In this document: in pieces, positions 1 through 64,000 of the stretch
Position numbering within the stretch: the first letter of the stretch is position 1
Layout: each line of letters opens with the position of its first letter
From: a virus
Length of the DNA: 64,000 bases
Virus record (IMG/VR): IMGVR_UViG_3300047445_000186
Location: 129,829-193,828 of that record
Direction: 5' to 3' (one strand)
The notes under the pieces: generated by a model
Database searches by the model: none
Told to the model about the DNA's origin: nothing
Seen by the model: the letters and a program-made list of their open reading frames with translations, nothing else
Translations under genes and position numbers: made by a program

Positions 1-216
1 ATCTTCCTGAAGCGGAACAAGCCGTTCAATCCAAAGGGCCGGAATCAGAACGAAGCAGAAGCGAAGGAGCTCGATCGCGACATCAGGAACATGCTCATCG
101 ATCGTGACGTGAACTTCCATGAGCTGGATTTCAGCCGAAAGAACGTGAAGGAAATCATTCGTCAAATGATCAACGTTGGTTGGGCGAATGACATCCCTGC
201 GCTTCTAAATAAGTGA
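1..216 (+). CDS. 3' end of an upstream CDS (hypothetical), partial at window start
   Basis: Frame 1 is open from nt 1 to TGA at 214-216. Its stop overlaps the next start (tgATG). Codon usage matches the neighbouring genes. Confidence 0.5.
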   Translation: MFLKRNKPFNPKGRNQNEAEAKELDRDIRNMLIDRDVNFHELDFSRKNVKEIIRQMINVGWANDIPALLNK

Positions 217-1013
217 TGCTCAAGTATCTCTTCGCTCTTCTTTTCTTCGTACACACGAGCACATTCGCTGCGCAACTTCCTCCGCTCCCAATGGAGGAGT
301 GCGTCGCTCAAGCTCCGTACGGTTTTCCTGAATCCCAAAAGCAGAACACCACCAAGGTCTGCCGAGTAGGGTACGCACTCGAACACGACAACGTCGCGAA
401 GATTCCTGCATGGGTCTCGTACACGTTGACGCCAAAGAAGGCGACTGGTTGCTTCGCACGCACTGACGATTTTGATCGTGATCGCTCGCTGCCAGTTCTG
501 TTCGCAAGTACGCCAAAGGATTACGCTAAGAGCGGGTACGACATGGGCCATCAAGCGAATGATGGCGACATGCGCTGGGACCTGCAAGCAGAGGAAGACT
601 CGTTCATCCTCTCGAACATGGCACCACAACTGCCTGGTTTCAATCGTGGTATTTGGAAGAAGCTTGAGGATTACACGCGTGGTTGGACGATCAGCCGCGA
701 CAACGAGCTCCTGATTTATGTCGGCCCCGTGTACGATCGTGCACAAGACCCGACGATTGGTAAAGGTTTCGTGACTGTGCCGCACGCGTTCTACAAGATC
801 ATCGTGGACACTGAGACGAGGGAAGTTCAGCCGTTCCTGTTCAAGCATGAACCGTCACGTGCTGATCTGGGGATGTTCATCTCGTCGATCGCTGAGATTC
901 AGCGTCAGACCGGGTTGGTGTTCCCGCTGCCAAAGCGCCCAAAGATGTCGAAGACTCTTTGGCCAGTGAAACTTAAGAGCGCAATCTCTTCAAAGACCTG
1001 CAGCATCCAATGA
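216..1013 (+). CDS. Secreted DNA/RNA non-specific endonuclease (Serratia NucA / EndoG family)
   Basis: N-terminal signal peptide (MLKYLFALLFFVHTSTFAAQ). The GYDMGHQAN motif corresponds to the DRGH active-site motif of beta-beta-alpha-Me nucleases, with Arg replaced by Met. Size is about 266 aa. Confidence 0.7.
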   Translation: MLKYLFALLFFVHTSTFAAQLPPLPMEECVAQAPYGFPESQKQNTTKVCRVGYALEHDNVAKIPAWVSYTLTPKKATGCFARTDDFDRDRSLPVLFASTPKDYAKSGYDMGHQANDGDMRWDLQAEEDSFILSNMAPQLPGFNRGIWKKLEDYTRGWTISRDNELLIYVGPVYDRAQDPTIGKGFVTVPHAFYKIIVDTETREVQPFLFKHEPSRADLGMFISSIAEIQRQTGLVFPLPKRPKMSKTLWPVKLKSAISSKTCSIQ

Positions 1014-1282
1014 GCGAAATCAATCCAAAGAAACCTGTTGTTCGAGGTCGCGCCTCGATCGTGCACTCATCACTCGAGGTCACTGTGCTCTGGAAGAGCC
1101 AGCTCGAGAAGGCGATCGCATGGTTGATTGAGCGTGAATTCGAATTCAGTTGGGAGGTGAAGGTTGGCGACAGCATCACCCCAAACACGTACACCTTGAC
1201 GGTGCACGACATTCCTTGGGCGGACAATCTGAAACAGTTCGCCAAGGTTCTTGAGAAGTGTGATTTTCAATCTGACATATAG
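1010..1282 (+). CDS. hypothetical protein (90 aa)
   Basis: ORF with ATGA overlap to the upstream gene, + strand. Confidence 0.45.
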   Translation: MSEINPKKPVVRGRASIVHSSLEVTVLWKSQLEKAIAWLIEREFEFSWEVKVGDSITPNTYTLTVHDIPWADNLKQFAKVLEKCDFQSDI

Positions 1283-1368
1283 GAGGAAGCTATGTCACAG
1301 CTAAACGCGGAGAACACAACGGTGTTCCAAAACACTCTGTAAATGGAGTCTCAAAGAAGTTCAGACGG

Positions 1369-1683
1369 ATGTCTGAGCTTTACAAGCACTTCGCTATCAA
1401 TATGTCCAGCACTCTGGACTTCAGCGACGAGGCTTTACTTTCCCTGTACAATCACGAGTCATACGGCCGTCCGCTCAGTGCGAACAACGGTTTCGGTTAT
1501 GGCAAGCAGTACCTGAATTTGCAGGTCACGTCTTGGCGTGAAGACCTCAGACGAGGTTGGATCTTCAAGCATGAGCTGTACTCAGATCCGAACTACCCGC
1601 ATTGGTGGCTCGATTCGGTACTCGCTAATGTGTTCTCAGGTTCGACGTACCAGGAGATCCTGAAAGAGTGCACGTTGTTCTAA
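1369..1683 (+). CDS. hypothetical protein (104 aa)
   Basis: ORF in the + strand gene train. Confidence 0.45.
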   Translation: MSELYKHFAINMSSTLDFSDEALLSLYNHESYGRPLSANNGFGYGKQYLNLQVTSWREDLRRGWIFKHELYSDPNYPHWWLDSVLANVFSGSTYQEILKECTLF

Positions 1684-1706
1684 GCTTGCAGAGCTACAAT
1701 CCTTGA

Positions 1707-2282
1707 ATGGATCAAGAACTAAAAGCTGTATTTCTGGACATTGACGGTGTGCTGAACAACTCGCGTTCAGTCGCCGTCAAAATCGGCCCTTCATCTGAGG
1801 GTCTAGCAAAGCGTGTCCGAATCGAACCACTGCCGTTCGTTGTTCAGTACGCGCTGAAGACGATCGATCCGGTCTGCGTCGCATTGCTGAACAAGCTTTT
1901 CGATGCAGATCCTGAGCTCGCATTGGTGCTCAGCTCGTCGCATCGCGCATATCTGATGGAGACCGGGTACTTATTCAGGTCGTCTGAGCACTTGGCTGCT
2001 CTTCGCCATTATCTGACAGCAATGGGTGTGAACGTTCCGCGGACATTCTCCGCGACTGCACGTTTGCATAAAGAACGAGGATACGAAGTCGATGACTTCC
2101 TTTGCCATGCGTACGAGAACGGAATCGACATCGATCGGTACATCATCCTCGACGATTCGAAGGATTTCCTGCCAGGGCAGCCACTGATCTGGTGCGACCC
2201 TGAGTATGGATTCAGCTACGCGAATTACGTCGAAGCGTGCAAACAACTCGGCCTCCAAGAACCAAGCGTGATCCTTTTCTAA
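1707..2282 (+). CDS. HAD-superfamily phosphatase (DxDGxL motif I)
   Basis: N-terminal FLDIDGVLNN matches HAD motif I (DxDG[VT]L). It resembles polynucleotide 3'-phosphatase or phage HAD hydrolases. No kinase domain is present. Confidence 0.6.
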   Translation: MDQELKAVFLDIDGVLNNSRSVAVKIGPSSEGLAKRVRIEPLPFVVQYALKTIDPVCVALLNKLFDADPELALVLSSSHRAYLMETGYLFRSSEHLAALRHYLTAMGVNVPRTFSATARLHKERGYEVDDFLCHAYENGIDIDRYIILDDSKDFLPGQPLIWCDPEYGFSYANYVEACKQLGLQEPSVILF

Positions 2283-2283
2283 C

Positions 2284-2802
2284 ATGATCAGAACAAAGCA
2301 CAACCCAACGATGAACCTCGATAAGAACACTTTCGGAAAAGCCCCAGCGGCAATGTACCTGGTTGTGCTGCTGCAAGAGCGAGACAATCAAGCCCTGACT
2401 CGCAAAGTCGCTCGCGTGATCGAGAGCTTCCGTGAACTGCTGAACGACATCGTGGCGTGTCACTACCAGACCGAAGAGCTGAAGACCGCGTCGTTCAACA
2501 AGCTCCTCGAGATGATGCACGATCGGATCAAGATCGCGACCGCTCAGCTGCCTGATGAATTCATTGGCCACATCGTGCGGAACATCCTGACTGGCGAGCT
2601 GAAGACGCTGAAGCGGCGCGCAGCCCGTACCGGCCATCTGCAATCGAGCATTGCACGGAAGACGCCAAGCGGCTGGACCGTGCCGATGGTGAAGGCCACG
2701 CCACTGATGAACGAACCGTCTGAAGAAGAACGGATGAAGCAGCTCCAAGCGAAAAGCTCGGCCTATCTCGCTCGCAAGGGCAAAAAGAACACGTTGTATT
2801 GA
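2284..2802 (+). CDS. hypothetical protein (172 aa)
   Basis: ORF starts 2 nt after the upstream stop. Confidence 0.45.
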   Translation: MIRTKHNPTMNLDKNTFGKAPAAMYLVVLLQERDNQALTRKVARVIESFRELLNDIVACHYQTEELKTASFNKLLEMMHDRIKIATAQLPDEFIGHIVRNILTGELKTLKRRAARTGHLQSSIARKTPSGWTVPMVKATPLMNEPSEEERMKQLQAKSSAYLARKGKKNTLY

Positions 2803-2803
2803 A

Positions 2804-3178
2804 ATGTACGAATTCGAATTCATGAAGGACTACTCGTTCAACAGGCACATTGAGCCTGGCGAGAAGGCGACCATTCGGATCTTGGACGCTACCCCGTTCA
2901 AGAAGTTCTACTACGTGCACTCGCACAAGCCGGACTTTAACGAGATGATCTTGCGGCCTGAGCTCTGTGAGAAGGCCGAAGATCGGTACCACATGCCGAT
3001 CGTTCACGATGGTGAGCCCAAGATTCTGAGCATGCGTGGCGCAACGTACAAGCAGCTCATGCGCAAGGTCGAAGAGATCGAGCGTGAACGCAAATACTGG
3101 GAGGGCCTTGCACTGAGTCAGAAGGAGGCCGCCCGCCGATTCAAACTTTCAAGGATGCAATATGACCGCAAGAAATGA
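2804..3178 (+). CDS. hypothetical protein (124 aa)
   Basis: ORF starts 2 nt after the upstream stop. Confidence 0.45.
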   Translation: MYEFEFMKDYSFNRHIEPGEKATIRILDATPFKKFYYVHSHKPDFNEMILRPELCEKAEDRYHMPIVHDGEPKILSMRGATYKQLMRKVEEIERERKYWEGLALSQKEAARRFKLSRMQYDRKK

Positions 3179-3452
3179 CATCACTGGCGACTCGATCGCC
3201 ACCAAGAGTTCCACTGAAGCGTACCGCGACGGTTGGGACGCAATCTTCGGCAAGAAGGCCAAGACCGCAACCGTGATCAAGGTCGAAACGCCTGCACCGA
3301 CCGTGGAAGTCGAAGTGCAGAACGAGCGTGACGCACTGACCCGTCAATGGTGGGCGTTCTGTGAGAAAAGCCAACCGCGTTCCAAGCCGTTCCCAACGTT
3401 CGCGGAATGGGAACACGCAGTGTCAGCAGGGAAGTCGCTCGATGAGCTGTGA
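3162..3452 (+). CDS. hypothetical protein (96 aa)
   Basis: ORF overlapping the upstream gene end. Confidence 0.4.
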   Translation: MTARNDITGDSIATKSSTEAYRDGWDAIFGKKAKTATVIKVETPAPTVEVEVQNERDALTRQWWAFCEKSQPRSKPFPTFAEWEHAVSAGKSLDEL

Positions 3453-3663
3453 GTGCTACAAGATCGGCGGGCGCTTCATAGCTGAAGACCCTGACTGTCC
3501 TGCACACGGGACAGTCGCGCAGATGGAGCGCGATCAAGAGCAACTCGAGCATGCTGAGATGGAAGATCGTATCGCCTCGCTCGAGTCTGAAGTTCAAACG
3601 CAACAAGCGCTGATTGAGAAGCTTTCAGAGGTTCTCTCTATCTTGCTCGGTGCACTAACCTAA
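3442..3663 (+). CDS. small coiled-coil protein (about 73 aa)
   Basis: ATG at 3442 overlaps the upstream stop. The C-terminal half is a heptad-like coiled coil (LESEVQTQQALIEKLSEVL). The listed ORF 3361.. has an implausible upstream extension. Confidence 0.4.
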   Translation: MSCECYKIGGRFIAEDPDCPAHGTVAQMERDQEQLEHAEMEDRIASLESEVQTQQALIEKLSEVLSILLGALT

Positions 3664-3671
3664 GGAAACAT

Positions 3672-3956
3672 ATGTCTACTATTCTCCAAGAAGCACTTGA
3701 CGCAGCCGATGAGGTAGTTGCTGCACTGAAGGCAAAAGGCATCGATGCACAAGAGTATCGCGAAACCATTGCCATCGAACTCTTCGACGAAGGGTTGCTG
3801 GAAGGTAACTATGATTCGTCTTGCGATATTGGCACGCACGGTCTGCGAGCAATTCAGGAAGACGAATACGACCAGCACATGGAATTCTCGGACGACAAGC
3901 CCGATTGGAATGACATGCTGTGCCAAACGAACCTCAGCTATGTTTGGTTGACCTAA
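3672..3956 (+). CDS. acidic hypothetical protein (94 aa)
   Basis: ORF with RBS-like AGGAAAC upstream. Very acidic composition. Confidence 0.45.
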   Translation: MSTILQEALDAADEVVAALKAKGIDAQEYRETIAIELFDEGLLEGNYDSSCDIGTHGLRAIQEDEYDQHMEFSDDKPDWNDMLCQTNLSYVWLT

Positions 3957-3958
3957 GT

Positions 3959-4342
3959 ATGCTTAAATTTAAGAGTAGAAACGTGATCGAGGTCAGCGAC
4001 TGGGATGATCTCGTAGAGAAAACGTACGGCAAAATCTACAGCTTCCAACAACAGGAAGGGTGCCAATCACGAGGTGTTCACACCATTCGTGTTCCGGAAG
4101 AATGCGAAGATTATGATCAAACCTCAATTCCTGAAGTGATCAATGGCGAAGAAATGGGCGTGTCGTTCGCGGCATGGCTGGCCCGCAATCCGAAAGAATG
4201 GAACGGCGATCCTAAAGAGAAGCGATTCCTGGACTTGTTCTGGAGTCGAAACTTCTATCCAGAACTCCAGGTCGTCGCGAATGATCTGCACGCAAAGGGC
4301 CTGATTCCGGACGGCGAGTACGACATCAACATCGATTGGTGA
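3959..4342 (+). CDS. hypothetical protein (about 127 aa; alternative start 3920)
   Basis: ORF followed by a strong rho-independent terminator. Confidence 0.45.
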   Translation: MLKFKSRNVIEVSDWDDLVEKTYGKIYSFQQQEGCQSRGVHTIRVPEECEDYDQTSIPEVINGEEMGVSFAAWLARNPKEWNGDPKEKRFLDLFWSRNFYPELQVVANDLHAKGLIPDGEYDINIDW

Positions 4343-4374
4343 GACCTGATCCTTCGTTGAAGTGGCCAAAGGGT

Positions 4375-4415
4375 GGCTAACACTTAGAATTGCAAGTGTT
4401 AGCCATTTTAATTTC
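4375..4415 (+). terminator. rho-independent terminator (11-bp stem GGCTAACACTT / AAGTGTTAGCC, then ATTTTAATTTC)
   Basis: Seen directly after the gene ending at 4342. Confidence 0.7.
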
Positions 4416-4429
4416 AACAAAGGATCGAA

Positions 4430-5086
4430 ATGATTTTGTTTGGTTTGGGGCTCCTCGAGCTCGCGTTTCTGGGTGTGTTCTTTCTGCTCCTGATCATTGG
4501 TGCAGCACTGGACCGTCGCGGTGAATCTTCACCGAAGTGGTGGGTCACTGGTATCGGTGGTGTCGTGATCGCTGCATACTTCTGGAAGGACTTCACGCTC
4601 GCCACCCTCTGGGCTGACGTTCAAACGTTCGCATTCTGGAAGCCATTCGCGCTGTACCTGATCGCTGGTGTTCTGTACTCCGTGGTCGAATTCGCGCTGA
4701 ACGTGAAGCGTGCTCGTACATTCCTCGGTGATGCATGGAGTTCGGCTCTGAAGAGCGCCGAATCGAAGCTGAAGGTCGATGAGTTGACGGACGCAGAAGC
4801 AACTGGTCGGAAGCAGGCATTCGTTGCACGCTTCCTGGGCGACAATCGTCGTGCTCACGAGATCGTTGCAGTCACGTCGAACGATGGTCTGACGATCGAA
4901 CCAGTCGTGAACAAGAAGGTCCTCGCTGATCACATCTCTGCATGGACCCTGTTCTGGCCGTTCTACCTGATCGCACTGGTCGTTGGTGATCTGTTCGTCG
5001 AGATCTTCAACCTGATCGCTGAACTGTTCCACTCGCTGTCGGCACGGATCGTGAAGCTCTCGTTCGGAAATCTGTTCAAGTTCTGA
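4430..5086 (+). CDS. integral membrane protein (218 aa, multiple TM helices)
   Basis: Hydrophobic segments (ILFGLGLLELAFLGVFFLLLIIGAAL, LYLIAGVLYSVVEF, WTLFWPFYLIALVVGDLF). RBS AAAGGA upstream. Confidence 0.6.
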   Translation: MILFGLGLLELAFLGVFFLLLIIGAALDRRGESSPKWWVTGIGGVVIAAYFWKDFTLATLWADVQTFAFWKPFALYLIAGVLYSVVEFALNVKRARTFLGDAWSSALKSAESKLKVDELTDAEATGRKQAFVARFLGDNRRAHEIVAVTSNDGLTIEPVVNKKVLADHISAWTLFWPFYLIALVVGDLFVEIFNLIAELFHSLSARIVKLSFGNLFKF

Positions 5087-5427
5087 TGTCCGCTCAGTAC
5101 TACGTCTATCGAAATCTGCGAATTGAGAATACGTTCTCCGTAAGATTTCGTGGACGAGTAGTTGATCGCCTCACTGACTTCGTCGCGCGTAATGTGCGAT
5201 TCCAAGTCAGTGAGGTTGGTCGGCTTCGAGTCCTACGGGAAAGGCAGAAGAATGTTCACGCGTTCGTTCGGGCGCGAGAATACGAGCCTTTCGAATTCAA
5301 TGGATCTGGAATGAAGCAGATCTCATACAACCCATACAGAGCCAGCACGTTCATGTGCGATGGGGAACCAATCATGAAGGCAGACGTCGTTCTCTTTCGT
5401 GGAGGAAAGTGCTACCTAGTAGAATGA
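5086..5427 (+). CDS. hypothetical protein (113 aa)
   Basis: ORF with ATGA overlap to the upstream gene. Confidence 0.4.
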   Translation: MSAQYYVYRNLRIENTFSVRFRGRVVDRLTDFVARNVRFQVSEVGRLRVLRERQKNVHAFVRAREYEPFEFNGSGMKQISYNPYRASTFMCDGEPIMKADVVLFRGGKCYLVE

Positions 5428-6383
5428 AAAACATAATCAAGACATTTGAGCCGAACACGAAGGGGAGAGACTTCGTGATCGGTGATTTGCATGGTGCAAT
5501 CTCTTGCCTGCGCAATCTAATGAAGAATCTGAACTTCGACCCTGCGGTCGATCGGATGTTTTCAGTTGGGGACCTTGTTGATCGTGGTGAAGACAGCTTG
5601 GCCTGCCTTCGTCTCCTTCGCGAGCCGTGGTTCTGTGCTGTTCTGGCGAACCACGAGCAGATGATGTACGAGGCGTTCAACGGTGGTTGGATGGGATCGT
5701 ACTGGTACCAGAACGGCGGTGGGTGGGGGTACAACTCTGCCTTGTTCGCCGATGCACTCAAGAAGCGCGATAGGGACCCCGAGTACCCCCTGCCTGCAAT
5801 GACTGATGAGGACTATGAACTCATTGATCTATTGCCCCTGGTGGAGGAGATGCCATTCCTGATCACGATCAATATGACCGATGGTCGGAAGTTCCACGTG
5901 CTTCATGCTGAGCTGCCGCCAGGTCACATTGGTCTGACGGACTCGGATCTGAGCTCGCCAGGTCGAGTGAAGGAGCTCGCAACGATTCAAGCCGGTGACG
6001 GTGACGCGTTCATGTGGAGTCGGTTCATCTTCGGCCCGTTCAACGGTGCGAATCTGATTGATCAGCGTAACAAGGTCATTCGAACTGTGCAGTTCCGATT
6101 CAAGGGTTCGACAGGTCCGTTCAATGATAAGCTCTCGCACATTATCAGCGGGCACACGATCATGCGCGCTCCGTTCACCCTGTTCGGACAGACGAACATC
6201 GACACGTGCGCGTACGCGACTGGTGACAAGGAACCGCCGAAGTACGCGGCCCTGACATGCGTGGAACTTGGAAGCTGGTCGTTCTATCAGGCAACCCCGA
6301 CCACGTTCAGAACTGTGGAGCCGTTCGTCGTAAATACCGACGTAATCAATTCTCTGAAAGAACCAAATGAAGCTCCTCTCTGA
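5424..6383 (+). CDS. Ser/Thr protein phosphatase (calcineurin-like metallophosphoesterase, lambda PPase type)
   Basis: GDLHG, GDLVDRG and GNHE-like motifs in the order typical of PPP-family phosphoesterases. Start chosen at MKNIIK (ATG 5424) after GGAGGA. Confidence 0.8.
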   Translation: MKNIIKTFEPNTKGRDFVIGDLHGAISCLRNLMKNLNFDPAVDRMFSVGDLVDRGEDSLACLRLLREPWFCAVLANHEQMMYEAFNGGWMGSYWYQNGGGWGYNSALFADALKKRDRDPEYPLPAMTDEDYELIDLLPLVEEMPFLITINMTDGRKFHVLHAELPPGHIGLTDSDLSSPGRVKELATIQAGDGDAFMWSRFIFGPFNGANLIDQRNKVIRTVQFRFKGSTGPFNDKLSHIISGHTIMRAPFTLFGQTNIDTCAYATGDKEPPKYAALTCVELGSWSFYQATPTTFRTVEPFVVNTDVINSLKEPNEAPL

Positions 6384-6561
6384 AGCTACTGTTGACACGC
6401 AATTCACTGCTCTGATGGACAAAATCCAGCAAGCGATCATCAAGCTCGAGGGCTTCGTTGGCGAAGATTTCGTTCCGCTGAACTCGCAAGTTCTGATGGT
6501 CGAAGTTGCTGGTGAAGATCTGTCGAAGCTCGCAAAGAAGCTGAAGGCGCAGCGCGGATAA
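6367..6561 (+). CDS. hypothetical small protein (64 aa)
   Basis: ORF overlapping the end of the upstream gene. Confidence 0.4.
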   Translation: MKLLSEATVDTQFTALMDKIQQAIIKLEGFVGEDFVPLNSQVLMVEVAGEDLSKLAKKLKAQRG

Positions 6562-6767
6562 TGACCAAGGAACTTCGGTTCCCCTGCTCACCTGAACAAG
6601 AGGACGTGATTGCTGATCACGTCCTTTTAGGGACTGAGCTTGGGATGCAACCAGATGAACGCGCCTGGATTCTGAGTCACGCCAGAAAAGTGTATCCAGA
6701 AGGCAAGGTTACAGCGGCCGATCTCGATATCGAGAATGGTCAGTGGGTCGTGCAGATTCAATCGTAA
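6561..6767 (+). CDS. hypothetical small protein (68 aa)
   Basis: ATGA overlap with the upstream ORF. Confidence 0.4.
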   Translation: MTKELRFPCSPEQEDVIADHVLLGTELGMQPDERAWILSHARKVYPEGKVTAADLDIENGQWVVQIQS

Positions 6768-6982
6768 CCAAGATCCCTGGACGGCCACTTCCACTCAAAT
6801 CTTACAATAGCTTTATCATGTCGAAACAACCGCGTACTACCAAGATCAAGCTCCCTAAAGAGCGAAATCAAAAGCTGCACCAAGATCTTCTTGGCTGCAA
6901 GGGTGGTCGTATGCGTGACAAGAAACGTGAAGCTCAGCAAACCCCAGATCGCCGCATTGACGGCGACACTTTAACTTTTTGA
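6743..6982 (+). CDS. small Lys/Arg-rich protein (probable true start ATG 6818, 54 aa)
   Basis: Basic, nucleic-acid-binding-like composition (KIKLPKERNQK, RMRDKKRE). Confidence 0.35.
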   Translation: MGRADSIVTKIPGRPLPLKSYNSFIMSKQPRTTKIKLPKERNQKLHQDLLGCKGGRMRDKKREAQQTPDRRIDGDTLTF

Positions 6983-6990
6983 TTCTTTAC

Positions 6991-7389
6991 ATGCTTCCCA
7001 TTCTCGCTCTCGAAGACCTGACCTCTGACGCCACGATCCTGTTCACGCGTGCATTGCTGAACAAGGAAGTGTCCTGCTTTGGAGAAGACGGAAATGGTCT
7101 TCATGGCACGAACGACCGTGCAAAGTTCTTCACGGTCGATAGCCTCCGCGTTATCATCAACGAAGACATCGATGAAAACCTGACCGGCATTCTGCAGTTC
7201 CATCTGGATGGTTATCACGAAGCACAGTGCGGTGCTGCCGTGACGGACAACAATCTCCGCATTTCCCTGAACAAACTGTTCGCAGCCGAGATCATCGACT
7301 CCAAAGACTGGTCTTGGGCTCCTCTGAAAGATCAAGGTGACGAATTCGTCGCGATCAATTTCGACGTCTATAAAGTCCTGGGCTGGTAA
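6991..7389 (+). CDS. hypothetical protein (about 132 aa)
   Basis: + strand ORF consistent with local gene orientation. A longer antisense ORF, 6934..7446 (-), overlaps it and cannot be excluded. Confidence 0.3.
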   Translation: MLPILALEDLTSDATILFTRALLNKEVSCFGEDGNGLHGTNDRAKFFTVDSLRVIINEDIDENLTGILQFHLDGYHEAQCGAAVTDNNLRISLNKLFAAEIIDSKDWSWAPLKDQGDEFVAINFDVYKVLGW

Positions 7390-7569
7390 GCTCTTTTGCA
7401 AGCACGATTGGTGCTTCATTGGTCTGACGTACGAACCTTTGGACAAGCCTGAACTTCACGTTCACGTTTGTTCAAGGTGCCGGAAAGTGAGTACGGTCGA
7501 GATCCCGAATTCGGAGTCCCGTCCTCGCTCCTAAGTCAGTACAATCACAGAACTTTTGGAGAATAAGAA

Positions 7570-8133
7570 ATGTTGATTCACGGTAAGAACCTGTTCCCTC
7601 TGGAACGCGCCATTCACGGCATCAAGATCGGCTACTTCATGGACGCCGCTGGAAATGTGTACAGCACCAGGACCGGGAACACGCTGAAGCAGCTCAGCGG
7701 TTCGTACACGAACAGCGGCCGATACTTCTCGCTGACGCGGGTGAACGGTTCGCGGTACAGCCCGTCGATCTCTCGCCATGCCACGCTTCTGGTCGCCGAT
7801 GCAAAGGCGCACAAGGACTTCGTGAAAGAAACCTCGGTTCCCGCCTGGCCGACCGAGCCGACCGCTTCCGTTCAACCGCACAAGAAAGTCATGATCATTC
7901 CGACCGCTCGCAATCACGCCGCCAATGTGCATGCTGGTATCGCCTCCAAGGGCTGGCTGATCGGCCAAGTCGTTGGCGAAGCGATCATCTTCGGCTCGAA
8001 GCCGACGGTGCACACGACCGATGACAGCGTACTGAACGAACTCCGCCGTCTCGCTTCGAAGAAGCCTGGTACGAAGTTCGTGAAGCTCAAGATCGAGTCG
8101 GCCCTGACCCTCGGCGCCGAAGTCTGGGAATGA
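7570..8133 (+). CDS. hypothetical protein (187 aa)
   Basis: ORF with RBS GGAGAA 5 nt upstream of ATG. Confidence 0.5.
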   Translation: MLIHGKNLFPLERAIHGIKIGYFMDAAGNVYSTRTGNTLKQLSGSYTNSGRYFSLTRVNGSRYSPSISRHATLLVADAKAHKDFVKETSVPAWPTEPTASVQPHKKVMIIPTARNHAANVHAGIASKGWLIGQVVGEAIIFGSKPTVHTTDDSVLNELRRLASKKPGTKFVKLKIESALTLGAEVWE

Positions 8134-8315
8134 CCACGTTCGAAATCGTTATCGCAGTGGCCGTGATCTGCGTGGTCTGGTCATGCGCAAGCGTGTACTG
8201 GGTGGTCACGAAGATGGTTCGACGAGGCGGCAAGAAGGACGCAACGACCGACGCGATCATGATGATCCCGATTCTGATCTTTCTCTGGATCGCGCAACTG
8301 GCGCGGCGGCGCTGA
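8130..8315 (+). CDS. small membrane protein (61 aa)
   Basis: ATGA overlap. Two hydrophobic helices (IVIAVAVICVVWSCASVYWVV, IMMIPILIFLWIAQL). Confidence 0.5.
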   Translation: MTTFEIVIAVAVICVVWSCASVYWVVTKMVRRGGKKDATTDAIMMIPILIFLWIAQLARRR

Positions 8316-8407
8316 ACCTGGAATTATTACAGGTTTATTTCGGTCCTGGCCCTGTAGTCCTAAGACTACAGGTTAGAATACCCTATCTTCACCGCAGTTG
8401 AGGCCTC

Positions 8408-9502
8408 ATGAAAGTTTACTTAGTTGGTGGCGCAGTTCGTGATAAGTTGATGGGACTTCAGCCGAAGGACCGAGATTGGGTTGTGGTTGGCGCCACTGAA
8501 GCCGATGTTCAGAAAATGTTGGCGGATGGTTACACGCAAGTGGGGGCAGACTTTCCGGTCTTCCTCCACCCAGAGACGAATGAAGAGTACGCGCTTGCTC
8601 GCGTTGAACGCAAGAACGGCGTTGGGTACCACGGTTTCACCGTGCAAGCCGATGCATCCGTGACGATCGAAGAAGACCTGGCCAGACGCGATCTGACCGT
8701 GAACTCGATGGCCATGGACGACGATGGCAAGATCATCGATCCTTTCGGGGGTCTCCGGGATTTGCGAAATGGCGTTCTGCGGCACACGACCGAGGCATTC
8801 GCTGAAGATCCTCTTCGCGTTCTTCGCCTTGCTCGCTTCGCTGCTCGACTCCCTGCATGGCGCGTCGACGAAAGCACGAAAGCGCTCTGTTGGAAGCTCG
8901 CGTCTGAAGGTGAGCTGAATCACCTCTCGATCGAACGGATCTGGGCCGAGTTGGAGAAGGGATTCGCCGCGAAGAACCCAGGCCGCATGCTCGAAGTTCT
9001 CGAGCGGACTGGTGCTCTCCTGTTCTGCGACACTCTGTCGGCCGTGTTCGGCCCTGGTCTCGAAGACTCGGCGTTCAAGGTCTTGAACACCTTGGCTGCG
9101 GTGCCCCAGGAGAAACGATTCGCGGCCTGTGTAGGAGCTATCGCTCTTCCAGACAGTGATCTCCCGGGCGCATCGGCACGTGTCCGTGAGTGCCTGAAGA
9201 ACGTGACTGCCCTGAGGAACGCGAAGTTCACGTGCCACGATCTGGCCGAGGTCTTGAAGCGCTCTCGTGCTCTTGGCGAAGGTCCAGCGTTCAGCGACTT
9301 CTTGTCGGCAGTCGTTGCGATCGAGAGTGCTGGAACTCGACTGCCGTTCTCGATGAAGCAGCTCGCCTTGGCCGCGCACATCATGAAGGGCGTGAAAGCG
9401 ATCCAGTTCCCTGGTATCGTCGGGAAAGCTCTCGGTCAGGCGATCGAGAACCAGCGAGTCCAGAACCTCCAACAAGGCTTGAACATCCCGATCAACGTGT
9501 AA
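8408..9502 (+). CDS. cca: CCA-adding tRNA nucleotidyltransferase (class II, head/neck/body; HD region degenerate)
   Basis: MKVYLVGGAVRDKLMGLQPKDRDWVVVG, DFPVFLHPETNEEYALARVERK and RDLTVNSMA are near-identical to the bacterial CCA enzyme catalytic head. The 364-aa length and absence of the His-Asp HD signature suggest no phosphohydrolase activity. Confidence 0.9.
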   Translation: MKVYLVGGAVRDKLMGLQPKDRDWVVVGATEADVQKMLADGYTQVGADFPVFLHPETNEEYALARVERKNGVGYHGFTVQADASVTIEEDLARRDLTVNSMAMDDDGKIIDPFGGLRDLRNGVLRHTTEAFAEDPLRVLRLARFAARLPAWRVDESTKALCWKLASEGELNHLSIERIWAELEKGFAAKNPGRMLEVLERTGALLFCDTLSAVFGPGLEDSAFKVLNTLAAVPQEKRFAACVGAIALPDSDLPGASARVRECLKNVTALRNAKFTCHDLAEVLKRSRALGEGPAFSDFLSAVVAIESAGTRLPFSMKQLALAAHIMKGVKAIQFPGIVGKALGQAIENQRVQNLQQGLNIPINV

Positions 9503-9558
9503 TTCTCGATTGGCGTGACGTTACAATAACCTTTTGCTTCAAACACATTAGGAAATAA

Positions 9559-9792
9559 ATGTCACGTCAATCGAAGAACGCGAAGAACATTGCCCGCCGG
9601 AAGATGTACACGGCAATGCACCTCAAGGGTGAAAAGGGCCCGTCGCGTACCACGCCGCTGCATGGCAAGCGTTGGACCTATCGCTCGAACCCAGAGGTTG
9701 CGAAGCGAAATGCTGAAGCCGCAAAGGCTGCAGCGCCGCAAGCTCGAGGCGGCAAGAAGATTCTCGAAGGCGCCGGCTCCGCAGCCGCGTAA
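9559..9792 (+). CDS. small basic protein (77 aa)
   Basis: ORF with RBS AGGAAA. Lys/Arg-rich. Confidence 0.45.
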   Translation: MSRQSKNAKNIARRKMYTAMHLKGEKGPSRTTPLHGKRWTYRSNPEVAKRNAEAAKAAAPQARGGKKILEGAGSAAA

Positions 9793-10295
9793 TGGGAACG
9801 CCGAGCTCAGCTCGGTTCTTCAACGTCTTTCTTGACAGCGACGGTCCAGTCGCTGAGTTCGACAAGTCGTTGGCGGAATCGGGCCTCCACGCTGAAGAAT
9901 TCAAGATGCTTCCAGGGATTTATCTCTGGCTTGACATCACTCCTGGCGCTGAGACCGCGATCGAGACTTTGAAAGCTCTCGATGATGCTGGTCTGATTCG
10001 CGTCTGGATTCTGACGAAGACCCCAAGCAACTCGCCGTACGCGTACACCGAAAAGGTTCTGTGGTACCGCAAGAAATTCCCATGGCTTGAAGATCGCGTG
10101 ATCATCACGCACGACAAGCACTTGATGGGCGGGCCTGGCGATTACCTGCTTGATGATCGGCCGCACAAGGCGAATGCCGATAAGTTCAAGGGGAACTTCG
10201 TGTACTTCGATCCAATGCTGCCGCGCACCTGCTGGGAAGACTTCATTGTCTTGATCTGCAAAGATCTAGAGGCACGTGGAGTTGAACATGGTTGA
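9792..10295 (+). CDS. 5'(3')-deoxyribonucleotidase-like HAD hydrolase
   Basis: FLDSDGPVAEFD near the N-terminus (DxDG motif I). A small capped HAD of the NT5C type, common in T4-like and jumbo phages. Confidence 0.55.
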   Translation: MGTPSSARFFNVFLDSDGPVAEFDKSLAESGLHAEEFKMLPGIYLWLDITPGAETAIETLKALDDAGLIRVWILTKTPSNSPYAYTEKVLWYRKKFPWLEDRVIITHDKHLMGGPGDYLLDDRPHKANADKFKGNFVYFDPMLPRTCWEDFIVLICKDLEARGVEHG

Positions 10296-10482
10296 CCTGT
10301 TTGGTGGCCGCCCGATGAGGTTCGTGCGACATGCTTTCGTGGATGTCGTTTCCGGCGCGACTGTGAACTACTACATCGATCGGAACGGCAAGCACTGGTT
10401 GGCATGCGGGCCTTGGTCCCTGTTCAGGATCGAAACGGCGCATTCTTCGCGGGAATTTTTCCAGCAAGAAAATCGGCGCTGA
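10288..10482 (+). CDS. hypothetical small protein (64 aa)
   Basis: ATG at 10288 preceded by GGAG. Overlaps the upstream stop. Confidence 0.3.
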   Translation: MVDLFGGRPMRFVRHAFVDVVSGATVNYYIDRNGKHWLACGPWSLFRIETAHSSREFFQQENRR

Positions 10483-10726
10483 AAATTCCGCATGTCAGAA
10501 TTTTGGCTAGGCTTTGTCGTTGGTGCGGTGGCTGTCATAACACCACCGTTCCTCGTGTACGAGTGCCTTCGCAGGATCAAGCGAGCGAATCCAAACATGT
10601 GAATTAGTTAACACTTTCGCACCTTGCTCATCCCGCGTTACACAATCCACGTGTATCTTGTTGTACAATCACCTATCAGCACAATGATGTGGTGAAATTA
10701 GTTCAACAACGAAAAAGGTTTTGTAA

Positions 10727-11584
10727 GTGAAAAAGATTCTTTTGGCAGTCGCTCTGACCCTGAGCATGGGCCTCGCATTCGCAGGCAACGGCCATGGCAA
10801 TGATAAGACCCCGACGATCGGGAACAACGGCGGCGGGAACGGTGGTTGCGGTGTCGGCCAGCAGACGAATGGTTGTGGTAACACCGTCCCGCCAGTTGTG
10901 GTGCCTCCAGTTGTGGTGCCTCCAGTTGTGGTGCCTCCAGTTGTGGTGCCTCCAGTTGGCAACGGTGGTCACAACGGCCATGGCGGCGGCGGTCACGCGC
11001 ACTCCCATGTTCCGCAGCCGCCGATTCTGATCCCTGGTCAGACCGGGCCGCAAGGCATCCCTGGTGTCGGTACTCCGGGTGACACAGGAGCGACTGGAGC
11101 GACGGGCGCCACTGGTGCGCAAGGCGCCCCTGGTGTCGGCCTCGCTGGTGACACTGGTGCGACCGGAGCCACTGGTGCAACGGGTGCTGCTGGTGTCGGC
11201 ACTCCGGGTGCGGCCGGCGCCGAAGGCAAGGCTGGTGCGAATGCTCCGGATGCAGTCACTGCACAGCAACTCGACAGCTCGATCGTTGCATCGCAGAAGG
11301 TGAACCAAGCGCAGATCAACAGCTTGCGTGAACAGGTCGAGTCGAACGCGAAGGCCGCTTACGCTGGTACCGCCGCTGCTCTCGCGCTCCAAATGCCTGC
11401 TCTGAATCCGAACAAGCCCGATGCCACGACCGTTCGCCTTGGTGTTGGCTCGTACAAGGGTCAGTCCGCCGTTGGTATCAGCTTCCGTCGCGGCAACAAG
11501 GACGGTGACTGGTCGGTCTCGGGCGGTGTGTCTACCACGTCGCAAGGTACTGGCGTTGCAGTCGGAGTCGAGCACTCGTTCTGA
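10727..11584 (+). CDS. secreted collagen-like triple-helix repeat protein
   Basis: GTG start after AAAAGG. Signal peptide (MKKILLAVALTLSMGLAFA). Five exact tandem PPVVV units (15-bp repeat cctccagttgtggtg). Long G-X-Y run (GQTGPQGIPGVGTPGDTGATGATGATGAQGAPG...). Non-collagenous C-terminal domain. Terminator follows. Confidence 0.85.
   Translation: MKKILLAVALTLSMGLAFAGNGHGNDKTPTIGNNGGGNGGCGVGQQTNGCGNTVPPVVVPPVVVPPVVVPPVVVPPVGNGGHNGHGGGGHAHSHVPQPPILIPGQTGPQGIPGVGTPGDTGATGATGATGAQGAPGVGLAGDTGATGATGATGAAGVGTPGAAGAEGKAGANAPDAVTAQQLDSSIVASQKVNQAQINSLREQVESNAKAAYAGTAAALALQMPALNPNKPDATTVRLGVGSYKGQSAVGISFRRGNKDGDWSVSGGVSTTSQGTGVAVGVEHSF
10869..10943 (+). repeat. 5 x 15-bp perfect tandem repeat (cctccagttgtggtg) encoding (PPVVV)5 inside the collagen-like gene
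   Basis: Seen directly. In-frame coding repeat. Confidence 0.85.
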
Positions 11585-11604
11585 TCTGACCTGATCGCTC
11601 CCTG

Positions 11605-11631
11605 AAGGCCTGCCTCGTGCAGGCCTTTTTA
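11605..11631 (+). terminator. rho-independent terminator (AAGGCCTGC-CTCGT-GCAGGCCTT, then TTTTAG)
   Basis: Seen directly after the collagen-like gene. Confidence 0.75.
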
Positions 11632-11633
11632 GT

Positions 11634-12116
11634 TTGTCCCATTCGTGGGACGAGGGGGCGTTCAGTTCCGAGTACAATACGGATATGGGCATGATTAAGA
11701 TTTACGCGGGCAAATCAAAGCCCGCAAAGAAGAAACCAGGCTGGAAAGAAGCGGAAGCTGAACACCAGGCCTGGTTGAAGAGCGTGAACTCGATGTCGAG
11801 CGGTTTCCTGAGTGGTATCCAGTCGAAGGGCCGCGGACTTCGTGGAAAGAAGATCGATCCGGTCGTTGTACCGGTCGCGAATGCACGTGGGGCTGCTCCA
11901 GTCGGACGGTCCCTGGCGACACCAGGAGGGTCTACAGGCACACGGTACGTCGCGCCTGAGGTGCTATACAAGGAAAGTCCGGAGATGCTCCAGCGTGAAC
12001 TGGCAGCACGAGAACGAAAGTTCAATGCAGCTCCAGCTTACAACAAGGGCGGTGACGTCCTGATGACAGACGACATGATGGCCGACATGATGGCAGGAAA
12101 GTTACGACGCAGATGA
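11634..12116 (+). CDS. hypothetical protein (160 aa; alternative start 11686)
   Basis: ORF immediately after the terminator. Basic N-terminus. Confidence 0.4.
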   Translation: MSHSWDEGAFSSEYNTDMGMIKIYAGKSKPAKKKPGWKEAEAEHQAWLKSVNSMSSGFLSGIQSKGRGLRGKKIDPVVVPVANARGAAPVGRSLATPGGSTGTRYVAPEVLYKESPEMLQRELAARERKFNAAPAYNKGGDVLMTDDMMADMMAGKLRRR

Positions 12117-12448
12117 CAAATCAAGAATTCGCAAAGCGCCTGATCGAGATCGCTCGTGTTTACGGGTGGTCGGGCGACTACATCGAGATCAGCGAGTTCG
12201 TGCTGTACGTCGCGAACCGATGCGGTGTTCCGACGACGCACGACGATGTTCAGCCATACGAGTTCGAGACTGACGCCGAGCTCGATGCATTCGAAGACAA
12301 GACTTTCAACGAGGTAAATCATGAAGCTGAACGAACTGGTGAATGTCCAAACGCTGGAAGCTGTGCAGAAAGCTGTGCAAAACTCCCAGAAGCTGCTGGC
12401 CGCGGCGGACTTCTTGGCGGACAACTCACCCGAGGTTCTGGCTGCTGA
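12113..12448 (+). CDS. hypothetical protein (111 aa; 3' part overlaps the next gene in another frame, true end uncertain)
   Basis: ATGA overlap with the upstream gene. The N-terminal 70 aa look protein-like. Confidence 0.35.
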   Translation: MTNQEFAKRLIEIARVYGWSGDYIEISEFVLYVANRCGVPTTHDDVQPYEFETDAELDAFEDKTFNEVNHEAERTGECPNAGSCAESCAKLPEAAGRGGLLGGQLTRGSGC

Positions 12449-12587
12449 ACAAGCGGTGTACGAGCTATGGAAAATCGATCCGAAAAAAGCGCAAGCCCTG
12501 TGGGAGGAAGCGTTCCCACCTGCCCCGAAGGGTGTGACTCCGTCGTTCATCCACCGGAAGGCGATGTCGGAGGGCCTTCCGTCCTGA
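12321..12587 (+). CDS. hypothetical protein, MKLxEL family (88 aa)
   Basis: ATG preceded by GAGGT RBS. N-terminus MKLNELVN shared with paralogs at 34142, 34657, 36269, 45576 and 48007. Confidence 0.5.
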   Translation: MKLNELVNVQTLEAVQKAVQNSQKLLAAADFLADNSPEVLAAEQAVYELWKIDPKKAQALWEEAFPPAPKGVTPSFIHRKAMSEGLPS

Positions 12588-12790
12588 AGACCTTGCGATC
12601 GCTGGCAGATGGAGTCTTGAATGGTGATCTGCCAGCGTCAGCAGCGAAGGACATTGCGAAAGAGCGAGTAAAGGTTTGCGAGTCGTGCGTGCACTTCACG
12701 TCGATCAGTCGCCAATGCAGACTCTGCTGGTGCTTCATGGATCTGAAATCGAAGATGCTCTCTGCAACCTGTCCTGCGAAGAAGTGGTAA
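12467..12790 (+). CDS. Cys-rich small protein (true start probably downstream of 12590)
   Basis: C-terminal CESCVHF...CRLCWC...C motif. Stop TAA overlaps the next ATG (taATG). Confidence 0.3.
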   Translation: MENRSEKSASPVGGSVPTCPEGCDSVVHPPEGDVGGPSVLKTLRSLADGVLNGDLPASAAKDIAKERVKVCESCVHFTSISRQCRLCWCFMDLKSKMLSATCPAKKW

Positions 12791-13311
12791 TGTTTTTCCT
12801 CGAGCAGTCAATCACGAAACCTTACTGGGAGCCAACGCAAGAGTACATCTGGCGCAGGATCAGGAATGGAAAGTACGCTGACGTTGGAAAAACCGGCGTC
12901 GTGAAAATTATCGGTGGGAAACAGACTGTGACGTTCGCGATTCACGATCATGGTTTCCCAGTCGCTTGGTTGTACCTTCGTGCTCGACCCGGTTGGAGGG
13001 CTCATGAGGTCCATCAAGCGTTCACGCTGAAGAAGTACCGAGGTCAAGGGCTCGCTCAGAGGTTGTACAAAGCCGCGATAAACACTGACGGAATTCTTCT
13101 TGCAAGCGGTGAAACGCACACGAAGTATTCCGCAGCGCTCTGGAAGAAGTTCATCGCCAAGAAGCAGTTCAACATCTGGGCGCATGACTTCAAGAACACG
13201 AGATCGACGAGTACAGTCGAGGTAGAGGACGGCGAGATTCAGTGTGCTCTGCCGATCTATTTGTTGTCCGCAAAATACGACGTTAGATTCGTCGCAGAAA
13301 GAAAAAGATGA
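12790..13311 (+). CDS. GNAT-family N-acetyltransferase
   Basis: QAFTLKKYRGQGLAQRLYKAAIN matches the acetyl-CoA-binding motif A (Q/RxxGxG/A) of GNAT. About 173 aa. Confidence 0.55.
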   Translation: MFFLEQSITKPYWEPTQEYIWRRIRNGKYADVGKTGVVKIIGGKQTVTFAIHDHGFPVAWLYLRARPGWRAHEVHQAFTLKKYRGQGLAQRLYKAAINTDGILLASGETHTKYSAALWKKFIAKKQFNIWAHDFKNTRSTSTVEVEDGEIQCALPIYLLSAKYDVRFVAERKR

Positions 13312-14003
13312 ACTTTGCTCCGCTCCATGTCGGTACCCCGACGTACAACGCAATCGAGACCGTCTCTGGCCGGTACTTCGACCCGGTGAAACCAGATCCG
13401 GCTCAGATCGACATCAATGACATTGCATGGGCTCTGTCCCGTCAAGCTCGATTCGCTGGGCACACGATCGGTGAACCGTACTACGTTGCTCAGCATTGCC
13501 TGCTCGTCGATACGATCGTTGATTACGTGGGCTCGGACGACTCGACTGGAGCTGCGCGGAAATCGCACCGTTGGTGGTTGGAAGATCGTGGACATAATGT
13601 CAGCGATGTTCGGATCAATCACGTGGCAATGGGCGCACTGATGCATGACGCAAGCGAAGCGTACCTGATCGATCTGCCATCGCCAATCAAGCGTCATCCT
13701 GATCTTCGTGCACCGTACAAGGAGCTCGAGAATCGAGTGCAAGCCGTGATCGCGGAAGCGCTGGAGCTGCCTGAGCTGAACGAGGCTGAGCTGTGCTCGA
13801 TTGAATGGGCGGACCTGGTTGCCCTGCAAGTCGAAGCAGTTCACCTGATGCCGTCCCGTGGCCGAGGCTGGGGCAATGATCTGCCACAGATCACGTTCGA
13901 CGATCATGCTCTGTTCGAGCAACCCAAGAAGTGGAGAACTGTCCAGACGGAGTTCCTCGCTCGGTATGACAGAATCAAGACAGACTTGTTCTTGGCAAGG
14001 TGA
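13308..14003 (+). CDS. HD-domain phosphohydrolase (YfbR-like 5'-deoxynucleotidase family)
   Basis: H..(GHTIGEPYYVAQH)...HD (MHDASEAYLIDLP)...D pattern typical of the HD superfamily. Confidence 0.7.
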   Translation: MNFAPLHVGTPTYNAIETVSGRYFDPVKPDPAQIDINDIAWALSRQARFAGHTIGEPYYVAQHCLLVDTIVDYVGSDDSTGAARKSHRWWLEDRGHNVSDVRINHVAMGALMHDASEAYLIDLPSPIKRHPDLRAPYKELENRVQAVIAEALELPELNEAELCSIEWADLVALQVEAVHLMPSRGRGWGNDLPQITFDDHALFEQPKKWRTVQTEFLARYDRIKTDLFLAR

Positions 14004-14108
14004 GAGTTATACAGGCATTAGGTGACAGATAGCGTTCAGCCTCCTTCGGGAGGCTGTTTTGTTTCCGGAACACGCTAAATAACGAATCATCTGCCCAGGA
14101 GACTTTAG

Positions 14109-14444
14109 ATGTCTGATTTGACCCGCCTTCGTGAACTCGCTGCTCTGCTCCGTCCTAAGGAACAAGTCGTCGAAGACACGCGTACTCAATCCGCTACTGA
14201 TGCATTCGACGGTATCAAGTCGATCGTTGAGGACGCACTTGGTGATCTCGAAGACAAGCTCGGCGAAGGTGGTTCGCTTGAGACGCTTCTCGACAAGCAA
14301 GGTCTGACCGACCTGGATAAAAAGGCTGACGGTGATGGCGCTACGATGCTGCACCGCCTGGCTGTTCGCACGGAACAGTACAAGAAGGAAGTTTCCGACG
14401 TCCTGCTTGAAATTGAGCTGATGCTCGTTTCCGACGGTAAGTAA
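14109..14444 (+). CDS. acidic hypothetical protein (111 aa)
   Basis: ORF with RBS AGGAGA 7 nt upstream. Confidence 0.5.
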   Translation: MSDLTRLRELAALLRPKEQVVEDTRTQSATDAFDGIKSIVEDALGDLEDKLGEGGSLETLLDKQGLTDLDKKADGDGATMLHRLAVRTEQYKKEVSDVLLEIELMLVSDGK

Positions 14445-15334
14445 TGAACTTCCGCCAGCTGAATGAAACCGACGGTGGGTTCGATTATTCGGGCCGCACC
14501 GCTGCAGGGATCGACAAGATCGGTGCCCTTGCAAAGCACGTCGTGAATAAGTTCGCGGGTGCAGCAGCTGGCGCGAAGTACGGTCTTCAGCGCGATCAAG
14601 CGATTGCCGCGAAAGACCAGGCAAAAGACCAAGCGAAAGCTGGTGCTGATGCAGAGGCTGAACAAGCCATGAACACCCCAGGGTTTGCCTCGTTCACTGA
14701 CGTGAACACAGCGCAAATCACGATCGCCGGTTTGATCGTTGATGCTGAACCCCGTGAAGGTGTGCAGATCGCTCCGTTCGAAAGCTTGAATGCTGCGCAC
14801 TTCTTGAATGCTCAGAAAGCAGTTGAAGTGATGCAGAAGCGCTTTGACAAGTTCATGAAGGAACTCGTTGCAGACATTCGCTCTGCCTCGTACATCAAAG
14901 ACTACGAGAAGAACGAAGTTCAAGAGCGCTTTGAAGACACGAATCCAAAGCGTGAAGCGAACTCCGAAGAGCTGCTCCATAAGAACGGATACGGCGAGCG
15001 GAATGCATGGATGCTCGCTCTGACGAGAGATGACCCGAACATCGGTACACGCGCGATCGTGCAGATGATCGGCAAGATCTCGAAAGACCACGAAGACAAG
15101 AATGGCTCTGGCGCTGACAAGACGAAGTACTTTGCCACTGGTTTGAACCTGGTGAACGTCGCCGGTTTCCAGATGCGCGCAGTTCAATCTCGTCTGGAAG
15201 GCGTGATCGCAATGCTTGATGAGCTCGAGAGCGAGCCACGTCAAGAGACCGCTCCTGCAGAGAAGCCTGGCGCTGATCAAGTTGATCACGCGCAGAACAA
15301 AGAAGTCCTGACGGGTCTTCGCAAGTACAAGTAA
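14444..15334 (+). CDS. hypothetical protein (296 aa)
   Basis: ATGA overlap with the upstream gene. Confidence 0.5.
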   Translation: MNFRQLNETDGGFDYSGRTAAGIDKIGALAKHVVNKFAGAAAGAKYGLQRDQAIAAKDQAKDQAKAGADAEAEQAMNTPGFASFTDVNTAQITIAGLIVDAEPREGVQIAPFESLNAAHFLNAQKAVEVMQKRFDKFMKELVADIRSASYIKDYEKNEVQERFEDTNPKREANSEELLHKNGYGERNAWMLALTRDDPNIGTRAIVQMIGKISKDHEDKNGSGADKTKYFATGLNLVNVAGFQMRAVQSRLEGVIAMLDELESEPRQETAPAEKPGADQVDHAQNKEVLTGLRKYK

Positions 15335-15390
15335 TTCGTAACGGTTACACACCGTTACCCAGGATTACGACTTTGGTGGTATGATTTCAT

Positions 15391-15552
15391 CATGCACACC
15401 ACTCCTGAACTCTGGCTGGTAATCTTCGTAGTCGCAGTCTTTGCGCTTACGATAATCGGCGGCCTGATCGGTTGCTGGTGGTTCTCCCATCATCCGTCGA
15501 ATGATCTGGACCTCTGGAACGAAACGGGGTTCGGTCGATTGACGGATCTGTG
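15391..15552 (+). CDS. small membrane protein (53 aa), not in ORF track
   Basis: ATG followed by a single TM helix (LWLVIFVVAVFALTIIGGLIGCWWF). Confidence 0.35.
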
Positions 15553-15585
15553 ATACAATAGAATCCACAAACCCGCAGCAAAATC

Positions 15586-15726
15586 ATGAATCCCGACACC
15601 GCAATCCTCCTACTCAAAATCTGCTTTGGCGCAGTAGGCGCGGTCGCGATGACGGTCTCGATCGTCGGTGCTTTGCGCTCCGTCGAGCGCCTGGACAAGA
15701 AGGATAAAGAAGAAGATGCGATCTGA
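15586..15726 (+). CDS. small membrane protein (46 aa), not in ORF track
   Basis: ATG and a TM helix (ILLLKICFGAVGAVAMTVSIVGAL). Its stop overlaps the downstream start. Confidence 0.35.
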   Translation: MNPDTAILLLKICFGAVGAVAMTVSIVGALRSVERLDKKDKEEDAI

Positions 15727-16669
15727 TTTCAACAAGCTCCTGACCGAGCGCGAGCGTTACGGCTCTGACCGTTCGTTCCACAGCGTTCGTCACTCGAAGC
15801 AGTCCGCTGCGGACGACTACTACGGTGGTCGCCAGAGCATGAAGAAGCGTCACCGCCTGGCCCAAGGTCGCGGTCACGGTCTGAAGCAGTTCAACGAGAA
15901 CTTGAACCCGCTGAAGAACTTCCTGCGCGTGAACGTGGGCCGTCCTTGGGACAAGATCTACAGCGAGATCCGCACGAACTTCGATGCTCGGAAGGTGATC
16001 AACAACCACATCCTCGAGCACCTGTTCCAGTACGTCGAGAAGGACGTGAAGATCATCGACGGGAAGCCACACGTCCTGTTCCAGTACCGCGGTGGCGGGA
16101 AGTGGGAGCACGTCTCCGAGTCGTACAGCGACTACTACATCGATCCTCGCGATGGGATCATGAAGGAAACCAAGCGGAACGAGACCAAGCGTCGTCGCGA
16201 AGCTCGCCAGGCCGAGAAGACCGAGCAGCTCCTGCACAAGGTGAAGCGCGTGATCGATGGCGGCACCGAGCTCCATCGCCTGAACGGGATCTGGTACGTC
16301 ATCGAAATCAAGGACGTTCCTCCCCCTCGCATCGAGTACCAAATGCCGTACGGCTGGAACATCGCCGATCGCATTCGTTGGCGGAATATGACCGACGCTG
16401 AACGTGTCGAGCACGGCACTCGCCGCGAAGTCCACGATCACCACCCGATGTCGCTCGAGTCCGACGATGGCGAAGCGTACAAGTACATCGATCACCAGCG
16501 CTTCAAGTACAGCCACGGCTGGAACGCCACGCTCTTCAAGAAGTACTACGCTTCGAAGGTGACCGCCTCGGCGAAGATCCTGAAGGAGCACGGTCTTGTC
16601 GGAACCGCGCTGCACGACGATGACGTCGGTGTTCTCTCCCATCGCGAACGCTCGAAGTACCGCGAATGA
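15716..16669 (+). CDS. hypothetical protein (about 317 aa)
   Basis: ATG 15716 overlaps the end of the small upstream ORF. Arg/Lys-rich N-terminus. Confidence 0.5.
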   Translation: MRSDFNKLLTERERYGSDRSFHSVRHSKQSAADDYYGGRQSMKKRHRLAQGRGHGLKQFNENLNPLKNFLRVNVGRPWDKIYSEIRTNFDARKVINNHILEHLFQYVEKDVKIIDGKPHVLFQYRGGGKWEHVSESYSDYYIDPRDGIMKETKRNETKRRREARQAEKTEQLLHKVKRVIDGGTELHRLNGIWYVIEIKDVPPPRIEYQMPYGWNIADRIRWRNMTDAERVEHGTRREVHDHHPMSLESDDGEAYKYIDHQRFKYSHGWNATLFKKYYASKVTASAKILKEHGLVGTALHDDDVGVLSHRERSKYRE

Positions 16670-16793
16670 GCTGGTTCCTGCTGCTGATCTGGTTGCTGTT
16701 CCTCGAAGTGAGGAGCCGCAGGCCAGGTAAGCGCAGGAAATACCGAGACTCGTACCGCTGGCCAGCAAAACGCAAACCTCCTCGGAGACGCAG

Positions 16794-16988
16794 ATGATGA
16801 TCGGCAAGAGCAAACTCGCGTTCCTGAAGCTTGGATACGACAAGCCGTTCAAGCCGCACTCAAGACCTGCGATTGCCGATTGCCAGAAGCTCGTTCAAAA
16901 GGGCCTGCTTCTCGACTACGGTGATGACCACTTCAAGGCCTCTGAGAAGGGTCGAGCGCACTGGACAGTGCACAAAAACCGACCATAG
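16794..16988 (+). CDS. hypothetical small protein (64 aa)
   Basis: ORF. Confidence 0.35.
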   Translation: MMIGKSKLAFLKLGYDKPFKPHSRPAIADCQKLVQKGLLLDYGDDHFKASEKGRAHWTVHKNRP

Positions 16989-17078
16989 CCGGTCTGCGTA
17001 AATACTTTCGCGAACACAACAGACTTTAATTTTGCGGCCTTAGTCTGTGGCCGGTTGAAGATGTTCGGAAAGTAGAAA

Positions 17079-17966
17079 ATGATGTACTCATCAAAGTTTG
17101 CCGTCGCCATCAAGAACGCCGGCAAGATTCTCCGCGAAACGTCGAACTCAGATGCTTTCTCGGTCGCTCTCCCATTCGGTGCAGAGTATCAAATCCACCT
17201 GAAGAACATGAACTCGGTTCGAGCCTTGGTGAAGGTCGAAATCGATGGCGTTGACGCAACTGGCGGAACGCGACTGATCGTGCCTGCAAATGGCGTGATT
17301 GACCTCGAGCGTTTCATCAAAGAGAACGATACGAACATCGGCAATCGGTTCAAGTTCATCGAGCGCTCTGCGAAGATCGAGAACGGTCCTCGCGGAATTC
17401 GCGTCGAAGACGGCCTGGTCCGAGTCGAGTTCGAATTTGAACGTGAACCTACGCCAATCAACGACCATCAGATCCGTCACCAGCTCCTAACAGACACGTA
17501 CTTCACGAAACATCTGGGCGGTTCGCTGAGCGGCCATGGGTACACGACCACGAATGCGATCGGCGACACCTGGCTGAACGGAGGGCCTCGCGGTCAGATC
17601 ACCTATAGTGCTAACAGCGCTTCGGCATCCGGTGTCTCCGGCGTCGCCTCTGGGGCTCTGGGCAGTACTACGCATACCTTCACGCCATCTTCTGTGAAAC
17701 AGGCGGCTTTCTCGGCACAAGTAAATGACGTCGGGATCACGGTTCCTGGCTCGATCTCTGAACAGAAGTTCGTCCAAGGCGCGTGGTTCCCAACTGACGG
17801 CGTGAAACACGTAATGGTGCTTAAGATCGTTGGCGAACTTCAGGGTAAGCTCGTCGAGGTCCCCGTTACCGTGAAGGCCAAACCAACATGCGTAACATGC
17901 GGCACGGTTAACAAAGGCAATGCTAAGTTCTGTCGCGAATGCGGCACAGCACTGACTGTCGTATAA
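17079..17966 (+). CDS. hypothetical protein with C-terminal zinc-ribbon (CxxC...CxxC)
   Basis: Terminal CVTCGTVNKGNAKFCRECGTAL zinc ribbon. Confidence 0.5.
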   Translation: MMYSSKFAVAIKNAGKILRETSNSDAFSVALPFGAEYQIHLKNMNSVRALVKVEIDGVDATGGTRLIVPANGVIDLERFIKENDTNIGNRFKFIERSAKIENGPRGIRVEDGLVRVEFEFEREPTPINDHQIRHQLLTDTYFTKHLGGSLSGHGYTTTNAIGDTWLNGGPRGQITYSANSASASGVSGVASGALGSTTHTFTPSSVKQAAFSAQVNDVGITVPGSISEQKFVQGAWFPTDGVKHVMVLKIVGELQGKLVEVPVTVKAKPTCVTCGTVNKGNAKFCRECGTALTVV

Positions 17967-18050
17967 AAAGGCGGCGCCGTACAAAACACCGATAAACCGC
18001 CCGAAATCGGCGTGGAGCTGGAACCACGTACGGCGCCGCATAAAACCACC

Positions 18051-18515
18051 TTAGCGAGCATCACCTTCAGTCGAGTAGTCCGCTGAGTACTCCGGAAAGT
18101 CGGTCGGCTTTAGAACTCGCTTGTGCAGAGCTAGGGTGAAAGCCCATAGCTCTGATTTGATTCCTCGTATCGAACTGCAGTCCTCTGAGTAGATTCCAAT
18201 TGGTGTCTCAGAAAATCTGCATGGCACACCATTGTCGTCATAGTAAACGGCGCGAATGTCTCTCCACGATTCTCCATCTTCAGTGAACTCCATTATCCGG
18301 TAGTTCCAATGTCTCAAGGCAACTTTATCGTCCTCGATAGGAAGCTCATTACGGTTTGCCGGCCGTGCAGATCGACGGCGCGGTGAAGCAGGCGATCCGC
18401 CCTTTGGTACCCGTGGTTCGTTAGCTGGTCGAAGTCGACGCACAGGTCGATCTTTTCCTGATTCGTCATCTTTGTCCATTGTGCCTGTCCATAAGTCTTG
18501 CGTATCTTGAGCCAC
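18051..18515 (-). CDS. hypothetical protein (154 aa)
   Basis: Part of a three-gene minus-strand block. Confidence 0.4.
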   Translation of the reverse strand: MAQDTQDLWTGTMDKDDESGKDRPVRRLRPANEPRVPKGGSPASPRRRSARPANRNELPIEDDKVALRHWNYRIMEFTEDGESWRDIRAVYYDDNGVPCRFSETPIGIYSEDCSSIRGIKSELWAFTLALHKRVLKPTDFPEYSADYSTEGDAR

Positions 18516-18570
18516 ACATGCGCGATTGGCATGTGCAACTCAAGTGCAAAACTCTCGTCTAGTTCATCAT

Positions 18571-18987
18571 TCACGCTGCTTTGACGCGGAATTCTTCCTT
18601 GTCATGGCCAGCTTGAACAGCTTCCCGCAGCCAGCGTGGCGTACTCCCTCCACCCGACCACTTGTTCCCATTCTCGTCCGAGTACTTCACCGCCTTCGGA
18701 ACTCCAGCGAGAGGTCCACGGTGAACCTTCTCCTTCCTCGACTTGCTGTGCACTGCTTGAGCGCGCTTTGACACGACCTTCTTCGCGGGTTTCTGCTTCG
18801 CGACTGCCTTGACCTTCTTGAGCGACACACCATCTGCAGCGTACAGATCGGCCGCGGTGATGCTGTACACGGCGATTGCTTCGCGAATGCGCTTGATCAC
18901 GCCATCAGCTTCGCGCTGACGCATTGCGTTCGCTTTGTCTTGGAGCGCAGCTATTTGCGCCATCAATGCTTCGTACGATCTTGCCAT
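18571..18987 (-). CDS. H-NS family nucleoid-associated protein
   Basis: C-terminal KYSDENGNKWSGGGSTPRWLREAV matches the H-NS DNA-binding motif (Y..ENGE.KTWTGQGRTP..I). N-terminal coiled-coil. Confidence 0.85.
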   Translation of the reverse strand: MARSYEALMAQIAALQDKANAMRQREADGVIKRIREAIAVYSITAADLYAADGVSLKKVKAVAKQKPAKKVVSKRAQAVHSKSRKEKVHRGPLAGVPKAVKYSDENGNKWSGGGSTPRWLREAVQAGHDKEEFRVKAA

Positions 18988-18997
18988 TCTTTGCTCC

Positions 18998-19360
18998 TCA
19001 GATTTGCTTCAACCATTCACGGATTTTCTGGCCGTCAGATTCGACGTTCGCCAGAATGCGGCCGATCAAGGCCTTGTCGCGCTCATTGAACGTGACACAG
19101 TTAACCTTCAGAGCATGCAGCAAATTCGCGCAGTACCCCTCAGTGATGTACAGAGCCCACGCAAGTTCGCGTTGTCTGAGTTGTTCAAATGATTTGGCTG
19201 GGTGATTCTGCTTGGCTCCAAGTCCGTTCAGATAGTTCGTCAAGACTCTGGCAGGCGGCTTTGGCGTCTTATTCCGCTCTCGTACTATTGACTCGAAGTC
19301 GATGATTTTGGCGGTACGTGGCTTCATTGCGGGCCGTCTTTTCGGTGCAGCTGCTGGCAT
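18998..19360 (-). CDS. hypothetical protein (120 aa), first gene of minus-strand H-NS operon
   Basis: ORF. An AT-rich divergent promoter region with a palindrome lies upstream. Confidence 0.45.
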   Translation of the reverse strand: MPAAAPKRRPAMKPRTAKIIDFESIVRERNKTPKPPARVLTNYLNGLGAKQNHPAKSFEQLRQRELAWALYITEGYCANLLHALKVNCVTFNERDKALIGRILANVESDGQKIREWLKQI

Positions 19361-19394
19361 GTATCCTCCTAGAGGTTGGGCGATTTAATAAAAA

Positions 19395-19413
19395 GTGTCC
19401 TGAATTAGGACAC
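19395..19413. promoter_or_regulatory. perfect 7-5-7 palindrome GTGTCCTgaattAGGACAC in AT-rich divergent intergenic region
   Basis: Seen directly. Located between the minus-strand operon (18998-19360) and the + strand gene at 19501. Flanked by AATAAAAA and TTTTAATT. Confidence 0.45.
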
Positions 19414-19500
19414 GTGTTCATTTTAATTCGTGAACCTGAGTCCGACTCCTTGTTACCTTCGTTACGAAGTGGAACAATTAAATAGACCGGAGGTCATGAT

Positions 19501-20046
19501 ATGAAATACTGGTCGCGCGTGCATTTGCCGAATTACGAAGAAGGTGCAGCGAAAATTATGGAGTGGGTCGAGCAGCGGAGATACACCAAGAACGGACACT
19601 TCTGGAACCACGTTGGAGCGACAGTGCTAAGGGCGCTCGCTCCTGGACTGTTCGAAGATTTGAAGCCATATGGTGTCGTCACGTACGCAGCAATTCTCGT
19701 CTCCCCTCCAGGCCTGATGAACATTCACATCGATGACGAAGCAACGAATCTCGGTGTTCAAGCTCGTATTCAGATTCCACTGAAGAACACTGCTGGTACC
19801 GAGACCCGTTTTTACTCAATTGAGCACGCAGTTCCTATCAAGACTCCAACCACGAATGGTCTGCACTTCTGGCGGTACGATGAGGAGCAGTGCGAGCAAG
19901 TTGACATGGTCAGCGTGACTGAGCCGACCATTCTCCGAATCAGCGCGCCGCACGCAGTTTACGTGCCGCCAAATGCGCCGAAGCGATACGCCTTGACTCT
20001 CCGCCTTACCAATGATCCAGTGAGATACCTAGATGAGCACTCCTAA
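19501..20046 (+). CDS. cupin-fold (2OG-Fe oxygenase-like) protein, paralog of 22125 and 62223(-)
   Basis: Shares the core ...PPG...HIDDE...QARIQIPL... with the paralogs (HVDGEK / HLDSGE). Confidence 0.5.
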   Translation: MKYWSRVHLPNYEEGAAKIMEWVEQRRYTKNGHFWNHVGATVLRALAPGLFEDLKPYGVVTYAAILVSPPGLMNIHIDDEATNLGVQARIQIPLKNTAGTETRFYSIEHAVPIKTPTTNGLHFWRYDEEQCEQVDMVSVTEPTILRISAPHAVYVPPNAPKRYALTLRLTNDPVRYLDEHS

Positions 20047-20656
20047 AAACATTTCAAGCCTGTTCAAAATCGAATGGGACAAAGTTATCAGTCAAGTTCA
20101 AGAAATCTCGAAGCTCGAGAAGGTTAGTTTCACTGGTGGTGGATGGGGAGGCTGGAGCCTGACGTCAAACACCGGGAAGTTCGCCGATGGTTGGGAAGCC
20201 GGTCAGCTCGCGTTCAAGCGCGACGAGGACGGGAACATCTACAAGGATGAAGAGCTTGCCAAGAAGCTTGGCGTTCAAAAGCACGGTGCCCATAACAAAT
20301 ACACCGAGATCGCCACGCCAGAGTTGATGTCGTGCGTTCAGCAGGTTGCGAAGTACGGTCTCAGACCTGATCGTGCCAGAATTACGCAGCTCTCTCCGAC
20401 TCAACACGCGCAATGGCACACAGATGGAACGCCGGAGATCGACACATTCCGCGTGCACTTCGTATTTGAGACGAACCCCGAGGCGTTCTTCTATACTCAG
20501 GCCGGAACATTCCATCTTGAAGCACGGCAAGTGTACATGGTGAAGGTGAATGATCTGCACAAGGTCGAGAACCTTGGTGAGACAAAGCGAACCCATCTGA
20601 TCATGGACATCTTCGCTCCACGGGCAAAGTACTTCTACTATGTTGCCGCCCTATAA
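20033..20656 (+). CDS. Asp/Asn beta-hydroxylase-like 2OG-Fe(II) oxygenase
   Basis: QWHTDGTPE...FRVHFVFET...HLIMDIF pattern resembles PF05118-type hydroxylases (LpxO/OlsC relatives). Confidence 0.45.
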   Translation: MSTPKNISSLFKIEWDKVISQVQEISKLEKVSFTGGGWGGWSLTSNTGKFADGWEAGQLAFKRDEDGNIYKDEELAKKLGVQKHGAHNKYTEIATPELMSCVQQVAKYGLRPDRARITQLSPTQHAQWHTDGTPEIDTFRVHFVFETNPEAFFYTQAGTFHLEARQVYMVKVNDLHKVENLGETKRTHLIMDIFAPRAKYFYYVAAL

Positions 20657-21227
20657 GTCACTCGACTTCAAGTTGTTGTCTGATGAGGCGATCAAGAAGA
20701 TCGCTGATTTTGTTCTGGCAAAGCCTGAAGTAATCCAATCACACGTGTCTACCGTGACTGGTAAGTACGATGGGATCAGCTATCCGAAGCCACAAGCATT
20801 GACGGCGATCTTGGGGCTGATCAGAGCCGAGTACAAGATCATCCGTGAATCTTGCACGCTGCCATTCGAACCGTCTCTGATTTACTGCAAGCCAGGCACT
20901 GTCGTTCAGCGCCATGCCGACGGAAAGAAGTCAACTCGGATGTGCACGATCATTACGCCGATCCATCCATTGACTGAGTACGCGCCAACAATGTTCTGGC
21001 AGAGCTGGAACGCGAGATCACCACGCGCGGTGCTTACGATTGATAAGCTCCCTGCACTCGTGAACATCCAAGAGCTGCACAGTCTGACGAACGGCTCTGA
21101 GCCTCGATTCAACTTCCAACTCGGCTTTGGCGAACCGTACGAGGTCGTTCTTGACTTACTTCAGCGGGGTGAGTTGTTCAAGAAGCTCGGTGAACGTGCA
21201 AGTCCACTTGTCTCTGAACTGAATTGA
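20640..21227 (+). CDS. hypothetical protein (195 aa)
   Basis: ORF overlapping the upstream gene by 17 nt. Confidence 0.45.
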   Translation: MLPPYKSLDFKLLSDEAIKKIADFVLAKPEVIQSHVSTVTGKYDGISYPKPQALTAILGLIRAEYKIIRESCTLPFEPSLIYCKPGTVVQRHADGKKSTRMCTIITPIHPLTEYAPTMFWQSWNARSPRAVLTIDKLPALVNIQELHSLTNGSEPRFNFQLGFGEPYEVVLDLLQRGELFKKLGERASPLVSELN

Positions 21228-22088
21228 TCGAGCCTCAAGCAGGGGCGTGTGATTCCGATGGTACAGAACTGGAACCATCTCAGCACCAGTGAACTTCATT
21301 CGATTGGCAAGCTCAGGCCAATACTTCTTGTACACTTTGTACTTCACGTACCTTGAGTTCTCGAAGATTTTCGTGGCGATCTTGTCTTCACCCATAGCGA
21401 GTCGTTCAATTAATGGCTCGCGCATCATCGACAGAACAATCTCAGGCGTGTGCTCAAAGAATCCGAGTCCACCGAGAATACCTTCGGAGATTGCATATCG
21501 ATACCAAGCGAGAATGTGCTCGAGCTGAACGTACTTCCATTCAGTGCCGAACTTCTCGAGGTACATGTCACCGTTCCCCATCACTGGCAGACCGTTCCAC
21601 TCGTTCCAAATCACATTCATGAGCTTCATGTGTGGAACCATGCCGAACGTATCAGCCTGAGATTGAGTGAACATCGTCCGAGCTTCATTCGTCACGATCC
21701 AATTCTCGATCGTGATCATGTAGTACTCGGGATTCAGATTCATGCTCTTGCAGAACTGTTCAACATACGCGATCTCATGAACGTTCTTGTCTTGCGTGAA
21801 TCTGAACGTGGCGATCTTGAACGGCACGTCGGCCTCAATGAACGCCTTCACGACTACTTCGCTGTCCATGCCGCCACTGAGCATCACAACTGGAATCCGA
21901 CCGAGGCTCTTTGCCTGTTCGCTCAGGAGCTTTGCAACGTTCACGCACTCTTCACGGAATGTACCAGGTTCGCGAGTGCAACGAGAGAACGAACATTGCA
22001 AGGTGTTCTCAGCGATCTTATCGTTCGGGTTGAACAGCCCGCCCTCGTATCCGAACTGAACGTGATCATCAAGTGTAAAGGGTAGCAT
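21156..22088 (-). CDS. PP-loop ATP pyrophosphatase (asparagine synthetase-like / adenine-nucleotide alpha-hydrolase)
   Basis: SGGMDS PP-loop motif (VVMLSGGMDSEVV) about 70 aa from the N-terminus. Confidence 0.6.
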   Translation of the reverse strand: MLPFTLDDHVQFGYEGGLFNPNDKIAENTLQCSFSRCTREPGTFREECVNVAKLLSEQAKSLGRIPVVMLSGGMDSEVVVKAFIEADVPFKIATFRFTQDKNVHEIAYVEQFCKSMNLNPEYYMITIENWIVTNEARTMFTQSQADTFGMVPHMKLMNVIWNEWNGLPVMGNGDMYLEKFGTEWKYVQLEHILAWYRYAISEGILGGLGFFEHTPEIVLSMMREPLIERLAMGEDKIATKIFENSRYVKYKVYKKYWPELANRMKFTGAEMVPVLYHRNHTPLLEARSIQFRDKWTCTFTELLEQLTPLK

Positions 22089-22124
22089 TTTGGAATCGGT
22101 AAATACTCGAGCAAATATTTAGAA

Positions 22125-22691
22125 GTGCCCTCGATGTCAAAGTACTCCAAGAATCTCGTGATCCCTTTCGAACTCGATCTGTTCCCTTCAGTGAAGGCTT
22201 CAGGTGAAGGAGCGCCACTGGACAAGCTTGGTCACTTCAAGTACGACAAGAGCTCGCTGCCGCAAGAGCTGATTGAGTTCATGCGCGAGCGTGATCTACA
22301 ACCAGGACATTGTGAGGTGTTCTACACTCCGCCTGGCGCGTCACTGCCGATTCACGTTGATGGCGAGAAGCTCTCTAATTTGGCGAAGATCAATTGGTGC
22401 TACGGCGGACCAGGGAGCATGATGACTTGGTACAAGCTTCTCGTGCCTGAATCAGAGGTTGAACAGAAGCAAACTGGTCTTGAGACCAGCTATCTGATTC
22501 CGTCGTTCAAGCAGTGCCGAATGATTCACTCTGCGAAGATCGGGTTGCCTACTCTCGTGAACGTTGGAGTGCCGCATGCCGTGATCAATCCTTCACGTGT
22601 CGGACGATGGGTGCTTAGCGTAGTGCCGTACGACCTGCAATTAGGCAGCAATCTGTCATTCGACGTTGCTCTGGAGCGGCTCAGCCGATAA
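22125..22691 (+). CDS. cupin-fold oxygenase-like protein (paralog family)
   Basis: CEVFYTPPGASLPIHVDGEK...NLAKINWCYGGPGSMMTWYKL is closely similar to the 62223..62798(-) product. Confidence 0.5.
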   Translation: MPSMSKYSKNLVIPFELDLFPSVKASGEGAPLDKLGHFKYDKSSLPQELIEFMRERDLQPGHCEVFYTPPGASLPIHVDGEKLSNLAKINWCYGGPGSMMTWYKLLVPESEVEQKQTGLETSYLIPSFKQCRMIHSAKIGLPTLVNVGVPHAVINPSRVGRWVLSVVPYDLQLGSNLSFDVALERLSR

Positions 22692-23436
22692 ACTCTGGGA
22701 GCGCTTTCTTACTGAGGTGTGCGAGATTACCGTACTTCTGAACAGAGCGCTCGAGCAGATCTTCGCACTTCTCCAAATTCATCGTGGCTCGAGTGAAGAT
22801 CATCAAGATCTTGATGTGATCGTCGTGATAGGAACTGCCATGCTTTGCTCGCACGTTGTTCCAACCGAATACGTTCGTGTCTGTCCGCGCCAGTGGCAGA
22901 ATTGGATTTGAATTGCTCGCACCAGGAACGCATTGGCGAATGAACAACGTCTCTCTTGGGTTGTTGTCGTACAGCATGATTCGGAAGCTGGACGGCATGT
23001 CTTCCCATGGAGACTGATCACGATGAAGACCAACTGGTCGTTCACTTGACCATAGCGAGAACTCAGGCTCTCCATCAAATGGAAGCGCCTTGATGCCTTC
23101 TGCAATCTCAGGGAATTCAGTCAGAACATCGTGCTTGTTCTGCTCCCAGATATCGTCAAGCTGATTCGGAGAGTTCACACTCAAGAACGTTCGGTCTGCT
23201 TTGTACGCATCACCCGCAACGTCAGCTCGGACCTTGTTCACGGTTTTTGCGCGCTCAAGGAACCACGACAAGAACAGCTCAGGATCGTTCGGCTTGATTG
23301 ATGGAATATCAAGCGGAAGGTACATGTACTTCCCGTACTTGTGCTCAAGAAGACCGAGCTTGATCCGCTGGCCCTTGTACCTCTTGTCGAGATACGCGTT
23401 CCGCCATTCAATGATGTTCTGTCGTTCAGTGCTCAT
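22681..23436 (-). CDS. hypothetical protein (251 aa), possibly cupin/dioxygenase-like
   Basis: ORF on the minus strand. Contains GLHRDQSP and HGSSYHDDH His-rich motifs. Confidence 0.4.
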   Translation of the reverse strand: MSTERQNIIEWRNAYLDKRYKGQRIKLGLLEHKYGKYMYLPLDIPSIKPNDPELFLSWFLERAKTVNKVRADVAGDAYKADRTFLSVNSPNQLDDIWEQNKHDVLTEFPEIAEGIKALPFDGEPEFSLWSSERPVGLHRDQSPWEDMPSSFRIMLYDNNPRETLFIRQCVPGASNSNPILPLARTDTNVFGWNNVRAKHGSSYHDDHIKILMIFTRATMNLEKCEDLLERSVQKYGNLAHLSKKALPEFIG

Positions 23437-23472
23437 GGGTTATTTAGCCTAGCCGCGCCCCGTAAATATCAG

Positions 23473-24060
23473 ATGAAAGCACGCCAAACTACCATTGCAG
23501 ATCGTCCCCAGATTGAAGCGATCGTGAAGTCTAACCCGAAGATGTACGGAGCTGACATCACTCGGTATCACAGCATCACGATCCATCGATTCGTTGGGCA
23601 CGTGGTTGGCGATCTGGCGAAGACTGCATGGTGTGTCGAAGACGACGAGGGTCAGATCGTCGGACTGGCGATTCAGTTCTGGTGGACCTCAATGCCGGCC
23701 TGGTCGATTGCCTCTCTGTTCTTCAAGAATGAACCTGGCAAGAATCAGTTCAACGCGCACAAGATTGGCGCCGTCCTGGTGAATGCGATGTGCAAAGAAG
23801 CCGAATCCCGAAAGATGTACGACTTCTACTACGTAGTAAGAGATAATGAATCTCTTCGTAAGAACATGAGCTTGAGCGTGAACGACGAATTCACGGAGAG
23901 GTACGAGATCAACGATCTGTTCCTGCTGCATCCGTACACTTCGCCGATCTACCCGATGTTCAAGAACATGCTCGGACACGTAATTGGGCGGAACCGCAAA
24001 CCAGTGGTTTTCCGCCTTGCATCGCTTAAGAGCAAATATAGGCCGTCTGTATGGGTGTGA
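23473..24060 (+). CDS. hypothetical protein (about 195 aa)
   Basis: ATG 23473. The listed ORF start 23341 would overlap the convergent gene. Confidence 0.45.
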   Translation: MKARQTTIADRPQIEAIVKSNPKMYGADITRYHSITIHRFVGHVVGDLAKTAWCVEDDEGQIVGLAIQFWWTSMPAWSIASLFFKNEPGKNQFNAHKIGAVLVNAMCKEAESRKMYDFYYVVRDNESLRKNMSLSVNDEFTERYEINDLFLLHPYTSPIYPMFKNMLGHVIGRNRKPVVFRLASLKSKYRPSVWV

Positions 24061-25505
24061 ACGTTCTGATCTTCACTTGCGTCTCTGGACGATTGTTCCA
24101 GCGCGCGATTGGAGCGTACCAGGTTGCTGGGTTTCTGCGGCAGCATGGGTACTCAGTGCAGGTCGTTGACTTCACAGACAACTTCACTGAACAGGAATTG
24201 AAGAAGGCCGTCGATCTTTACGTCGACGAGACAACCCTCGCTGTCGGCGTTTCAACCACGTTCTACAGTCATCTCGAAAACAAGTTCATCGCCGCGAAGA
24301 AGACCTTCGACGCGATCATTCCACAGGAACTTGAGAACGCGATCGTGTACTCGAAGGAGAAATTCCCGAAAGTAAAGATCGTTTTCGGTGGTTCGCGATC
24401 ACTGGCAGGCGAGGCAATGCCTTGGGTTGACATGGTCATTCACGGGTACGGTGAAGACAAGTTCCTGACGTACTTGGATGGTCTGTCTGGGCGCGCACCA
24501 AAGATCTTCTCGATCGGCAAGCCCTTGCGCGTGATCATGGACGATCCGCCGAAGAAGCGATTCGACATCCAAGAGCTGAGCCATCAGTTCGCGCCACAGG
24601 ACTTCGTTCTACCTGGTGAAACGCTCCCGATTGAAATCAGCCGTGGCTGTATCTTCAAGTGCAAGTTCTGCGCGTACCCGCTGAATGGCAAGAAGAAGAT
24701 GGACTTCCTTCGTTCCGCTCAGTGCGTTCAGGAAGAGCTGTTGCACAACTACGAGAAGTACGGAACCACGTCGTACTTTATCGGCGACGACACGTTCAAC
24801 GACAGCACATTCAAGCTAGAGGCATTGCACAAGGTAATCACCGAGCTGCCGTTCAAGCCGAAGTTCACGTGCTATCTGCGACTCGATCTGCTGTACGCTC
24901 ATCGCGAACAGATCCAGCTCCTCGATGAGATGGGTCTTGCTTCACCGTTCTTTGGGATCGAATCGCTGAATCAAAAGTCAGCCACCTCGATCGGCAAGGG
25001 CATGAAGACTGGCAAGGTCAAGGATTTCCTACTCGAGCTCTATCACGATCACTGGCGCGGAGAGAAGCCATTCACGTGCTCGTTCATTGTCGGTCTGCCG
25101 CATGAGACCCGTGAAACCGTTCAAGAGACATTTGAGTGGGTGAAGAAGACTGAACTGAGCTCGACGTTCTTTCCGCTGAGCATCTCAATCAAGTCGTTCT
25201 ACCAGTCCGAGTTCAATCGGAACTACAAGGATTACGGGTACGATCTGAAGGATCCAGAGACCGGGTACTGGGAGAGTGAGAATTTCACGCTCGATTCGGC
25301 CACTGAGATTGCCGAGCAGTTCAACAAAGAGCTGATGTACACGAACGATCGGCCGAGCTCTTGGTTCCTGATGACGATGCTGAATCACGGGATGACCCTT
25401 GAAGAGGCACGAAAGGTCTTGGTGAAGGACCTGCCTTGGCCGAAGATTCTGCGGACAAAGCGGGACAAGGTCGCCGAGTACAAAAAGCTTGTTCTGCAGA
25501 GCTAA
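24051..25505 (+). CDS. B12-binding radical SAM enzyme (class B)
   Basis: N-terminal Rossmann-like cobalamin-binding region, then EISRGCIFKCKFCAY (CxxxCxxC 4Fe-4S/SAM motif). Confidence 0.85.
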   Translation: MGVNVLIFTCVSGRLFQRAIGAYQVAGFLRQHGYSVQVVDFTDNFTEQELKKAVDLYVDETTLAVGVSTTFYSHLENKFIAAKKTFDAIIPQELENAIVYSKEKFPKVKIVFGGSRSLAGEAMPWVDMVIHGYGEDKFLTYLDGLSGRAPKIFSIGKPLRVIMDDPPKKRFDIQELSHQFAPQDFVLPGETLPIEISRGCIFKCKFCAYPLNGKKKMDFLRSAQCVQEELLHNYEKYGTTSYFIGDDTFNDSTFKLEALHKVITELPFKPKFTCYLRLDLLYAHREQIQLLDEMGLASPFFGIESLNQKSATSIGKGMKTGKVKDFLLELYHDHWRGEKPFTCSFIVGLPHETRETVQETFEWVKKTELSSTFFPLSISIKSFYQSEFNRNYKDYGYDLKDPETGYWESENFTLDSATEIAEQFNKELMYTNDRPSSWFLMTMLNHGMTLEEARKVLVKDLPWPKILRTKRDKVAEYKKLVLQS

Positions 25506-25530
25506 ATATCCGGTTAAACTTGGAAGACTC

Positions 25531-25839
25531 ATGCACAAAGTTACCTACAAATACACGCATCCGACAGATGCCACTGGCCTGATCTCGATGACGACAGAGG
25601 AACTCGCGTACCGCGACACGTTCCTGACATGGGCGTATCAGAACGGCCTCGTTGCAACAGAGACCAGCATTGTCGACACAAAGACGATCATGCACGAAGT
25701 TCTGTGGAGCAACAAGATCGCGTTCGACGCTTTCCGTGGTCACTTCGGTCAAGAGTACCACACGTTCGTTGATAACATCCTCGCTCAAGTTGAAGCGAAG
25801 GGTGGCTCGCACGAACTGATCGAAGCTGACATCGCCTAA
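25531..25839 (+). CDS. hypothetical protein (about 102 aa)
   Basis: ATG 25531 after GGAAGA. ORF continues to TAA 25839. Confidence 0.4.
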   Translation: MHKVTYKYTHPTDATGLISMTTEELAYRDTFLTWAYQNGLVATETSIVDTKTIMHEVLWSNKIAFDAFRGHFGQEYHTFVDNILAQVEAKGGSHELIEADIA

Positions 25840-26546
25840 TGCTGTCACTGGATGAAGCTCAACGGGCGCTGATTCTCAAGAAGCTTGCGCCCCTAGGACG
25901 TGTACCTCGGTACGATGCGGAGGCGCAGACCGTCACGCTCTCCGAGACATCAGCACGTCGCTTCATCATTGATGGGACCGCGTGCACCCAGCGGCCGCGT
26001 TCAATCGCGCTCCAGGACCCAAAGGCGTACGATCCGTCTTATCTCGGATTTGGTATTCACGAAGCCCTCAGTGTTCTGATCCAAGACGACTACGCACTGT
26101 ACGCGACTCTGTTCGACACCGTCAGACAGATCGATTCGACAGCAAGCACAATGTTCGGTTCATGCGAGCAGGCGGCGTTGATTCTGTCGCATAATTCATT
26201 CGGTGAAGAGCTGTTCCCGCATGTTCATGCCAGATCGATGATGGACACGCAGACTCTGTCGCTGTTCGTGAATTTGACTGGGACTGACTCAGCAACCCTG
26301 ACGCTATTCGATCCGGTCACTGAAGACTCACGAGTGTTCAAGAACGGATACACCGATCATCGCGTTGTTGCGGTGCACGCTCGGAAAGCCGATCAGCGTG
26401 AAATCAAGATCGAACACGGGTCATTCATCCTGTTCGACGCTGCGAAGACACCACACAAGTTCTCGTACAGCGACGACATCTGGCTCACGTTCGTGTACGA
26501 TCACGTCAATGGAGTCAGAGAAGATGTTCGCGCCAACTCCCTTTAA
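25839..26546 (+). CDS. hypothetical protein (235 aa)
   Basis: TAATG overlap with the upstream gene. Confidence 0.45.
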   Translation: MLSLDEAQRALILKKLAPLGRVPRYDAEAQTVTLSETSARRFIIDGTACTQRPRSIALQDPKAYDPSYLGFGIHEALSVLIQDDYALYATLFDTVRQIDSTASTMFGSCEQAALILSHNSFGEELFPHVHARSMMDTQTLSLFVNLTGTDSATLTLFDPVTEDSRVFKNGYTDHRVVAVHARKADQREIKIEHGSFILFDAAKTPHKFSYSDDIWLTFVYDHVNGVREDVRANSL

Positions 26547-27279
26547 GATCCTTTTCGTTCAGCTCCTGGCATGGATCGGTATTCCGGTCCTGCTTTGGTA
26601 TGGTTCATGGGTGCACATCATCGGCGCCCTGCTGATGTACACACTGTACGGTGGTGCTGGAGTTTCACTGACGTTCCATCGGATCCTGTCGCACGCTGCG
26701 TTCAAGTTGAATCCAATTGTGCGGAAGATCATGATCACGCTTGCGAGCTTCGCGAACGTCGGATCACCAATCACCTGGGTTGCCGTACATCGAGCGCACC
26801 ATCGGTTCGTTGACACTGAACGCGATCCGCATTCACCACATCACATGCCGTTCTGGTACATGATGTTCGGCACGATGTACTCACAAGTCTCGGTGAAGTT
26901 CACTGTCGATCTGCTTCGTGATCCATTCTGTAGGTTCATCCATAAATACTACTTCGCAGTTCAGCTTCCATGGATCGTTCTGCTGTTCTTGCTTGGCGGG
27001 TGGAAAGCCGTTCTTGCGTTCCATCTCGTTCCAGGCGGAATGACATGGCTTGGCGGATCGCTCGTGAACTACTTGAATCATCTACATGGGTACAAACCAT
27101 TCGACGGTCAGGGAACTAGCACGAACAATCTGATCACTGGATTCTTGGTGTTCGGAGAAGGTTGGCACAACATGCATCACGCGAAGCCGACCACACCGAC
27201 TACGAAGCTGAATTGGTGGGAGTTCGATTTGGTTTACCAGATCGGCAGACTGATTGGAACACCAAGGGGCAAGAGATGA
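26524..27279 (+). CDS. membrane fatty-acid (acyl-lipid) desaturase
   Basis: Three His boxes (HRILSH, HRAHHRF, HNMHHA) and TM helices. RBS GGAG 9 nt upstream of ATG 26524. Confidence 0.85.
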   Translation: MFAPTPFKILFVQLLAWIGIPVLLWYGSWVHIIGALLMYTLYGGAGVSLTFHRILSHAAFKLNPIVRKIMITLASFANVGSPITWVAVHRAHHRFVDTERDPHSPHHMPFWYMMFGTMYSQVSVKFTVDLLRDPFCRFIHKYYFAVQLPWIVLLFLLGGWKAVLAFHLVPGGMTWLGGSLVNYLNHLHGYKPFDGQGTSTNNLITGFLVFGEGWHNMHHAKPTTPTTKLNWWEFDLVYQIGRLIGTPRGKR

Positions 27280-27890
27280 TTTACTCAGTCGAGAACTGGG
27301 AGCTTGTTCAGCGTTTACGGGCTGACAAGCAGGCGTTGATGGATGAGTACACTGGCGCAGCGAACAGAACGCTGAACAAAGTGAACGCACTCACGAAGTC
27401 GAACAAGATGCTGTTCGATAAGCCGATGAGCGTGCTTCCATACATCTGGGATACTAGGCTCTGGACGGCCGATGAAAAGATTGGTGCAAAGATCGACACA
27501 GTTGGTCTGCTTCAACCGCCGAACCCATTGCCAGTGGGGAACACGATCGTACAAGACTTCCCGTGCATTCGGCAATTCTTCTGGGCTTCACTGCTTCCAG
27601 GTGGAAAGATCAATCCGCACGTTGGCGTGAACGGCATTCTGTACAAGCGAATCCCTGATCATTACCGCATTCAAATCTGCTGGTTCCCAGGAACGGGCGC
27701 TGCATTTCACGTTCAAGATCGATTCATCGAGTACAAGGAAGATGCGTGCTTCGGCTTCGAAGACGGTAATGAGCTTCACTGGGTCGAGCATCATGGCGAT
27801 CAAATCAGAACCACTCTCATTCTTGATGTGTGGCGTGATCAAGTACCTGCGCTGCGCGCACCTCATCCAGATGCTGTTCTCAAAAGTTGA
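27276..27890 (+). CDS. Asp/Asn beta-hydroxylase-family (LpxO/OlsC-like) 2OG-Fe(II) oxygenase
   Basis: ATGA coupling to the desaturase. KINPHVGVNGILYKRIPDHY...FHVQDR...HWVEHHGD conserved-His pattern of PF05118. Confidence 0.55.
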   Translation: MIYSVENWELVQRLRADKQALMDEYTGAANRTLNKVNALTKSNKMLFDKPMSVLPYIWDTRLWTADEKIGAKIDTVGLLQPPNPLPVGNTIVQDFPCIRQFFWASLLPGGKINPHVGVNGILYKRIPDHYRIQICWFPGTGAAFHVQDRFIEYKEDACFGFEDGNELHWVEHHGDQIRTTLILDVWRDQVPALRAPHPDAVLKS

Positions 27891-28377
27891 TCTGGACATC
27901 TCGTTCACGAAGCAGGCACGTCGTGGAAAGTACGTGCTTAGCTACGGGCCGATCCATTACTACACCGTTCTCGGTAATCCATTCCCGTTCAAACTGATCA
28001 AGGCCTGGAAGCCGGACCTTGTGCGTTGGGTTGAGATCACTGGCACGCAACCAGCTGGTCCGCATCGTGATCATGGGATTACGACCACGTTGAATTGCTA
28101 CATGGATGCTCCGTCTGGCGAGACGAAATTCTGGCGTGAAGGCGCGAACAGTGCTCCATTCCGTGTAAAGGGCGCCGTGACATCGAACGGGTACGTGCAA
28201 AGCACACTGGATTTTGTTGATTCATTCAAGGCGTTCACGGGTGACGCGTACCTGCTGAACGTGTCTGAAATCCACTCGGTTGAGAAGGAAATCGACGTCA
28301 ATCGGCGGTTCATCCAGCTCTCTTGGAACACCGTACCGTTCGACCAGGTTCTGAAGCTCGTTCAAACGCCGTTGTAG
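27871..28377 (+). CDS. hypothetical protein, possibly cupin-like (about 168 aa)
   Basis: ORF overlapping the upstream end. PHRDHG motif. Confidence 0.4.
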   Translation: MLFSKVDLDISFTKQARRGKYVLSYGPIHYYTVLGNPFPFKLIKAWKPDLVRWVEITGTQPAGPHRDHGITTTLNCYMDAPSGETKFWREGANSAPFRVKGAVTSNGYVQSTLDFVDSFKAFTGDAYLLNVSEIHSVEKEIDVNRRFIQLSWNTVPFDQVLKLVQTPL

Positions 28378-28393
28378 TAAAATTGGTTCCATC

Positions 28394-29422
28394 ATGGAAC
28401 CGAAACTTCTGACACGCGATGCCTTCCGAGAAGGTGTGTTCGCACGGGACAAGCACAAGTGCGTGTTCTGCAGCGAGCCTGCTCAGGACGCGCATCACAT
28501 TCTCGAGCGCCGTCTTTGGCCTGATGGCGGGTACTACCTCGAGAACGGCGCGTCTGTTTGCGGTGAGCACCACATTCTGTGCGAGCAGACTGTCATTTCG
28601 GTCGAGCAAGTTCGCGATGCATGTGGCATTCGCCAACCGCACGTTCCTCCGCATTTCTACCCAGATCACCAGTACGACAAGTGGGGCAACCCTCTGCTCG
28701 ATGGTGGCAAGCGCGGTCGTGGTGAACTGTTCTTCGACGAGTCAGTCCAGAAGGTCCTTGGCCAAGGTGGCGTGCTCGATCTGTTCACGTTGTACGCGAA
28801 GTACGGACGGACGTTCCATCTGCCATGGTCTCCTGGCATTCACGACGATGACAAGGCGCTGAAGGACTGCACACAGTTCGAAGGTAAGCGCGTGATCATG
28901 TCGCTGAAAGCCGATGGTGAGAACACCACTGGGTACTCGGACGGGCACATTCATGCTCGCTCGATTGACAGCCGAGGCGGTGAAGATCGCGCTTGGGTGA
29001 AGCAATTCCTGTCTGAGAACGTGTGCTACAACTTGCCTGAAGGCTGGCGAATCTGCGGTGAAAATCTGTGGGCCGAGCACTCGATCAAGTACAGCGACTT
29101 GAAATCGTACTTCTACGGCTTCAGCCTGTGGAATGAACGGAACGTCTGCCTCTCGTGGGACGAGACGATCGAGTATTTCGCTCTGTTAAACGTCACTCCA
29201 GTCGACGTGCTCTATGACGGTATCTGGGACGAGGCTGCGATCAGGAAAATCGAGAAGACGCTTGATCTTGAGAAGGTTGAAGGGTACGTGATCCGACTCG
29301 CTGAAGCGTACCCGTACAGCCAATTCAAGAGCTCGATCGCGAAGTTCGTCCGACCCGGGCACGTACAGACATCTAAGCATTGGCGGGCAGGTAGCCGCTT
29401 CACACCGAACAAACTAGCATGA
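28394..29422 (+). CDS. HNH zinc-finger nuclease domain fused to Rnl2-like ATP-dependent RNA ligase
   Basis: N-terminus CVFCSEPAQDAHHILERRLWPDGGYYLENGASVCGEHH is an HNH motif. Then nucleotidyltransferase motif I SLKADGEN, motif IV VEGYVIR and motif V KFVR, as in T4 Rnl2-type ligases. Confidence 0.7.
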   Translation: MEPKLLTRDAFREGVFARDKHKCVFCSEPAQDAHHILERRLWPDGGYYLENGASVCGEHHILCEQTVISVEQVRDACGIRQPHVPPHFYPDHQYDKWGNPLLDGGKRGRGELFFDESVQKVLGQGGVLDLFTLYAKYGRTFHLPWSPGIHDDDKALKDCTQFEGKRVIMSLKADGENTTGYSDGHIHARSIDSRGGEDRAWVKQFLSENVCYNLPEGWRICGENLWAEHSIKYSDLKSYFYGFSLWNERNVCLSWDETIEYFALLNVTPVDVLYDGIWDEAAIRKIEKTLDLEKVEGYVIRLAEAYPYSQFKSSIAKFVRPGHVQTSKHWRAGSRFTPNKLA

Positions 29423-30018
29423 GTGATCAACTTCCGTTCCTGTTCTCTGACACGTACACGCTCGAAGGGTACGTTCCACCGTTCGGGTACTCAGACACGC
29501 TCCTGAATCTGGAGTCACGTCGAGTCCAAACCGGTGGCCGAGGCCGAATTCACTTCGGTGTCGGGTACGATGATGACGAAGGCGAGCCAACGTACGAGCT
29601 GCGGTACTCGGTCACGGTTCTTGGTGTTCCAATGCCAGGTGATCACGACTCGGCGTACGGCGTGAATCGGATCAGTCAACATGATGACAAGTTCACGATT
29701 GCCGCTAAGTGCGTGAACGCGTTCTTGGATAACAAATGGATGTGCGATAAGCATCCAGAAGCTGCGAAGTTCTTGAAGGAGAATGCGAAAGCGCTGAATC
29801 AGTCGAAGCGGTACTGGTCGGCACAAGAGCACCTGAAAGAGATAGCGAAAGAGAAGATCAAGCTCGCGCAGATGCAGCGAAAGATTCAGCGTGCAGAGCT
29901 TGTTGCTCAGCTGAAGGCGTTCGAGGTTCTAGAGGGTCGGCAACTGAGCGACGAAGAGCGTCAGCAGAAGTGGGCCGAGATCAGTGGTGGCTTGCCGTAC
30001 GGGGAGTATCAACCGTGA
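29419..30018 (+). CDS. hypothetical protein (199 aa)
   Basis: ATGA overlap with the ligase gene. Confidence 0.5.
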   Translation: MSDQLPFLFSDTYTLEGYVPPFGYSDTLLNLESRRVQTGGRGRIHFGVGYDDDEGEPTYELRYSVTVLGVPMPGDHDSAYGVNRISQHDDKFTIAAKCVNAFLDNKWMCDKHPEAAKFLKENAKALNQSKRYWSAQEHLKEIAKEKIKLAQMQRKIQRAELVAQLKAFEVLEGRQLSDEERQQKWAEISGGLPYGEYQP

Positions 30019-30098
30019 ATGAAGACGTTCGATACTACCTTGGCTTGGTGGTCCTGCTCACCCTTCTAGGCGTGCTCGTTCTGATCAGATAAAAAGAA

Positions 30099-30124
30099 GG
30101 GTCTCCATTTCGGGAGACCCTTTC
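30099..30124 (+). terminator. rho-independent terminator (GGGTCTCC-ATTTCG-GGAGACCC, then TTTC)
   Basis: Seen directly, 80 nt after the stop at 30018. Confidence 0.6.
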
Positions 30125-30408
30125 AAAGCCCCGAACCAGCAGCGGGGCGGAGACATCCTAAAAAGGGGGCTCTCACTTCACACGAAATGAGAGCCCCAGA
30201 GTGAGCCAGCTGAGGAGGAGAAGAGGCTGCCTTGGAACAGCTGCTGGCTCACGGTTTATTCTATCCAGACTTCCTGGGATTATCCACGTCCAGGTGAAAC
30301 AGTCTGTAAGCGCTTCGCGCTTGAACCCGCTCTCAGGATCTCGTGCAATTGCATTGAAACATACAATGATGTTCTCGCATCAATTTTGTAATTTTGGAGT
30401 TTCAAATG

Positions 30409-30654
30409 TACCTGCACACCGCCGAACCGAAGACCGCCGATCAACTGCTCGCTCGCCTCCGTGAGATCGAGCGTGGTGCCATTCGTCGCGCTACTCCCGA
30501 CGGTCTGGAACAACTCCGCGTCGATGCATTCCGCGTTGATGGTCCTGTGTCGGTCGAGACGATGGCCGAAGTGAAGCGCCGTCTCGATGAAGACTTCGCG
30601 AACGCCGGCGATTACAACCAGGGTCAGTACATCGTTCACAAGTGGGCGAGCTGA
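30409..30654 (+). CDS. hypothetical small protein (81 aa)
   Basis: ATG 30409 after TTTGGAG. Confidence 0.4.
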   Translation, partial: YLHTAEPKTADQLLARLREIERGAIRRATPDGLEQLRVDAFRVDGPVSVETMAEVKRRLDEDFANAGDYNQGQYIVHKWAS

Positions 30655-30941
30655 TGAGCCGTGAGAAGCAACAGGCGCTGATCGACATCTGCTTCGAACT
30701 CGTCAGTGTTTCACTGAACAGCGTGTTCCTTCAGAAGCTGGATCGCGAGAGCCGGATGGAGTGGGTCGCACAGCAGCTTCGCGACAGCGGTTTCGACACA
30801 GTTCCTTGTGGAGCGAGCTGGGGAGTCTTGAAGCCACCACCCCAGATCGAGTGCCCTGATTGCCGTGGCACTGGAGAACAATTCGGTTCGTTCGCATGCG
30901 ATGAGTGCGATGGAGTCGGCACAGTGGAAGCACCAGAATGA
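30642..30941 (+). CDS. DnaJ-type zinc-finger protein (CxxCxGxG x2)
   Basis: CPDCRGTGEQFGSFACDECDGVGTV. Confidence 0.5.
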   Translation: MGELMSREKQQALIDICFELVSVSLNSVFLQKLDRESRMEWVAQQLRDSGFDTVPCGASWGVLKPPPQIECPDCRGTGEQFGSFACDECDGVGTVEAPE

Positions 30942-31555
30942 TCGTTTACGTCACTCGCCCTGATAACCACGAGCTCGTCATGGGTGGGTGGCGTGATGTG
31001 CGAGTCTGGACAAAGAAGCCAGACTTCCATCACACCCCGGTTGGTGGCTTCAACCCGCTGCCGCATGAAGATCCTCGCGCCACGTACCGTGATCAGGGCT
31101 GGGGATCCAATCGAGTCAATCATGGGCAGCCATTCAAGCCGCTCACGAAGCAGGACAAGGATCTTGAGCAGAACGCTTGGAACCTGGTTGCCTGGTCCGC
31201 CTGCGCGAAGGGTGTCAGTCTCGAAGACTGGCAGACCTGGGCACACACGATGCCATTGAATGACGACGGCACAGAGCAAGATCCGACGTGGGGGTACGAC
31301 AACTGGTCGAATCTGATGTTCCATCGGACCAGAGATTCTGACCTCACTTCGAACGTGCACTACAAGCGATTCCTGATGGAGGTGAATCTGAAGACGGCCC
31401 AGTGCAAGATCATCGTGCCACGCGTTCACTGGTACGATCCGGACAATAAATCGCTCGGTGGCACGTATCACTCCGCCGAGACGCAAGAAATCTCGCATGA
31501 TTTCGCAACTCGCATGAACTACGCGATCGCTGAAGACGACGACATCCCGTTCTGA
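30938..31555 (+). CDS. hypothetical protein (about 205 aa)
   Basis: ATGA overlap at 30938. Confidence 0.45.
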   Translation: MIVYVTRPDNHELVMGGWRDVRVWTKKPDFHHTPVGGFNPLPHEDPRATYRDQGWGSNRVNHGQPFKPLTKQDKDLEQNAWNLVAWSACAKGVSLEDWQTWAHTMPLNDDGTEQDPTWGYDNWSNLMFHRTRDSDLTSNVHYKRFLMEVNLKTAQCKIIVPRVHWYDPDNKSLGGTYHSAETQEISHDFATRMNYAIAEDDDIPF

Positions 31556-31592
31556 TCTGTATTTCATTTCATAGAAGACCTACAATACACGC

Positions 31593-32429
31593 ATGACTAT
31601 CAAATCAAAACACATTGCAGTCGGTGCAGCCGTTCTCGCAGTCATTACCTTCGTCGCCTTCGTTTGTACGTGGCTGATGTTCATGCACACCGAGACGGTC
31701 GATCCTGGCTACCATGGCGTGATCATCGACAAGCCATACTTCGGCGGCCATCAAGGTGTTCGAGACGAACCACTGAAAGAGGGCCGGATTCTGCTCTTCC
31801 GCACCTCCTCGGTCGAGGACGTTCGAATGACGCCACAGTCGCACGTCGTGAAGGTCGATGACTACTCGTCGAAGGACAACATTCTGCTTGACTTTGAAAC
31901 CACGATCCAGTTCCGAATCACGGATGCTGTGAAGCTGGTTGACAAGTTCGGTGCAGGTTGGTTCGACAACAACATCAAGAATCAGTACCTGGCGATCGTG
32001 CGAGAAGCCGTGAAACGGAAGACGATGACGGAGATGATGTCTGATGTGAATGCTGCGCAGCAGATCGATGACGAAGTCACGAAGGGTCTGCAAGCACTGG
32101 TCACGAACTCCAATCTGCCGATCGAGATCTTGAATGTGTCTATGGGCCGTGCAAAGCCGAACGAGAACGTGCTCGCTCAGATGAACGAAACCGCTGCGCA
32201 ACAGCAACGGAAGAAGACACTGATCGAAGCTGAAGCGGCTGAAGTGCAACGTAAAGCCGAGCAGACAGCGAAGGCTGCAGCTGATAACGCGTACCGCAAT
32301 GCGATGGGTCTCTCGCCAGAGATGTTCATCCAGCTTGAGAGCATCAAGCGGTACTCCGATGCTTGTGCAAAGTCTGCGCACTGTATCGTGACCTCCGGCC
32401 AGACGAACATTCAAGTACCGGTGAAGTAA
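31593..32429 (+). CDS. SPFH/band-7 (stomatin/prohibitin/HflKC-like) membrane protein
   Basis: N-terminal TM helix, an SPFH core (IQFRITDAVKLVDKFG...YLAIVREAVKRK) and a C-terminal Ala/Gln/Glu-rich coiled coil. Confidence 0.65.
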   Translation: MTIKSKHIAVGAAVLAVITFVAFVCTWLMFMHTETVDPGYHGVIIDKPYFGGHQGVRDEPLKEGRILLFRTSSVEDVRMTPQSHVVKVDDYSSKDNILLDFETTIQFRITDAVKLVDKFGAGWFDNNIKNQYLAIVREAVKRKTMTEMMSDVNAAQQIDDEVTKGLQALVTNSNLPIEILNVSMGRAKPNENVLAQMNETAAQQQRKKTLIEAEAAEVQRKAEQTAKAAADNAYRNAMGLSPEMFIQLESIKRYSDACAKSAHCIVTSGQTNIQVPVK

Positions 32430-33124
32430 TGTACGACCTGAACGCAACAATTGACAAGATCTTCTCGCTCGCGAACCGAGACAAGAAGGCCTCGTACGGT
32501 CTGCTGGACCTGACGACTCGCCTCGGCAATCTTGCCCTGACGATCGAAGCTCAAGACAATAACGAGCCTCACCGGGGCCTCGCAGGTGAGTCGGCCGAAA
32601 TGGTGATGAGCGCTATTGCTGTGATGGGCCGGGTGCTACAGGGCCACCCTGATGCAACGCAGGTCATGTGCGGCCTACTGCGAACTCGGATCGAGCGCTG
32701 GAACGATGGTCTGCCGCCTCCCGGACCGAGCGTCTCGACGAACGGTATCCTGCAAGCAATCGCCATGCGTCGGAACAACATCGAGTCGATCGATCTGCCT
32801 GAGCCTCCGGCTCCTCCAGTGATCACAATAAAGGTCGCGCCCAAGGTTCCTGATCCAGCTCTGCTCGGTACTGGCCGTGTGTACGTCACGATTCGGAAGC
32901 ATCCACTCGGAATGCCTCAGCCGACTGGTACTCGTCGCGTATACCGCATGGATCAGAACGGTGAAATCCTTCGGATCGGGATCGGCAAGGAAGGTAATCA
33001 GGGCTGGACGGTGAACGTGAACAATTTCCAACCAACGTTCCTGACGTTCCGATTGGAGCACGACCGTGGTCGAGCAGTGCCGATGCTCGAGGCGCTGGAA
33101 TATTTCAAACGACACAACCAGTAA
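32429..33124 (+). CDS. hypothetical protein (about 231 aa)
   Basis: TAATG overlap at 32429. Confidence 0.45.
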   Translation: MYDLNATIDKIFSLANRDKKASYGLLDLTTRLGNLALTIEAQDNNEPHRGLAGESAEMVMSAIAVMGRVLQGHPDATQVMCGLLRTRIERWNDGLPPPGPSVSTNGILQAIAMRRNNIESIDLPEPPAPPVITIKVAPKVPDPALLGTGRVYVTIRKHPLGMPQPTGTRRVYRMDQNGEILRIGIGKEGNQGWTVNVNNFQPTFLTFRLEHDRGRAVPMLEALEYFKRHNQ

Positions 33125-33158
33125 CGTAAATAAGGCTGACTTAATTTAAGATTCAGCC

Positions 33159-34130
33159 ATGGCATTTTCCCTCCTGCAAGAAATGGCGAAGCGTACCTCC
33201 GCTTCGCAGTTCTACGAACTCGGCAAGAAAAAGTACGGAGCCGAGAAGGTGAAGTCTCTGACTTGGCCTGAAATCGTAGTGATCGCAAAAGAGAACGACG
33301 TTCTCATTCCTAGCGGCCTTCCTAAAATGAAGGTCGCTCGGGGGCGTTTTACTCTCGTTCCAGCAGATCATGTTGAGAAGGAAGAGCCAAAGGCTGCCGC
33401 CCCCGCACCAGCTCCAAAGGCTGAACCAAAGGCTGCTCCTGCACCTGCACCAGTTGCAGCTCCTACGCCAGTCGAAGCCCCAGCCGAATACAAGCGTCCA
33501 AATCTGCACGGTGCAGCGTACTTCTCCGAGTGGAGCCGTTTCTACGACGCCATGAAGAAAGAATGGGGCGAATTCAAGCTGAAGCGAGTCGAATCCGGTA
33601 AGCAGACACGCGATCGTCTCGGCACAATGTGTGGTGACAAGCTCATGGTCGACGAGAACACGCACAACGTGATGGGTATCTGGACCGTGTCCGGTTCCGA
33701 CAAGATGATGGGCCGCGGCTTTGTCGTGTACGGCAGCGGTTACGTTGCTAAGAAATCTGCTGCGAAGGCAGAAACTCCGAAGGCTGAACCTGCACGTGAA
33801 AAGCGCAAGGGTGGTACAGCTACTGACGCAGAAAAGAAGGCCGCGCTTCTTGACGTGAAGCTTGCAATGCGTGATCGCGATGCACAAGGCGCCGATTGGG
33901 GCGAGTTCAGCACGAACGGGAACGCCATGACTCTTGACGTTCGCTATTGGGGCCGCTGGGAAAACCCAGAAGGTGAAGAAGACGAAGAAGACTACGACTG
34001 GCAGAAGCTGTCGGCCGAGTCACGTAAGAAACTGGAGCGAATCCTCGGTGACATCGAAAAGCGTCATCCAAAGGTCGCATTGTCGTACAGCACAGAAGAG
34101 AAGAACTGGCTGGTCATTCTCGCAAATTAA
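33159..34130 (+). CDS. hypothetical protein with Pro/Ala/Lys linker (323 aa)
   Basis: PKAAAPAPAPKAEPKAAPAPAPVAAPTPVEAP low-complexity linker between two domains. Confidence 0.5.
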   Translation: MAFSLLQEMAKRTSASQFYELGKKKYGAEKVKSLTWPEIVVIAKENDVLIPSGLPKMKVARGRFTLVPADHVEKEEPKAAAPAPAPKAEPKAAPAPAPVAAPTPVEAPAEYKRPNLHGAAYFSEWSRFYDAMKKEWGEFKLKRVESGKQTRDRLGTMCGDKLMVDENTHNVMGIWTVSGSDKMMGRGFVVYGSGYVAKKSAAKAETPKAEPAREKRKGGTATDAEKKAALLDVKLAMRDRDAQGADWGEFSTNGNAMTLDVRYWGRWENPEGEEDEEDYDWQKLSAESRKKLERILGDIEKRHPKVALSYSTEEKNWLVILAN

Positions 34131-34141
34131 GGTATACAATC

Positions 34142-34657
34142 ATGAAGATCCAAGAACTCCTCTCTGAAGGCATGTACGTAGTCAAATCCAAAGACGGCGT
34201 TGAAAAGCGCTTCAAAAAGTCCGACTCCCCTGAAGCCAAGGACTGGGCTGCTAGCACCCAGAAGAAGGCAACGCTCGCGAAATACTCGCAAGCATGGTGG
34301 AAAGACAAGGAAGACAAGGCAAAGTGGAAGTGGAATGACGCTGATGCTGTCTATCCATGGACCGAGATCGATGACGATGAGCTGAACTCGAGCATGGTCT
34401 CGAAGGCCACGTTCAGTGGTGATCAGAAGATCAATGATTACCACATCCAAAAGGAATACTCGACCACGGTCGACGGCGTGAAGTGCGCTACCGTTGATGT
34501 GTTCGCGCAAGTTGTTCACAACGTGCATGACCTCGGATACGACGACGAAACGATCAAGGGCATGGATCTTGATAATGAAGACGGCGATGTTATGGACGGC
34601 GAAACCGTCACGTTCCACCGTGATCCAAAGAATCCAAAGAAGCTCGTGAGTGCATAA
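34142..34657 (+). CDS. hypothetical protein, MK[IL]xEL family (171 aa)
   Basis: N-terminus MKIQELLSEG. Confidence 0.5.
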   Translation: MKIQELLSEGMYVVKSKDGVEKRFKKSDSPEAKDWAASTQKKATLAKYSQAWWKDKEDKAKWKWNDADAVYPWTEIDDDELNSSMVSKATFSGDQKINDYHIQKEYSTTVDGVKCATVDVFAQVVHNVHDLGYDDETIKGMDLDNEDGDVMDGETVTFHRDPKNPKKLVSA

Positions 34658-35394
34658 TGAAGCTCTTTGAACTGACTGCCGATCTCGAAGCAGCGCTGAA
34701 CGACAAAGCGAATGGCGCTGATGAGGTCGAGTACAAGGGTAAGCGGTACCGCCGCTCCGGCCCAAAGAACGCGACGAGCAAGCCAGGTCGCTGGAAGCTC
34801 GTTGAGGCAGTCGTTCAGGCCAGCTTCGGCAAGCGCCGAGGCGTCGAGCAGGACACCGGAATCGAAGTGCCTAAGGGCTATGACCGCTTTGAAGTCGAAC
34901 ACACCGAGGGTGAGAAATCTGCTTGGGTGATCGGCATCAAGGGGAACACGAAGACGAAGATCTCCCGTGCAGATCTGGTTCTCGCTCGTGAGCTCGTGAA
35001 GGCGTACAACAAGGGTGGTAAGACGGACAGCGGCTTGAAGCCAATCTCGCTGATGCAGGCGTTCGGCTCGAAGGAAATGAACGTCTTGCACGACAACGGT
35101 ATCACGTTCGCTGAGAAGCCATACTGGCACGACTTTGAAGAAGATGGTCGGCGCGCCGACAAGAACATCCATCAAATCGCGCTCAAGAAGGTCGAGAAGC
35201 TGATTGGCAAGATTCCTGAGTACTCGGCCAAGGAAGTGTACGGCACGGACGTGAAGCAGAACGGTATGCTTGGTGATGTGAAGAACATGCCAAAGGAAGC
35301 CGTCGTGATCATTAAATTCAGCGACGGAACGCGCTATCTTGCTGACACCACGCAAGCTCGCTCGTACATTCGCATGTGGCAAAAGATCGTGTAA
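34657..35394 (+). CDS. hypothetical protein, MKLFEL family (245 aa)
   Basis: TAATG overlap. N-terminus MKLFELTAD. Confidence 0.5.
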   Translation: MKLFELTADLEAALNDKANGADEVEYKGKRYRRSGPKNATSKPGRWKLVEAVVQASFGKRRGVEQDTGIEVPKGYDRFEVEHTEGEKSAWVIGIKGNTKTKISRADLVLARELVKAYNKGGKTDSGLKPISLMQAFGSKEMNVLHDNGITFAEKPYWHDFEEDGRRADKNIHQIALKKVEKLIGKIPEYSAKEVYGTDVKQNGMLGDVKNMPKEAVVIIKFSDGTRYLADTTQARSYIRMWQKIV

Positions 35395-36272
35395 TGTTGA
35401 CCTTCAAAGACTTCATCGCAGCTCAGGCCCTTTACGAGGACATCTTCGTAAAGGGTGATGAGCTTCTGGCTGCCGTGAATACGAGCAGCACCGTTCGTAA
35501 GCCATCAACTCCTACGTCGATCAGCACGAATCTCCGTCCACTTGGCCGTCAGACAGGTCTCACTCGTGGTCTTGATGTGTGGTACGCTTTCTCGTACAAG
35601 CCATCGGACGAATCTGGTGGCTCCACTGATCTGCTGAAGTCTTTCAAGGGTAAGGGCCCGTTCAAGTTCACCGATGCTCGTCGTGAGAAGTTCATCGATG
35701 ACACGACAACGCACATGGCATCCGAGTTCAAGAAGATGAACCGCGTTCCAGACGTGATCGTCACGCCTCAGTCTTCGAGCGTTGTGGTTGCTGAGTTCGC
35801 TACCGCTCTCGCAAAGAAGCTTGGCGTTCAATCAGCTAAGATCGGCGCGTTCAAGAAGGCCGACGCTATTCAGCTCCCTGAAGACAAAGAGAAGGCGCTC
35901 ACTCTGATCCAGTCGAAGTACATCGACTTGGACTACATCCTCGAGAAATTCAAGGGTGACGACAAGCAGATCGACGTCGTGATGCGCGAAATCTCGCTTG
36001 CTGTCTATCGCTCGATCAAGAAGCACGGTCACATCGTCGCGAAAGAGCTGCCGAAGATGTTCAGCAAGTTCGTGAAGAACATTGTTGACAATGCGCTCGA
36101 AGGCGATGATCAGTACATCCTGTGGGACAAAGACGTGATGGTCGTCGATGACGTGCTCTCGTCTGGTGCCACAATGAGCGATCTGTTCCGCGCTTGCAAG
36201 GACCTGCTTGCAGCAAAGGTCTGGGGCTGTACCCTGTTCGCACGCACATCAGCCGCTAAAGAAGCAGAATGA
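35394..36272 (+). CDS. phosphoribosyltransferase-like protein (type I PRTase PRPP-binding motif)
   Basis: VMVVDDVLSSGATM matches the PRPP-binding loop of type I PRTases. Confidence 0.55.
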   Translation: MLTFKDFIAAQALYEDIFVKGDELLAAVNTSSTVRKPSTPTSISTNLRPLGRQTGLTRGLDVWYAFSYKPSDESGGSTDLLKSFKGKGPFKFTDARREKFIDDTTTHMASEFKKMNRVPDVIVTPQSSSVVVAEFATALAKKLGVQSAKIGAFKKADAIQLPEDKEKALTLIQSKYIDLDYILEKFKGDDKQIDVVMREISLAVYRSIKKHGHIVAKELPKMFSKFVKNIVDNALEGDDQYILWDKDVMVVDDVLSSGATMSDLFRACKDLLAAKVWGCTLFARTSAAKEAE

Positions 36273-36892
36273 AAATCAAAGAACTCCTGACCCTTCGTGA
36301 GGCTCCGCAAGAGGAGTCTTTTGAAGCGTACATTGATCGCCTTCAAGCAATGGGCTTGAATCCGCTTGGTAACGGTACGAATTCGTACGTGTTCAAGCAC
36401 CCAACACTGCCAAACGTCGCTGTCAAAATCTTCCTTGACGACGATCGCGGGTACCGTGATTACCTCGAGTTCTGCATCAAGCATCCGTCGAACAAGTACT
36501 GCCCGAAGGTCTTTGAGACCGACGAGTTCTCTGAACAGCGTCGTACAAAGTACTTCACGAAGGAACTGCACGCGAACTGGAACGTCGCGCGCAGCGATAA
36601 CGAGCCGTACTCGATCACCTTCCTTGAAAAATTAGATCCAATCACCAATGAGGCGATGGACTCAATGTTCGAGCGTCTTGGCAAGATCGCTGGTAAGAAG
36701 CTTGGAGCTCTCGCCAATCTCGGTGCTGATGGCTGGACAGCTATTGCAGCTGACGGCAATGATCATGATCTGCAGCAGCTTGCTCAGTACTTCGTCAGCG
36801 AGCTCAAGAACGGTCACAAGCTCGACATGGGCAATCGGAAGAACTTCTGTCTGCGCGGCGATCAATTCGTTTTCATTGATCCCTTCTTTTGA
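36269..36892 (+). CDS. hypothetical protein, MKIKEL family (207 aa)
   Basis: ATGA overlap. N-terminus MKIKELLTLREAP. Confidence 0.5.
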   Translation: MKIKELLTLREAPQEESFEAYIDRLQAMGLNPLGNGTNSYVFKHPTLPNVAVKIFLDDDRGYRDYLEFCIKHPSNKYCPKVFETDEFSEQRRTKYFTKELHANWNVARSDNEPYSITFLEKLDPITNEAMDSMFERLGKIAGKKLGALANLGADGWTAIAADGNDHDLQQLAQYFVSELKNGHKLDMGNRKNFCLRGDQFVFIDPFF

Positions 36893-36927
36893 TCGTGCCT
36901 GAGGATGTTCTGCTCTATAATGAGGGC

Positions 36928-37353
36928 ATGAAATTCTCACATGTTAAACAAGCCGATACGCCCTGGAAGTCTGATGGACTCCGGGGCTTTTTCGAATATC
37001 GCGATCTCGGCATCAAGGACGCGACCGATGGTCAGGTCATTTGCCATCTGGTCCGCGCCGCGAAGCCAGCAGACGAAGGCACGGGCTGGCACATCCACGT
37101 TCTGAACTTCCAGATCGTGATCATGAACAAGGGCTGGGCGAAGTTCATGTACGGCGATCAATCAGTTCTCGTCGAAGCTGGCGACGTCGTTCATCAGCAG
37201 CCAGGCCTGATCCACTACCTGTACGACTACTCACGCGACATGGAGTACACCGAGATCTGTTCTCCTGCCGATTTCGGATCGCTTGAGGTACATGGTCACA
37301 ACGTCCCAGTCCCGAAAGCATACGGCGTCTTGATCGTACCTGAGGTAGAATAA
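36928..37353 (+). CDS. cupin-domain protein (about 141 aa)
   Basis: GWHIHVLNFQIVIMNKGWAKFMYGDQSVLVEAGDVVHQQPGLIHY resembles cupin motifs G(X)5HXH...G and PxGxxH. Confidence 0.5.
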   Translation: MKFSHVKQADTPWKSDGLRGFFEYRDLGIKDATDGQVICHLVRAAKPADEGTGWHIHVLNFQIVIMNKGWAKFMYGDQSVLVEAGDVVHQQPGLIHYLYDYSRDMEYTEICSPADFGSLEVHGHNVPVPKAYGVLIVPEVE

Positions 37354-37700
37354 GACCTTCACGCGAACAAACCTTGAAGTTTCGAGCAAGTTCGCTAAAT
37401 ACAAATGTCCTGAAGTGATGTCGCAGAACATCGATCGTGATCCCGAAAGTGATTACACAAAGATCGAGAACATGTTACATTACTTCTATCGACTCTAACG
37501 AGTCACCAAACTAATTCATTCAGAAACACTTCGGTAGCACAACATGAACACCGCACGCATGATCAATACGAATCGATTCTGGCAGCAACGCCAGACGTTC
37601 GATCGTGCATGCGAGATGAAGCATGAGATTGATACCAAAGGAACGCCCCAGGTAGGAGGCTCGACGGAAACGCTCTAAGCGAACCGAAAAGCAAACCAAA

Positions 37701-37730
37701 CCTGGGGAACTACGAAAGTGGTTCCCCAGG
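37701..37730. promoter_or_regulatory. 10-bp perfect stem-loop (CCTGGGGAAC / GTTCCCCAGG) in the leader upstream of the tRNA array
   Basis: Seen directly in the sequence. Confidence 0.4.
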
Positions 37731-37871
37731 GTCGTTTCTGGAACACCTTAACGATCGTGACGATCGAGACCCTCGGTTTAAGAGACACCGAGCTACCAAA
37801 ACTCCGGACCGCGATAACTCTGGCGAGTAGTCTTCAGCCAGACGAGTGCGAAAAAGGCAAATTGGTTTTAT

Positions 37872-37971
37872 GCCTCTCGATTCGAGAGGCGTTATTTCAA
37901 AACGTGCAGATAGGATTCCGAGGAAAGCTGAAGGCCAGGATTCGGAGGAAGCAGTACGTTTTGAAATAACG
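37872..37971. promoter_or_regulatory. 19-nt perfect palindrome (GCCTCTCGATTCGAGAGGC), then a 14-nt inverted repeat (GTTATTTCAAAACG ... CGTTTTGAAATAAC) ending at the 5' end of the first tRNA
   Basis: Seen directly. Likely a transcription or processing signal for the tRNA array. Confidence 0.4.
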
Positions 37972-38046
37972 GGTCGTTGACAGAGCGGCAGATGTACCTC
38001 CCTCTTAAGGAGATCTAGCAGGGTTCGACTCCCTGGCGACCCACCA
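37971..38046 (+). tRNA. tRNA-Lys(CTT)
   Basis: Manual fold: acceptor GGGTCGT / GCGACCC, T-loop GGTTCGACTCC, anticodon loop CTCTTAA, CCA encoded. Confidence 0.6.
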
Positions 38047-38051
38047 AACAT

Positions 38052-38162
38052 GCCGAGATAGCACGATGGTCGTGCACTTTATGTAAGAGCGAGTGTCTAC
38101 GGGAAACACGGCACTTGACAGAAAAGAAACGGATGGTGGTTCAAATCCATCTCTTGGCGCCA
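38052..38162 (+). tRNA. atypical long tRNA-like gene (about 111 nt; type II or intron-containing, identity unresolved)
   Basis: Acceptor GCCGAGA / TCTTGGC, D-arm GCAC-GATGGTC-GTGC, T-arm GGTGG-TTCAAAT-CCATC, encoded CCA. About 39 extra nt lie between the D- and T-arms. Confidence 0.35.
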
Positions 38163-38168
38163 AACAAT

Positions 38169-38244
38169 GGGACTTTCGTATAGCTGGTGCGTACGGGAGC
38201 TTGAAAACCTTCAGGAAGCGGTTCGATTCCGCTAGGTCCCACCA
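38169..38244 (+). tRNA. tRNA-Phe(GAA)
   Basis: Acceptor GGGACTT / AGGTCCC, anticodon loop TTGAAAA, T-loop GGTTCGATTCC, CCA. Confidence 0.55.
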
Positions 38245-38248
38245 ATTT

Positions 38249-38323
38249 GCTTCGTTCGACTACCGGTTAGGTCGCTAGCCTTTCAAGCTGGAGAAACGGG
38301 TTCGACTCCCGTACGAAGCACCA
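38249..38323 (+). tRNA. tRNA-Glu(TTC)
   Basis: Acceptor GCTTCGT / ACGAAGC, anticodon stem CTAGC / GCTGG with loop CTTTCAA, T-arm ACGGG-TTCGACT-CCCGT. Confidence 0.55.
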
Positions 38324-38330
38324 GAACAAT

Positions 38331-38409
38331 AGGGTTGAAATCGAAGTGGCACGAGATACATGGCTTTGACCCATGGTAATATCAGGTTCGAGTCCTGACA
38401 GCCCTGCCA
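38331..38409 (+). tRNA. tRNA-Gln(TTG)
   Basis: Anticodon stem CATGG / CCATG with loop CTTTGAC, T-arm TCAGG-TTCGAGT-CCTGA, CCA. Confidence 0.55.
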
Positions 38410-38414
38410 AACAT

Positions 38415-38492
38415 ATCAGCGTCGTCTAAATGGTCTAGGACATCAGACTTTCAATCTGAGCAATGCGGGTTCAACTCCCGTCGCTGATGCCA
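38415..38492 (+). tRNA. tRNA-Glu(TTC) (second copy, different backbone)
   Basis: Acceptor ATCAGCG / CGCTGAT, anticodon stem TCAGA / TCTGA with loop CTTTCAA. Confidence 0.5.
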
Positions 38493-38498
38493 AACAAT

Positions 38499-38573
38499 AC
38501 CTTAGTAGCTCAGTGGTAGAGCACCGTCTTGATAAGGCGTAGGTCGTTGGTTCGATTCCAACTTAAGGTACCA
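38499..38573 (+). tRNA. tRNA-Ile(GAT)
   Basis: GCTCAGTGGTAGAGC D-arm, anticodon loop TTGATAA, T-loop GGTTCGATTCC. Confidence 0.6.
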
Positions 38574-38580
38574 GAATAAT

Positions 38581-38654
38581 GGGACGTTCGTATATGGGTA
38601 TTATGTGGCGCTGTCTACGCTACGAAACGGGTTCGAGTCCCGTACGTCCCGCCA
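38581..38654 (+). tRNA. tRNA-Asp(GTC)
   Basis: Acceptor GGGACGT / ACGTCCC, anticodon stem TGGCG / CGCTA with loop CTGTCTA. Confidence 0.6.
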
Positions 38655-38658
38655 AATT

Positions 38659-38733
38659 CGTGCGGTAGCATTATGGTAATGCGCCACCCTCATAAGGTGT
38701 CCCAAGTGGGTTCGATTCCCACCTGCACGACCA
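38659..38733 (+). tRNA. tRNA-Met(CAT) (or Ile2/initiator; CAT anticodon)
   Basis: D-stem GCAT / ATGC, anticodon loop CTCATAA, T-arm GTGGG-TTCGATT-CCCAC. Confidence 0.55.
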
Positions 38734-38744
38734 AGTGTCCTTTG

Positions 38745-38818
38745 CTCCGGTGTAGCTCAGCGGTAGAGCAGCTCGCTGTTAACGAGTTGGTCGTTGGTTC
38801 GATCCCAGCCTCCGGAGC
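38745..38818 (+). tRNA. tRNA-Asn(GTT)
   Basis: GCTCAGCGGTAGAGC D-arm, anticodon stem GCTCG / CGAGT with loop CTGTTAA. No CCA encoded. Exact 5' end uncertain. Confidence 0.5.
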
Positions 38819-38833
38819 AAAGAACATTTCTAT

Positions 38834-38928
38834 TCCCCTGTACTCTAATTGGTAAGAGACCTGGCTGTTAACCAGACGTAAAGGCCGTAAGGCGTAATAT
38901 GCAAGTTCGAAGCTTGCTGGGGGAGCCA
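38834..38928 (+). tRNA. type II (long variable arm) tRNA, anticodon loop CTGTTAA; isotype unresolved
   Basis: 95 nt. Acceptor TCCCCTG / TGGGGGA, T-arm GCAAG-TTCGAAG-CTTGC, variable arm of about 24 nt, CCA. Confidence 0.4.
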
Positions 38929-38978
38929 AGATTAAGAAACCTTACTCACGCGGTCACTCGCGGTCCCGTAGGGTTTAT

Positions 38979-39054
38979 GCGCGGTTAGCTCAGTTGGTAG
39001 AGCAAACGACCGATAATCGTTAGGTCGCTGGTTCGAATCCAGCACTGCGCACCA
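38979..39054 (+). tRNA. tRNA with GAT-like anticodon (loop CCGATAA, C33; Ile-like, identity uncertain)
   Basis: Acceptor GCGCGGT / ACTGCGC, GCTCAGTTGGTAGAGC D-arm, T-loop GGTTCGAATCC, CCA. Confidence 0.5.
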
Positions 39055-39062
39055 CAAATTAT

Positions 39063-39139
39063 GCCTCTTTAGCTCAACTGGATAGAGCACTGGCCTACGA
39101 AGCCGGGGGTTGCAGGTTCGAATCCTGTGAGAGGCACCA
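39063..39139 (+). tRNA. tRNA-Arg(ACG)
   Basis: Anticodon stem CTGGC / GCCGG with loop CTACGAA, T-loop GGTTCGAATCC, CCA. Confidence 0.6.
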
Positions 39140-39214
39140 GAATATTCCGACCGTCAGTGCAAGGTTATCCTTCTACGATTCCCCCTTGCGCGATCTCTTT
39201 GTCGGACGAAACAT

Positions 39215-39288
39215 AGGTCCTTGGTGTAATGGCAGCATGACGGTCTCCAAAACCGTTCGTGGGGGTTCGAGTCCCTCAGGACCTGCCA
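39215..39288 (+). tRNA. tRNA-Trp(CCA)
   Basis: Acceptor AGGTCCT / AGGACCT, anticodon stem ACGGT / ACCGT with loop CTCCAAA, T-arm GGGGG-TTCGAGT-CCCTC. Confidence 0.6.
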
Positions 39289-39357
39289 AGATAACGGTGC
39301 GTTTAGGAACGGACGCTTAATTGCCAACCCCACATAATCTGGCGGCCGAATAACAAT

Positions 39358-39432
39358 GTGCACTTGACAGAATGGTAATGTCGCTGGCTGCAACCCAGTT
39401 GTTCGGGGGTTCGATTCCCTCAGTGCACTCCA
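39358..39432 (+). tRNA. tRNA-Cys(GCA)
   Basis: Acceptor GTGCACT / AGTGCAC, anticodon stem GCTGG / CCAGT with loop CTGCAAC, CCA. Confidence 0.6.
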
Positions 39433-39588
39433 ATTACGACAGGAGCAAGGCGCCCTCGGGCTTGTGGCTAGCTGTGGAAAGTGACCCTCCACCTCCAACG
39501 TCGTTCCAATCAAAGCTTCGTCGTTCCATTCACACGGGTACGCGACTCCGTTTCTCGCAAGAGGTGCAGGGCGAAGCAACGCAATTAT

Positions 39589-39661
39589 AGGTGAGCCAGC
39601 GGCGCTGGACAAGAGCATCCAAAGCTCGAAGTTGGTAGTTCGACTCTGCCATCGCCTGCCA
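39589..39661 (+). tRNA. atypical tRNA-like gene A of a tandem pair (compact D-arm; anticodon loop ATCCAAA)
   Basis: Leader AATTATAGGTGA shared with the next copy. T-arm GGTAG-TTCGACT-CTGCC, encoded CCA. D-region is only CCAGCGGCGCTGG. Confidence 0.4.
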
Positions 39662-39666
39662 ATTAT

Positions 39667-39738
39667 AGGTGATCCATGGGCCGTGGACATGAGCCTCCAA
39701 AACTCGTTGGGACAGTTCGACTCTGTCATTGCCTGCCA
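39667..39738 (+). tRNA. atypical tRNA-like gene B of the tandem pair (anticodon loop CTCCAAA)
   Basis: Same architecture as copy A: AGGTGAT..., D-region CCATGGGCCGTGG, T-arm GACAG-TTCGACT-CTGTC, CCA. Confidence 0.4.
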
Positions 39739-39747
39739 AAATTTATG

Positions 39748-39822
39748 GTGTACGTAGTGTAGTGGTCTGCACCCTAGGCTGTGAACCTGGTAGTGGGAGT
39801 TCGATCCTCCTCGTACACCCCA
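39748..39822 (+). tRNA. tRNA-His(GTG)
   Basis: Acceptor GTGTACG / CGTACAC with an extra encoded G-1 and C73 discriminator. Anticodon stem CTAGG / CCTGG with loop CTGTGAA. Confidence 0.65.
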
Positions 39823-39827
39823 GAATA

Positions 39828-39903
39828 TGTTGCCTCGTGATATGGAAATCGCCCCTGGCTCTGACCCAGGTGGATGACGGTTCGATTCCGTCCGGGGTTG
39901 CCA
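39828..39903 (+). tRNA. tRNA-Gln(CTG)-like (acceptor stem poorly paired)
   Basis: Anticodon stem CCTGG / CCAGG with loop CTCTGAC, T-arm GACGG-TTCGATT-CCGTC, CCA. The 5' acceptor strand does not pair well. Confidence 0.4.
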
Positions 39904-39908
39904 AATAC

Positions 39909-39983
39909 GCCTTGTGAGTGAATGTGGAGAGCACAGCGGTTTCGTATTCCGCAGGACGCAGTTCGACTCTGCGACAAGGCACC
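39909..39983 (+). tRNA. tRNA-Thr(CGT)-like
   Basis: Acceptor GCCTTGT / ACAAGGC perfect, T-arm CGCAG-TTCGACT-CTGCG, anticodon region GCGG-TTTCGTATT-CCGC. Confidence 0.45.
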
Positions 39984-39991
39984 AGAATTAT

Positions 39992-40064
39992 TGGGGTATG
40001 ACATGGACGTTGGCCTGGGCTTTGACCCCGGTGCCGGTCGGTTCGATTCCGACTACCCTTGCCA
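39992..40064 (+). tRNA. tRNA-Gln(TTG)-like (imperfect acceptor)
   Basis: Anticodon stem CTGGG / CCCGG with loop CTTTGAC, T-arm GTCGG-TTCGATT-CCGAC, CCA. Confidence 0.4.
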
Positions 40065-40067
40065 AAC

Positions 40068-40145
40068 ACCGCATTAGCTCAACTGGATCAGAGCGTCGCA
40101 CTCCGAAGGCGACAGATGTGGGTTCGAATCCCATGTGTGGTACCA
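40068..40145 (+). tRNA. tRNA-Arg(CCG)
   Basis: GCTCAACTGGATCAGAGC D-arm, anticodon loop CTCCGAA, T-arm GTGGG-TTCGAAT-CCCAT, CCA. Confidence 0.55.
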
Positions 40146-40152
40146 AAATTAC

Positions 40153-40228
40153 GCCGTCATAGCTCAGTTGGTAGAGCAGTTCCTTGGTATGGAGAAGGTC
40201 AGGGGTTCGATTCCTCTTGACGGCACCA
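40153..40228 (+). tRNA. tRNA-Thr(GGT)
   Basis: Acceptor GCCGTCA / TGACGGC, GCTCAGTTGGTAGAGC D-arm, anticodon loop TTGGTAT, CCA. Confidence 0.6.
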
Positions 40229-40420
40229 GTTTAGCACATGCTCGGCATGATAACACAGGGTCATTGATCCGGACATGTTCGATCTGCGGTCTGACGTAGG
40301 AGTACGGCAAAGACAAGCTCGGAACGGGAACTCCCATGTGCTGATTCATTACTTGAAAGGAGCGCGTAATGCGTACGTCAGTTTCGACGCCTAGCGCGTC
40401 TGGTAAACGCCATACACTTT

Positions 40421-40496
40421 GGGTGTATGGCGTAAAGGTTAGCGCATCGGGCTTTTAACCCGTAAGGTCAGAGTTCGACTCTCTGTGCACCCACCA
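40421..40496 (+). tRNA. tRNA-Lys(TTT)
   Basis: Acceptor GGGTGTA / TGCACCC, anticodon loop CTTTTAA, T-arm CAGAG-TTCGACT-CTCTG, CCA. Confidence 0.55.
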
Positions 40497-40582
40497 ATCT
40501 GAAGGCCTGCTCGAGAAATCGCGCGGGCTTTTTTCGTTACATCAACGCGGTGATGTTACAACTCGGGTTGTACAATGCAATC

Positions 40583-41428
40583 ATGAAACACGTACTCACC
40601 GCCCTTCTGATCGCTGCCTCGCAGTCCGCGTTCGCTGGATTCTTCAGCGACAGCTTCGACATCGAGCTACAGAACATCCTCACGGTCCGAAAGGATTCCG
40701 TGACGGTCGAGCTGCACGCGCCAAAGAAGCAGCTGCAGTCGAAACCTGCCGTGATCTTCATGGGCGGATGCGACGGCTCGGTCTCGGACGGTGCGAAGGT
40801 CGTGATCAAGAGCCTCGTCGATCGAGGTGTTCTCGTGGCCGAGCTGAAGTCGCTCAGAATCTGGGGCCGCAGCGCGAACGCCTGCACCGGTGAAAAGGGC
40901 GCCCTTGAAGGTTGGCAGCGAGCGGAGGAAGCGTACCGAGCCCGTGATGAACTCGTGAAGCGAGGATTGGCGAACGAGGAGAACGTCGGCCTGGTCGGTT
41001 TTTCACATGGTGGATGGGCGATCTCGTACGCAGTGTTCCTGAACTCGACGGTCACGTACGAGACGAAGAACTTCAAGCCCTTCAAGGCGGCCGTGGCGTT
41101 CTACCCATGGTGCCAAGAGGACTCGCTCTCGCACGATCTGCGAACTCCGACCCTGATGCTGATCGGCGCGAAGGACACGTGGACTCCGCTCGATCGCTGC
41201 ACGAGACTCGAAGAACGTGCAAAGAAGGCTGGCACGCATGATCAACCGCTCGAGCTGGTCGTGTACGAGAATGCATCGCACTCGTACGACAACGACAAGC
41301 CGCGGCGATCCGCTCCGACTGGCAAGGGTTTCGCTGACCTCTGGTACGACAAGGAAGCGACTGACGACTCGCTCGCCAGGACGATGGCCTGGTTCGAGAA
41401 GTACATGGAGCTCGGGTCGGACCTCTAA
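40583..41428 (+). CDS. secreted alpha/beta hydrolase (dienelactone hydrolase / esterase-like)
   Basis: Signal peptide MKHVLTALLIAASQSAFA and GXSXG nucleophile elbow VGFSHGGWA. The listed ORF starts at 40550, but the signal peptide begins at 40583. Confidence 0.55.
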   Translation: MKHVLTALLIAASQSAFAGFFSDSFDIELQNILTVRKDSVTVELHAPKKQLQSKPAVIFMGGCDGSVSDGAKVVIKSLVDRGVLVAELKSLRIWGRSANACTGEKGALEGWQRAEEAYRARDELVKRGLANEENVGLVGFSHGGWAISYAVFLNSTVTYETKNFKPFKAAVAFYPWCQEDSLSHDLRTPTLMLIGAKDTWTPLDRCTRLEERAKKAGTHDQPLELVVYENASHSYDNDKPRRSAPTGKGFADLWYDKEATDDSLARTMAWFEKYMELGSDL

Positions 41429-41590
41429 TCCGTAACCTGAATTCGCAGTCTACCCCGGCTTTGTCCGGGGTAGAATCGTTTCCATGAACACCATCAAACG
41501 CGTGATCTTCAACCCGTGGTTCATTGCGCTGTCCGAAGCAGCCGCATGGGCCATCATCGTAGTTTGTCTCTTCCTGGGAACCGCTGCCAA

Positions 41591-42352
41591 ATGACCACGC
41601 AAACCATCACCCCACCGTCGCCGCTCTTCCTTCTGTCTGAAGGTCGATCACTTTTCGAGGGTGCGCTCGCCGTTCTCCTCACTCCTGCGCTCTTGGCTGC
41701 GGCTCCGAAGGGTGATGGACATTCCGTGTTCTTCATGCCTGGTCTCGGTGCGAACGACCCGACCACGAAGCCAGCCCGTCTGTTCTTCGATCGACTCGGG
41801 TACAACACGAATGGTTGGGGCCAAGGACTGAACTGCGGACCACGACGTGGTGTTCTGGAGACCATGGCCGAGGACATTGATAGGCTGTACGACGAGACCG
41901 GTCCGGTGTCCCTGGTGGGCCACAGCCTCGGTGGTGCGTACGCTCGATATCTGTCCGGTGTTCGACCAACGAAGATCCGTGGTTGCTACTCGCTCGGCTC
42001 GCCTTTCGCTGGTGATCTTGCGCATGCCACGAACGCGTCGCAGGTGTACGAGCTCTTGAGCGGCACGACTGTCCATGACAGCGAGCTCTTGAATGCGATC
42101 GCTGCGACTCCATCCGTTCCAACAACCTCGTTCTTCAGCCGCACCGACGGAGTCGTGGCTTGGCGCTCGAGTCTGCAAGTCGAAGGTCCGCAGTCCGAGT
42201 CGATCGAAGTCCGTGGCTCGCATATCGGCTTGGTCACGAATGCGTCTGTTTGGTACGCGTTGGCCGATCGTCTTGCTCAACCGCAAGGTCAGTGGGAACC
42301 GTTCGATCGTCCGACAGGTTCGGGTTTCCTTTATCCGAATCCGGCACGATGA
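41591..42352 (+). CDS. alpha/beta hydrolase (lipase/esterase-like, GHSLGG motif)
   Basis: LVGHSLGGAYARY GXSXG motif. ATG 41591 (the listed ORF 41516.. has an upstream extension). Confidence 0.55.
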   Translation: MTTQTITPPSPLFLLSEGRSLFEGALAVLLTPALLAAAPKGDGHSVFFMPGLGANDPTTKPARLFFDRLGYNTNGWGQGLNCGPRRGVLETMAEDIDRLYDETGPVSLVGHSLGGAYARYLSGVRPTKIRGCYSLGSPFAGDLAHATNASQVYELLSGTTVHDSELLNAIAATPSVPTTSFFSRTDGVVAWRSSLQVEGPQSESIEVRGSHIGLVTNASVWYALADRLAQPQGQWEPFDRPTGSGFLYPNPAR

Positions 42353-42616
42353 AATTTCGCGCGATTTTTCTCACAAAAATTTCCCACGACGAAAAAAACC
42401 GCATGGCGGGAATTCGTTGGGGAATTCACGACGGCAAGAAGTTCCTTCGGTTCGACTTCTGGACCACGAGCTTTCGAATTACGGGGATGCGATGAAGACA
42501 GTGAAAGACATTTTGTTCGTGGCGGCCATGATCCTCTGCATCAGCGGAGTTCTTTACCTGCGGCAGATCTGGTAGGATGAACTCTCTGTAAATAGTGCAT
42601 CATTTACGGAGCCGTC

Positions 42617-43774
42617 ATGGAACTTACCAAACTCAAGCAGCTGGCCGAATCTCGCCAGTCCGATTTCAAGTACACCGAAAAGCACGTCAAGGGCGCGCTC
42701 TCGAAGGTTATCCTCGAGCTGGAAGGTTCGAGCTCCGGTGCGATGTCGCGCTTGATGACTCGTTATCAGCGCCTCGATCGCTCCGCTAAGCTCCTCGCTG
42801 AAAAGCGGAACGAAGTGAACGCGCAAGTCAAGGACGTTGCTGACCGTCTGTTCGATGCCGAAGACGCAGTTGCTACTCGAATCATCGAGACAATCTCGTA
42901 CACCGTGATGCTCACGAAGTCCGAGAAGGCTGCTGACAAGGAAGACAAGAAGAAGATCGATTACGAGTCCGCGTTCGGCGAACTCTCGCGTCTGGTCCCT
43001 GATCTCGAAGCTGCCGTGAAGAAGATTATCGAGAAGCACACGGAAATCATTCCAGCGAAGGATACTCCTACCGCTCTGCGCGTCACATCGAAGATCGCTG
43101 AATCCGTTGCTGGAACGATCCTCACGAAGATCAAGAGCTTCGTGACCTCGATCAAGGAATGGGCAACTGGATACGACTCGAAGCTTTCAGCTCTGAAGAA
43201 GAAGTTCCCAGTTGGTAAGGTTGTTGCTGAAGCGACCTCGAAGGCATTCGTAAAGAAGACCGACACAGGCGTGCCATCGACTGCAAAGCAACAGCGCATT
43301 GCACGTGACTACTTCGACAAGAAGTTCCCAGACTACGAGCTCCCACTCACGGTCAAGAACGGTCCAGACGGCTCGAAGTACTTCGCAACGACTGCTTCGA
43401 CTGACGACTGGGTGACCTCGAAATCCGGCTGCTGCCGCGTAGCCGCTGATGGTACAATCACTGGTGTGACACTGAACGCGTTCATGAATCTTCCAACTGC
43501 TACCGAAGGAAAGCTGACTGAAGCGGTCGGTTCGAAGAACGTGAAGGAAATTCTGCGTGGTGTGAAGTGGCATCAGACAGATAACGACTGGCACTCGGCG
43601 AAGAGTGTTGCGCGCGAGATCTTCAAGCAACTCGACGATTCGGATATCGACGTGATGCTCGCTCTGCGAAATGCTGCTGAAGTCCAGCGCAAGAAGAATT
43701 CGTTCCTCGGCGCTGCTCTGGCTGAACTCGCCAAGGACCAAGCTGAAAAGCTTGGCACCACGAACCGCGACTAA
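42617..43774 (+). CDS. hypothetical protein (385 aa)
   Basis: ORF. Alpha-helical, Lys/Glu-rich. Confidence 0.5.
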   Translation: MELTKLKQLAESRQSDFKYTEKHVKGALSKVILELEGSSSGAMSRLMTRYQRLDRSAKLLAEKRNEVNAQVKDVADRLFDAEDAVATRIIETISYTVMLTKSEKAADKEDKKKIDYESAFGELSRLVPDLEAAVKKIIEKHTEIIPAKDTPTALRVTSKIAESVAGTILTKIKSFVTSIKEWATGYDSKLSALKKKFPVGKVVAEATSKAFVKKTDTGVPSTAKQQRIARDYFDKKFPDYELPLTVKNGPDGSKYFATTASTDDWVTSKSGCCRVAADGTITGVTLNAFMNLPTATEGKLTEAVGSKNVKEILRGVKWHQTDNDWHSAKSVAREIFKQLDDSDIDVMLALRNAAEVQRKKNSFLGAALAELAKDQAEKLGTTNRD

Positions 43775-43782
43775 AGATACAT

Positions 43783-43859
43783 GCCTCTGTAGCACAACTG
43801 GATAGTGCAGCCCTCTTCTAAAGGGTCCGTTGTAGGTTCAAATCCTATCAGAGGTACCA
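43783..43859 (+). tRNA. tRNA-Arg(TCT)
   Basis: Acceptor GCCTCTG / CAGAGGT, D-arm GCAC-AACTGGATA-GTGC, anticodon stem GCCCT / AGGGT with loop CTTCTAA, T-loop GGTTCAAATCC, CCA. Confidence 0.65.
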
Positions 43860-43864
43860 AACTC

Positions 43865-43900
43865 CTGGCCCTGTGCAAGAACACAGGGCCAGTTTTGTTT
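43865..43900 (+). terminator. rho-independent terminator (11-bp stem CTGGCCCTGTG / CACAGGGCCAG, then TTTTGTTT)
   Basis: Seen directly downstream of tRNA-Arg. Confidence 0.7.
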
Positions 43901-44032
43901 CCGGGGTCCGTTACAACTGCAGTCCGCTGCTTGTCAAGCGTTACATTTGAAATGTGTACAACCATCGCGGTGGGGATACTATTCAACTGTCAACTTCGAC
44001 AAACAACCTGTGAACTTAGTTAGGAGATTCTC

Positions 44033-44404
44033 ATGACCGCAGCACAAACCGCCGTTTCCACCCCCGCCCGTCATCTGACCGTCGTGTCCAGCGGCAAGGC
44101 CCCGAAGGCCAAGGTCGCGAAGACCACGAAGGCCAAGAAGCCCGCCGTCGCCAAGGTCCGCGCCCCGGCCAAGGAGCTGATGGCCGCTCGCCGCCGGATG
44201 TTCTTCGGTGCCTCGTACATGAACGGTGTCCTGGGTGGTTTCCACCGCGACGTCGCCAAGATGGTCCAGCACGCCGCCCACCTGAAGCTCGGCTCGCCGT
44301 CGCAGCTGAAGGCGCTCAAGGTCGAGACCCTGCGCGAGAAGCTGGCCGACGCCATCCTGTCCACCCCGAACGGCTCGGAACCGTTCTCGATCAAGCTGCA
44401 GTAA
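44033..44404 (+). CDS. histone H1-like Lys/Ala-rich DNA-binding protein
   Basis: N-terminal AKAKVAKTTKAKKPAVAKVRAPAK repeats. RBS AGGAGA. Local GC is markedly higher than surrounding genes. Confidence 0.55.
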   Translation: MTAAQTAVSTPARHLTVVSSGKAPKAKVAKTTKAKKPAVAKVRAPAKELMAARRRMFFGASYMNGVLGGFHRDVAKMVQHAAHLKLGSPSQLKALKVETLREKLADAILSTPNGSEPFSIKLQ

Positions 44405-44590
44405 TCTCTGCACGCCGATCCACCCTCTCGCCCGCGGCTCATCATCGCGGGCGAGACTGTTTCTGCACGCTATCTGTCACCTAATGCCTGTAATCTCGCG
44501 CCTCTCAGGTGTCTTTTGACATGTCTGGTCGTGCGCAGGGGGATGTCGCCGCTAAATAGACTATCATAAGAATCATCCAGATCCAACACA

Positions 44591-44809
44591 ATGAGCGCCC
44601 CCGCCATGAACCACGACCACGAGCTTTTGAAGGCAGTTCTCGACTGGATTGCAGCCAGTCTGACTGTAGCAGCCTTCGTTTCATGGCTTCCACCTATCGT
44701 GACTTTGCTCACAGGAATTTGGACAGTGACACGCCTGTACGAGGCAATCACTGGGAAGCTGTTCAGCAACACGCGTATCGCAAAGTGGCTGACTGGACGT
44801 AAGCACTGA
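44591..44809 (+). CDS. small membrane protein (72 aa)
   Basis: Two hydrophobic helices (VLDWIAASLTVAAFVSWL, IVTLLTGIWTV). Confidence 0.4.
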   Translation: MSAPAMNHDHELLKAVLDWIAASLTVAAFVSWLPPIVTLLTGIWTVTRLYEAITGKLFSNTRIAKWLTGRKH

Positions 44810-44870
44810 GGATCGTTACAGGATCATCCTGAATTTGGTGTATAATTCACCAACACTTCTGGAGATCCTC

Positions 44871-45278
44871 ATGATTCAACTCGGTCAAATCCAACAGAAC
44901 TTCGACGTCCTGCTCTCGAACGAAATCCGCGCAGTGATCAGCGTCTCCCCGTACGGCACGGGGAACATCGCCCGTCTGTCGAGCACCTTCCCCGAAGGTC
45001 CGCGCGCAGTGATCGACAAGGACACCGAGATGCTCGACATCTTCAGCTTCCTCGAGACGTACCGCCGTGAAAAGGTCGTGATCATCGATGGTGTCGACAA
45101 GGCTTCTCCCGAGGTGATCGCCCTGCTGAAAGGCGCGATCGACGGGGCAATCATGTACAACACGCTCCAGGTGCACCGGAAGTTCGACTTCAAGGCCGCG
45201 GTCGTGATGGCCGCGACCGACATCGAGAACGTGGACAAGGCGCTGATCCGCCGCTCGCTGGTCTGCATGCCGCGCTGA
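44871..45278 (+). CDS. hypothetical protein (about 135 aa)
   Basis: ORF. Tandem copies of the repeated terminator element follow. Confidence 0.45.
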   Translation: MIQLGQIQQNFDVLLSNEIRAVISVSPYGTGNIARLSSTFPEGPRAVIDKDTEMLDIFSFLETYRREKVVIIDGVDKASPEVIALLKGAIDGAIMYNTLQVHRKFDFKAAVVMAATDIENVDKALIRRSLVCMPR

Positions 45279-45299
45279 TCCAGCGAGCTCCATGAACAC

Positions 45300-45324
45300 G
45301 GGACCTTAGGGTCCCTTTCTTTTG
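45300..45324. terminator. palindromic terminator element copy 1 (GGGACC-TTAG-GGTCCC, then TTTCTTTTG)
   Basis: Seen directly. Confidence 0.65.
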
Positions 45325-45347
45325 CTCGGCTCACCGAGAACGCACGA

Positions 45348-45373
45348 GGGACCTTAGGGTCCCTTTCTTGTTT
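45348..45373. terminator. palindromic terminator element copy 2 (ACGAGGGACCTTAGGGTCCCTTTCTTGTTTAG)
   Basis: Seen directly. Matches the copy at 62141 over about 32 nt, with a single T/C difference in the loop. Confidence 0.65.
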
Positions 45374-45575
45374 AGACATACAGCCACTGTCTCCGTGGTG
45401 CTCTCGTGCGGCCTGTGTAAATACAGGGCAGCACGTGCTGCGTTATCTGGAGTTCCCTATGTTTGATTTGGTTGCTGGTATCGCAATTGGTACCGCGTTC
45501 GCCCCGTTCTGGATTATGGTCTGGAACTTCGCTAAGGCGAAGTACGTCGCTCGCGTGGCCGCTAAGAAGTAAACA

Positions 45576-46082
45576 ATGAAACTGTTCGAGCTTCAAGACC
45601 AAACGTTCGGCGTTCCTCGACTGTCGTGGAACAGCTCGCCAGACATCGGTTGGTGGCGTGACGGAAAGGTTCTCCGCGGCTACCACGGCTCGAACATGAA
45701 GTACCTGGAGTCGTTCGCCAAGGACGGTCTGAATCGAAAAGATTCAAGCACTGGCATGATTTCACTTGCTTACGAACCATTCACTGCCCGCGCATTCGCT
45801 GCGATGGGTGGTGAAGCAGAATTCAGAAAGGCCGGCGCGAAAGCGAAGACCATTCCTGAAAACGAACGCATCACTCTTGTTTTTGATATTCCACAATCGT
45901 TTGTTCAAAAGTACGAAGACCCAAACCTCCGAGGCAATGACCCAACCCACCTTGCACGTTTGAGAAACAAGGAAGAGTACGAAGCATGGACAGGTACGGA
46001 CCAACAGTACTACCAACTCTGCGAGCTTCGTGTCTCGTCAGAAGTCCCCGCAAAGTACCTCGTAGGATACATGATTAAGTAA
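45576..46082 (+). CDS. hypothetical protein, MKLFEL family (168 aa)
   Basis: N-terminus MKLFELQDQ. Confidence 0.5.
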   Translation: MKLFELQDQTFGVPRLSWNSSPDIGWWRDGKVLRGYHGSNMKYLESFAKDGLNRKDSSTGMISLAYEPFTARAFAAMGGEAEFRKAGAKAKTIPENERITLVFDIPQSFVQKYEDPNLRGNDPTHLARLRNKEEYEAWTGTDQQYYQLCELRVSSEVPAKYLVGYMIK

Positions 46083-46215
46083 GCAGAAGGACCTGGTCGA
46101 TGATCATGGAGAAGGCTTGCTGCAAGACCTAAATACTTTTTAGATCTTTCTCAACCTGAGTACGGGAGCGGTTCTTACGGATCGCTCCCGTTTTCGCACA
46201 TATAATCAGATACAA

Positions 46216-46665
46216 ATGGACACACAAGAAGAACAGTACGAAAAGGCCGCGCGAGCTGGGCTGATTCCGTACATCCGAGACGACGCAGGCACACCGCACT
46301 ATCTGATGATGGTTGCATCGAATCCGGTGTATGGTGGCCCGCGACCGATGATCAGCAAGGGCAAAATCGAAGACGGCGAGAACACTTTCGAGTGCGCAGT
46401 TCGTGAAGCCGAAGAAGAGCTTGGGCTTGTTCAGCAGAATATGCAGAGCACCCCGTTCCTCTTGGCCGATGAGCACGTCACGCTTCGATCGGGTGCGTAT
46501 CAGTTGACCGTTTACGCCGTTCAGATCTATGATCGGTGGAACTTCGACAAATGGTGCGATGAGACCGAGTACACGGCATGGTTCTCGCTGGAGGAATTCC
46601 GTGAAAAGGGACGTAGAGACCACATCCAGTATGTGGAGAGACTTGAAGCGATTTTGAGATCGTAG
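46216..46665 (+). CDS. NUDIX hydrolase
   Basis: Nudix box GKIEDGENTFECAVREAEEELGL (Gx5Ex7REUxEExGU). Confidence 0.85.
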   Translation: MDTQEEQYEKAARAGLIPYIRDDAGTPHYLMMVASNPVYGGPRPMISKGKIEDGENTFECAVREAEEELGLVQQNMQSTPFLLADEHVTLRSGAYQLTVYAVQIYDRWNFDKWCDETEYTAWFSLEEFREKGRRDHIQYVERLEAILRS

Positions 46666-46693
46666 AAAGAGAAAGTAGTTCAGGAGAATAAAA

Positions 46694-47290
46694 ATGGCTG
46701 GCCATAGAATTTTGAAGTTGGATGTTCAGGGTACCCCTGACAAGTGGATTGATTACGAACAAGCGATTACGTACCATGCCAAGGGCCTGGTGGCGTGGCA
46801 GCTCGGCGATGAAAATCACACACGCTTCCGTGGCGGTGAAAACCGAATCACAGGCCAGATTTCGCAAATCTCCTCAGCTCCAATCATTGCTGTGCGCGGC
46901 GAAGGCGCTGGAAAGCGCGCGAATCGCGTCCCAACTCTGACGAACCCAGAGCTGTTCGCCCGTGATCGTCACACTTGCGCGTACTGCGGACGCACGTTCT
47001 CTGAACATCGTCTGACTCGTGACCACATCATCCCGGTCTCCCGCGGTGGTAAGGACATCTGGACGAACGTCGTGACTGCTTGCGATTACGACAATCACAA
47101 GAAGGACGATCACTTGCTGCAGGAAATCGGCATGGAATTGCTGTACGTTCCGTACACGCCGAATCGCGCTGAGTCGCTGATCTTGAAGGGTCGTAAGATC
47201 CTCCCTGTTCAGGCCGAGTACTTGGCACAGTTCATTCCAGAATCGAGCCGAGCGCATTCGATCCTGAACGAGTTGATGAACGTTCACTAA
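46694..47290 (+). CDS. HNH endonuclease
   Basis: HTCAYCGRTFSEHRLTRDHIIPVSRGG...N...CDYDNHKK has the full HNH signature with a CxxC...C zinc site. Confidence 0.85.
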   Translation: MAGHRILKLDVQGTPDKWIDYEQAITYHAKGLVAWQLGDENHTRFRGGENRITGQISQISSAPIIAVRGEGAGKRANRVPTLTNPELFARDRHTCAYCGRTFSEHRLTRDHIIPVSRGGKDIWTNVVTACDYDNHKKDDHLLQEIGMELLYVPYTPNRAESLILKGRKILPVQAEYLAQFIPESSRAHSILNELMNVH

Positions 47291-47332
47291 GGACAAAGGG
47301 CTGAGATAAATACGTCTCAGCCCTTTTTACTT

Positions 47333-47989
47333 ATGCACATCAATCCTGACACCGCTGTCGTCGAGCTTGGCGACGTTCCTCTCGATGAGATCGAGCGAGT
47401 TCTTGGCGTGATTGAAACCGACTTCGCCGAGAAGTGGGTCTTCCGCGGTTCGAAGCTCATGAATCAGTCTCGCGTCTTGAAGGCACGGACGATTTCCGAG
47501 TTTGATCTTCTTGCGAAGGAAGATGCTGACGCTCTGTTCGAATTGCTCGAGCCGATGACGCGCCCGTACATGGGGAAGGACGACAAGCTCGTCTATCTCG
47601 ATGTCTCGTCGCTTCCGAATTCAGCCGCCTCTGCGCTGCACGTCGATTACCTGTGGATGCAGGCCGTCGCTCGTCGAATCCGCATTCCAATCAAGACAAA
47701 TCCGAGAGCACTGTTCGCTACAGTCGACTCGAAGAATGAAGTAACCGTGCACAACTTGAAGGTCGGAAAAGCGTACAGCACGAACAACATGATCCCGCAT
47801 TCGGCTGCGAACTACGGTCCAGATCGCTGGCACGTGGTGTTCGATATCCTGACGAATGAAGAGTACGAATTCCTGACGAAGACAAATCGCATTACAGAAG
47901 CAGTGTTCAGCCCGTACGTGAACGCAGCTCTGAATCCAGTCCTGGCGCATCGCTGCCGGACTTTAATGGCTAAATATCCTGCAAATTAA
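47333..47989 (+). CDS. hypothetical protein (218 aa)
   Basis: ORF. Confidence 0.45.
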   Translation: MHINPDTAVVELGDVPLDEIERVLGVIETDFAEKWVFRGSKLMNQSRVLKARTISEFDLLAKEDADALFELLEPMTRPYMGKDDKLVYLDVSSLPNSAASALHVDYLWMQAVARRIRIPIKTNPRALFATVDSKNEVTVHNLKVGKAYSTNNMIPHSAANYGPDRWHVVFDILTNEEYEFLTKTNRITEAVFSPYVNAALNPVLAHRCRTLMAKYPAN

Positions 47990-48006
47990 CTAACTCTGGT
48001 AACGAC

Positions 48007-48501
48007 ATGAAAGTCACTGAACTCCTCACAGAAAAGAAGCATTCCGGCGCTTATTACAACGCTGGCTACGATGCAGAAAAGAAGGCCGTTGTCGGCGCTG
48101 TTAAGGATTGGGTCGAGCGAATCGGCGCTTCCCCTGAAGACCTGGCTGCTGCTTACCTGGAAGCCAAGAAGCTTCCTTCGTACAAGGCGCTGACCAAGAT
48201 CGCTCCAGACATCTCGAACGCGCGCGAAGCAAAGAACGGCACATTCTCGTTCAAGCACCCATCCAAAGCCGCACACTCTGAGGCTCCAAAGTACAACGTT
48301 CGCGCATCAGGCCAAATTCGTGGATCTGACGCAGGTTCGTACTACTCCCCAGGTACACGCCCAACGCACCGCCTGGCATCACCAAAGCCACGCCTCGTTG
48401 CTGGTAATCCAGTGAAGTCGCTCGTGCTCGTGTACGATGGCGCTTTCAAGGAACTCGTTCTGAAGGCCCAGAAGGTTATTGCCCGCGACACCGTCAAGTA
48501 A
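48007..48501 (+). CDS. hypothetical protein, MKVTELL family (164 aa)
   Basis: N-terminus MKVTELLTEKK. Confidence 0.45.
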   Translation: MKVTELLTEKKHSGAYYNAGYDAEKKAVVGAVKDWVERIGASPEDLAAAYLEAKKLPSYKALTKIAPDISNAREAKNGTFSFKHPSKAAHSEAPKYNVRASGQIRGSDAGSYYSPGTRPTHRLASPKPRLVAGNPVKSLVLVYDGAFKELVLKAQKVIARDTVK

Positions 48502-48514
48502 TTGAAACACTGCC

Positions 48515-49030
48515 GTGGCTTCGGTCACGGCAGAACATGAGTACCACATGGAATACAACGTTCGAATTGCATCCTTCTTCTGCATTTTCGCGACCCTTGC
48601 TACGATGGCAGGCCTGACGTACTGGTACTGGTTCGATCCTCTGTACCACGTGTACACGCTAATTGCTGGTATTCCACTCCTGTACACATTTGGCGCGATC
48701 TTCGGAGCCGTTGCCGAGCTGTTCGGCTTTGAAGCTGTTCAGCCTGAAGAAGGTGAACAGCAGGAAGAACTCTCGTACACGCCGATCGACCCAACCGAGT
48801 ACGACGTGACCACATCTGAGAATATCGTCGGCACGTACAAGGGCGAGAACATCTACGAGTACCTGATGAACGGTGGCGAAAAGTTCTGGTACTACAATGT
48901 TCTGCAGGAATCTGAGTTCGAGAACTTCCACGCACCTGAAGGTTCCTCATTCCTTCTGGTCCAGCCTGGAATCCTGTACGTCACGGCCCCGCCTGACCAC
49001 GAACCTGAACCCGAAAATACTGCAGTCTGA
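48515..49030 (+). CDS. membrane protein (171 aa; alternative start 48548)
   Basis: Two N-terminal TM helices and an acidic C-terminus. Confidence 0.45.
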   Translation: MASVTAEHEYHMEYNVRIASFFCIFATLATMAGLTYWYWFDPLYHVYTLIAGIPLLYTFGAIFGAVAELFGFEAVQPEEGEQQEELSYTPIDPTEYDVTTSENIVGTYKGENIYEYLMNGGEKFWYYNVLQESEFENFHAPEGSSFLLVQPGILYVTAPPDHEPEPENTAV

Positions 49031-49076
49031 ACTGCACCCGGCGTCATAGAATTCATTTCTCGACGCTAAATACAAA

Positions 49077-49103
49077 CGCTGCAGAAATGCAGCGCTGCTT
49101 TCG
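49077..49103 (+). terminator. stem-loop CGCTGCA-GAAA-TGCAGCG followed by a CTGCTTTCG terminator-like element
   Basis: Seen directly, 46 nt after the stop at 49030. Confidence 0.5.
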
Positions 49104-49530
49104 AACCGAAGATAATGGGTTATCGGCTAAGTTTCCCACTATCATCTCTTTGTTCGAGCATTTTAGCAGCCTCTTCAACACTTACTTCAATCTCATTCAG
49201 CCGCAGCAAGTTGGTTATCAACTACTACGACCTGGACCGTCCGCCCTGTAGAAACACTAAACTCTCTACTGGGTAACCCGTTGACTCCTCTGGTTATTGG
49301 AGCGCCTCGCCGAGAGGGCAGACTTTTGTCTGAAGATCGGCTGATGTTGCAAGTACAAGGAACTTGATCGGATACCGCAACTTAAATCGCGGTGTAGGCG
49401 GAGCCCATGCTCGAAAGAGATACTCTGCTGAAGTCTCCAACAGCAATTTTTGCTGGATGGGATTGTAGTAAGTGCTGTCACGCGCCTTTGTTCACTGCGC
49501 TAAAGTGAACCGATAATCAGGAGAGAACTC

Positions 49531-51150
49531 ATGAACATGTACACCGACCACGCCGCTTCTCTGAACGCCGTTCAGACTTCCACCCCACAGACGGAAGCAA
49601 TTCCTGGCCGCGAAGCCGAGATGAAGCTGAACAACGCTGGTGGATTCACGTTCACTCTTGATCAGTGGGGCGTCCTCGATCGCTTCATCATGATCGGTTC
49701 CGAGAACGGGAACTACTACGTCGGTCAAAAGGACGTGATGAAGCAATCGTTCGCGAACACCCTGAAGTGTATCGCTGAAGACGGTCTGCGTGCTGTCGCT
49801 CGTGCTCTCGAGTACTCAACCTCTGGTCGCGCTCCGAAGAACGACCCTGCTCTGGTTGTGCTCGCGCTCGCCGCATCGAAGGGAACGCCTGAAGTTCAAT
49901 CCGCTGCTTACGACGCCCTGCCAAAGGTCGCTCGTACCGGTACCCATCTGTTCACGTTCGTCTCGATTCTGAACTCCCTCGGGAAGTGGAACGCCGCTGC
50001 AAAGCGCGGCCTGGCGAAGTGGTACACGAACCGTTCGATCGACAAGCTCGCGATCCAAGTGCTGAAGTACCAGCAGCGCAATGGCTGGTCGCACCGCGAC
50101 GTCCTGCGTCTGGCACACGTGAAGCCGCAGAACGACATCCAGACGAATCTGTTCAAGTACATCACGAAGGGTGGCGACGCTCTCGTGCAAGGCTCGCCGA
50201 TTCCGCAGCTCGTGATCGACTTCGAATTCCTGAAGCGCGCCGAGTCGGCCAAGGATGTCGTTCGTCTGATCGAGTCGAATCCATCGATCGCATGGGAACT
50301 CGTTCCTACGCAATTCCTGAAGGATCCGGACGTGCTGATGGCGCTCCTCCCTTCGATGGGCATGACCGCTGTGATCCGTCAACTGGGTAAGCTCACTGCC
50401 GCTGGCGTGATCAAGCCGATGTCGGAAGGCGAGAAGTTGGTCGTCGCGAAGCTCTCGGATGCCGAAGCAATCAAGCGTGGCCGTGTCCATCCGATCACTA
50501 TCCTCCAAGCCCTGAAGCAGTACCAAGCTGGTCATGGTGAAAAGGGTTCGTTGGTCTGGTCTCCAGTTCAACGCGTCGTGTCGGCCCTGGATGACTCGTT
50601 CTACTCTGCGTTCACGCTTGGCGAGGACAAGAAGGAGAATCACTTCATCGCTTGCGACATCTCCGGCTCCATGACCATGGACAGCGCGAAGGTGATCGGT
50701 TCGCCGAACCTCTTGGCTGGTGAAGTGGCTGCGGTGTTCGCGATGGCGATCGCTCGTACCCAATCGAACTATTTCCTCGCTGGTTTCAAGCAGAACTTGG
50801 AACCACTGAAGATCTCGCCGACGATGCGTCTCGCTGACGCGTTGAACGCAATGCGTGCTATGCACTGGCAAGGCGGCTCGACCGACTGTGCTAAGGCATT
50901 CGAGTACGCGCTCCAGAACGGTATCGCGGTGGACAAGTTCACCGTGATTACCGACAATGAAACGTACGCGGGTGGCCAAGCCCCAGTGCAGGCGCTCAAG
51001 AAGTATCGTGACCGTACTGGTCGCGCTGCGAAGTCGATCGTGATTGCTACCTCGGTATCTGAATTCACGATCGCCGATCCGAAGGACGGTGGTATGTTGG
51101 ACATCGCAGGGTTTGACTCGGCTGCTCCACAGATCATCGCTGATTTCTAA
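49531..51150 (+). CDS. rsr: Ro60/Rsr-like protein (TROVE-type N-terminal region + C-terminal vWA domain with MIDAS)
   Basis: 539 aa. MIDAS DxSGSM (IACDISGSMTMDS) about 385 aa in, then T and D positions as in Ro60. RBS AGGAGAG. The large helical N-terminal domain was not verified. Confidence 0.55.
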   Translation: MNMYTDHAASLNAVQTSTPQTEAIPGREAEMKLNNAGGFTFTLDQWGVLDRFIMIGSENGNYYVGQKDVMKQSFANTLKCIAEDGLRAVARALEYSTSGRAPKNDPALVVLALAASKGTPEVQSAAYDALPKVARTGTHLFTFVSILNSLGKWNAAAKRGLAKWYTNRSIDKLAIQVLKYQQRNGWSHRDVLRLAHVKPQNDIQTNLFKYITKGGDALVQGSPIPQLVIDFEFLKRAESAKDVVRLIESNPSIAWELVPTQFLKDPDVLMALLPSMGMTAVIRQLGKLTAAGVIKPMSEGEKLVVAKLSDAEAIKRGRVHPITILQALKQYQAGHGEKGSLVWSPVQRVVSALDDSFYSAFTLGEDKKENHFIACDISGSMTMDSAKVIGSPNLLAGEVAAVFAMAIARTQSNYFLAGFKQNLEPLKISPTMRLADALNAMRAMHWQGGSTDCAKAFEYALQNGIAVDKFTVITDNETYAGGQAPVQALKKYRDRTGRAAKSIVIATSVSEFTIADPKDGGMLDIAGFDSAAPQIIADF

Positions 51151-51173
51151 TGTAAGTACGTTTTAGATAGTCC

Positions 51174-51965
51174 ATGAAAGCTGCAGTTGTAGGGTATGGT
51201 TTCGTGGGTAAAGCACTAGGAGAGGCACTTGAGGTGCCTTTTCTCGTTCTTGATCCCAAGTTTGAGAAGAGTGTTCAAGGACTCGATGACATTCTAGAGT
51301 TTCAACCACATGTGATCTTCCTCTGTCTTCCAACTCCCACGGTCGATGGGAAGTGCGATGACACGTTGATCATGAAGTACGTGCAAGACTTGAAGGATTA
51401 CCAAGGTGTTCTCTGTATCAAGAGCACAATCCCAGTAGGGACGGTCGAAAAGATCGAAGCAATTCTCCCGAACGCGGTCCTTTGGCCGGAACTGCTCGTT
51501 GAAAAGACGGCAGTGTTCGATATGGTCCATCCATCAATCACCGTGATTGGTACTCGCGATCGCGCGCAGTACGACTGGATGTACTGGTTCCTGATCGAGA
51601 ACACGAAGATCAACACAGATCTCGGGAAGTCGATCCATCGCTGCACAATGAAGGAAGCATCCGTGTTCAAGTACACGGTGAACTCGTTCCTCGCGATGAA
51701 GGTCGTGTTCATGCACGAAATGTACAACTGGCTGCGAGCGCGTGGCGAAGAGCCTTCGTACAAGATCCTGACTGACATGCTCTCCGTCGAAGGTCGAGTC
51801 GGCGCTTCGCACATGAAAGCTCCTGGCGATCATGGCCTTGGTTTCGCCGGTTCTTGCTTTCCGAAAGATACGCAAGCGCTTCGTCACCAAGCATCGCTCG
51901 ATGGCGTGCACCTTGAGCTGCTGAACGCTGGCATTCAGGCGAACGAGAACCTTCGCGCTCTCTAA
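51174..51965 (+). CDS. UDP-glucose/GDP-mannose dehydrogenase-family protein (N-terminal + catalytic region only, 263 aa)
   Basis: Rossmann VVGYGFVGKA and catalytic GFAGSCFPKD (GGSCFPKD motif). The C-terminal UDP-sugar-binding domain is absent. Confidence 0.55.
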   Translation: MKAAVVGYGFVGKALGEALEVPFLVLDPKFEKSVQGLDDILEFQPHVIFLCLPTPTVDGKCDDTLIMKYVQDLKDYQGVLCIKSTIPVGTVEKIEAILPNAVLWPELLVEKTAVFDMVHPSITVIGTRDRAQYDWMYWFLIENTKINTDLGKSIHRCTMKEASVFKYTVNSFLAMKVVFMHEMYNWLRARGEEPSYKILTDMLSVEGRVGASHMKAPGDHGLGFAGSCFPKDTQALRHQASLDGVHLELLNAGIQANENLRAL

Positions 51966-52034
51966 AGTTCGTTACAGAAAACACGAGCTCCTAACCCGAG
52001 CTCGTGTTATAGTTTCCGGTAACTGGAGAATTTT

Positions 52035-52268
52035 ATGCGAAACAAAGTGGTGCTCGTGCTTGACGTGGACATGATCGCTTGCGCTGAGCGATCCCCCGAG
52101 GATTTCGTCGAGAAGCTGAAGCTCGCCGTGCGAGAACGTCGGTATCACAACGTGTCTGTCGAAGGTCGAACAGTCGGTGACGTCGTCTGGTATGGCCGGA
52201 TGAGCGACTCGCCCACTCTGCAAATCAATGGCCTGCGCGCCGAAGTGATCTCACATGGAGGAACGTGA
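52035..52268 (+). CDS. hypothetical small protein (77 aa)
   Basis: ORF after GGAGAA. Confidence 0.4.
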   Translation: MRNKVVLVLDVDMIACAERSPEDFVEKLKLAVRERRYHNVSVEGRTVGDVVWYGRMSDSPTLQINGLRAEVISHGGT

Positions 52269-52504
52269 TGCCACAGAATCAACTGAAGGTCGATCACCCA
52301 GTTCTTTTTGACGTGTGGTGCACAGCCACGAAGGAGAACGCCCGATTCTTCGAGTGCAGCTCGCCAGCGTGCCCACCTGAGTACCGTGAAATGTGGCTCG
52401 CGTACGGCCCTTCATCGCAGCGCCCTTCACTTTCGCAAGTGAAAGTTGGCGATCACGGCGTCCTTGAGGCGACCGTTCGAGGTTGGATCTTCGTCAAAGA
52501 CTGA
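52265..52504 (+). CDS. hypothetical small protein (79 aa)
   Basis: ATGA overlap. Confidence 0.4.
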   Translation: MMPQNQLKVDHPVLFDVWCTATKENARFFECSSPACPPEYREMWLAYGPSSQRPSLSQVKVGDHGVLEATVRGWIFVKD

Positions 52505-52580
52505 CCCGAACCCTGGTTCACCCGAGCGTTCCTAGGCTGTATAGTCTAGGAACGCTTTCTTCATTCAGGTGTAGATCTTT

Positions 52581-52904
52581 ATGGACTGTTCGGTTCAGTG
52601 CAACCGGCGACACCTGAGCCACCTTCAGAGATGCACGATGGTTCCAAATACTCTTGACGAATTCCGCTCCACGCTCCTTGACATGTACAAGGGAGACGGA
52701 CACACGTGCCTCGTTATGCGCGTTCCGAACTCGCTGATTCGCGAGGCGATCGACGAGATCCATGCTCGCGCCGCGTACCACGAGCTCTTTGGCGACAAGC
52801 TAGGCATTCCTGATCCGTGCCAAAAGATCATCGGCCAGTACTTCGTGCAGAACCTTGAAGATCGCATTGATCTCGACTTCGTAGAAGTGCAAGAAGGAAC
52901 CTGA
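52581..52904 (+). CDS. hypothetical protein (107 aa)
   Basis: ORF. Confidence 0.4.
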   Translation: MDCSVQCNRRHLSHLQRCTMVPNTLDEFRSTLLDMYKGDGHTCLVMRVPNSLIREAIDEIHARAAYHELFGDKLGIPDPCQKIIGQYFVQNLEDRIDLDFVEVQEGT

Positions 52905-52947
52905 ATTCGGGAGGGCGCTTTTGGCGCATTGCACTTACAATAGTGCA

Positions 52948-53613
52948 ATGAACCAATTCCAAAAGCTCCTGATTTCAGCTCGGTACTGGTTGCTCGGAAT
53001 GGCCGAGCACGACCCGAAGTACTTCAAAGTCATTGAGGCCATGGAGCTTGGCCTTGAGCATCACGACGGCCATCGCAATGGTGGCGACCCAGAGTTCGTG
53101 CATCAGCTCGGCATCTTCCACTATCTGCGGACGATGCACAAACACATCCGCAACCCCGTGACCGTGTACATGCTGGTCTTCCTGCATGACGCGCTCGAGG
53201 ATCCGAATCAGCAGTCGAAGAAGGAAGGCAAGCCGCGGTACATCGCGCCTTCCGAGATCAGCGAGCAGTTCGGTGATGCCTTCCTCGTGAAGCTCAAGAA
53301 GATGTCCAAGGAAATCCTCGGCCAGACGAATCCTGACTTCTCCCTTGACGTGGTCTTCTCCGATGAGGACACCAGCGTTGCGAAGGGCGGCGATCGAGTG
53401 AACAACGTTTCCTCGATGATTGGCGTGTTCAAGCGCCCGCGACTGATCAAGTACGTGAAGGAAACCGTCGAGGAATTCTTCCCACGTCTGAAGCGCTCAC
53501 GTCGTCTGTTCGCTGATCAAGAGTCGATCTACGAGAACATGAAGCTTGAGCTGTCGACGCAGATCGGTTTGATTCAACACATCCTCGATGGGTACGTTCC
53601 CCATGAACAATAA
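52948..53613 (+). CDS. small alarmone (p)ppGpp hydrolase, HD domain (Mesh1/SpoT-hydrolase-like)
   Basis: EHHDGHRNGGDPEFVHQL matches the RelA/SpoT hydrolase motif H..GQ.RKSGEPYI.H. Downstream ED...D. About 221 aa. Confidence 0.6.
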   Translation: MNQFQKLLISARYWLLGMAEHDPKYFKVIEAMELGLEHHDGHRNGGDPEFVHQLGIFHYLRTMHKHIRNPVTVYMLVFLHDALEDPNQQSKKEGKPRYIAPSEISEQFGDAFLVKLKKMSKEILGQTNPDFSLDVVFSDEDTSVAKGGDRVNNVSSMIGVFKRPRLIKYVKETVEEFFPRLKRSRRLFADQESIYENMKLELSTQIGLIQHILDGYVPHEQ

Positions 53614-53941
53614 CTTCGTTCCTGAAATTGGCGGCGTGTACAAGTTCGCGTCGTGTGGTGTTCAAGTCGTGCTCTCAGAGCCGATGAAGACAAGTGGTGG
53701 AGTGATGTGCGTGAAGACTGCACAGATCTTCATGGACTTCGACGGTGAGAAGCGAATCCTGCTGAACAGTGATGGGACCGTGTTCCACTACCCAGCGACT
53801 GCGCATCCAGACATCGGCTCGATCACGAAGCACTTGGAACTCGCAGCTGAATCGCACGAATCCAAGGGCTGGACGTGGAAGCACTTCAATGAAGTCGTGC
53901 TCCGTGTTCCGGCCAAGAAGAAGAAACGGAAAAAGAAGTGA
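53588..53941 (+). CDS. hypothetical protein (117 aa)
   Basis: ORF. Lys-rich C-terminus. Confidence 0.45.
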   Translation: MGTFPMNNNFVPEIGGVYKFASCGVQVVLSEPMKTSGGVMCVKTAQIFMDFDGEKRILLNSDGTVFHYPATAHPDIGSITKHLELAAESHESKGWTWKHFNEVVLRVPAKKKKRKKK

Positions 53942-54504
53942 CAGTGAAAATGATCCTTGCTGTTGATCAAGGGAACGCGATCGGCTGGCAAGATGGGCGC
54001 CTGCCCTGGAAGATTTCGCGTGACATGCTCCGCTTCAAGGCGCTCACAACGGGTAGTACTGTTGTGATGGGTCGGAAGACGTTCGAGAGCCTTGGCCGCC
54101 CGCAAGGTCTGCCGAATCGGCAGAACGTCGTGATCACCACGCAGAAGCACGACATGACCGGGAATCCGCTGTTCTTCCGCGATGGCAAGGATCCGTTCCG
54201 CTCGTTCGTGCAAGTGCATCAAGCGTGCCTTGGCTGCGAACCCGCGGATCTGTGGGTGATTGGTGGTGGAACGCTGTACGATGCAGCTATCGAACAGAGC
54301 TTGGTCGATGAGATTTATCTGACGCTGGTGCACACCAATTCGGGTGCTGATGTTCAGTTGAAGCATGATCTCGCGGCATGGAAGCTGTTCGTTCTGCGCG
54401 AGCAAAGCCGAGGAAATATCTGGAACGTCGCCGAGTACGAGCAACACCAGGTAGAGGGCGATGTTCCCGCGGTAACTTTCATCACTTTAAAGAAACAAAA
54501 ATGA
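53938..54504 (+). CDS. folA: dihydrofolate reductase
   Basis: ILAVDQGNAIGWQDGRLPW...VVMGRKTFESLGRP...NVVIT...LWVIGGGTLY match the FolA core. GTG 53938 or ATG 53950. Confidence 0.9.
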   Translation: MTVKMILAVDQGNAIGWQDGRLPWKISRDMLRFKALTTGSTVVMGRKTFESLGRPQGLPNRQNVVITTQKHDMTGNPLFFRDGKDPFRSFVQVHQACLGCEPADLWVIGGGTLYDAAIEQSLVDEIYLTLVHTNSGADVQLKHDLAAWKLFVLREQSRGNIWNVAEYEQHQVEGDVPAVTFITLKKQK

Positions 54505-54926
54505 ATCCGTTCAAGCGCACTGGTTTCGATTCGATCATTGGCAAGGGCATGGTCGTTCTTGGCGATCTTCTCCTGCAAGAAGGCACAACCACTGTGATTG
54601 ACGGCACGCTAGCCGGTCAAGACATCCGCGTTCATAACACGACCCCTGACAAGGTTGATGTGAAGACCACTCTCGTCGTTGGCGGATCGGTTTCAATCGC
54701 GCGTGGTGATCTGAATTCCGGTGGCACGATCCGAGTGCCGAACGTGACGGTCGCTGGTGTCCTCGAATGCGAAACGCTGATCTGCGAAGGCCGCCTCGCT
54801 CTGAAGGCTGGTGCGAAGATCGTTGCGAAACAGATCCAGTACCGTGACATCGTGATCGAGAACGGCGCAATCGTTCTGAGTCAAATGATGCACCTTGATC
54901 ACATCTCTGCCGGGGAGCAGACCTAA
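54501..54926 (+). CDS. bactofilin-like protein
   Basis: ATGA overlap with folA. Repetitive beta-helix pattern (IIGKGMVVLGDL..., IDGTLAGQDIRV, VVGGSVSIARGDL, IRVPNVTVAGVLECETLICEGRLALKAGAKIVA). Confidence 0.55.
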   Translation: MNPFKRTGFDSIIGKGMVVLGDLLLQEGTTTVIDGTLAGQDIRVHNTTPDKVDVKTTLVVGGSVSIARGDLNSGGTIRVPNVTVAGVLECETLICEGRLALKAGAKIVAKQIQYRDIVIENGAIVLSQMMHLDHISAGEQT

Positions 54927-55156
54927 TGGCCCTCACCTACCTGTTGGTTCAATACGCGGAGGCCGATCACGGCGCGCATCTCCGCCAGTTCTTCGGCGAT
55001 CTCGACGAGGTCCAAGCGTTCCTGACCCTGCCAGAGAACGCATGGCAGAAGTGGGAGATCCTGAAGATCGAGAAGCAGATCAAATACTCGAACAAGGTCG
55101 TGGTCAACATCTGGCCCGACGAGTCCACCACCCCACCCAAGGAGGCCTTCCTATGA
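54926..55156 (+). CDS. hypothetical small protein (76 aa)
   Basis: TAATG overlap. Confidence 0.4.
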   Translation: MALTYLLVQYAEADHGAHLRQFFGDLDEVQAFLTLPENAWQKWEILKIEKQIKYSNKVVVNIWPDESTTPPKEAFL

Positions 55157-55410
55157 AATCAGGACTCGGCGTTTGCGTCGTGATCGGCGCGCTGTTCCTT
55201 GGGATTGTCTCAGGTCTGGTCTTGATCAAGACTCGGTACGTGCGTAATCAACCAAAAACTGCTGTGACGGTCACAGTGACCGAACCAGTTGCAACCCAAA
55301 TTATCAATGGCGCCATCAGCGCTCATTGCAAGTACGCCCACTACATCCATGGTGGGTTCGGCCTCGGGAATTGCGAGGAATCACATCCCAATCCTGAGAA
55401 GACCGAGTGA
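55153..55410 (+). CDS. small membrane protein (about 85 aa)
   Basis: ATGA overlap. TM helix GVCVVIGALFLGIVSGLVLI. Confidence 0.4.
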   Translation: MKSGLGVCVVIGALFLGIVSGLVLIKTRYVRNQPKTAVTVTVTEPVATQIINGAISAHCKYAHYIHGGFGLGNCEESHPNPEKTE

Positions 55411-55540
55411 ATTGCGACTAAACCGCATACAATCAAATCTTCAGTGATTCATTCTGTTGCGTACTTGAGAGAAGAAGTGCACAATTCATTGGATCGTCGA
55501 AACCCTCTCTTTAGCTTTACCACTGGAGCATAACTCGCAT

Positions 55541-57499
55541 ATGTCAGCTCTCAAGTCTCTCTCGGCGAAATACGCAGAGAAATTCGCAGCACCGGAAGTC
55601 ATGTCGCTCGAAGCGTACCTGGACCTGTGCAAAACCGAACCTCTGGCATATGCCACCGCCGCAGAGCGGATGGTCGCAGCCATTGGCCAACCTGTTGTGG
55701 TTGACACGTCGGAAGACCCACGTCTCTCGCGCATCCACAGCAACAAGAAGATCCGCACGTACGATGCATTCAAGGAATACTACGGCGGTGAAGATCAGAT
55801 CGAACGTCTCGTTGCGTACTTCCGCAATGCAGCCGCAGGTCTGGAAGAATCGAAGCAGATTCTGTACCTGAAGGGTCCAGTCGGCGGCGGGAAGTCCAGC
55901 CTGGTCGAGCTCCTGAAGGCTCTGATGGAAAAGCACCCGTTCTACGCTCTGTACGATGCGAGCGAAAAGGATGCGGAACTGCGGACCTCGCCAGTGTTCG
56001 AATCGCCGCTCGGTCTGTTCAACAAGCACGACCCCGATCACCAAGCGGTTCTCGCTGACTCGGGCATCCCAGTGGGCTACGCTGGTCAAGCAGTTCTGTC
56101 GGGCTGGGCACTGAAGAAGCTCGAAGAATTCGGCGGCGACATCACGCGTTTCAGCGTCGTGAAGCTCTGGCCGAACAAGGACACGCAAGTCGGCGTGATG
56201 AAGGTCGAGCCGGGCGACGAGAACAACCAAGACGTCTCTGTGCTGGTCGGCAAGACTGATCTGCGGAAGCTCGAGAAGTTCAGCCAGAATCACCCGTACG
56301 CTTACACATACGGTGGTGGTCTGAATCGCACGAACCAAGGCCTGATGGACTTCGCCGAAATGTTCAAGGCGAACATCAAGACGCTGAACCCGTTGCTGAT
56401 GGCTACGCAAGAGCACAACTACAACGGTACCGAAGCGATCCCAGCGATGCCTTACACCGGCATTATCTGCGCGCACAGCAACGAGTCCGAGTGGTTCGCG
56501 TTCAAGAACAACAAGACGAACGAAGCGTTCCTTGACCGTGTGTACATCGTGGACGTGCCGTACTGCCTCCGCGTCGACGAAGAAGTGAAGATCTATCAGA
56601 AGCTGATCGCGGGCTCCTCGCTCTCGAAGGCACCGATGGCTCCGTACACTCTCGAGCTGCTCGCTCAGTGGATGGTTCTGACTCGCCTGAAGGAGCCAGA
56701 GAACTCGACGCTGATGGCGAAGATGAAGGTCTATAACGGCGAGAACGTGAAGGACACGATGCCGAACGCAAAGCCGTACGAAGAGTACCGCGATGCTGCC
56801 GGGAACGACGAAGGTATGAGCGGCCAAAGCACTCGATTCGCGTTCAAGATCCTGTCGCAATCGTTCGATCTGCGCCCTGAAGAACAACAGGCAAACCCTG
56901 TGGATCTGATGTACGTGATCGACGCCGCGGTCAAGAAGGAATCGCTGCCGGAAGAAACCGAGAAGAAGCTCCTGACGCTGATCAAGGATCTGCAACGGAA
57001 GTACTTCGATTTCCTCGAAAAGGAACTGCGCGCTGCCTACCTCGACTCGTTCAACAGCTTCGGCCAGAACATGTTCGATCGGTACTTCCTGTTCGCTGAA
57101 GCCTGGATTGCTGATGAGCAATGCCGCGATCCGGAAACTCATCAGATGATGAACCGCGAGAAGCTGAACGCAGCTCTCGAAGAGACCGAAAAGCCGGCTG
57201 GGATCGTGAATGCCAAGGACTTCCGGAACGAGATCGTGAACTACGTGCTGCGGTACAAGAACAAGCACGACGTCGCTCCTCGCTGGAACGAGTACGAGAA
57301 GATCAAGGTCGTGCTCGAGAAGCGGATGTTCAGCGCAACCGAGAACATCATGCCAGTCGTGTCGTTCGGTCCGAAGGGTGACAAGGAAGCTGAAGAGAAG
57401 CACACGAAGTTCGTCGAGCGCATGATCGAGAACGGGTACAGCGAAAACCAAGTGAAGATCCTGGTGTCCTGGTGGTCGCAAAACAAGAAAGCTGCATAA
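55541..57499 (+). CDS. prkA: PrkA/YeaG-family serine protein kinase (AAA+ N-terminus)
   Basis: AYATAAERM, DPRLSRIHSN and Walker A QILYLKGPVGGGKSSLVELLK are near-identical to E. coli YeaG / B. subtilis PrkA. 652 aa. RBS present. Confidence 0.95.
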   Translation: MSALKSLSAKYAEKFAAPEVMSLEAYLDLCKTEPLAYATAAERMVAAIGQPVVVDTSEDPRLSRIHSNKKIRTYDAFKEYYGGEDQIERLVAYFRNAAAGLEESKQILYLKGPVGGGKSSLVELLKALMEKHPFYALYDASEKDAELRTSPVFESPLGLFNKHDPDHQAVLADSGIPVGYAGQAVLSGWALKKLEEFGGDITRFSVVKLWPNKDTQVGVMKVEPGDENNQDVSVLVGKTDLRKLEKFSQNHPYAYTYGGGLNRTNQGLMDFAEMFKANIKTLNPLLMATQEHNYNGTEAIPAMPYTGIICAHSNESEWFAFKNNKTNEAFLDRVYIVDVPYCLRVDEEVKIYQKLIAGSSLSKAPMAPYTLELLAQWMVLTRLKEPENSTLMAKMKVYNGENVKDTMPNAKPYEEYRDAAGNDEGMSGQSTRFAFKILSQSFDLRPEEQQANPVDLMYVIDAAVKKESLPEETEKKLLTLIKDLQRKYFDFLEKELRAAYLDSFNSFGQNMFDRYFLFAEAWIADEQCRDPETHQMMNREKLNAALEETEKPAGIVNAKDFRNEIVNYVLRYKNKHDVAPRWNEYEKIKVVLEKRMFSATENIMPVVSFGPKGDKEAEEKHTKFVERMIENGYSENQVKILVSWWSQNKKAA

Positions 57500-57576
57500 G
57501 CTAAAGCAGCTCTGAGAGGGTGAAGGCGGAGTGGAGGATATCCCTCCGCCTTCTTTAGTTTCGAACTAGGACAAGT

Positions 57577-58950
57577 ATGGAAAAGCTTCCAGTAGCAACA
57601 TATATTTTCGTGGATCGTCGGAAGACGGGCCGCGGCAAGTCGCTTCCGAATCGTCATCGTCTGCTGCGTCGGATTAAGGACGCGATCCGCGCATCGCAAC
57701 CGCAGGACATCGATGCTGGTGGTGTGAAGGGCGCTGCATCTCCGCAATCGGCATCATCTGGGAACGCCGTGAAGGTCACGCGGAACTCACTGCATGAGCC
57801 GACGTTTCATTACGCGAGCGGTACCGGGAATCACAACATCGTTCTGATCGGAAATGATCAGTGGGAACGTGGTGATGACTTCCCTCTGAGTGATGAAGAC
57901 TCGGGTGCAGGGAACGGCCAAGGCGGACCAGGCGACGATGGTGAAGACGACTTCATCGTGAACATCTCGCGTGATGAGTTCTACAATGTGTTCTTCGAAG
58001 ATTGCGAGCTGCCGAATCTGCAAGAGACGCATGAGAAGGAACTGCCTGAGATGGTTCCAAAGCACGCTGGCTTCCAGAAGGAAGGTAACCCAGCGCAGCT
58101 GAACGTGATTCGCTCGTACAAGAACGCGCTGCCACGCCGTCGTGCGCTGACCACCGAAGCACGTGAACAGCTCGAGGAACTTGAGGCCGAGTACGAGAAG
58201 CTCATGAATGAGCTGGGCTCGCAGTTCACGCTCGCATCGCGCGCTGAAGTGATCCAAGACCGGATGGCCGAGATTGAAGAGCAGATCACTGCACTCCGCA
58301 GTCGGATCAGTGCTGTGCCGTTCTTCGAGAAGCTCGATCTGCGGTACACGAAGAAAGAGAAGGTCATGGTGAAGTCGGCTGACGCCGTGTTCATCATGCT
58401 CATGGACATCTCTGGTTCGATGGACGAGACCAAGAAGCGTCTTGCACGAAAGTTCTTCTCGCTTCAGTACGCGTTCATCAAGCGTAAGCACCCAGGTACG
58501 GACCTCGTGTTCGTGGCGCACACTGAAACGCCTGTTGAAATGCAGGAAGAAGAGTTCTTCACGACCCGTAAGAACGGTGGCACGATCGTTTCGCCAGCGT
58601 ACAAGCTCGTGAATGATATCGTGAAGGCGCGGTACGACGCAACGCAGACGAATCTCTATCTGTCGCAAGCATCTGACGGTGACAACTGGGACGATGACAA
58701 TGCGGAGATCATTCCAGAACTCGAGGACAGTGGCCTGCTCTCAAAGCTCCGTCACATGAGCTACGTTCAGGTCGGTGTTCCGTACGACTACGGCGGCTAC
58801 TCGTTCGGTACCTCGATGTTGACGCTGTGGACGACTCTGACGTCGATCGCGAACACATCGAAGAAGCTCTCGATGGTCAAGATCGCTGATGACACGCAAG
58901 TGTTCGACGCGTTCCACAAGATCTACAAGAAGAGCAATCAGACGAAATGA
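57577..58950 (+). CDS. yeaH: YeaH/YhbH-family protein (DUF444, vWA-like)
   Basis: VFIMLMDISGSMDE, FFTTRKNGGTIVSPAYKL and YLSQASDGDNWDDD are conserved YeaH blocks. 457 aa. Confidence 0.9.
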   Translation: MEKLPVATYIFVDRRKTGRGKSLPNRHRLLRRIKDAIRASQPQDIDAGGVKGAASPQSASSGNAVKVTRNSLHEPTFHYASGTGNHNIVLIGNDQWERGDDFPLSDEDSGAGNGQGGPGDDGEDDFIVNISRDEFYNVFFEDCELPNLQETHEKELPEMVPKHAGFQKEGNPAQLNVIRSYKNALPRRRALTTEAREQLEELEAEYEKLMNELGSQFTLASRAEVIQDRMAEIEEQITALRSRISAVPFFEKLDLRYTKKEKVMVKSADAVFIMLMDISGSMDETKKRLARKFFSLQYAFIKRKHPGTDLVFVAHTETPVEMQEEEFFTTRKNGGTIVSPAYKLVNDIVKARYDATQTNLYLSQASDGDNWDDDNAEIIPELEDSGLLSKLRHMSYVQVGVPYDYGGYSFGTSMLTLWTTLTSIANTSKKLSMVKIADDTQVFDAFHKIYKKSNQTK

Positions 58951-59019
58951 AGTCACAACCCGGTCTTCGCAAGTACCGGGTTGTTTACTGAATATGATAG
59001 ACTGATCATAAGGACTTAA

Positions 59020-60564
59020 ATGGACAAACTCGTCATTGACTCTCGCACCGACTGGACGCCTGAAATCCTGCGCCGTGCTTGGGACGAAATTGCAAAGATC
59101 TCGGTCGAAGAGCTCGAGCTGGTTCCTGGCAAGGACCTGTACCCGAATCAGTTCGAGATCGTTTCGGCCGAGCAGATGCTCGATGCGTACGCCTCGATCG
59201 GTCTGCCAGTGCACTACAATCACTGGAGCTTCGGCAAGGAATTCCTGCAGAACCAGAAGTCGTACGAGAAGGGCCAATCCGGCCTGGCGTACGAAATGGT
59301 CATTAACAGCAATCCTTGCGTGAACCTGTTGATGGAAGAGAACCTTGCGTACATGCAAGTGATGGTCATGGCGCACGCTGGCGTCGGCCATAACGCAGTG
59401 TTCGCGAACAACGTGTACTTCAAGGAGTGGACGGCTGCAGGTTCGATCATCGACTACATGCTGTTCGCACGTGACTACATCCGCCATTGCGAAGAGCGGT
59501 ACGGCGAGCGTGAAGTTGAAGAGGTGCTCGATGCTGCGCACTCCCTCGCATCGCACGGGATTGATAAGTACAAGCGGAAGCATCGTCCGCATCTGAGCGA
59601 AGAGCAACGTCTGAAGAAGCTCATGAGCGCCGATGACCAGCGCCAGCGTGAACTCGACGTGATCATGCTGAAGACGTCGCTGAATCGCGCCGATGAAGAA
59701 GAACTGATGCTCGACGAAGGCGAATCGTTCGAAGACGGCGAAGAGAATCTGCTGTACTTCATCATGAAGAAGTCGCCGAATCTCGAGCGTTGGAAGCGCG
59801 AAGTTATCCGGATCGTGCACAAGATCAATCAGTACTTCTCGCCGCAAGGTCCGACGAAGACTCTGAATGAAGGTTGCGCCACGTTCTGCCACTGGTACAT
59901 CATGAAGCGTCTCGAAGAAAAGGGTATTATCACCCCCGACGCGTACATGGCTTATCTGCACTCGCACAGCGGCGTGGTCTTCCAACCGTCGTACAAGAGC
60001 AAGTACTACAGCGGCCCGAACCCGTACGCCCTTGGGTTCAACATCCTGAAGGACGTGAAGCGGATCTGCGAAGGCGGTGAATGGATCGAGAAGTCTAGTG
60101 GTCGTGAATGGGTCGCTATCACCGACGAAGACCGCGCATGGATGCCACATCTGGTCGGCAAGCGCTGGCAAGACATGATCAAGGAAGCTTCGTTCGAACA
60201 CCGTGATGACTCGTTCATCCAGCAGTACCTGTCGCCGAAGGTCATTCGTGACATGAAGCTCTTCACTGTCGGAATTCGGTACTCGGAAGACGAAGACTAC
60301 AAGCACCCGACTGCTACGGCTACGGTTGACGAGATTCACGATGACCTCGGTTACGCGAACATTCGGACTGCTCTGGCTCGCTCGAAGGAACGCGTGAACT
60401 ACGTCCCGCAGATCGTGGTCGTGGACGCTGATTTGGAAGGTGACCGCACTCTCCATCTGCGGTACGATTCGTACATGGGCCGTGAGCTCGATGAGTCTGA
60501 CGCCGAAGAAGTCGTGCAGTACCTGGACTTCCTCTGGGGTTACCCAGTCAGGCTCGAAGCATGA
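59020..60564 (+). CDS. spoVR: SpoVR/YcgB-family protein
   Basis: GLAYEMVINSNPCVNLLMEENLAYMQVMVMAHAGVGHNAVFANNVYF is a conserved SpoVR/YcgB block. 514 aa. Confidence 0.9.
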   Translation: MDKLVIDSRTDWTPEILRRAWDEIAKISVEELELVPGKDLYPNQFEIVSAEQMLDAYASIGLPVHYNHWSFGKEFLQNQKSYEKGQSGLAYEMVINSNPCVNLLMEENLAYMQVMVMAHAGVGHNAVFANNVYFKEWTAAGSIIDYMLFARDYIRHCEERYGEREVEEVLDAAHSLASHGIDKYKRKHRPHLSEEQRLKKLMSADDQRQRELDVIMLKTSLNRADEEELMLDEGESFEDGEENLLYFIMKKSPNLERWKREVIRIVHKINQYFSPQGPTKTLNEGCATFCHWYIMKRLEEKGIITPDAYMAYLHSHSGVVFQPSYKSKYYSGPNPYALGFNILKDVKRICEGGEWIEKSSGREWVAITDEDRAWMPHLVGKRWQDMIKEASFEHRDDSFIQQYLSPKVIRDMKLFTVGIRYSEDEDYKHPTATATVDEIHDDLGYANIRTALARSKERVNYVPQIVVVDADLEGDRTLHLRYDSYMGRELDESDAEEVVQYLDFLWGYPVRLEA

Positions 60565-60761
60565 TCTTCCTTGTTGCAGGGTCCGTTCGTAAAACGGACT
60601 ATGAAGGGGAAACCAGAAGCTTCAAGGTAATCCGTCTCGTCGAAGCAGAAGACGAGACGGAAGCTGACCAGAAGTTCAGCGAGTACTTCAGGGCGAAGAC
60701 TCGTGAGTACAGCACGTACTACTCGGCAACGGCGGACGAAATTAGTGAAATGATCGTATGA
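60561..60761 (+). CDS. hypothetical small protein (66 aa)
   Basis: ATGA overlap with spoVR. Confidence 0.4.
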   Translation: MIFLVAGSVRKTDYEGETRSFKVIRLVEAEDETEADQKFSEYFRAKTREYSTYYSATADEISEMIV

Positions 60762-61120
60762 ATACTGAATTCCAAACTGGTGACCGCGTGATCGTGAACG
60801 GGCACGGCGATCTGTACTTCGAGTACGAATCCCGTGCGTTCATCGGGAACGCGTGCACGGTCCTGAAGAAGACGAAAGGTGGTCTGTACCACGTCTCCTT
60901 GGACAGCGATCCGAAGAAGACGTACTCGCTGGCGAAGCGCAATCTTGACCCGATTCCCGATTACAGCTTGCCAGCTTTCGTGCAGGCAACGGAGCCCGGG
61001 GCAGTGCAGTACGAGATCATTTACAAGATCCCACCTCGGGGACCGAGACAGGTCTTCTACATCGAGCCTGATCCGACCAAGATCAAGCGAGCGAAAATAC
61101 AGGCATTAGGTGACAAATAG
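60758..61120 (+). CDS. hypothetical protein (120 aa)
   Basis: ATGA overlap. Confidence 0.45.
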   Translation: MNTEFQTGDRVIVNGHGDLYFEYESRAFIGNACTVLKKTKGGLYHVSLDSDPKKTYSLAKRNLDPIPDYSLPAFVQATEPGAVQYEIIYKIPPRGPRQVFYIEPDPTKIKRAKIQALGDK

Positions 61121-61214
61121 CGTTCAGCTGTTCCATTGAAAATTCCGTTGTAAATAGAGTTCCACCGTTGCTTTTGACGGTGGAACTTTTATTGCTTTTA
61201 CAAAGGAAAATTTC

Positions 61215-62117
61215 ATGACAGCAATTTCTCAACTCGATCTTTCTACAACCTCGGCAATTCCAGCAACGCCACCCACAGGTGAACTCACCGTCACGGCAAA
61301 GGTTAGCAACAACAGCGTGCTTTACGGAGCACCGTATACCCGGCTGACAACCACAGATGAGTTTGGCAAAACTCGCAGTTTGGTGATCACTGACACGCCA
61401 TCACTTGTTCTTGAAACTTCCGGTGGCAATGTGACAATCCCGACTGCCACAGCAGCAATTCCTACGTCTAGCTTCGCAACTGGACACGTACAGTTTGGAA
61501 ATGCCGGTACCCCCGCAGCATCCCCATATTTCTGGGGTAGTTCAGACAGCACCAGCGCATATCTTGCGCTTGGGTACGATATGGCTGCAACAGGTTATGG
61601 ACCCGCATCTGTGCCGACGACGATCATTATTGGTGGCCAACACAACATTATTTCTGATCCAAATTTGACATATTCGCCAAATCTGGCGCTTGGTCTGAAT
61701 GTGCTGTCAAATGGAACGATGCTCTTGCAAGCTAAGTCAAACCCTGGCACGAGCTCGTCGTATGTCACGCTTCAAGCAAGCACTGGTATCGTCTTCAAGG
61801 ACAATGCGAACGTGGTTCTGGCGACTGTGACCTCTGCAACAGGCAATCTCACGTTCCTTAAGAGCTCCGGCACGATTTCGTACAACGAATCTGGCGGTAA
61901 CAAGCGGACGGGTGTGGCAACTCTCGTTGGTGGTACTGTGACGATTTCAGTGACAGGTCTTGCGTCCGGCAATCGCTTCTTCCTGACGAATCAGAATGGT
62001 GGCACAGCCCCTGGTTCGTTGTACGTCTCTTCGTGGAATTCGTCTGGGTTCACGATCAGCTCGACATCGGCAACTGACGACTGCAAGGTTGCATGGCTAA
62101 TCACGAACAGCAACTAA
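61215..62117 (+). CDS. Thr/Ser/Gly-rich protein (possible virion fibre/adhesin-like)
   Basis: RBS AAAGGAAAA. Low-complexity T/S/G/A-rich beta-type composition, 300 aa. Confidence 0.45.
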   Translation: MTAISQLDLSTTSAIPATPPTGELTVTAKVSNNSVLYGAPYTRLTTTDEFGKTRSLVITDTPSLVLETSGGNVTIPTATAAIPTSSFATGHVQFGNAGTPAASPYFWGSSDSTSAYLALGYDMAATGYGPASVPTTIIIGGQHNIISDPNLTYSPNLALGLNVLSNGTMLLQAKSNPGTSSSYVTLQASTGIVFKDNANVVLATVTSATGNLTFLKSSGTISYNESGGNKRTGVATLVGGTVTISVTGLASGNRFFLTNQNGGTAPGSLYVSSWNSSGFTISSTSATDDCKVAWLITNSN

Positions 62118-62140
62118 TCAGGTCCGCCTGAAATGAACGA

Positions 62141-62166
62141 GGGACCCTAGGGTCCCTTTCTTGTTT
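62141..62166. terminator. palindromic terminator element copy 3 (GGGACC-CTAG-GGTCCC, then TTTCTTGTTT), between convergent genes
   Basis: Seen directly. The symmetric stem allows bidirectional termination. Confidence 0.65.
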
Positions 62167-62222
62167 AGCCTATCACCTTCGCCGTTCGAGTGCAACCGGC
62201 GTCGCCTGGTGAGACCGAGCCG

Positions 62223-62798
62223 CTATACGACCCAGGTACCGAGCCTGGCCTTCGCCTCGTCGAACGGAATTCCGAGACCGGACTTCGTATCCCGAAGAAC
62301 CAGGCTGATCACCCAACGTTCTTCGTTCGTGCTGTTGAACACTGCATGTGGCTGCCCAACGTTCACGAGGGTTGGTGTGCCAATTGATTGCGCATGTTTT
62401 GGCCGAACATCAGCTTCATTGATCTGGCCGTACGAAAATCCACAGATGTTCGTGGACGATTTGATCAACGAAGGATCATTCAATCGGTACCAGATCATCA
62501 AGCTTCCAGCCGCCCCGTAGCAGAAGTTCAGCTTTGCGAAGTTGTTCAGCTCGCCGCTGTCAAGGTGAACCCTGAGCTTCGCCTTTGGCGGGGTGTGAAA
62601 GATCTCGCAGACCGCGACACGCATGCCAATGCGATTCAGGAATTCCAGCAGCTTCATCGGGAGCTTTGCGGCTCCCATGGTCGTATGCAGGAACGATGTC
62701 CGTGGAACTTCACGGACTACGAGTGGTTCAAGATTACACTCGAACGGGAGTTTGATGTTTGCCGCGTACATTTCGTGTCCTAATGACCTTGATGACAT
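62223..62798 (-). CDS. cupin-fold oxygenase-like protein (paralog of 22125..22691)
   Basis: CEIFHTPPKAKLRVHLDSGELNNFAKLNFCYGAAGSLMIWYRL closely matches the 22125 product. Confidence 0.5.
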   Translation of the reverse strand: MSSRSLGHEMYAANIKLPFECNLEPLVVREVPRTSFLHTTMGAAKLPMKLLEFLNRIGMRVAVCEIFHTPPKAKLRVHLDSGELNNFAKLNFCYGAAGSLMIWYRLNDPSLIKSSTNICGFSYGQINEADVRPKHAQSIGTPTLVNVGQPHAVFNSTNEERWVISLVLRDTKSGLGIPFDEAKARLGTWVV

Positions 62799-63546
62799 AC
62801 TGGCCTAAATCAAACCTACCGAAACGCGTATCCTTTGGGCGAGCATGATGATGACCATGCTCCCACTCACCGCCAGTAAAGAGAAGAAATTCCAACCAGC
62901 CCTGGTCAAGAGGGCCTTCGGAGTCGTGTGCGAAGACTTGGTGCGCGGACCCCACAAAGTGCAGCCACCCCAGAGGAATGAGGTAGCAGAACAGGAGAGC
63001 GTTCACTCCAAAAGCCAGCAGACCGAGAACTGCTCCAGCGACGACGAGGCTGTAGTAGTTGTGCAGGAATCGATGCATCGGATTCCGGTACAGTCGGCTG
63101 ATTACGCGACGATTGAACGTCGTTGGTCGGTTCTTCTTCCAAAACAGATACTCCCAACCAGTGTAATGCGGATCTTTGTCAGTGTCAGAGTACTTGTGGT
63201 GCGAAGAGTGCATCCCCGCCCATTGAACCGTGGATCCATAAACGGCAAGTGTGCCTAGGATACCGAACGTCCAGTGCCAGAACTTGCTCGTCTTGAACGC
63301 AGCATGACAGAACAGACGATGCAGGCCGACCGTCACGCCCATCAAAATCCAGAGCGTAAAGAACAGCATTGGCAGCAGCCAAAGCAGACTAGCCGCGCCC
63401 GTGCAAAGCAAGTATCCACCGTACAGCATCGCCGCGAAGCCGACATACGACGCGATTGGCGTCATCAGCAGGCGGTGTCCGAAGATTTTGTCAGGCCTAG
63501 TCATGGAATTCGAGAAGAATGACGTCATGAAGCGCAAGCACTTCAC
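62734..63546 (-). CDS. membrane fatty-acid desaturase (second copy)
   Basis: His boxes HRLFCH, HSSHHKY and HGHHHARP, plus TM helices. Confidence 0.8.
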   Translation of the reverse strand: MKCLRFMTSFFSNSMTRPDKIFGHRLLMTPIASYVGFAAMLYGGYLLCTGAASLLWLLPMLFFTLWILMGVTVGLHRLFCHAAFKTSKFWHWTFGILGTLAVYGSTVQWAGMHSSHHKYSDTDKDPHYTGWEYLFWKKNRPTTFNRRVISRLYRNPMHRFLHNYYSLVVAGAVLGLLAFGVNALLFCYLIPLGWLHFVGSAHQVFAHDSEGPLDQGWLEFLLFTGGEWEHGHHHARPKDTRFGRFDLGQYVIKVIRTRNVRGKHQTPVRV

Positions 63547-64000
63547 GAGGTTCTGATGTTCTAAATGTTTTTTCTTCAGTGAACTCTTTGCCGTTCACTT
63601 CGACCGAACCGAGACAGACGAGAAAAGCGCCGTGCATTGTCTGCATCTCGCCTTCCTTCAGCTCGTGCTTCGTAACAGTAGGAAGCTTCCCGTCGTTGAT
63701 CTTTGCTGGGATGCAGATCCGGGTCGTTGGTTCGACGTACGTGATCTTGAACTCTCCACCTTGACCGACAACCTCGTGTTCTGAAGACAGAACACCAGGA
63801 ACCCGATCCTTGCGGAGAACACCATCCAACTCGAACTGAGCCCGACCCTTAGTGAACAGGGTCAGAGCTTCAGTCATCATTGAGTCGCCGTCAACCGTCT
63901 GCCAACACCCTTCAGGGAAGTCGCGGAACGTGATAATCCATTTGAACGCCCGCTTGATGCGGGTTTCATCTTTCTTATCTGCTCCGTGGAGGGTCTCGAG
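63497..64000 (-). CDS. hypothetical protein, 5' end beyond window (partial)
   Basis: The minus-strand frame stays open from 63880 to the window edge, so the listed ORF 63497..63880 is N-terminally truncated. Confidence 0.45.
   Translation of the reverse strand, partial: LETLHGADKKDETRIKRAFKWIITFRDFPEGCWQTVDGDSMMTEALTLFTKGRAQFELDGVLRKDRVPGVLSSEHEVVGQGGEFKITYVEPTTRICIPAKINDGKLPTVTKHELKEGEMQTMHGAFLVCLGSVEVNGKEFTEEKTFRTSEPREVLALHDVILLEFHD

Follow-up and report, generated by a model that had tools for sequence, protein, structure and literature searches.

Y RNA genes that lie within 4 kb of the Ro60 ortholog rsr, and on its strand, are known from 254 bacteria and 22 phages (PMC4201824). Each characterised species has two or more Y RNAs, including one that is a long hairpin, and Chen et al. 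report a tRNA-like module in one or more Y RNAs of each species that they examined (PMC4201824). RNAs of the YrlB/Yrn2 type consist of a single long interrupted hairpin with a small apical loop, and in M. smegmatis YrlA, YrlB and rsr occur on one precursor that is processed into stable Rsr-bound RNAs (PMC4201824). Among phages, Thermus phage phiLo has a Ro60 for which binding to two upstream Yrls, and a ternary complex with the PNPase of its host, were shown in vitro (PMC12135203), and a survey of jumbo phages placed TROVE proteins among RNA-repair systems (PMC7824862). The nematode sbRNAs are also Y-RNA homologs, having UUAUC in common with vertebrate Y RNAs (PMC4726728).

The locus described here lies in a 64,000-nt stretch of viral DNA (hereafter the window), and is best explained as a phage Ro RNP module, most probably composed of rsr and three cognate predicted Y RNAs (Y-A, Y-B and Y-C) on the same strand (Table 1). 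Phage Ro60/Y-RNA modules have already been published (Chen 2014; phiLo 2025), and the window is a well-supported, fairly ordinary further example of them, to which a ~300-nt Y RNA class and a copy in a tRNA array add modest extras.

The 539-aa ORF, which a sequence-only reading of this DNA had taken for a Ro60/Rsr-like protein, is, judged by its sequence, a full-length Ro60/Rsr ortholog with an intact MIDAS. Pfam detected both the TROVE domain, in the N-terminal part where that reading had placed it (6.4e-27; 95 bits, cut-off 23), and the Ro60-type vWA domain (3.7e-47). Full-length matches were obtained by phmmer against the PDB to D. radiodurans Rsr (2nvo; 1.4e-98), to 1yvp (2.9e-95) and to 9nen (8.2e-94), with Xenopus and human Ro60 aligning over the full length at 1e-94 to 1e-95; the 2nvo and 1yvp alignments span the TROVE ring. 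The C-terminal signature DISGSMTMD was found at residues 376-384, as proposed, with DISGSMT aligned to DVSGSMT in D. radiodurans Rsr and to DVSASMN in Xenopus Ro60. All three MIDAS segments match their counterparts in Rsr (DVSGS, GGTDCA and YTDNET) and in Xenopus Ro60 (DVSAS, GSTDCA and FTDCET). A generic vWA protein is excluded by the TROVE and vWA_Ro60 domains and by the full-length Rsr/Ro60 alignments. Because the full-length matches to solved Ro60/Rsr structures reach ~1e-98, we infer a Ro60 fold, in which the protein would form a closed ring with Y RNA on its outer surface and single-stranded RNA in its central hole.

In its full-length TROVE and vWA organization the window protein resembles the bacterial Rsr proteins of Salmonella Typhimurium, M. 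smegmatis and D. radiodurans (Chen et al. 2013, 2014), and the cellular Rsr proteins we recovered are ~36-44% identical to it. The phiLo protein (PDB 9KOP, 9L5Y), in contrast, matches over a partial region only (E 5.5e-8), so the window Rsr is much closer to canonical Rsr/Ro60 than phiLo Ro60 is. Ro-like proteins occur in 358 records of GenBank phages, and the 'Ro-like RNA binding protein' of actinophages (Myrna, ET08, cluster C; Streptomyces BE cluster) belongs to the same family, PHROG 850 'RNA-binding protein', which matches the window Rsr at 5.7e-69. The actinophages share less than 40% protein identity and at most 79 nt of DNA similarity with the window: blastn of the locus against GenBank phages returned a single 79-nt patch inside rsr, and there is therefore no close cultured relative. 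The window instead belongs with uncultured phages that form a clade apart; its Rsr shares 53-73% identity with theirs, and many of these phages are on 250-440 kb contigs.

The leader of rsr (49031-49530) folds more stably than 100/100 shuffles (z -4.4). The proposal that it encodes a Y-RNA-like partner was borne out by motif enrichment, covariation and a covariance model, which point to two Ro-binding modules, Y-A and Y-B, on the rsr strand and 55-437 nt upstream of the gene, within the 4 kb applied by Chen et al. (2014). Two Y RNAs directly 5' of rsr on the same strand recall M. smegmatis, and phiLo likewise has two Y-RNA-like genes immediately 5' of its Ro60 gene (PMC12135203). The third RNA, Y-C, lies on the same strand inside a tRNA array, though at 10.3 kb from rsr it is outside the 4-kb distance. 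Y-C also falls outside the positions considered by the sequence-only reading.

The 5' and 3' ends of all three RNAs are predicted to pair into a stem whose Ro-binding helix has one bulged C, along with a bulge or internal loop in the 3' strand. The bulged C precedes a G paired to a U of the 3' YUUUG, and the upper helix ends in an invariant GGUUAUC, so that the common signature is CCG-N9-GGUUAUC with a 3' YUUUG strand forming the bulged-C helix. Y-A (MFE -22.7 kcal/mol, z -3.0) has the single long interrupted hairpin of the YrlB/Yrn2 type, with the Rsr-binding motif and a 15-nt apical region, and Y-C (core 61 nt; MFE -20.5 kcal/mol, z -2.3) fits the same single-hairpin type; by predicted structure, both would thus correspond to YrlB/Yrn2-type RNAs.

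Table 1. Positions of the rsr gene, the predicted Y RNAs and neighbouring elements in the window.
Feature	Position	Strand	Basis or remark
Y-C neighbour on the 5' side, tRNA-Arg(acg)	39063-39139		ARAGORN
Y-C, short Y RNA inside tRNA array	39140-39214	+	R1; exact CCG-N9-GGTTATC
Y-C lower helix	39146-39151 with 39201-39206	+	
Y-C bulged C	39152	+	
Y-C upper helix	39157-39164 with 39184-39191	+	
Y-C UUAUC	39165-39169	+	
Y-C neighbour on the 3' side, tRNA-Trp	39215-39288		ARAGORN
CTAAATAC element, upstream of Y-A	49066-49073	+	invariant in alignment with L001/L002/L004
Hairpin CGCUGCA-GAAA-UGCAGCG, just 5' of Y-A	49077-49094	+	MFE -11.1 kcal/mol, z -5.2
Y-A, short Y RNA (YrlB-like hairpin, 77 nt)	49094-49170	+	R1; Rfam sbRNA below threshold; covariation
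Y-A basal helix	49094-49099 with 49165-49170	+	
Y-A lower helix	49100-49106 with 49152-49158	+	
Y-A bulged C	49107	+	
Y-A G-U/A-U/A-U/G-C helix	49108-49111 with 49148-49151	+	
Y-A upper helix	49112-49119 with 49135-49142	+	
Y-A UUAUC	49120-49124	+	
Y-A 3' bulge, 5 nt	49143-49147	+	
Y-B, long Y RNA (~300 nt)	~49176-49477	+	motif and 3' partner; RNAalifold; arm alignment
Y-B lower stem	49179-49201 with 49452-49474	+	23 positions: 20 Watson-Crick, 2 G-U, 1 mismatch
Y-B bulged C	49202	+	
Y-B pair	G49203-U49451	+	
Y-B pairs	G49206-C49444, C49207-G49443	+	
Y-B upper helix GUUGG/CCAAC	49210-49214 with 49437-49441	+	
Y-B UUAUC	49215-49219	+	
Y-B interior		+	~215 nt, several hairpins
Hairpin CAGAC-UUUU-GUCUG	49319-49332	+	internal to Y-B
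Y-B 3' motif CUGAAGUCUCC	49428-49438	+	
Hairpin GUUCACU-GCGCUAA-AGUGAAC, between Y-B 3' end and rsr RBS	49490-49510	+	MFE -8.2 kcal/mol, z -3.2
rsr RBS AGGAGA	49519-49524	+	
rsr (Ro60/Rsr ortholog, 539 aa)	49531-51150	+	ATG start; AGGAGA 7 nt 5' of start
TROVE ring of Rsr	~aa 34-327 (nt 49630-50511)	+	Pfam PF05731
Ro60-type vWA domain of Rsr	aa 372-539 (nt 50644-51147)	+	Pfam PF25045 vWA_Ro60
MIDAS DISGS	aa 376-380 (nt 50656-50670)	+	motif positions
MIDAS T within GGSTDCA	aa 448-454	+	motif positions
MIDAS D within ITDNET	aa 473-478	+	motif positions

The exact motif CCG-N9-GGTTATC occurs three times in the 64-kb window as compared with 0.03 expected, in each case on the + strand (3/3). Related phage loci contained 49 matches (31/60 loci), all of them on the rsr strand (49/49) and nearly all within 1 kb upstream of rsr. 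Lower and upper helices both covary across these loci. In the short class (19 sequences), 13 of 14 pairs showed compensatory changes and 86% of cells were paired as compared with 59% in shuffles, yielding a covariation score of 0.754 vs 0.255 (reached by 0/500 shuffles; slid controls 0.15-0.30). The long class, examined in an arm alignment of 12 sequences, gave 83.6% paired cells as compared with 58% in shuffles and a score of 0.732 vs 0.248, with both the GUUGG/CCRAY helix and the full length of the stem showing compensatory changes. Since complementarity was used to choose the 3' strands, selection biases these figures for the lower helix over its first 8 bp; there is no such bias in the upper helix or in the 15-bp stem extension, which played no role in picking candidates, and the extension alone was 75.6% paired with compensatory changes in 15/15 pairs. 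It is very likely that the module joins Rsr to genuine Y RNAs.

The covariance model R1 recovered Y-A at 54.6 bits (E 3e-14) and Y-C, which was outside the seed alignment, at 30.3 bits (E ~1e-6 over the whole window). All of its 48 matches in phage loci were on the + strand (48/48), and it matched 19 places adjoining rsr in bacterial genomes. R1 matches were also found upstream of Ro in mycobacteriophage Myrna and among the tRNAs of Streptomyces phage Blueeyedbeauty, positions like those of the window RNAs. A - strand match at 55126-55074 (17.3 bits, lacking GGUUAUC) was treated as chance. An exact search of IMG/VR for the 5' strand of Y-A returned no match.

Curated Rfam families supported the leader as a source of Y RNA in part. 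At gathering thresholds, the whole window yielded tRNAs only. In E-value mode, positions 46.5-53.5 kb and the leader alone yielded the nematode sbRNA family below threshold (RF01656, best match of Y-A; 30.4 bits, E 2.6e-4 over 500 nt, gathering score 38), with the consensus UCGGUCCGG..UGGGUUAUC...ACUUGACCG aligned to Y-A, and no Y_RNA, YrlA, tRNA or large-RNA family; Y_RNA (RF00019) and YrlA (RF02553) had no match at E<=10 even when the 500-nt leader was searched by itself. Neither ARAGORN nor the tRNA and YrlA models of Rfam detected a tRNA-like module in Y-A, Y-B or Y-C, and the YrlA arrangement of a T-arm (GCGGGuUCGAgaCCCGC-like) and a D-arm (GUAGCUCA..GGUAGAGC) with an acceptor-like hairpin between them was absent from 49031-49530 (RF02553 and RF00005, E<=10). 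The same search found YrlA in the related locus L050 (43 bits), where GGGCCGAAGG matches the bacterial 5' motif GNCGAAN0-1G in full. Unlike bacterial YrlA, the window RNAs match this sequence partially: AACCGAAG in Y-A (A for the first G), GCCGCAG in Y-B (CA for AA) and GACCGUCAG in Y-C. They do resemble bacterial YrlA/YrlB and Yrn1/Yrn2 in having CCG(A) in the 5' strand and YUAY (here UUAUC) after the upper stem.

A structured leader directly in front of a gene for an RNA-binding protein could also be a 5' UTR that serves its mRNA as a stabiliser or in translational or attenuation control, with the Y-like motifs as cis autoregulatory Rsr sites rather than parts of separate small RNAs. RNA-binding proteins commonly regulate themselves through a mimic of their RNA ligand. 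Leader and rsr adjoin without a gap, only 55 nt lie between Y-B and the start codon, a hairpin stands directly before the RBS, and a scan of the leader + strand for terminators gave nothing useful, with no terminator-like site between Y-B and rsr. However, the third copy of the module is 10 kb away in the tRNA array, unconnected to the rsr mRNA; in three related loci (L001, L002 and L004), which keep the gene order upstream gene, Y-A, Y-B, rsr, a separate ORF of ~80-115 aa intervenes between Y-B and rsr; locus L048 has its motif copies downstream of rsr; and the M. smegmatis RNAs, in the same arrangement, are processed into stable Rsr-bound RNAs (PMC4201824). We therefore regard a purely cis-acting leader as improbable and separate Y RNAs as the better explanation. 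Downstream of 51150, where a further Y RNA had been considered, none was found in the window.

The second RNA, Y-B, differs from bacterial Y RNAs in its length of ~300 nt and in its 23-position basal duplex. Applied to cellular rsr loci, the same heuristic gave RNAs of 63-133 nt. R1 scored Y-B at 11.8 bits in a wrong alignment, because the model cannot span the long insert, and Y-B was therefore demonstrated by explicit pairing and arm-only alignments. It is more stable than expected (MFE z -3.75), and RNAalifold with L001, L002 and L004 predicted 61 pairs, 19 of them compensatory. The interior has no Rfam match; a likeness to T- and D-arms seen there by eye was dismissed, as the T-loop consensus is not matched by loops like ACAAGGA. 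Y-B does keep a weak YrlA resemblance, a hairpin followed by GUAGG.

The unusual length, the misalignment by R1 and the unmatched interior would suit a DNA element (MITE-like or a recombination site) built on a 23-bp inverted repeat, or an unrelated structured RNA with a chance motif. Such a motif is expected only 0.03 times per window, however, and in Y-B the UUUUG signature of the family is found on the 3' strand directly opposite the bulged C. Twelve loci, with Rsr proteins that share 53-73% identity with that of the window, have the same architecture directly 5' of rsr and show compensatory changes along the stem, and the element is orthologous and syntenic rather than dispersed. Because its two G-U pairs would be A-C mismatches on the opposite strand, the stem is specific to + strand RNA. 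Given these G-U pairs, the synteny and the compensatory changes, the inverted-repeat or MITE reading was rejected, and we consider it highly improbable that Y-B is a DNA element or an unrelated structured RNA.

Taken as a Y RNA, Y-B occupies the position of YrlA, with the ~215-nt multi-hairpin module replacing the recognisable tRNA-like domain. The predicted long-class RNAs measure 213-338 nt, have basal duplexes of 10-25 bp, retain the Ro-binding helix in its canonical form, share a conserved CUGAAnUnUCC motif on the 3' side, and enclose an interior of ~150-270 nt where YrlA has its tRNA-like domain. Among the loci and publications compared here, they have so far been seen only in this uncultured-phage clade, many members of which are on 250-440 kb contigs. 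It is possible, though doubtful, that they form a distinct 'giant' class whose module recruits an effector other than PNPase or sponges a host factor, with the copy in the tRNA operon tying Ro RNP assembly to tRNA processing. For phiLo, neither a tRNA-array copy nor a ~300-nt RNA is described (PMC12135203).

The array that holds Y-C contains 20 tRNAs according to ARAGORN and 19 according to Rfam; with five further segments that have a T-arm and a CCA end, the total is ~25, so that the 24-gene array counted from the sequence alone is present and close in number. Y RNAs adjoin tRNAs also in L052, L059 and Streptomyces phage Blueeyedbeauty. This arrangement suggests that the main task of the Y RNAs could be that of decoys or sponges, directed for example against RNA-targeting defences of the host or against tRNA-directed nucleases, or could lie in tRNA repair and quality control alongside RNA-repair enzymes of the phage itself, instead of in exoribonuclease tethering. 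In keeping with such roles, the window encodes an RNA ligase (28394-29419), an enzyme of the CCA-adding or poly(A) polymerase family (8408-9499), an RNA-repair HAD domain (HAD_SAK_2; 1707-2279) and a metallophosphoesterase, a set that parallels the bacterial rsr-yrlBA-rtcBA RNA-repair operon, and TROVE proteins were placed among RNA-repair systems in the jumbo-phage survey (PMC7824862). These genes, however, are 20-47 kb away and share no operon with rsr, which, unlike bacterial rsr loci, is not adjoined by rtcBA or rtcR; no tRNA-like module was detected in any of the three RNAs; and assembly with PNPase was observed in the single phage system tested to date (PMC12135203). A main role as decoys or in repair is thus unlikely.

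If the RNAs instead act as Y RNAs do elsewhere, a promoter just upstream would drive Y-A, Y-B and rsr as one transcript, an arrangement like that of M. smegmatis, and RNases of the host would then excise the two RNAs; the duplex of 23 positions in Y-B resembles an RNase III-type substrate. Y-C would be transcribed with the tRNA array and released by tRNA-processing enzymes cutting 6 nt 5' and 9 nt 3' of its stem. By homology to RYPER of D. radiodurans and Salmonella, and to phiLo in vitro, the outer surface of Rsr would bind the bulged helix, the Y RNA would gate the central cavity, and the apical module would link the ring with a 3'-5' exoribonuclease of the host, in all likelihood PNPase, so that structured or misfolded RNAs would be threaded and degraded during infection. 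Among ORFs of at least 150 aa searched against Pfam, the window has no gene for PNPase or another exoribonuclease, and we assume that the host supplies the effector. We give PNPase tethering somewhat less than an even chance of being the actual role in this phage.

With the window, the Ro60/Y-RNA partnership reaches a clade of large environmental phages that had not been sampled before, and three candidate Y RNAs receive precise coordinates. The window RNAs have the metazoan-type bulged-C helix, in which 5' ..C-C-G.. stands opposite ..YUUG.., together with UUAUC; they differ from metazoan Y RNAs in having no oligo-U/La-binding 3' tail, no Pol III context and no match to RF00019. The phage RNAs show no variation in this signature (bulged C, YUUG, GGUUAUC), which argues for UUAUC as ancestral to the Ro RNP rather than specific to eukaryotes, where it is tied to a DNA replication role that is unlikely in this phage. 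Should the ~300-nt class prove real and Rsr-bound, the effector module of Y RNAs would be interchangeable, and phages may have recruited a new partner to remodel host RNA decay; that class aside, the locus is a solid annotation, not a discovery.

The remainder of the leader carries several smaller features. On the + strand, ORFs that begin with a start codon reach 54 and 53 aa at most; they were rejected as genes, because their peptides are not conserved with L001, where the equivalent ORF translates into an unrelated sequence. The earlier statement that the leader holds no ORF over 60 aa is slightly off: a mechanical 71-aa ORF lies on the - strand (49266-49481) and an 84-aa ORF overlaps the 3' end. 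Three hairpins named in the same reading all exist at their positions, but none is a Ro-binding core: one is 5' of Y-A, one inside Y-B and one in the gap between Y-B and the RBS. The first is not conserved as such in L001, L002 and L004; it may terminate the transcript of the gene upstream, or serve in processing or stability. A promoter scan found no sigma-70-like promoter in the leader. The CTAAATAC element, a candidate promoter or RNA element of the phage, recurs in intergenic regions of the window; in the window as a whole TAAATAC occurs nine times, always on the + strand (9/9), as compared with 1.25 expected.

The 539-aa product of the rsr ORF (49531-51150, + strand; ATG start, AGGAGA 7 nt upstream) matched the Pfam TROVE domain (6.4e-27) and the Ro60-specific vWA domain (3.7e-47). 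In Phmmer searches of PDB sequences it aligned end-to-end with D. radiodurans Rsr (2nvo, 1.4e-98), Xenopus Ro60 (1yvp, 2.9e-95) and human RO60 (9nen, 8.2e-94), whereas the Thermus phage phiLo protein was matched weakly (5.5e-8). The MIDAS residues DxSxS, T and D all align and are conserved, with DISGSMTMD at residues 376-384, and the protein also matches PHROG 850 ‘RNA-binding protein’ (5.7e-69). Given both domains and the full-length alignments, the protein is a bona fide Ro60/Rsr, as a sequence-only reading had proposed, rather than a generic vWA protein lacking TROVE.

The window covers auxiliary genes of a large uncultured phage. It had no DNA-level relative among 50,697 GenBank phages. 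Its Rsr matched 358 phage records, mostly from actinophages and annotated ‘Ro-like RNA binding protein’, all at <40% identity, and 60 related loci in IMG/VR (33-73% identity), many on 250-440 kb contigs. In the GTDB genome collection only two MAG contigs exceeded 60% identity, one of 2.3 kb that is probably of phage origin and one of 36.6 kb binned with an Acinetobacter MAG; the remaining cellular Rsr proteins recovered were 35-47% identical. Knowledge of Ro60 genes in phages dates from 2003; a 2014 study reported Y RNAs beside them in 22 phages (PMC4201824), and the structure of a phage Ro60/Yrl complex followed in 2025 (PMC12135203). Judged by its sequence, the Ro60/predicted Y-RNA module of the window is a divergent addition to these known modules. 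Three features are less expected: the number of predicted Y RNAs (three in a single phage); a ~300-nt class that has a long basal duplex and is apparently limited to the phage clade of the window; and a Y-RNA copy wedged between tRNAs.

The sole Rfam match over 46.5-53.5 kb in E-value mode was RF01656 (nematode sbRNA ceN72-3/ceN74-2) at 49095-49160, with 30.4 bits, short of the gathering score (38); sbRNAs are Y-RNA homologs, with a UUAUC loop motif common with vertebrate Y RNAs (PMC4726728). Inspection of the loci revealed that CCG-N(8-10)-GGUUAUC recurs 5’ of rsr, and in the window CCG-N9-GGTTATC occurs at 39151, 49106 and 49201, all on the + strand (3 vs 0.03 expected). The 3’ strand opposite each motif carries YUUUG and then the complement of the bases before CCG. 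Together these strands form a predicted classical Ro-binding helix, in which CCG provides, in order, the closing base of the lower helix, the bulged C and a G paired with the final U of YUUUG. This geometry equals that of the metazoan site GGUC-C-GA / UUGACC, GGUCCGA being the sequence contacted by Xenopus Ro60 (Chen et al.); the bacterial GNCGAAN0-1G motif is only partially matched. Two of the RNAs, Y-A and Y-B, lie in the 500-nt rsr leader. The 3’ partner strand of Y-B is 250 nt away, enclosing an RNA of ~300 nt (fold z -3.75). The third, Y-C, surfaced only in the whole-window covariance-model search. It lies in the tRNA array, 10 kb 5’ of rsr, where it takes up exactly the interval from tRNA-Arg(acg) to tRNA-Trp.

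Coordinates of predicted RNAs, motifs and neighbouring genes in the window and in related phage loci (L numbers)
Feature	Position	Strand	Description
Y-A	49094-49170	+	77-nt interrupted hairpin; MFE -22.7 kcal/mol, z -3.0
Y-B basal stem	49179-49201 with 49452-49474	+	20 Watson-Crick, 2 G-U, 1 mismatch
Y-C	39140-39214	+	R1 covariance search of whole window: 30.3 bits, E ~1e-6
TAAATAC	6331, 16999, 22100, 26943, 37396, 45418, 46130, 47307, 49067	+	motif count
Possible tRNAs	~38050-38165, 38330-38412, 39580-39652, 39660-39742, 39990-40065	+	tRNA-array gaps
RNA-repair-type genes	1707-2279, 5355-6380, 8408-9499, 28394-29419	+	
PrkA / DUF444 (YeaH-like) / SpoVR	55541-60561	+	few kb 3’ of rsr
Long-class Y RNAs	L001 476-805, L002 2392-2728, L004 2318-2623		5’ of rsr
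Long-class Y RNAs	L003, L005, L008, L013, L023, L028, L030, L042		5’ of rsr
L050 YrlA-like RNA	2818-2948		clear T- and D-arms, directly 5’ of rsr; RF02553, 43 bits
L050 hairpin	2538-2647		matches vertebrate Y_RNA RF00019, 31.7 bits
L052	Y RNA 1921-2005		tRNA-Met 2000-2075
L059	Y RNA 2170-2256		tRNA-Met 2248-2320
L062 (Streptomyces phage Blueeyedbeauty)	Y RNA 207-297		tRNA-Ile 289-364

Across the related loci, 31/60 contained CCG-N9-GGTTATC, with all 49 matches on the rsr strand. In an alignment of 19 short homologs (A2), RNAalifold predicted both helices, with compensatory changes in 13/14 pairs; 86.1% of cells were paired (59.0% in shuffles), and the covariation score of 0.754 (0.255 in shuffles) was reached by 0/500 shuffles, slid controls giving 0.15-0.30. 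The 3’ strands were picked by complementarity of the 8+4 bases beside the bulge, which biases the lower helix through selection. This choice did not involve the upper helix, which was 81% paired, with compensatory changes in 7/7 pairs. R1, the covariance model built from A2, gave 48 matches in the 60 phage loci (48/48 on the + strand). Bacterial genomes yielded R1 matches at 19 sites next to rsr, and further matches lay 5’ of the Ro gene of mycobacteriophage Myrna and within the tRNA cluster of Streptomyces phage Blueeyedbeauty; R1 therefore models the general Y-RNA Ro-binding module. The closest relatives retain the arrangement upstream gene, Y-A, Y-B, rsr.

For the long class, RNAalifold on the window with L001, L002 and L004 recovered the long basal stem, two G-C pairs, a GUUGG/CCRAC helix and several interior hairpins, with compensatory changes in 19 pairs. 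An arm-only alignment of 12 such RNAs was paired at 83.6% (vs 58.1%) with a covariation of 0.732 (vs 0.248), and a 15-bp stem extension unused in selection was 75.6% paired and compensatory at 15/15 positions. Lower stems span 10-25 bp, as compared with 5-14 bp in the short class, and the RNAs measure 213-338 nt, whereas the same heuristic at cellular rsr loci yielded spans of 63-133 nt only. They have a common 3’ motif, CUGAAnUnUCC(R)A(Y), and repeated units of a hairpin followed by GUAGG/AUAGG (e.g., CGAGUUAGAAAACUCG-AUAGGA), three of them in L001 and L002 with AUAGUUG in between. These units resemble the YrlA ‘acceptor hairpin-GUAGCUCA’ junction, but without T- or D-arm consensus. An extra small ORF of ~80-115 aa, beginning MEKLS..EYEFDVT, separates Y-B from rsr in the closest relatives, L001 (~801-1216), L002 (2593-2940) and L004 (2613-2939); the window lacks this ORF, its Y-B and rsr start codon being just 55 nt apart with a hairpin between them.

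A tRNA-like module, which the sequence-only reading mentions for some bacterial and phage Y RNAs, was not recovered from the leader: the Rfam YrlA and tRNA models had no match there even at E<=10 over 500 nt, and ARAGORN found no tRNA. The window RNAs are therefore without a recognisable tRNA-like module, and Y-B was rejected as a YrlA on this ground. As a positive control, the YrlA model found the YrlA-like RNA beside rsr in L050; phage lineages therefore differ in keeping this module. L050, a more distant relative (Rsr 41% identical), has three further short Y RNAs.

Gene content and RNA architecture were shown by computation; how the module works is proposed by analogy. As in M. smegmatis, where one precursor yields YrlA, YrlB and rsr (PMC4201824), Y-A and Y-B would be co-transcribed with rsr and then excised; Y-C, from its position, may be released by tRNA-processing enzymes. 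On the model of the homologous Rsr/Y RNA/PNPase machine and of the phiLo in vitro data, the bulged helix would be bound by Rsr, whose ring the Y RNA would tether to a host exoribonuclease, leading to degradation of structured RNA. Among window ORFs >=150 aa screened, none encoded RtcB, PNPase or another exoribonuclease. As the main functional rival, the module would serve in RNA repair or as a decoy, in connection with the tRNA array and with the RNA ligase and CCA enzyme of the phage. The RNA-repair-type genes encode a HAD_SAK_2 domain protein, a metallophosphoesterase, a CCA-adding/poly(A) polymerase-family enzyme and an RNA ligase; they are dispersed across the window and form no operon with rsr. 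Taken with the array and rsr, these genes suggest that the phage carries a broad toolkit for RNA maintenance. The array, previously counted at 24 genes, would comprise ~25 when five gap segments are included, which have a GGTTCGA-type T-arm and CCA-like end, are missed by ARAGORN and the Rfam tRNA model, and are probably atypical or intron-containing tRNAs. A predicted Y RNA also adjoins a tRNA in L052, L059 and Blueeyedbeauty. The PrkA/DUF444/SpoVR trio is a conserved bacterial stress-response cassette; further window genes include a non-specific nuclease, DHFR and other auxiliary genes.

The three leader hairpins noted earlier are present (49077-49094, 49319-49332 and 49490-49510), and the whole-leader fold beats 100/100 dinucleotide shuffles (z -4.4). 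The leader + strand has ORFs of 53-54 aa only and the - strand a mechanical 71-aa ORF; a small leader ORF was rejected as coding, the corresponding L001 ORF giving an unrelated peptide. Downstream of 51150 there is no Y RNA, because the next gene begins 23 nt later. A conserved CTAAATAC element just 5’ of Y-A is a candidate signal for a start or for processing. TAAATAC occurs nine times in the window, all on the + strand (1.25 expected), the copy at 49067 being kept 5’ of Y-A in L001, L002 and L004, and may act as a promoter, terminator or processing element specific to this lineage. Most copies fall between genes, and several occupy short-hairpin loops: that at 6331 is the loop of CGTCG-TAAATAC-CGACG, and that at 47307 lies in a terminator-like GGGCTGAGA-TAAATAC-GTCTCAGCCC-TTTTT.

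Follow-up and report, generated by a model that had tools for sequence, protein, structure and literature searches.

The prkA-yeaH-spoVR genes and their surroundings

The window, by which we mean the entire 64,000-nucleotide stretch of DNA analyzed here, contains three adjacent and co-oriented genes whose order, prkA-yeaH-spoVR, matches that of bacterial operons. These genes and the features around them are as follows.

52524–52557, plus strand: terminator-like hairpin with a 15-bp stem, the probable upstream boundary of the cassette's transcription unit
52948–53613, plus strand: HD-domain protein of 221 aa, a putative small alarmone ((p)ppGpp) hydrolase
53950–54504, plus strand: dihydrofolate reductase (folA-like; PF00186, 7e-32), conserved in 27 related loci
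54501–54926, plus strand: bactofilin-family beta-solenoid protein of 141 aa
54926–55410, plus strand: insertion of two small ORFs (76 and 85 aa) separating the bactofilin gene from prkA
55541–57499, plus strand: prkA/yeaG homologue, 652 aa, with an AAA+ ATPase domain and a PrkA C-terminal domain
57522–57553, plus strand: stem-loop between prkA and yeaH; its outer stem is GC-rich and 10 bp long, and a T-rich tract comes after it
57577–58950, plus strand: yeaH/yhbH homologue (DUF444), 457 aa
58956–58983, plus strand: 9-bp stem-loop between yeaH and spoVR, followed by TTTACT
59020–60564, plus strand: spoVR/ycgB homologue, 514 aa
60561–61120, plus strand: two small ORFs specific to this phage (66 and 120 aa), each with a 4-nt overlap between its start and the stop codon before it
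61156–61189, plus strand: terminator-like hairpin with a 15-bp stem, the probable end of the transcription unit

A preliminary description of this DNA had read the three ORFs as a complete cassette of PrkA/YeaG, YeaH/DUF444, and SpoVR/YcgB in bacterial operon order. Profile searches bore this out, as all three families are represented by full-length members, and the order is that of the Pararhizobium and Sphingobium operons that we compared. PrkA covers positions 1–357 of 358 in PF08298 (AAA_PrkA; 4e-145, 484 bits, cut-off 25) and 1–255 of 255 in PF06798 (PrkA; 8e-58, 197 bits, cut-off 25), YeaH covers positions 1–417 of 418 in PF04285 (DUF444; 3e-111, 373 bits, cut-off 27), and SpoVR matches PF04293 (SpoVR; 2e-131, 439 bits, cut-off 27) and PF24755 (SpoVR_C; 2e-18, 66 bits, cut-off 27.6). 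These scores are far above the chance level. Among PDB entries, 9xip is a relative of the window's PrkA (3e-52).

The same description called the proteins high-identity homologues, which was an overstatement: identity to bacterial proteins is 53–57% for PrkA, 42–45% for SpoVR, and 29–37% for YeaH. PrkA scored 912.6 bits against the NCBIfam equivalog NF011999, above the cut-off of 576. The best NCBIfam model for YeaH, NF003707, gave 381.7 bits, narrowly under the equivalog cut-off of 396, indicating that YeaH is a diverged member of its family. SpoVR reached 588 against the equivalog NF008737 (cut-off 679); judged by its Pfam match it belongs to the family, having diverged from the bacterial equivalog.

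On alignment, the Walker A motif, the MIDAS residues, and the equivalent of Lys-426 of Escherichia coli YeaG are all conserved. [quoted passage not shown] PrkA Lys-436 aligns with YeaG Lys-426, the residue replaced in the catalytically defective K426A mutant, and is a lysine in 36 of the 38 sequences. Structure models show a C-terminal vWA domain in YeaH with predicted MIDAS residues D277-x-S279-x-S281, Thr-336, and Asp-367, following an N-terminal half that is disordered or coiled-coil. They also show a zincin-like metallopeptidase fold in SpoVR, a protein that no paper found in our literature search ties to zincins. Phage and bacterial proteins have 102 invariant positions in common in SpoVR and 59 in PrkA. 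One invariant SpoVR motif is H119-A120-x-x-x-H124, with alanine where HExxH (or HExxxH) has the catalytic glutamate; because its metal motif lacks this residue, SpoVR may not be a peptidase. The designation of PrkA as a serine kinase in the preliminary description is contested, as kinase activity was reported in E. coli and two Bacillus studies saw none (PMC9512850, PMC13001217). A reported protease activity is likewise disputed and was not convincing in Bacillus (PMC9512850, PMC13001217). One study classes the AAA+ domain as YME1-like, within clade III (PMC13001217).

The neighbors named earlier, namely the dihydrofolate reductase gene, the bactofilin-family gene, and the two small ORFs before prkA, are real. 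Those two ORFs have no homologue in any related locus and were found only in this phage. The HD-domain gene keeps its place ahead of the cassette in 18 related viral loci. Pfam HD is matched weakly by 13 of 17 family members, and a search of PDB with the family profile returned Rel/RelA hydrolase domains, small alarmone hydrolases, and MESH1 and nothing else, at weak E values of 2.6e-4 to 0.025; we treat the small alarmone hydrolase assignment as putative. In 19 related loci the bactofilin gene immediately precedes prkA; it is missing from one subclade that retains the cassette. PF04519 (Bactofilin) is matched by 16 of the 17 family sequences (the window copy and 16 relatives; best 7e-11); the window's own 141-aa protein has no Pfam Bactofilin match and only a weak one to FapA. 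Bacillus YhbE/YhbF also precede prkA. Profile comparison revealed no specific relationship between them and the phage bactofilin (probability 5–12%), and the shared neighborhood may be coincidence.

The segment from 52.5 to 61.2 kb is bracketed by terminator-like hairpins, and the spacers inside the cassette are structured, with minimum free energies of −29 kcal/mol (prkA-yeaH) and −22 kcal/mol (yeaH-spoVR). An Rfam scan returned tRNAs only. No sigma-54 consensus site was found ahead of prkA, and over the whole window such matches were no more frequent than chance; the phage cassette thus appears to be outside the starvation-responsive NtrC/sigma-54 control seen in E. coli. A CTTTAGYTT motif near prkA and yeaH was ruled out as a general promoter, as it occurs only three times. 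Relatives conserve a GCATAGAATA-like motif ahead of prkA, which the window lacks.

Phage origin and inheritance of the cassette

The preliminary description had placed the cassette in a phage-like genome, and our analysis supports this. The window holds an array of 20 tRNAs, and its PHROG and Pfam content is typical of jumbo-phage accessory regions, with housekeeping genes absent. The best matches of its RNA ligase are in the jumbo phages RsoM2USA (62%), SCTP-2 (60%), and CcrSC (54%). PrkA was found on 30 IMG/VR viral contigs at 63–82% identity; across viral and metagenomic relatives its identity is 63–84%, compared with 56–57% for the best bacterial match. Among the best 120 listed for each cassette protein, the 90%-identity clusters lie on contigs of at most 373 kb, many of them 310–373 kb, and the window's SpoVR is carried on a contig of 331,776 bp; we estimate the phage genome at roughly 330–370 kb. 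Neither capsid nor terminase genes were found within the 64-kb window, and the RsoM2USA terminase, used as bait against the cassette-bearing IMG/VR contigs, recovered three unrelated contigs only and no hallmark link. A megablast search of 50,697 phage records (INPHARED) with the cassette as query gave no match, indicating that the window's phage is not in that collection. The tRNA array, the gene content, and the closest relatives indicate that the window is jumbo-phage DNA from an accessory arm and not bacterial chromosome.

All 30 related viral contigs carry the cassette, with the gene order unchanged in each case that offers enough flanking sequence, and the ORFs are intact. In neighbor-joining trees with few bacterial sequences, monophyly of the clade is recovered in 100, 98, and 100 of 100 bootstrap replicates for the three proteins, and every tree resolves the same three subclades; a search of representatives clustered at 50% identity lacked the resolution to position the clade relative to bacteria. 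The median dN/dS is 0.17–0.22, falling to 0.04–0.09 in the closest pairs, and synonymous sites are saturated within the clade. Homing endonucleases have inserted between cassette genes in relatives that still retain the cassette, and the SpoVR of one close relative is split by an intein. The codon usage of the cassette (RSCU) correlates with that of the other window genes (r = 0.94), and in base composition, too, it now agrees with the phage genome.

The congruent gene trees and a dN/dS of about 0.2 indicate a single old capture followed by inheritance as a unit. The genes had been proposed to work as a unit, and they behave as one in their congruent trees, their co-inheritance, and the 4-nt overlap of yeaH and spoVR in many relatives. 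The capture can be assigned, from these comparisons, to an ancestor of a large uncultured jumbo-phage clade, with a proteobacterial-type operon as the source. Taken together, the identity of the trio and its inheritance within the phage clade are conclusions that we hold with high confidence.

Proposed role and competing explanations

The yeaG-yeaH-ycgB (prkA-yhbH-spoVR) module occurs widely among bacteria, where it has been linked to sporulation, stress tolerance, and survival under starvation. To our knowledge, its mechanism has been unsettled since the 1990s. The three genes show cofitness in six bacteria (10.1101/072470), and YeaG and YeaH were described as a “metabolic brake” that promotes quiescence in nitrogen starvation (PMC10954441).

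In bacteria, the trio works in a single pathway that quiesces metabolism in nitrogen starvation and other kinds of growth arrest. PrkA would be the AAA+ ATPase motor of a predicted complex, YeaH its protein-binding part by virtue of the vWA/MIDAS domain, on analogy with MoxR-type AAA+/vWA pairs, and SpoVR the contributor of a zincin-like domain; the three would form an ATP-driven protein-remodeling or processing complex. The phage would express its own copy during infection from a phage transcription unit, thereby overriding the host's starvation brake, by setting or by releasing it, and depriving the host of control over its own state, and a slow, resource-hungry jumbo-phage infection could then be completed in nutrient-limited cells. 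We propose phage control of quiescence because the cassette has no sigma-54/NtrC-type promoter, belongs to a phage unit, and has genes for a putative (p)ppGpp hydrolase, a dihydrofolate reductase, and a bactofilin upstream. The suggestion in the preliminary description that the element may import or override host stress signaling is a reasonable one, and the conservation of the putative hydrolase strengthens it. We regard the explanation as a whole (trio identity, clade inheritance, remodeling complex, and control of host starvation) as evenly poised between right and wrong, and the host-physiology mechanism, taken alone, as a tentative proposal that is somewhat more doubtful. A bolder version sees a “split” FtsH-like quiescence-switch machine, composed of an AAA+ unfoldase (PrkA), a vWA/MIDAS adaptor (YeaH), and a zincin-like subunit (SpoVR), which giant phages would have captured repeatedly, in at least three to four lineages, and which here would be linked with an alarmone hydrolase, leaving the virus and not the cell to decide whether a starving host stays metabolically active; we consider it unlikely in this full form.

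The trio, possibly with the bactofilin, might instead act on phage proteins in assembly, maturation, or the spatial organization of infection, leaving host physiology aside. The position of the bactofilin gene before prkA in the 19 loci and the drift of phage YeaH and SpoVR below the bacterial equivalog cut-offs speak for such a role. The positions held invariant between phage and bacterial SpoVR and PrkA suggest, in contrast, bacterial-like partners or chemistry; moreover, one subclade keeps the cassette without the bactofilin, and the same module occurs in lineages with unrelated virion architectures (Thermus phages and megaphages). We judge this phage-intrinsic role to be rather improbable.

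Slightly less probable still, in our estimate, is that the phage copies antagonize the host, disturbing its YeaG pathway or an alarmone-based dormancy or abortive infection and so preventing shutdown. The putative alarmone hydrolase conserved in the same block fits this reading, as does the harm that YeaG- and YeaH-driven quiescence would do to a lytic phage (PMC10954441). A simple inactive decoy is nevertheless unlikely, as all catalytic and binding motifs are kept, and no significant match to a PADLOC defense model was obtained: PrkA and SpoVR matched none, and YeaH matched only PbcC (E = 0.002). Such antagonism differs from the host-override explanation mainly in the sign of the effect.

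We also considered whether the window could come from a bacterial chromosome or plasmid, or be a bacterial contig placed in the wrong bin, with the cassette being the host's own operon. One close relative was deposited within an “Acinetobacter sp.” metagenome-assembled genome, the window lacks capsid and terminase genes, and the record of Enterobacter phage LAU1 shows that a host yeaG-yeaH can enter a “phage” record. However, the Acinetobacter contig is 36.6 kb long and syntenic with viral contigs, and the tRNA array, gene content, RNA ligase matches, and viral relatives all indicate a phage. The size ceiling of the listed cluster carriers, the lower identity of bacterial PrkA, and the homing endonucleases and SpoVR intein in relatives also argue against a bacterial origin, making it very improbable. 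Least probable is a neutral passenger, that is, recently acquired host DNA without function for the phage: host-derived genes do accumulate in jumbo-phage accessory regions, but purifying selection on all three genes, ORFs intact in all relatives, a deep clade with saturated synonymous sites, ameliorated codon usage, and retention despite homing endonuclease insertions refute it as far as sequence analysis goes.

A clade of phages of roughly 330–370 kb thus keeps an intact trio under purifying selection, and other giant-phage lineages carry their own versions. Control of host quiescence, if true, would be a new class of host-physiology module among the targets of jumbo phages. The phage setting offers two handles on the module: an infection phenotype to seek, RsoM2USA being culturable, and a concrete structural hypothesis in the form of an AAA+/vWA/zincin-like complex.

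Comparison with known systems

The window cassette has the same families, order, orientation, and motifs as the proteobacterial operons of Pararhizobium (WI754_RS29185-95) and Sphingobium (TomTYG64_33990-70), whereas in E. coli the module is split into yeaGH and ycgB. It differs from the proteobacterial operons in being phage-encoded amid phage accessory genes, in the structured hairpins between its genes, in having no sigma-54/NtrC-type promoter, and in the scores of YeaH and SpoVR below the equivalog cut-offs. MoxR-type AAA+/vWA pairs (NorQ-NorD) and the AAA+ zinc proteases FtsH and YME1 serve only as comparisons of how the complex might work, as PrkA is a non-MoxR protein with an extra C-terminal kinase-like domain and SpoVR lacks HExxH.

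The preliminary description implied that the cassette was new to phages and suggested a look at other phage genomes. That comparison recovered homologous cassettes, already deposited, in RsoM2USA, megaphages, and Thermus phages, so the implied novelty does not hold; our literature search found no paper describing the phage cassette as a module. RsoM2USA (MG752970), an isolated 344-kb jumbo myovirus of Ralstonia (PMC8504454), carries the full cassette in the same order as ORF30-ORF29-ORF28. In the paper on this phage, PrkA and SpoVR appear in separate functional tables, and no module is discussed (PMC8504454). Its backbone is related to that of the window phage, as seen in the RNA ligase, and its cassette proteins are 51%, 35%, and 48% identical to those of the window, no closer than bacterial ones, and fall outside the window clade. 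The RsoM2USA SpoVR is 56% identical to a Vibrio protein (PMC8504454), a resemblance that suggests a separate capture or a very deep divergence.

The uncultured megaphages LR745206, LR756502, LR756504, and LR756511 (595–642 kb) also carry prkA, yeaH, and spoVR. The three genes are contiguous and in the window order in LR745206 and LR756511, whereas in LR756502 spoVR lies 245 kb from prkA-yeaH. In the trees, LR756502 falls among proteobacterial sequences and outside the window clade. Small neighbor-joining trees would place the captures in RsoM2USA and the megaphages as independent ones. In the Thermus phages phiYS40, TMA, phiLo, Lalka, and MN1, a PrkA-like “serine kinase,” a SpoVR-like protein, and a DUF444-like protein are adjacent; the order is yeaH-spoVR-prkA, identity to the window proteins is only 24–29%, and PrkA is as far diverged from the window's PrkA as is the Bacillus protein. 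On these comparisons, the Thermus phage cassette is clearly an independent acquisition of a different subtype.

Jumbo phages of one clade share a co-inherited PrkA-YeaH-SpoVR module

The cassette comprises three consecutive genes, which we recovered at exactly the coordinates and on the strand reported in the preliminary description of a complete stress-kinase cassette in a phage-like genome.

55541-57499, + strand: prkA/yeaG homologue, 652 aa, full length (Pfam AAA_PrkA 4e-145, PrkA 8e-58)
57577-58950, + strand: yeaH homologue, 457 aa, full length (Pfam DUF444 3e-111)
59020-60564, + strand: spoVR homologue, 514 aa, full length (Pfam SpoVR 2e-131, SpoVR_C 2e-18)

PrkA scored 913 bits, above the NCBIfam equivalog cut-off of 576, and YeaH (382 bits, cut-off 396) and SpoVR (588 bits, cut-off 679) fell somewhat below their NCBIfam cut-offs. 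Identity to the bacterial proteins is 53-57% for PrkA, 42-45% for SpoVR, and 29-37% for YeaH; the earlier wording of "high identity" was generous. PrkA retains residues of the kind whose loss would have counted against the preliminary reading: in an alignment of 38 sequences, the Walker A positions G112, P113, K118, and S119 are invariant, and K436, the equivalent of E. coli YeaG K426, is a lysine in 36 of the 38. The K426A mutant of YeaG serves as a catalytically defective control (PMC10954441). A PDB relative of PrkA, 9xip (3e-52), is entitled "Serine protein kinase." YeaG is a kinase according to reports, but the biochemistry of the family is disputed: B. subtilis PrkA showed slow ATP-dependent protease activity and no kinase activity (PMC9512850), and B. 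anthracis PrkA, described as a YME1-like clade III AAA+ protein, showed neither activity (PMC13001217). The designation "Ser kinase" is therefore an annotation only and not an established property.

In SpoVR, 102 positions are invariant across phage and bacterial sequences. Among them is H119-A-x-x-x-H124, where the catalytic Glu of HExxH is missing, so that peptidase activity of this protein is uncertain. A literature search for a link between SpoVR and zincins, whose metallopeptidase fold the SpoVR model resembles, found none.

The order prkA, yeaH, spoVR was found in every related viral locus with enough flanking sequence, and all of the ORFs are intact. In neighbor-joining trees of the individual proteins, 100, 98, and 100 of 100 bootstraps supported the clade, and each tree contained the same three subclades; in many relatives, the yeaH and spoVR reading frames share 4 nt. 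These observations bear out the earlier proposal that the three genes form a unit. Median dN/dS was 0.17-0.22 (0.04-0.09 in the closest pairs), with synonymous sites near saturation, and the codon usage of the cassette matches that of the remaining window (RSCU r = 0.94).

In several relatives, GIY-YIG-like homing endonuclease ORFs lie between its genes, as in four of the loci compared:

L012, 7613-8062: GIY-YIG-like homing endonuclease ORF
L028, 11878-12543: GIY-YIG-like homing endonuclease ORF
L033, 12009-12815: GIY-YIG-like homing endonuclease ORF
L029, 11973-12527: GIY-YIG-like homing endonuclease ORF

In a further locus (L007, 12017-17394), an unrelated ORF interrupts yeaH, leaving it as two ORFs, and all three genes are set apart by large ORFs. 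One SpoVR homologue of 872 aa (P0225) contains an intein, and three PrkA homologues of 943-957 aa (P0242-P0244) carry inserts of ~300 aa at three different sites of the AAA+ domain; one insert lies close to Walker A, and one includes a LAGLIDADG domain. The cassette persists despite homing endonucleases, a split yeaH, and inteins, and the view that it is neutral passenger DNA is effectively excluded. On the sequence comparisons, the simplest account is that the cassette was captured once, long ago, and then passed on vertically as a functional unit.

Viral origin of the window

The possibility that the window is a fragment of a bacterial chromosome, raised in the preliminary description as grounds for rejecting its reading, was examined, and the evidence indicates that the DNA is viral. 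The larger ORFs match phage families, including a nuclease, dNMP phosphatases, and tail-fiber-like proteins, and no housekeeping genes were found among the window ORFs. Several features are listed here.

5355-6383, + strand: NinI-like Ser/Thr phosphatase (phrog_246, 6e-52)
8408-9502: tRNA nucleotidyltransferase (phage-family match)
28394-29422: RNA ligase (phrog_24030, 5e-137)
37971-40496, + strand: tight 2.5-kb array of 19 of the 20 tRNA genes
43783-43859, + strand: the remaining tRNA gene
49531-51150, + strand: Ro60/TROVE protein (vWA_Ro60 domain; conserved in 23 related viral loci)

The tRNA set includes duplicated Glu, Ile, Asn, Lys, and Thr tRNAs and three Arg isoacceptors. An Rfam scan of the window at gathering thresholds detected no other RNA family and no Y-RNA-like family. 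Among 50,697 phage records, the best matches of the RNA ligase were jumbo phages: RsoM2USA (62%), Salicola SCTP-2 (60%), and Caulobacter CcrSC (54%). A weak point is that the 64-kb window contains no capsid or terminase gene, and an attempt to link cassette-bearing contigs to a terminase found no link.

In IMG/VR, 30 viral contigs encode PrkA with 63-82% identity, several of them on contigs of 147-368 kb; bacterial PrkA proteins reach 56-57% at most. Among the best 120 clusters per protein from a collection of 5.8 billion proteins, the contigs encoding cassette proteins are no longer than 373 kb, and many measure 310-373 kb; the SpoVR of the window itself sits on a contig of 331,776 bp. This plateau is expected of complete genomes of ~330-370 kb and not of bacterial chromosomes. 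The only match in 185,579 GTDB species genomes was a 36.6-kb contig of an "Acinetobacter sp." MAG (L035, NZ_JAZQPV010000081.1), syntenic with the viral contigs across Ro60, the HD protein, bactofilin, and the cassette. It is probably a phage contig mis-binned with a bacterial genome, and its assignment could hint at the phage host. Bacterial contamination as the source of the cassette is effectively excluded.

The window also holds unusual accessory genes (an H-NS C-terminal domain, SPFH, fatty-acid desaturases, and Asp/Arg hydroxylases). The RNA ligase, the tRNA nucleotidyltransferase, and a "Swiss Army Knife RNA repair" HAD domain point to a theme of RNA repair. One of 48 window ORFs scanned together weakly matched the T7 gp0.7-type protein kinase family (phrog_15752, 3e-7); with the NinI-like phosphatase, it may represent further phospho-signaling genes in the phage.

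Neighboring genes and transcription signals

Upstream of the cassette, the clade shares the order NUDIX, HNH, Ro60/TROVE, 221-aa HD protein, DHFR, and bactofilin. The neighbors named earlier, DHFR, the bactofilin-family protein, and two small ORFs before prkA, are real.

52948-53613, + strand: 221-aa HD protein, two genes upstream of bactofilin, conserved in 18 related viral loci
53950-54504: DHFR
54501-54926, + strand: 141-aa bactofilin-family protein, the immediate upstream neighbor of prkA in 19 phage loci
61215-62117, + strand: 300-aa protein, K1 capsule-lyase domain at its C terminus (PF24146, 2e-15)

Pfam HD matches to the 221-aa protein were weak. A profile of 17 members matched only (p)ppGpp-hydrolase domains in the PDB, namely Rel/RelA (2.6e-4 and 7e-4), small alarmone hydrolases, and human MESH1, and the protein is therefore a putative phage alarmone hydrolase. 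Pfam Bactofilin was matched by 16 of 17 family sequences (the window copy plus 16 relatives; best 7e-11), the window's own copy giving only a weak β-solenoid match. In Bacillus licheniformis (L040, 1860-3286), a gene annotated as polymer-forming cytoskeletal (bactofilin-type) lies two genes upstream of prkA; this gene and the next are presumably yhbE/yhbF, as in B. subtilis. Profile comparison revealed no specific kinship of the phage and Bacillus bactofilins, and the shared neighborhood may be a coincidence.

Hairpins resembling terminators, each with a 15-bp stem, were located at 52524-52557 and 61156-61189, and smaller stem-loops follow prkA and yeaH. This arrangement points to a single ~8.6-kb transcription unit that is attenuated internally. 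The capsule-lyase-domain protein, which is tail-fiber/depolymerase-like and directly follows the cassette terminator, is not conserved in related loci. No sigma-54 site was found upstream of the window prkA. In relatives (L005, L008-L012, L016, L017, L020-L022, and L033), a conserved GCATAGAATA / ACATAAAATA motif that resembles an extended -10 element occurs 45-55 nt upstream of prkA. The motif is missing from the window, as two window-specific ORFs occupy this place, and it shows no enrichment in the window.

Possible role and cassettes in other phages

In E. coli, yeaGH is activated by NtrC, and during nitrogen starvation YeaG and YeaH "function as a metabolic brake" (PMC10954441); a study that reported cofitness of yeaG, yeaH, and ycgB in six bacteria proposed a single conserved pathway (10.1101/072470). 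In the phage, PrkA, YeaH, and SpoVR would form an ATP-driven AAA+/vWA/zincin-like complex. By expressing the cassette under its own control, the phage would set the starvation or quiescence state of the host, plausibly jointly with the neighboring putative alarmone hydrolase. Rival explanations assign the cassette a phage-intrinsic role in assembly, or one as an antagonist or in anti-defense. The module first described, functional-looking and inherited jointly, is confirmed as an observation, and its interpretation is partly supported. The fold assignments supply a testable mechanism.

Homologous cassettes, which had been suggested as a check, do occur in other phage genomes, and the module recurs and stays conserved in giant phages. 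The Enterobacter phage LAU1 record (L002, MN688132.1, 1-3308) is prophage-like and opens with yeaG-yeaH, next to tail genes of opposite orientation; the gene pair is most likely host flank within a prophage-derived record. The Ralstonia jumbo phage RsoM2USA, a culturable carrier, has the full cassette (ORF30-29-28), with proteins 51%, 35%, and 48% identical to those of the window; the paper on this phage tabulates PrkA and SpoVR separately and does not comment on them (PMC8504454). In thinly sampled trees, RsoM2USA and megaphage LR756502 group among proteobacterial sequences, outside the window clade, which suggests separate captures. In megaphages LR745206 and LR756511 the three genes are contiguous, the LR756511 cassette being divergent; LR756502 has prkA-yeaH as a pair, and its spoVR lies at another place in the genome. 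In Thermus phages (phiYS40, TMA, phiLo, and others), where the annotations read "serine kinase" and "stage V sporulation protein R," the order is instead yeaH-spoVR-prkA.
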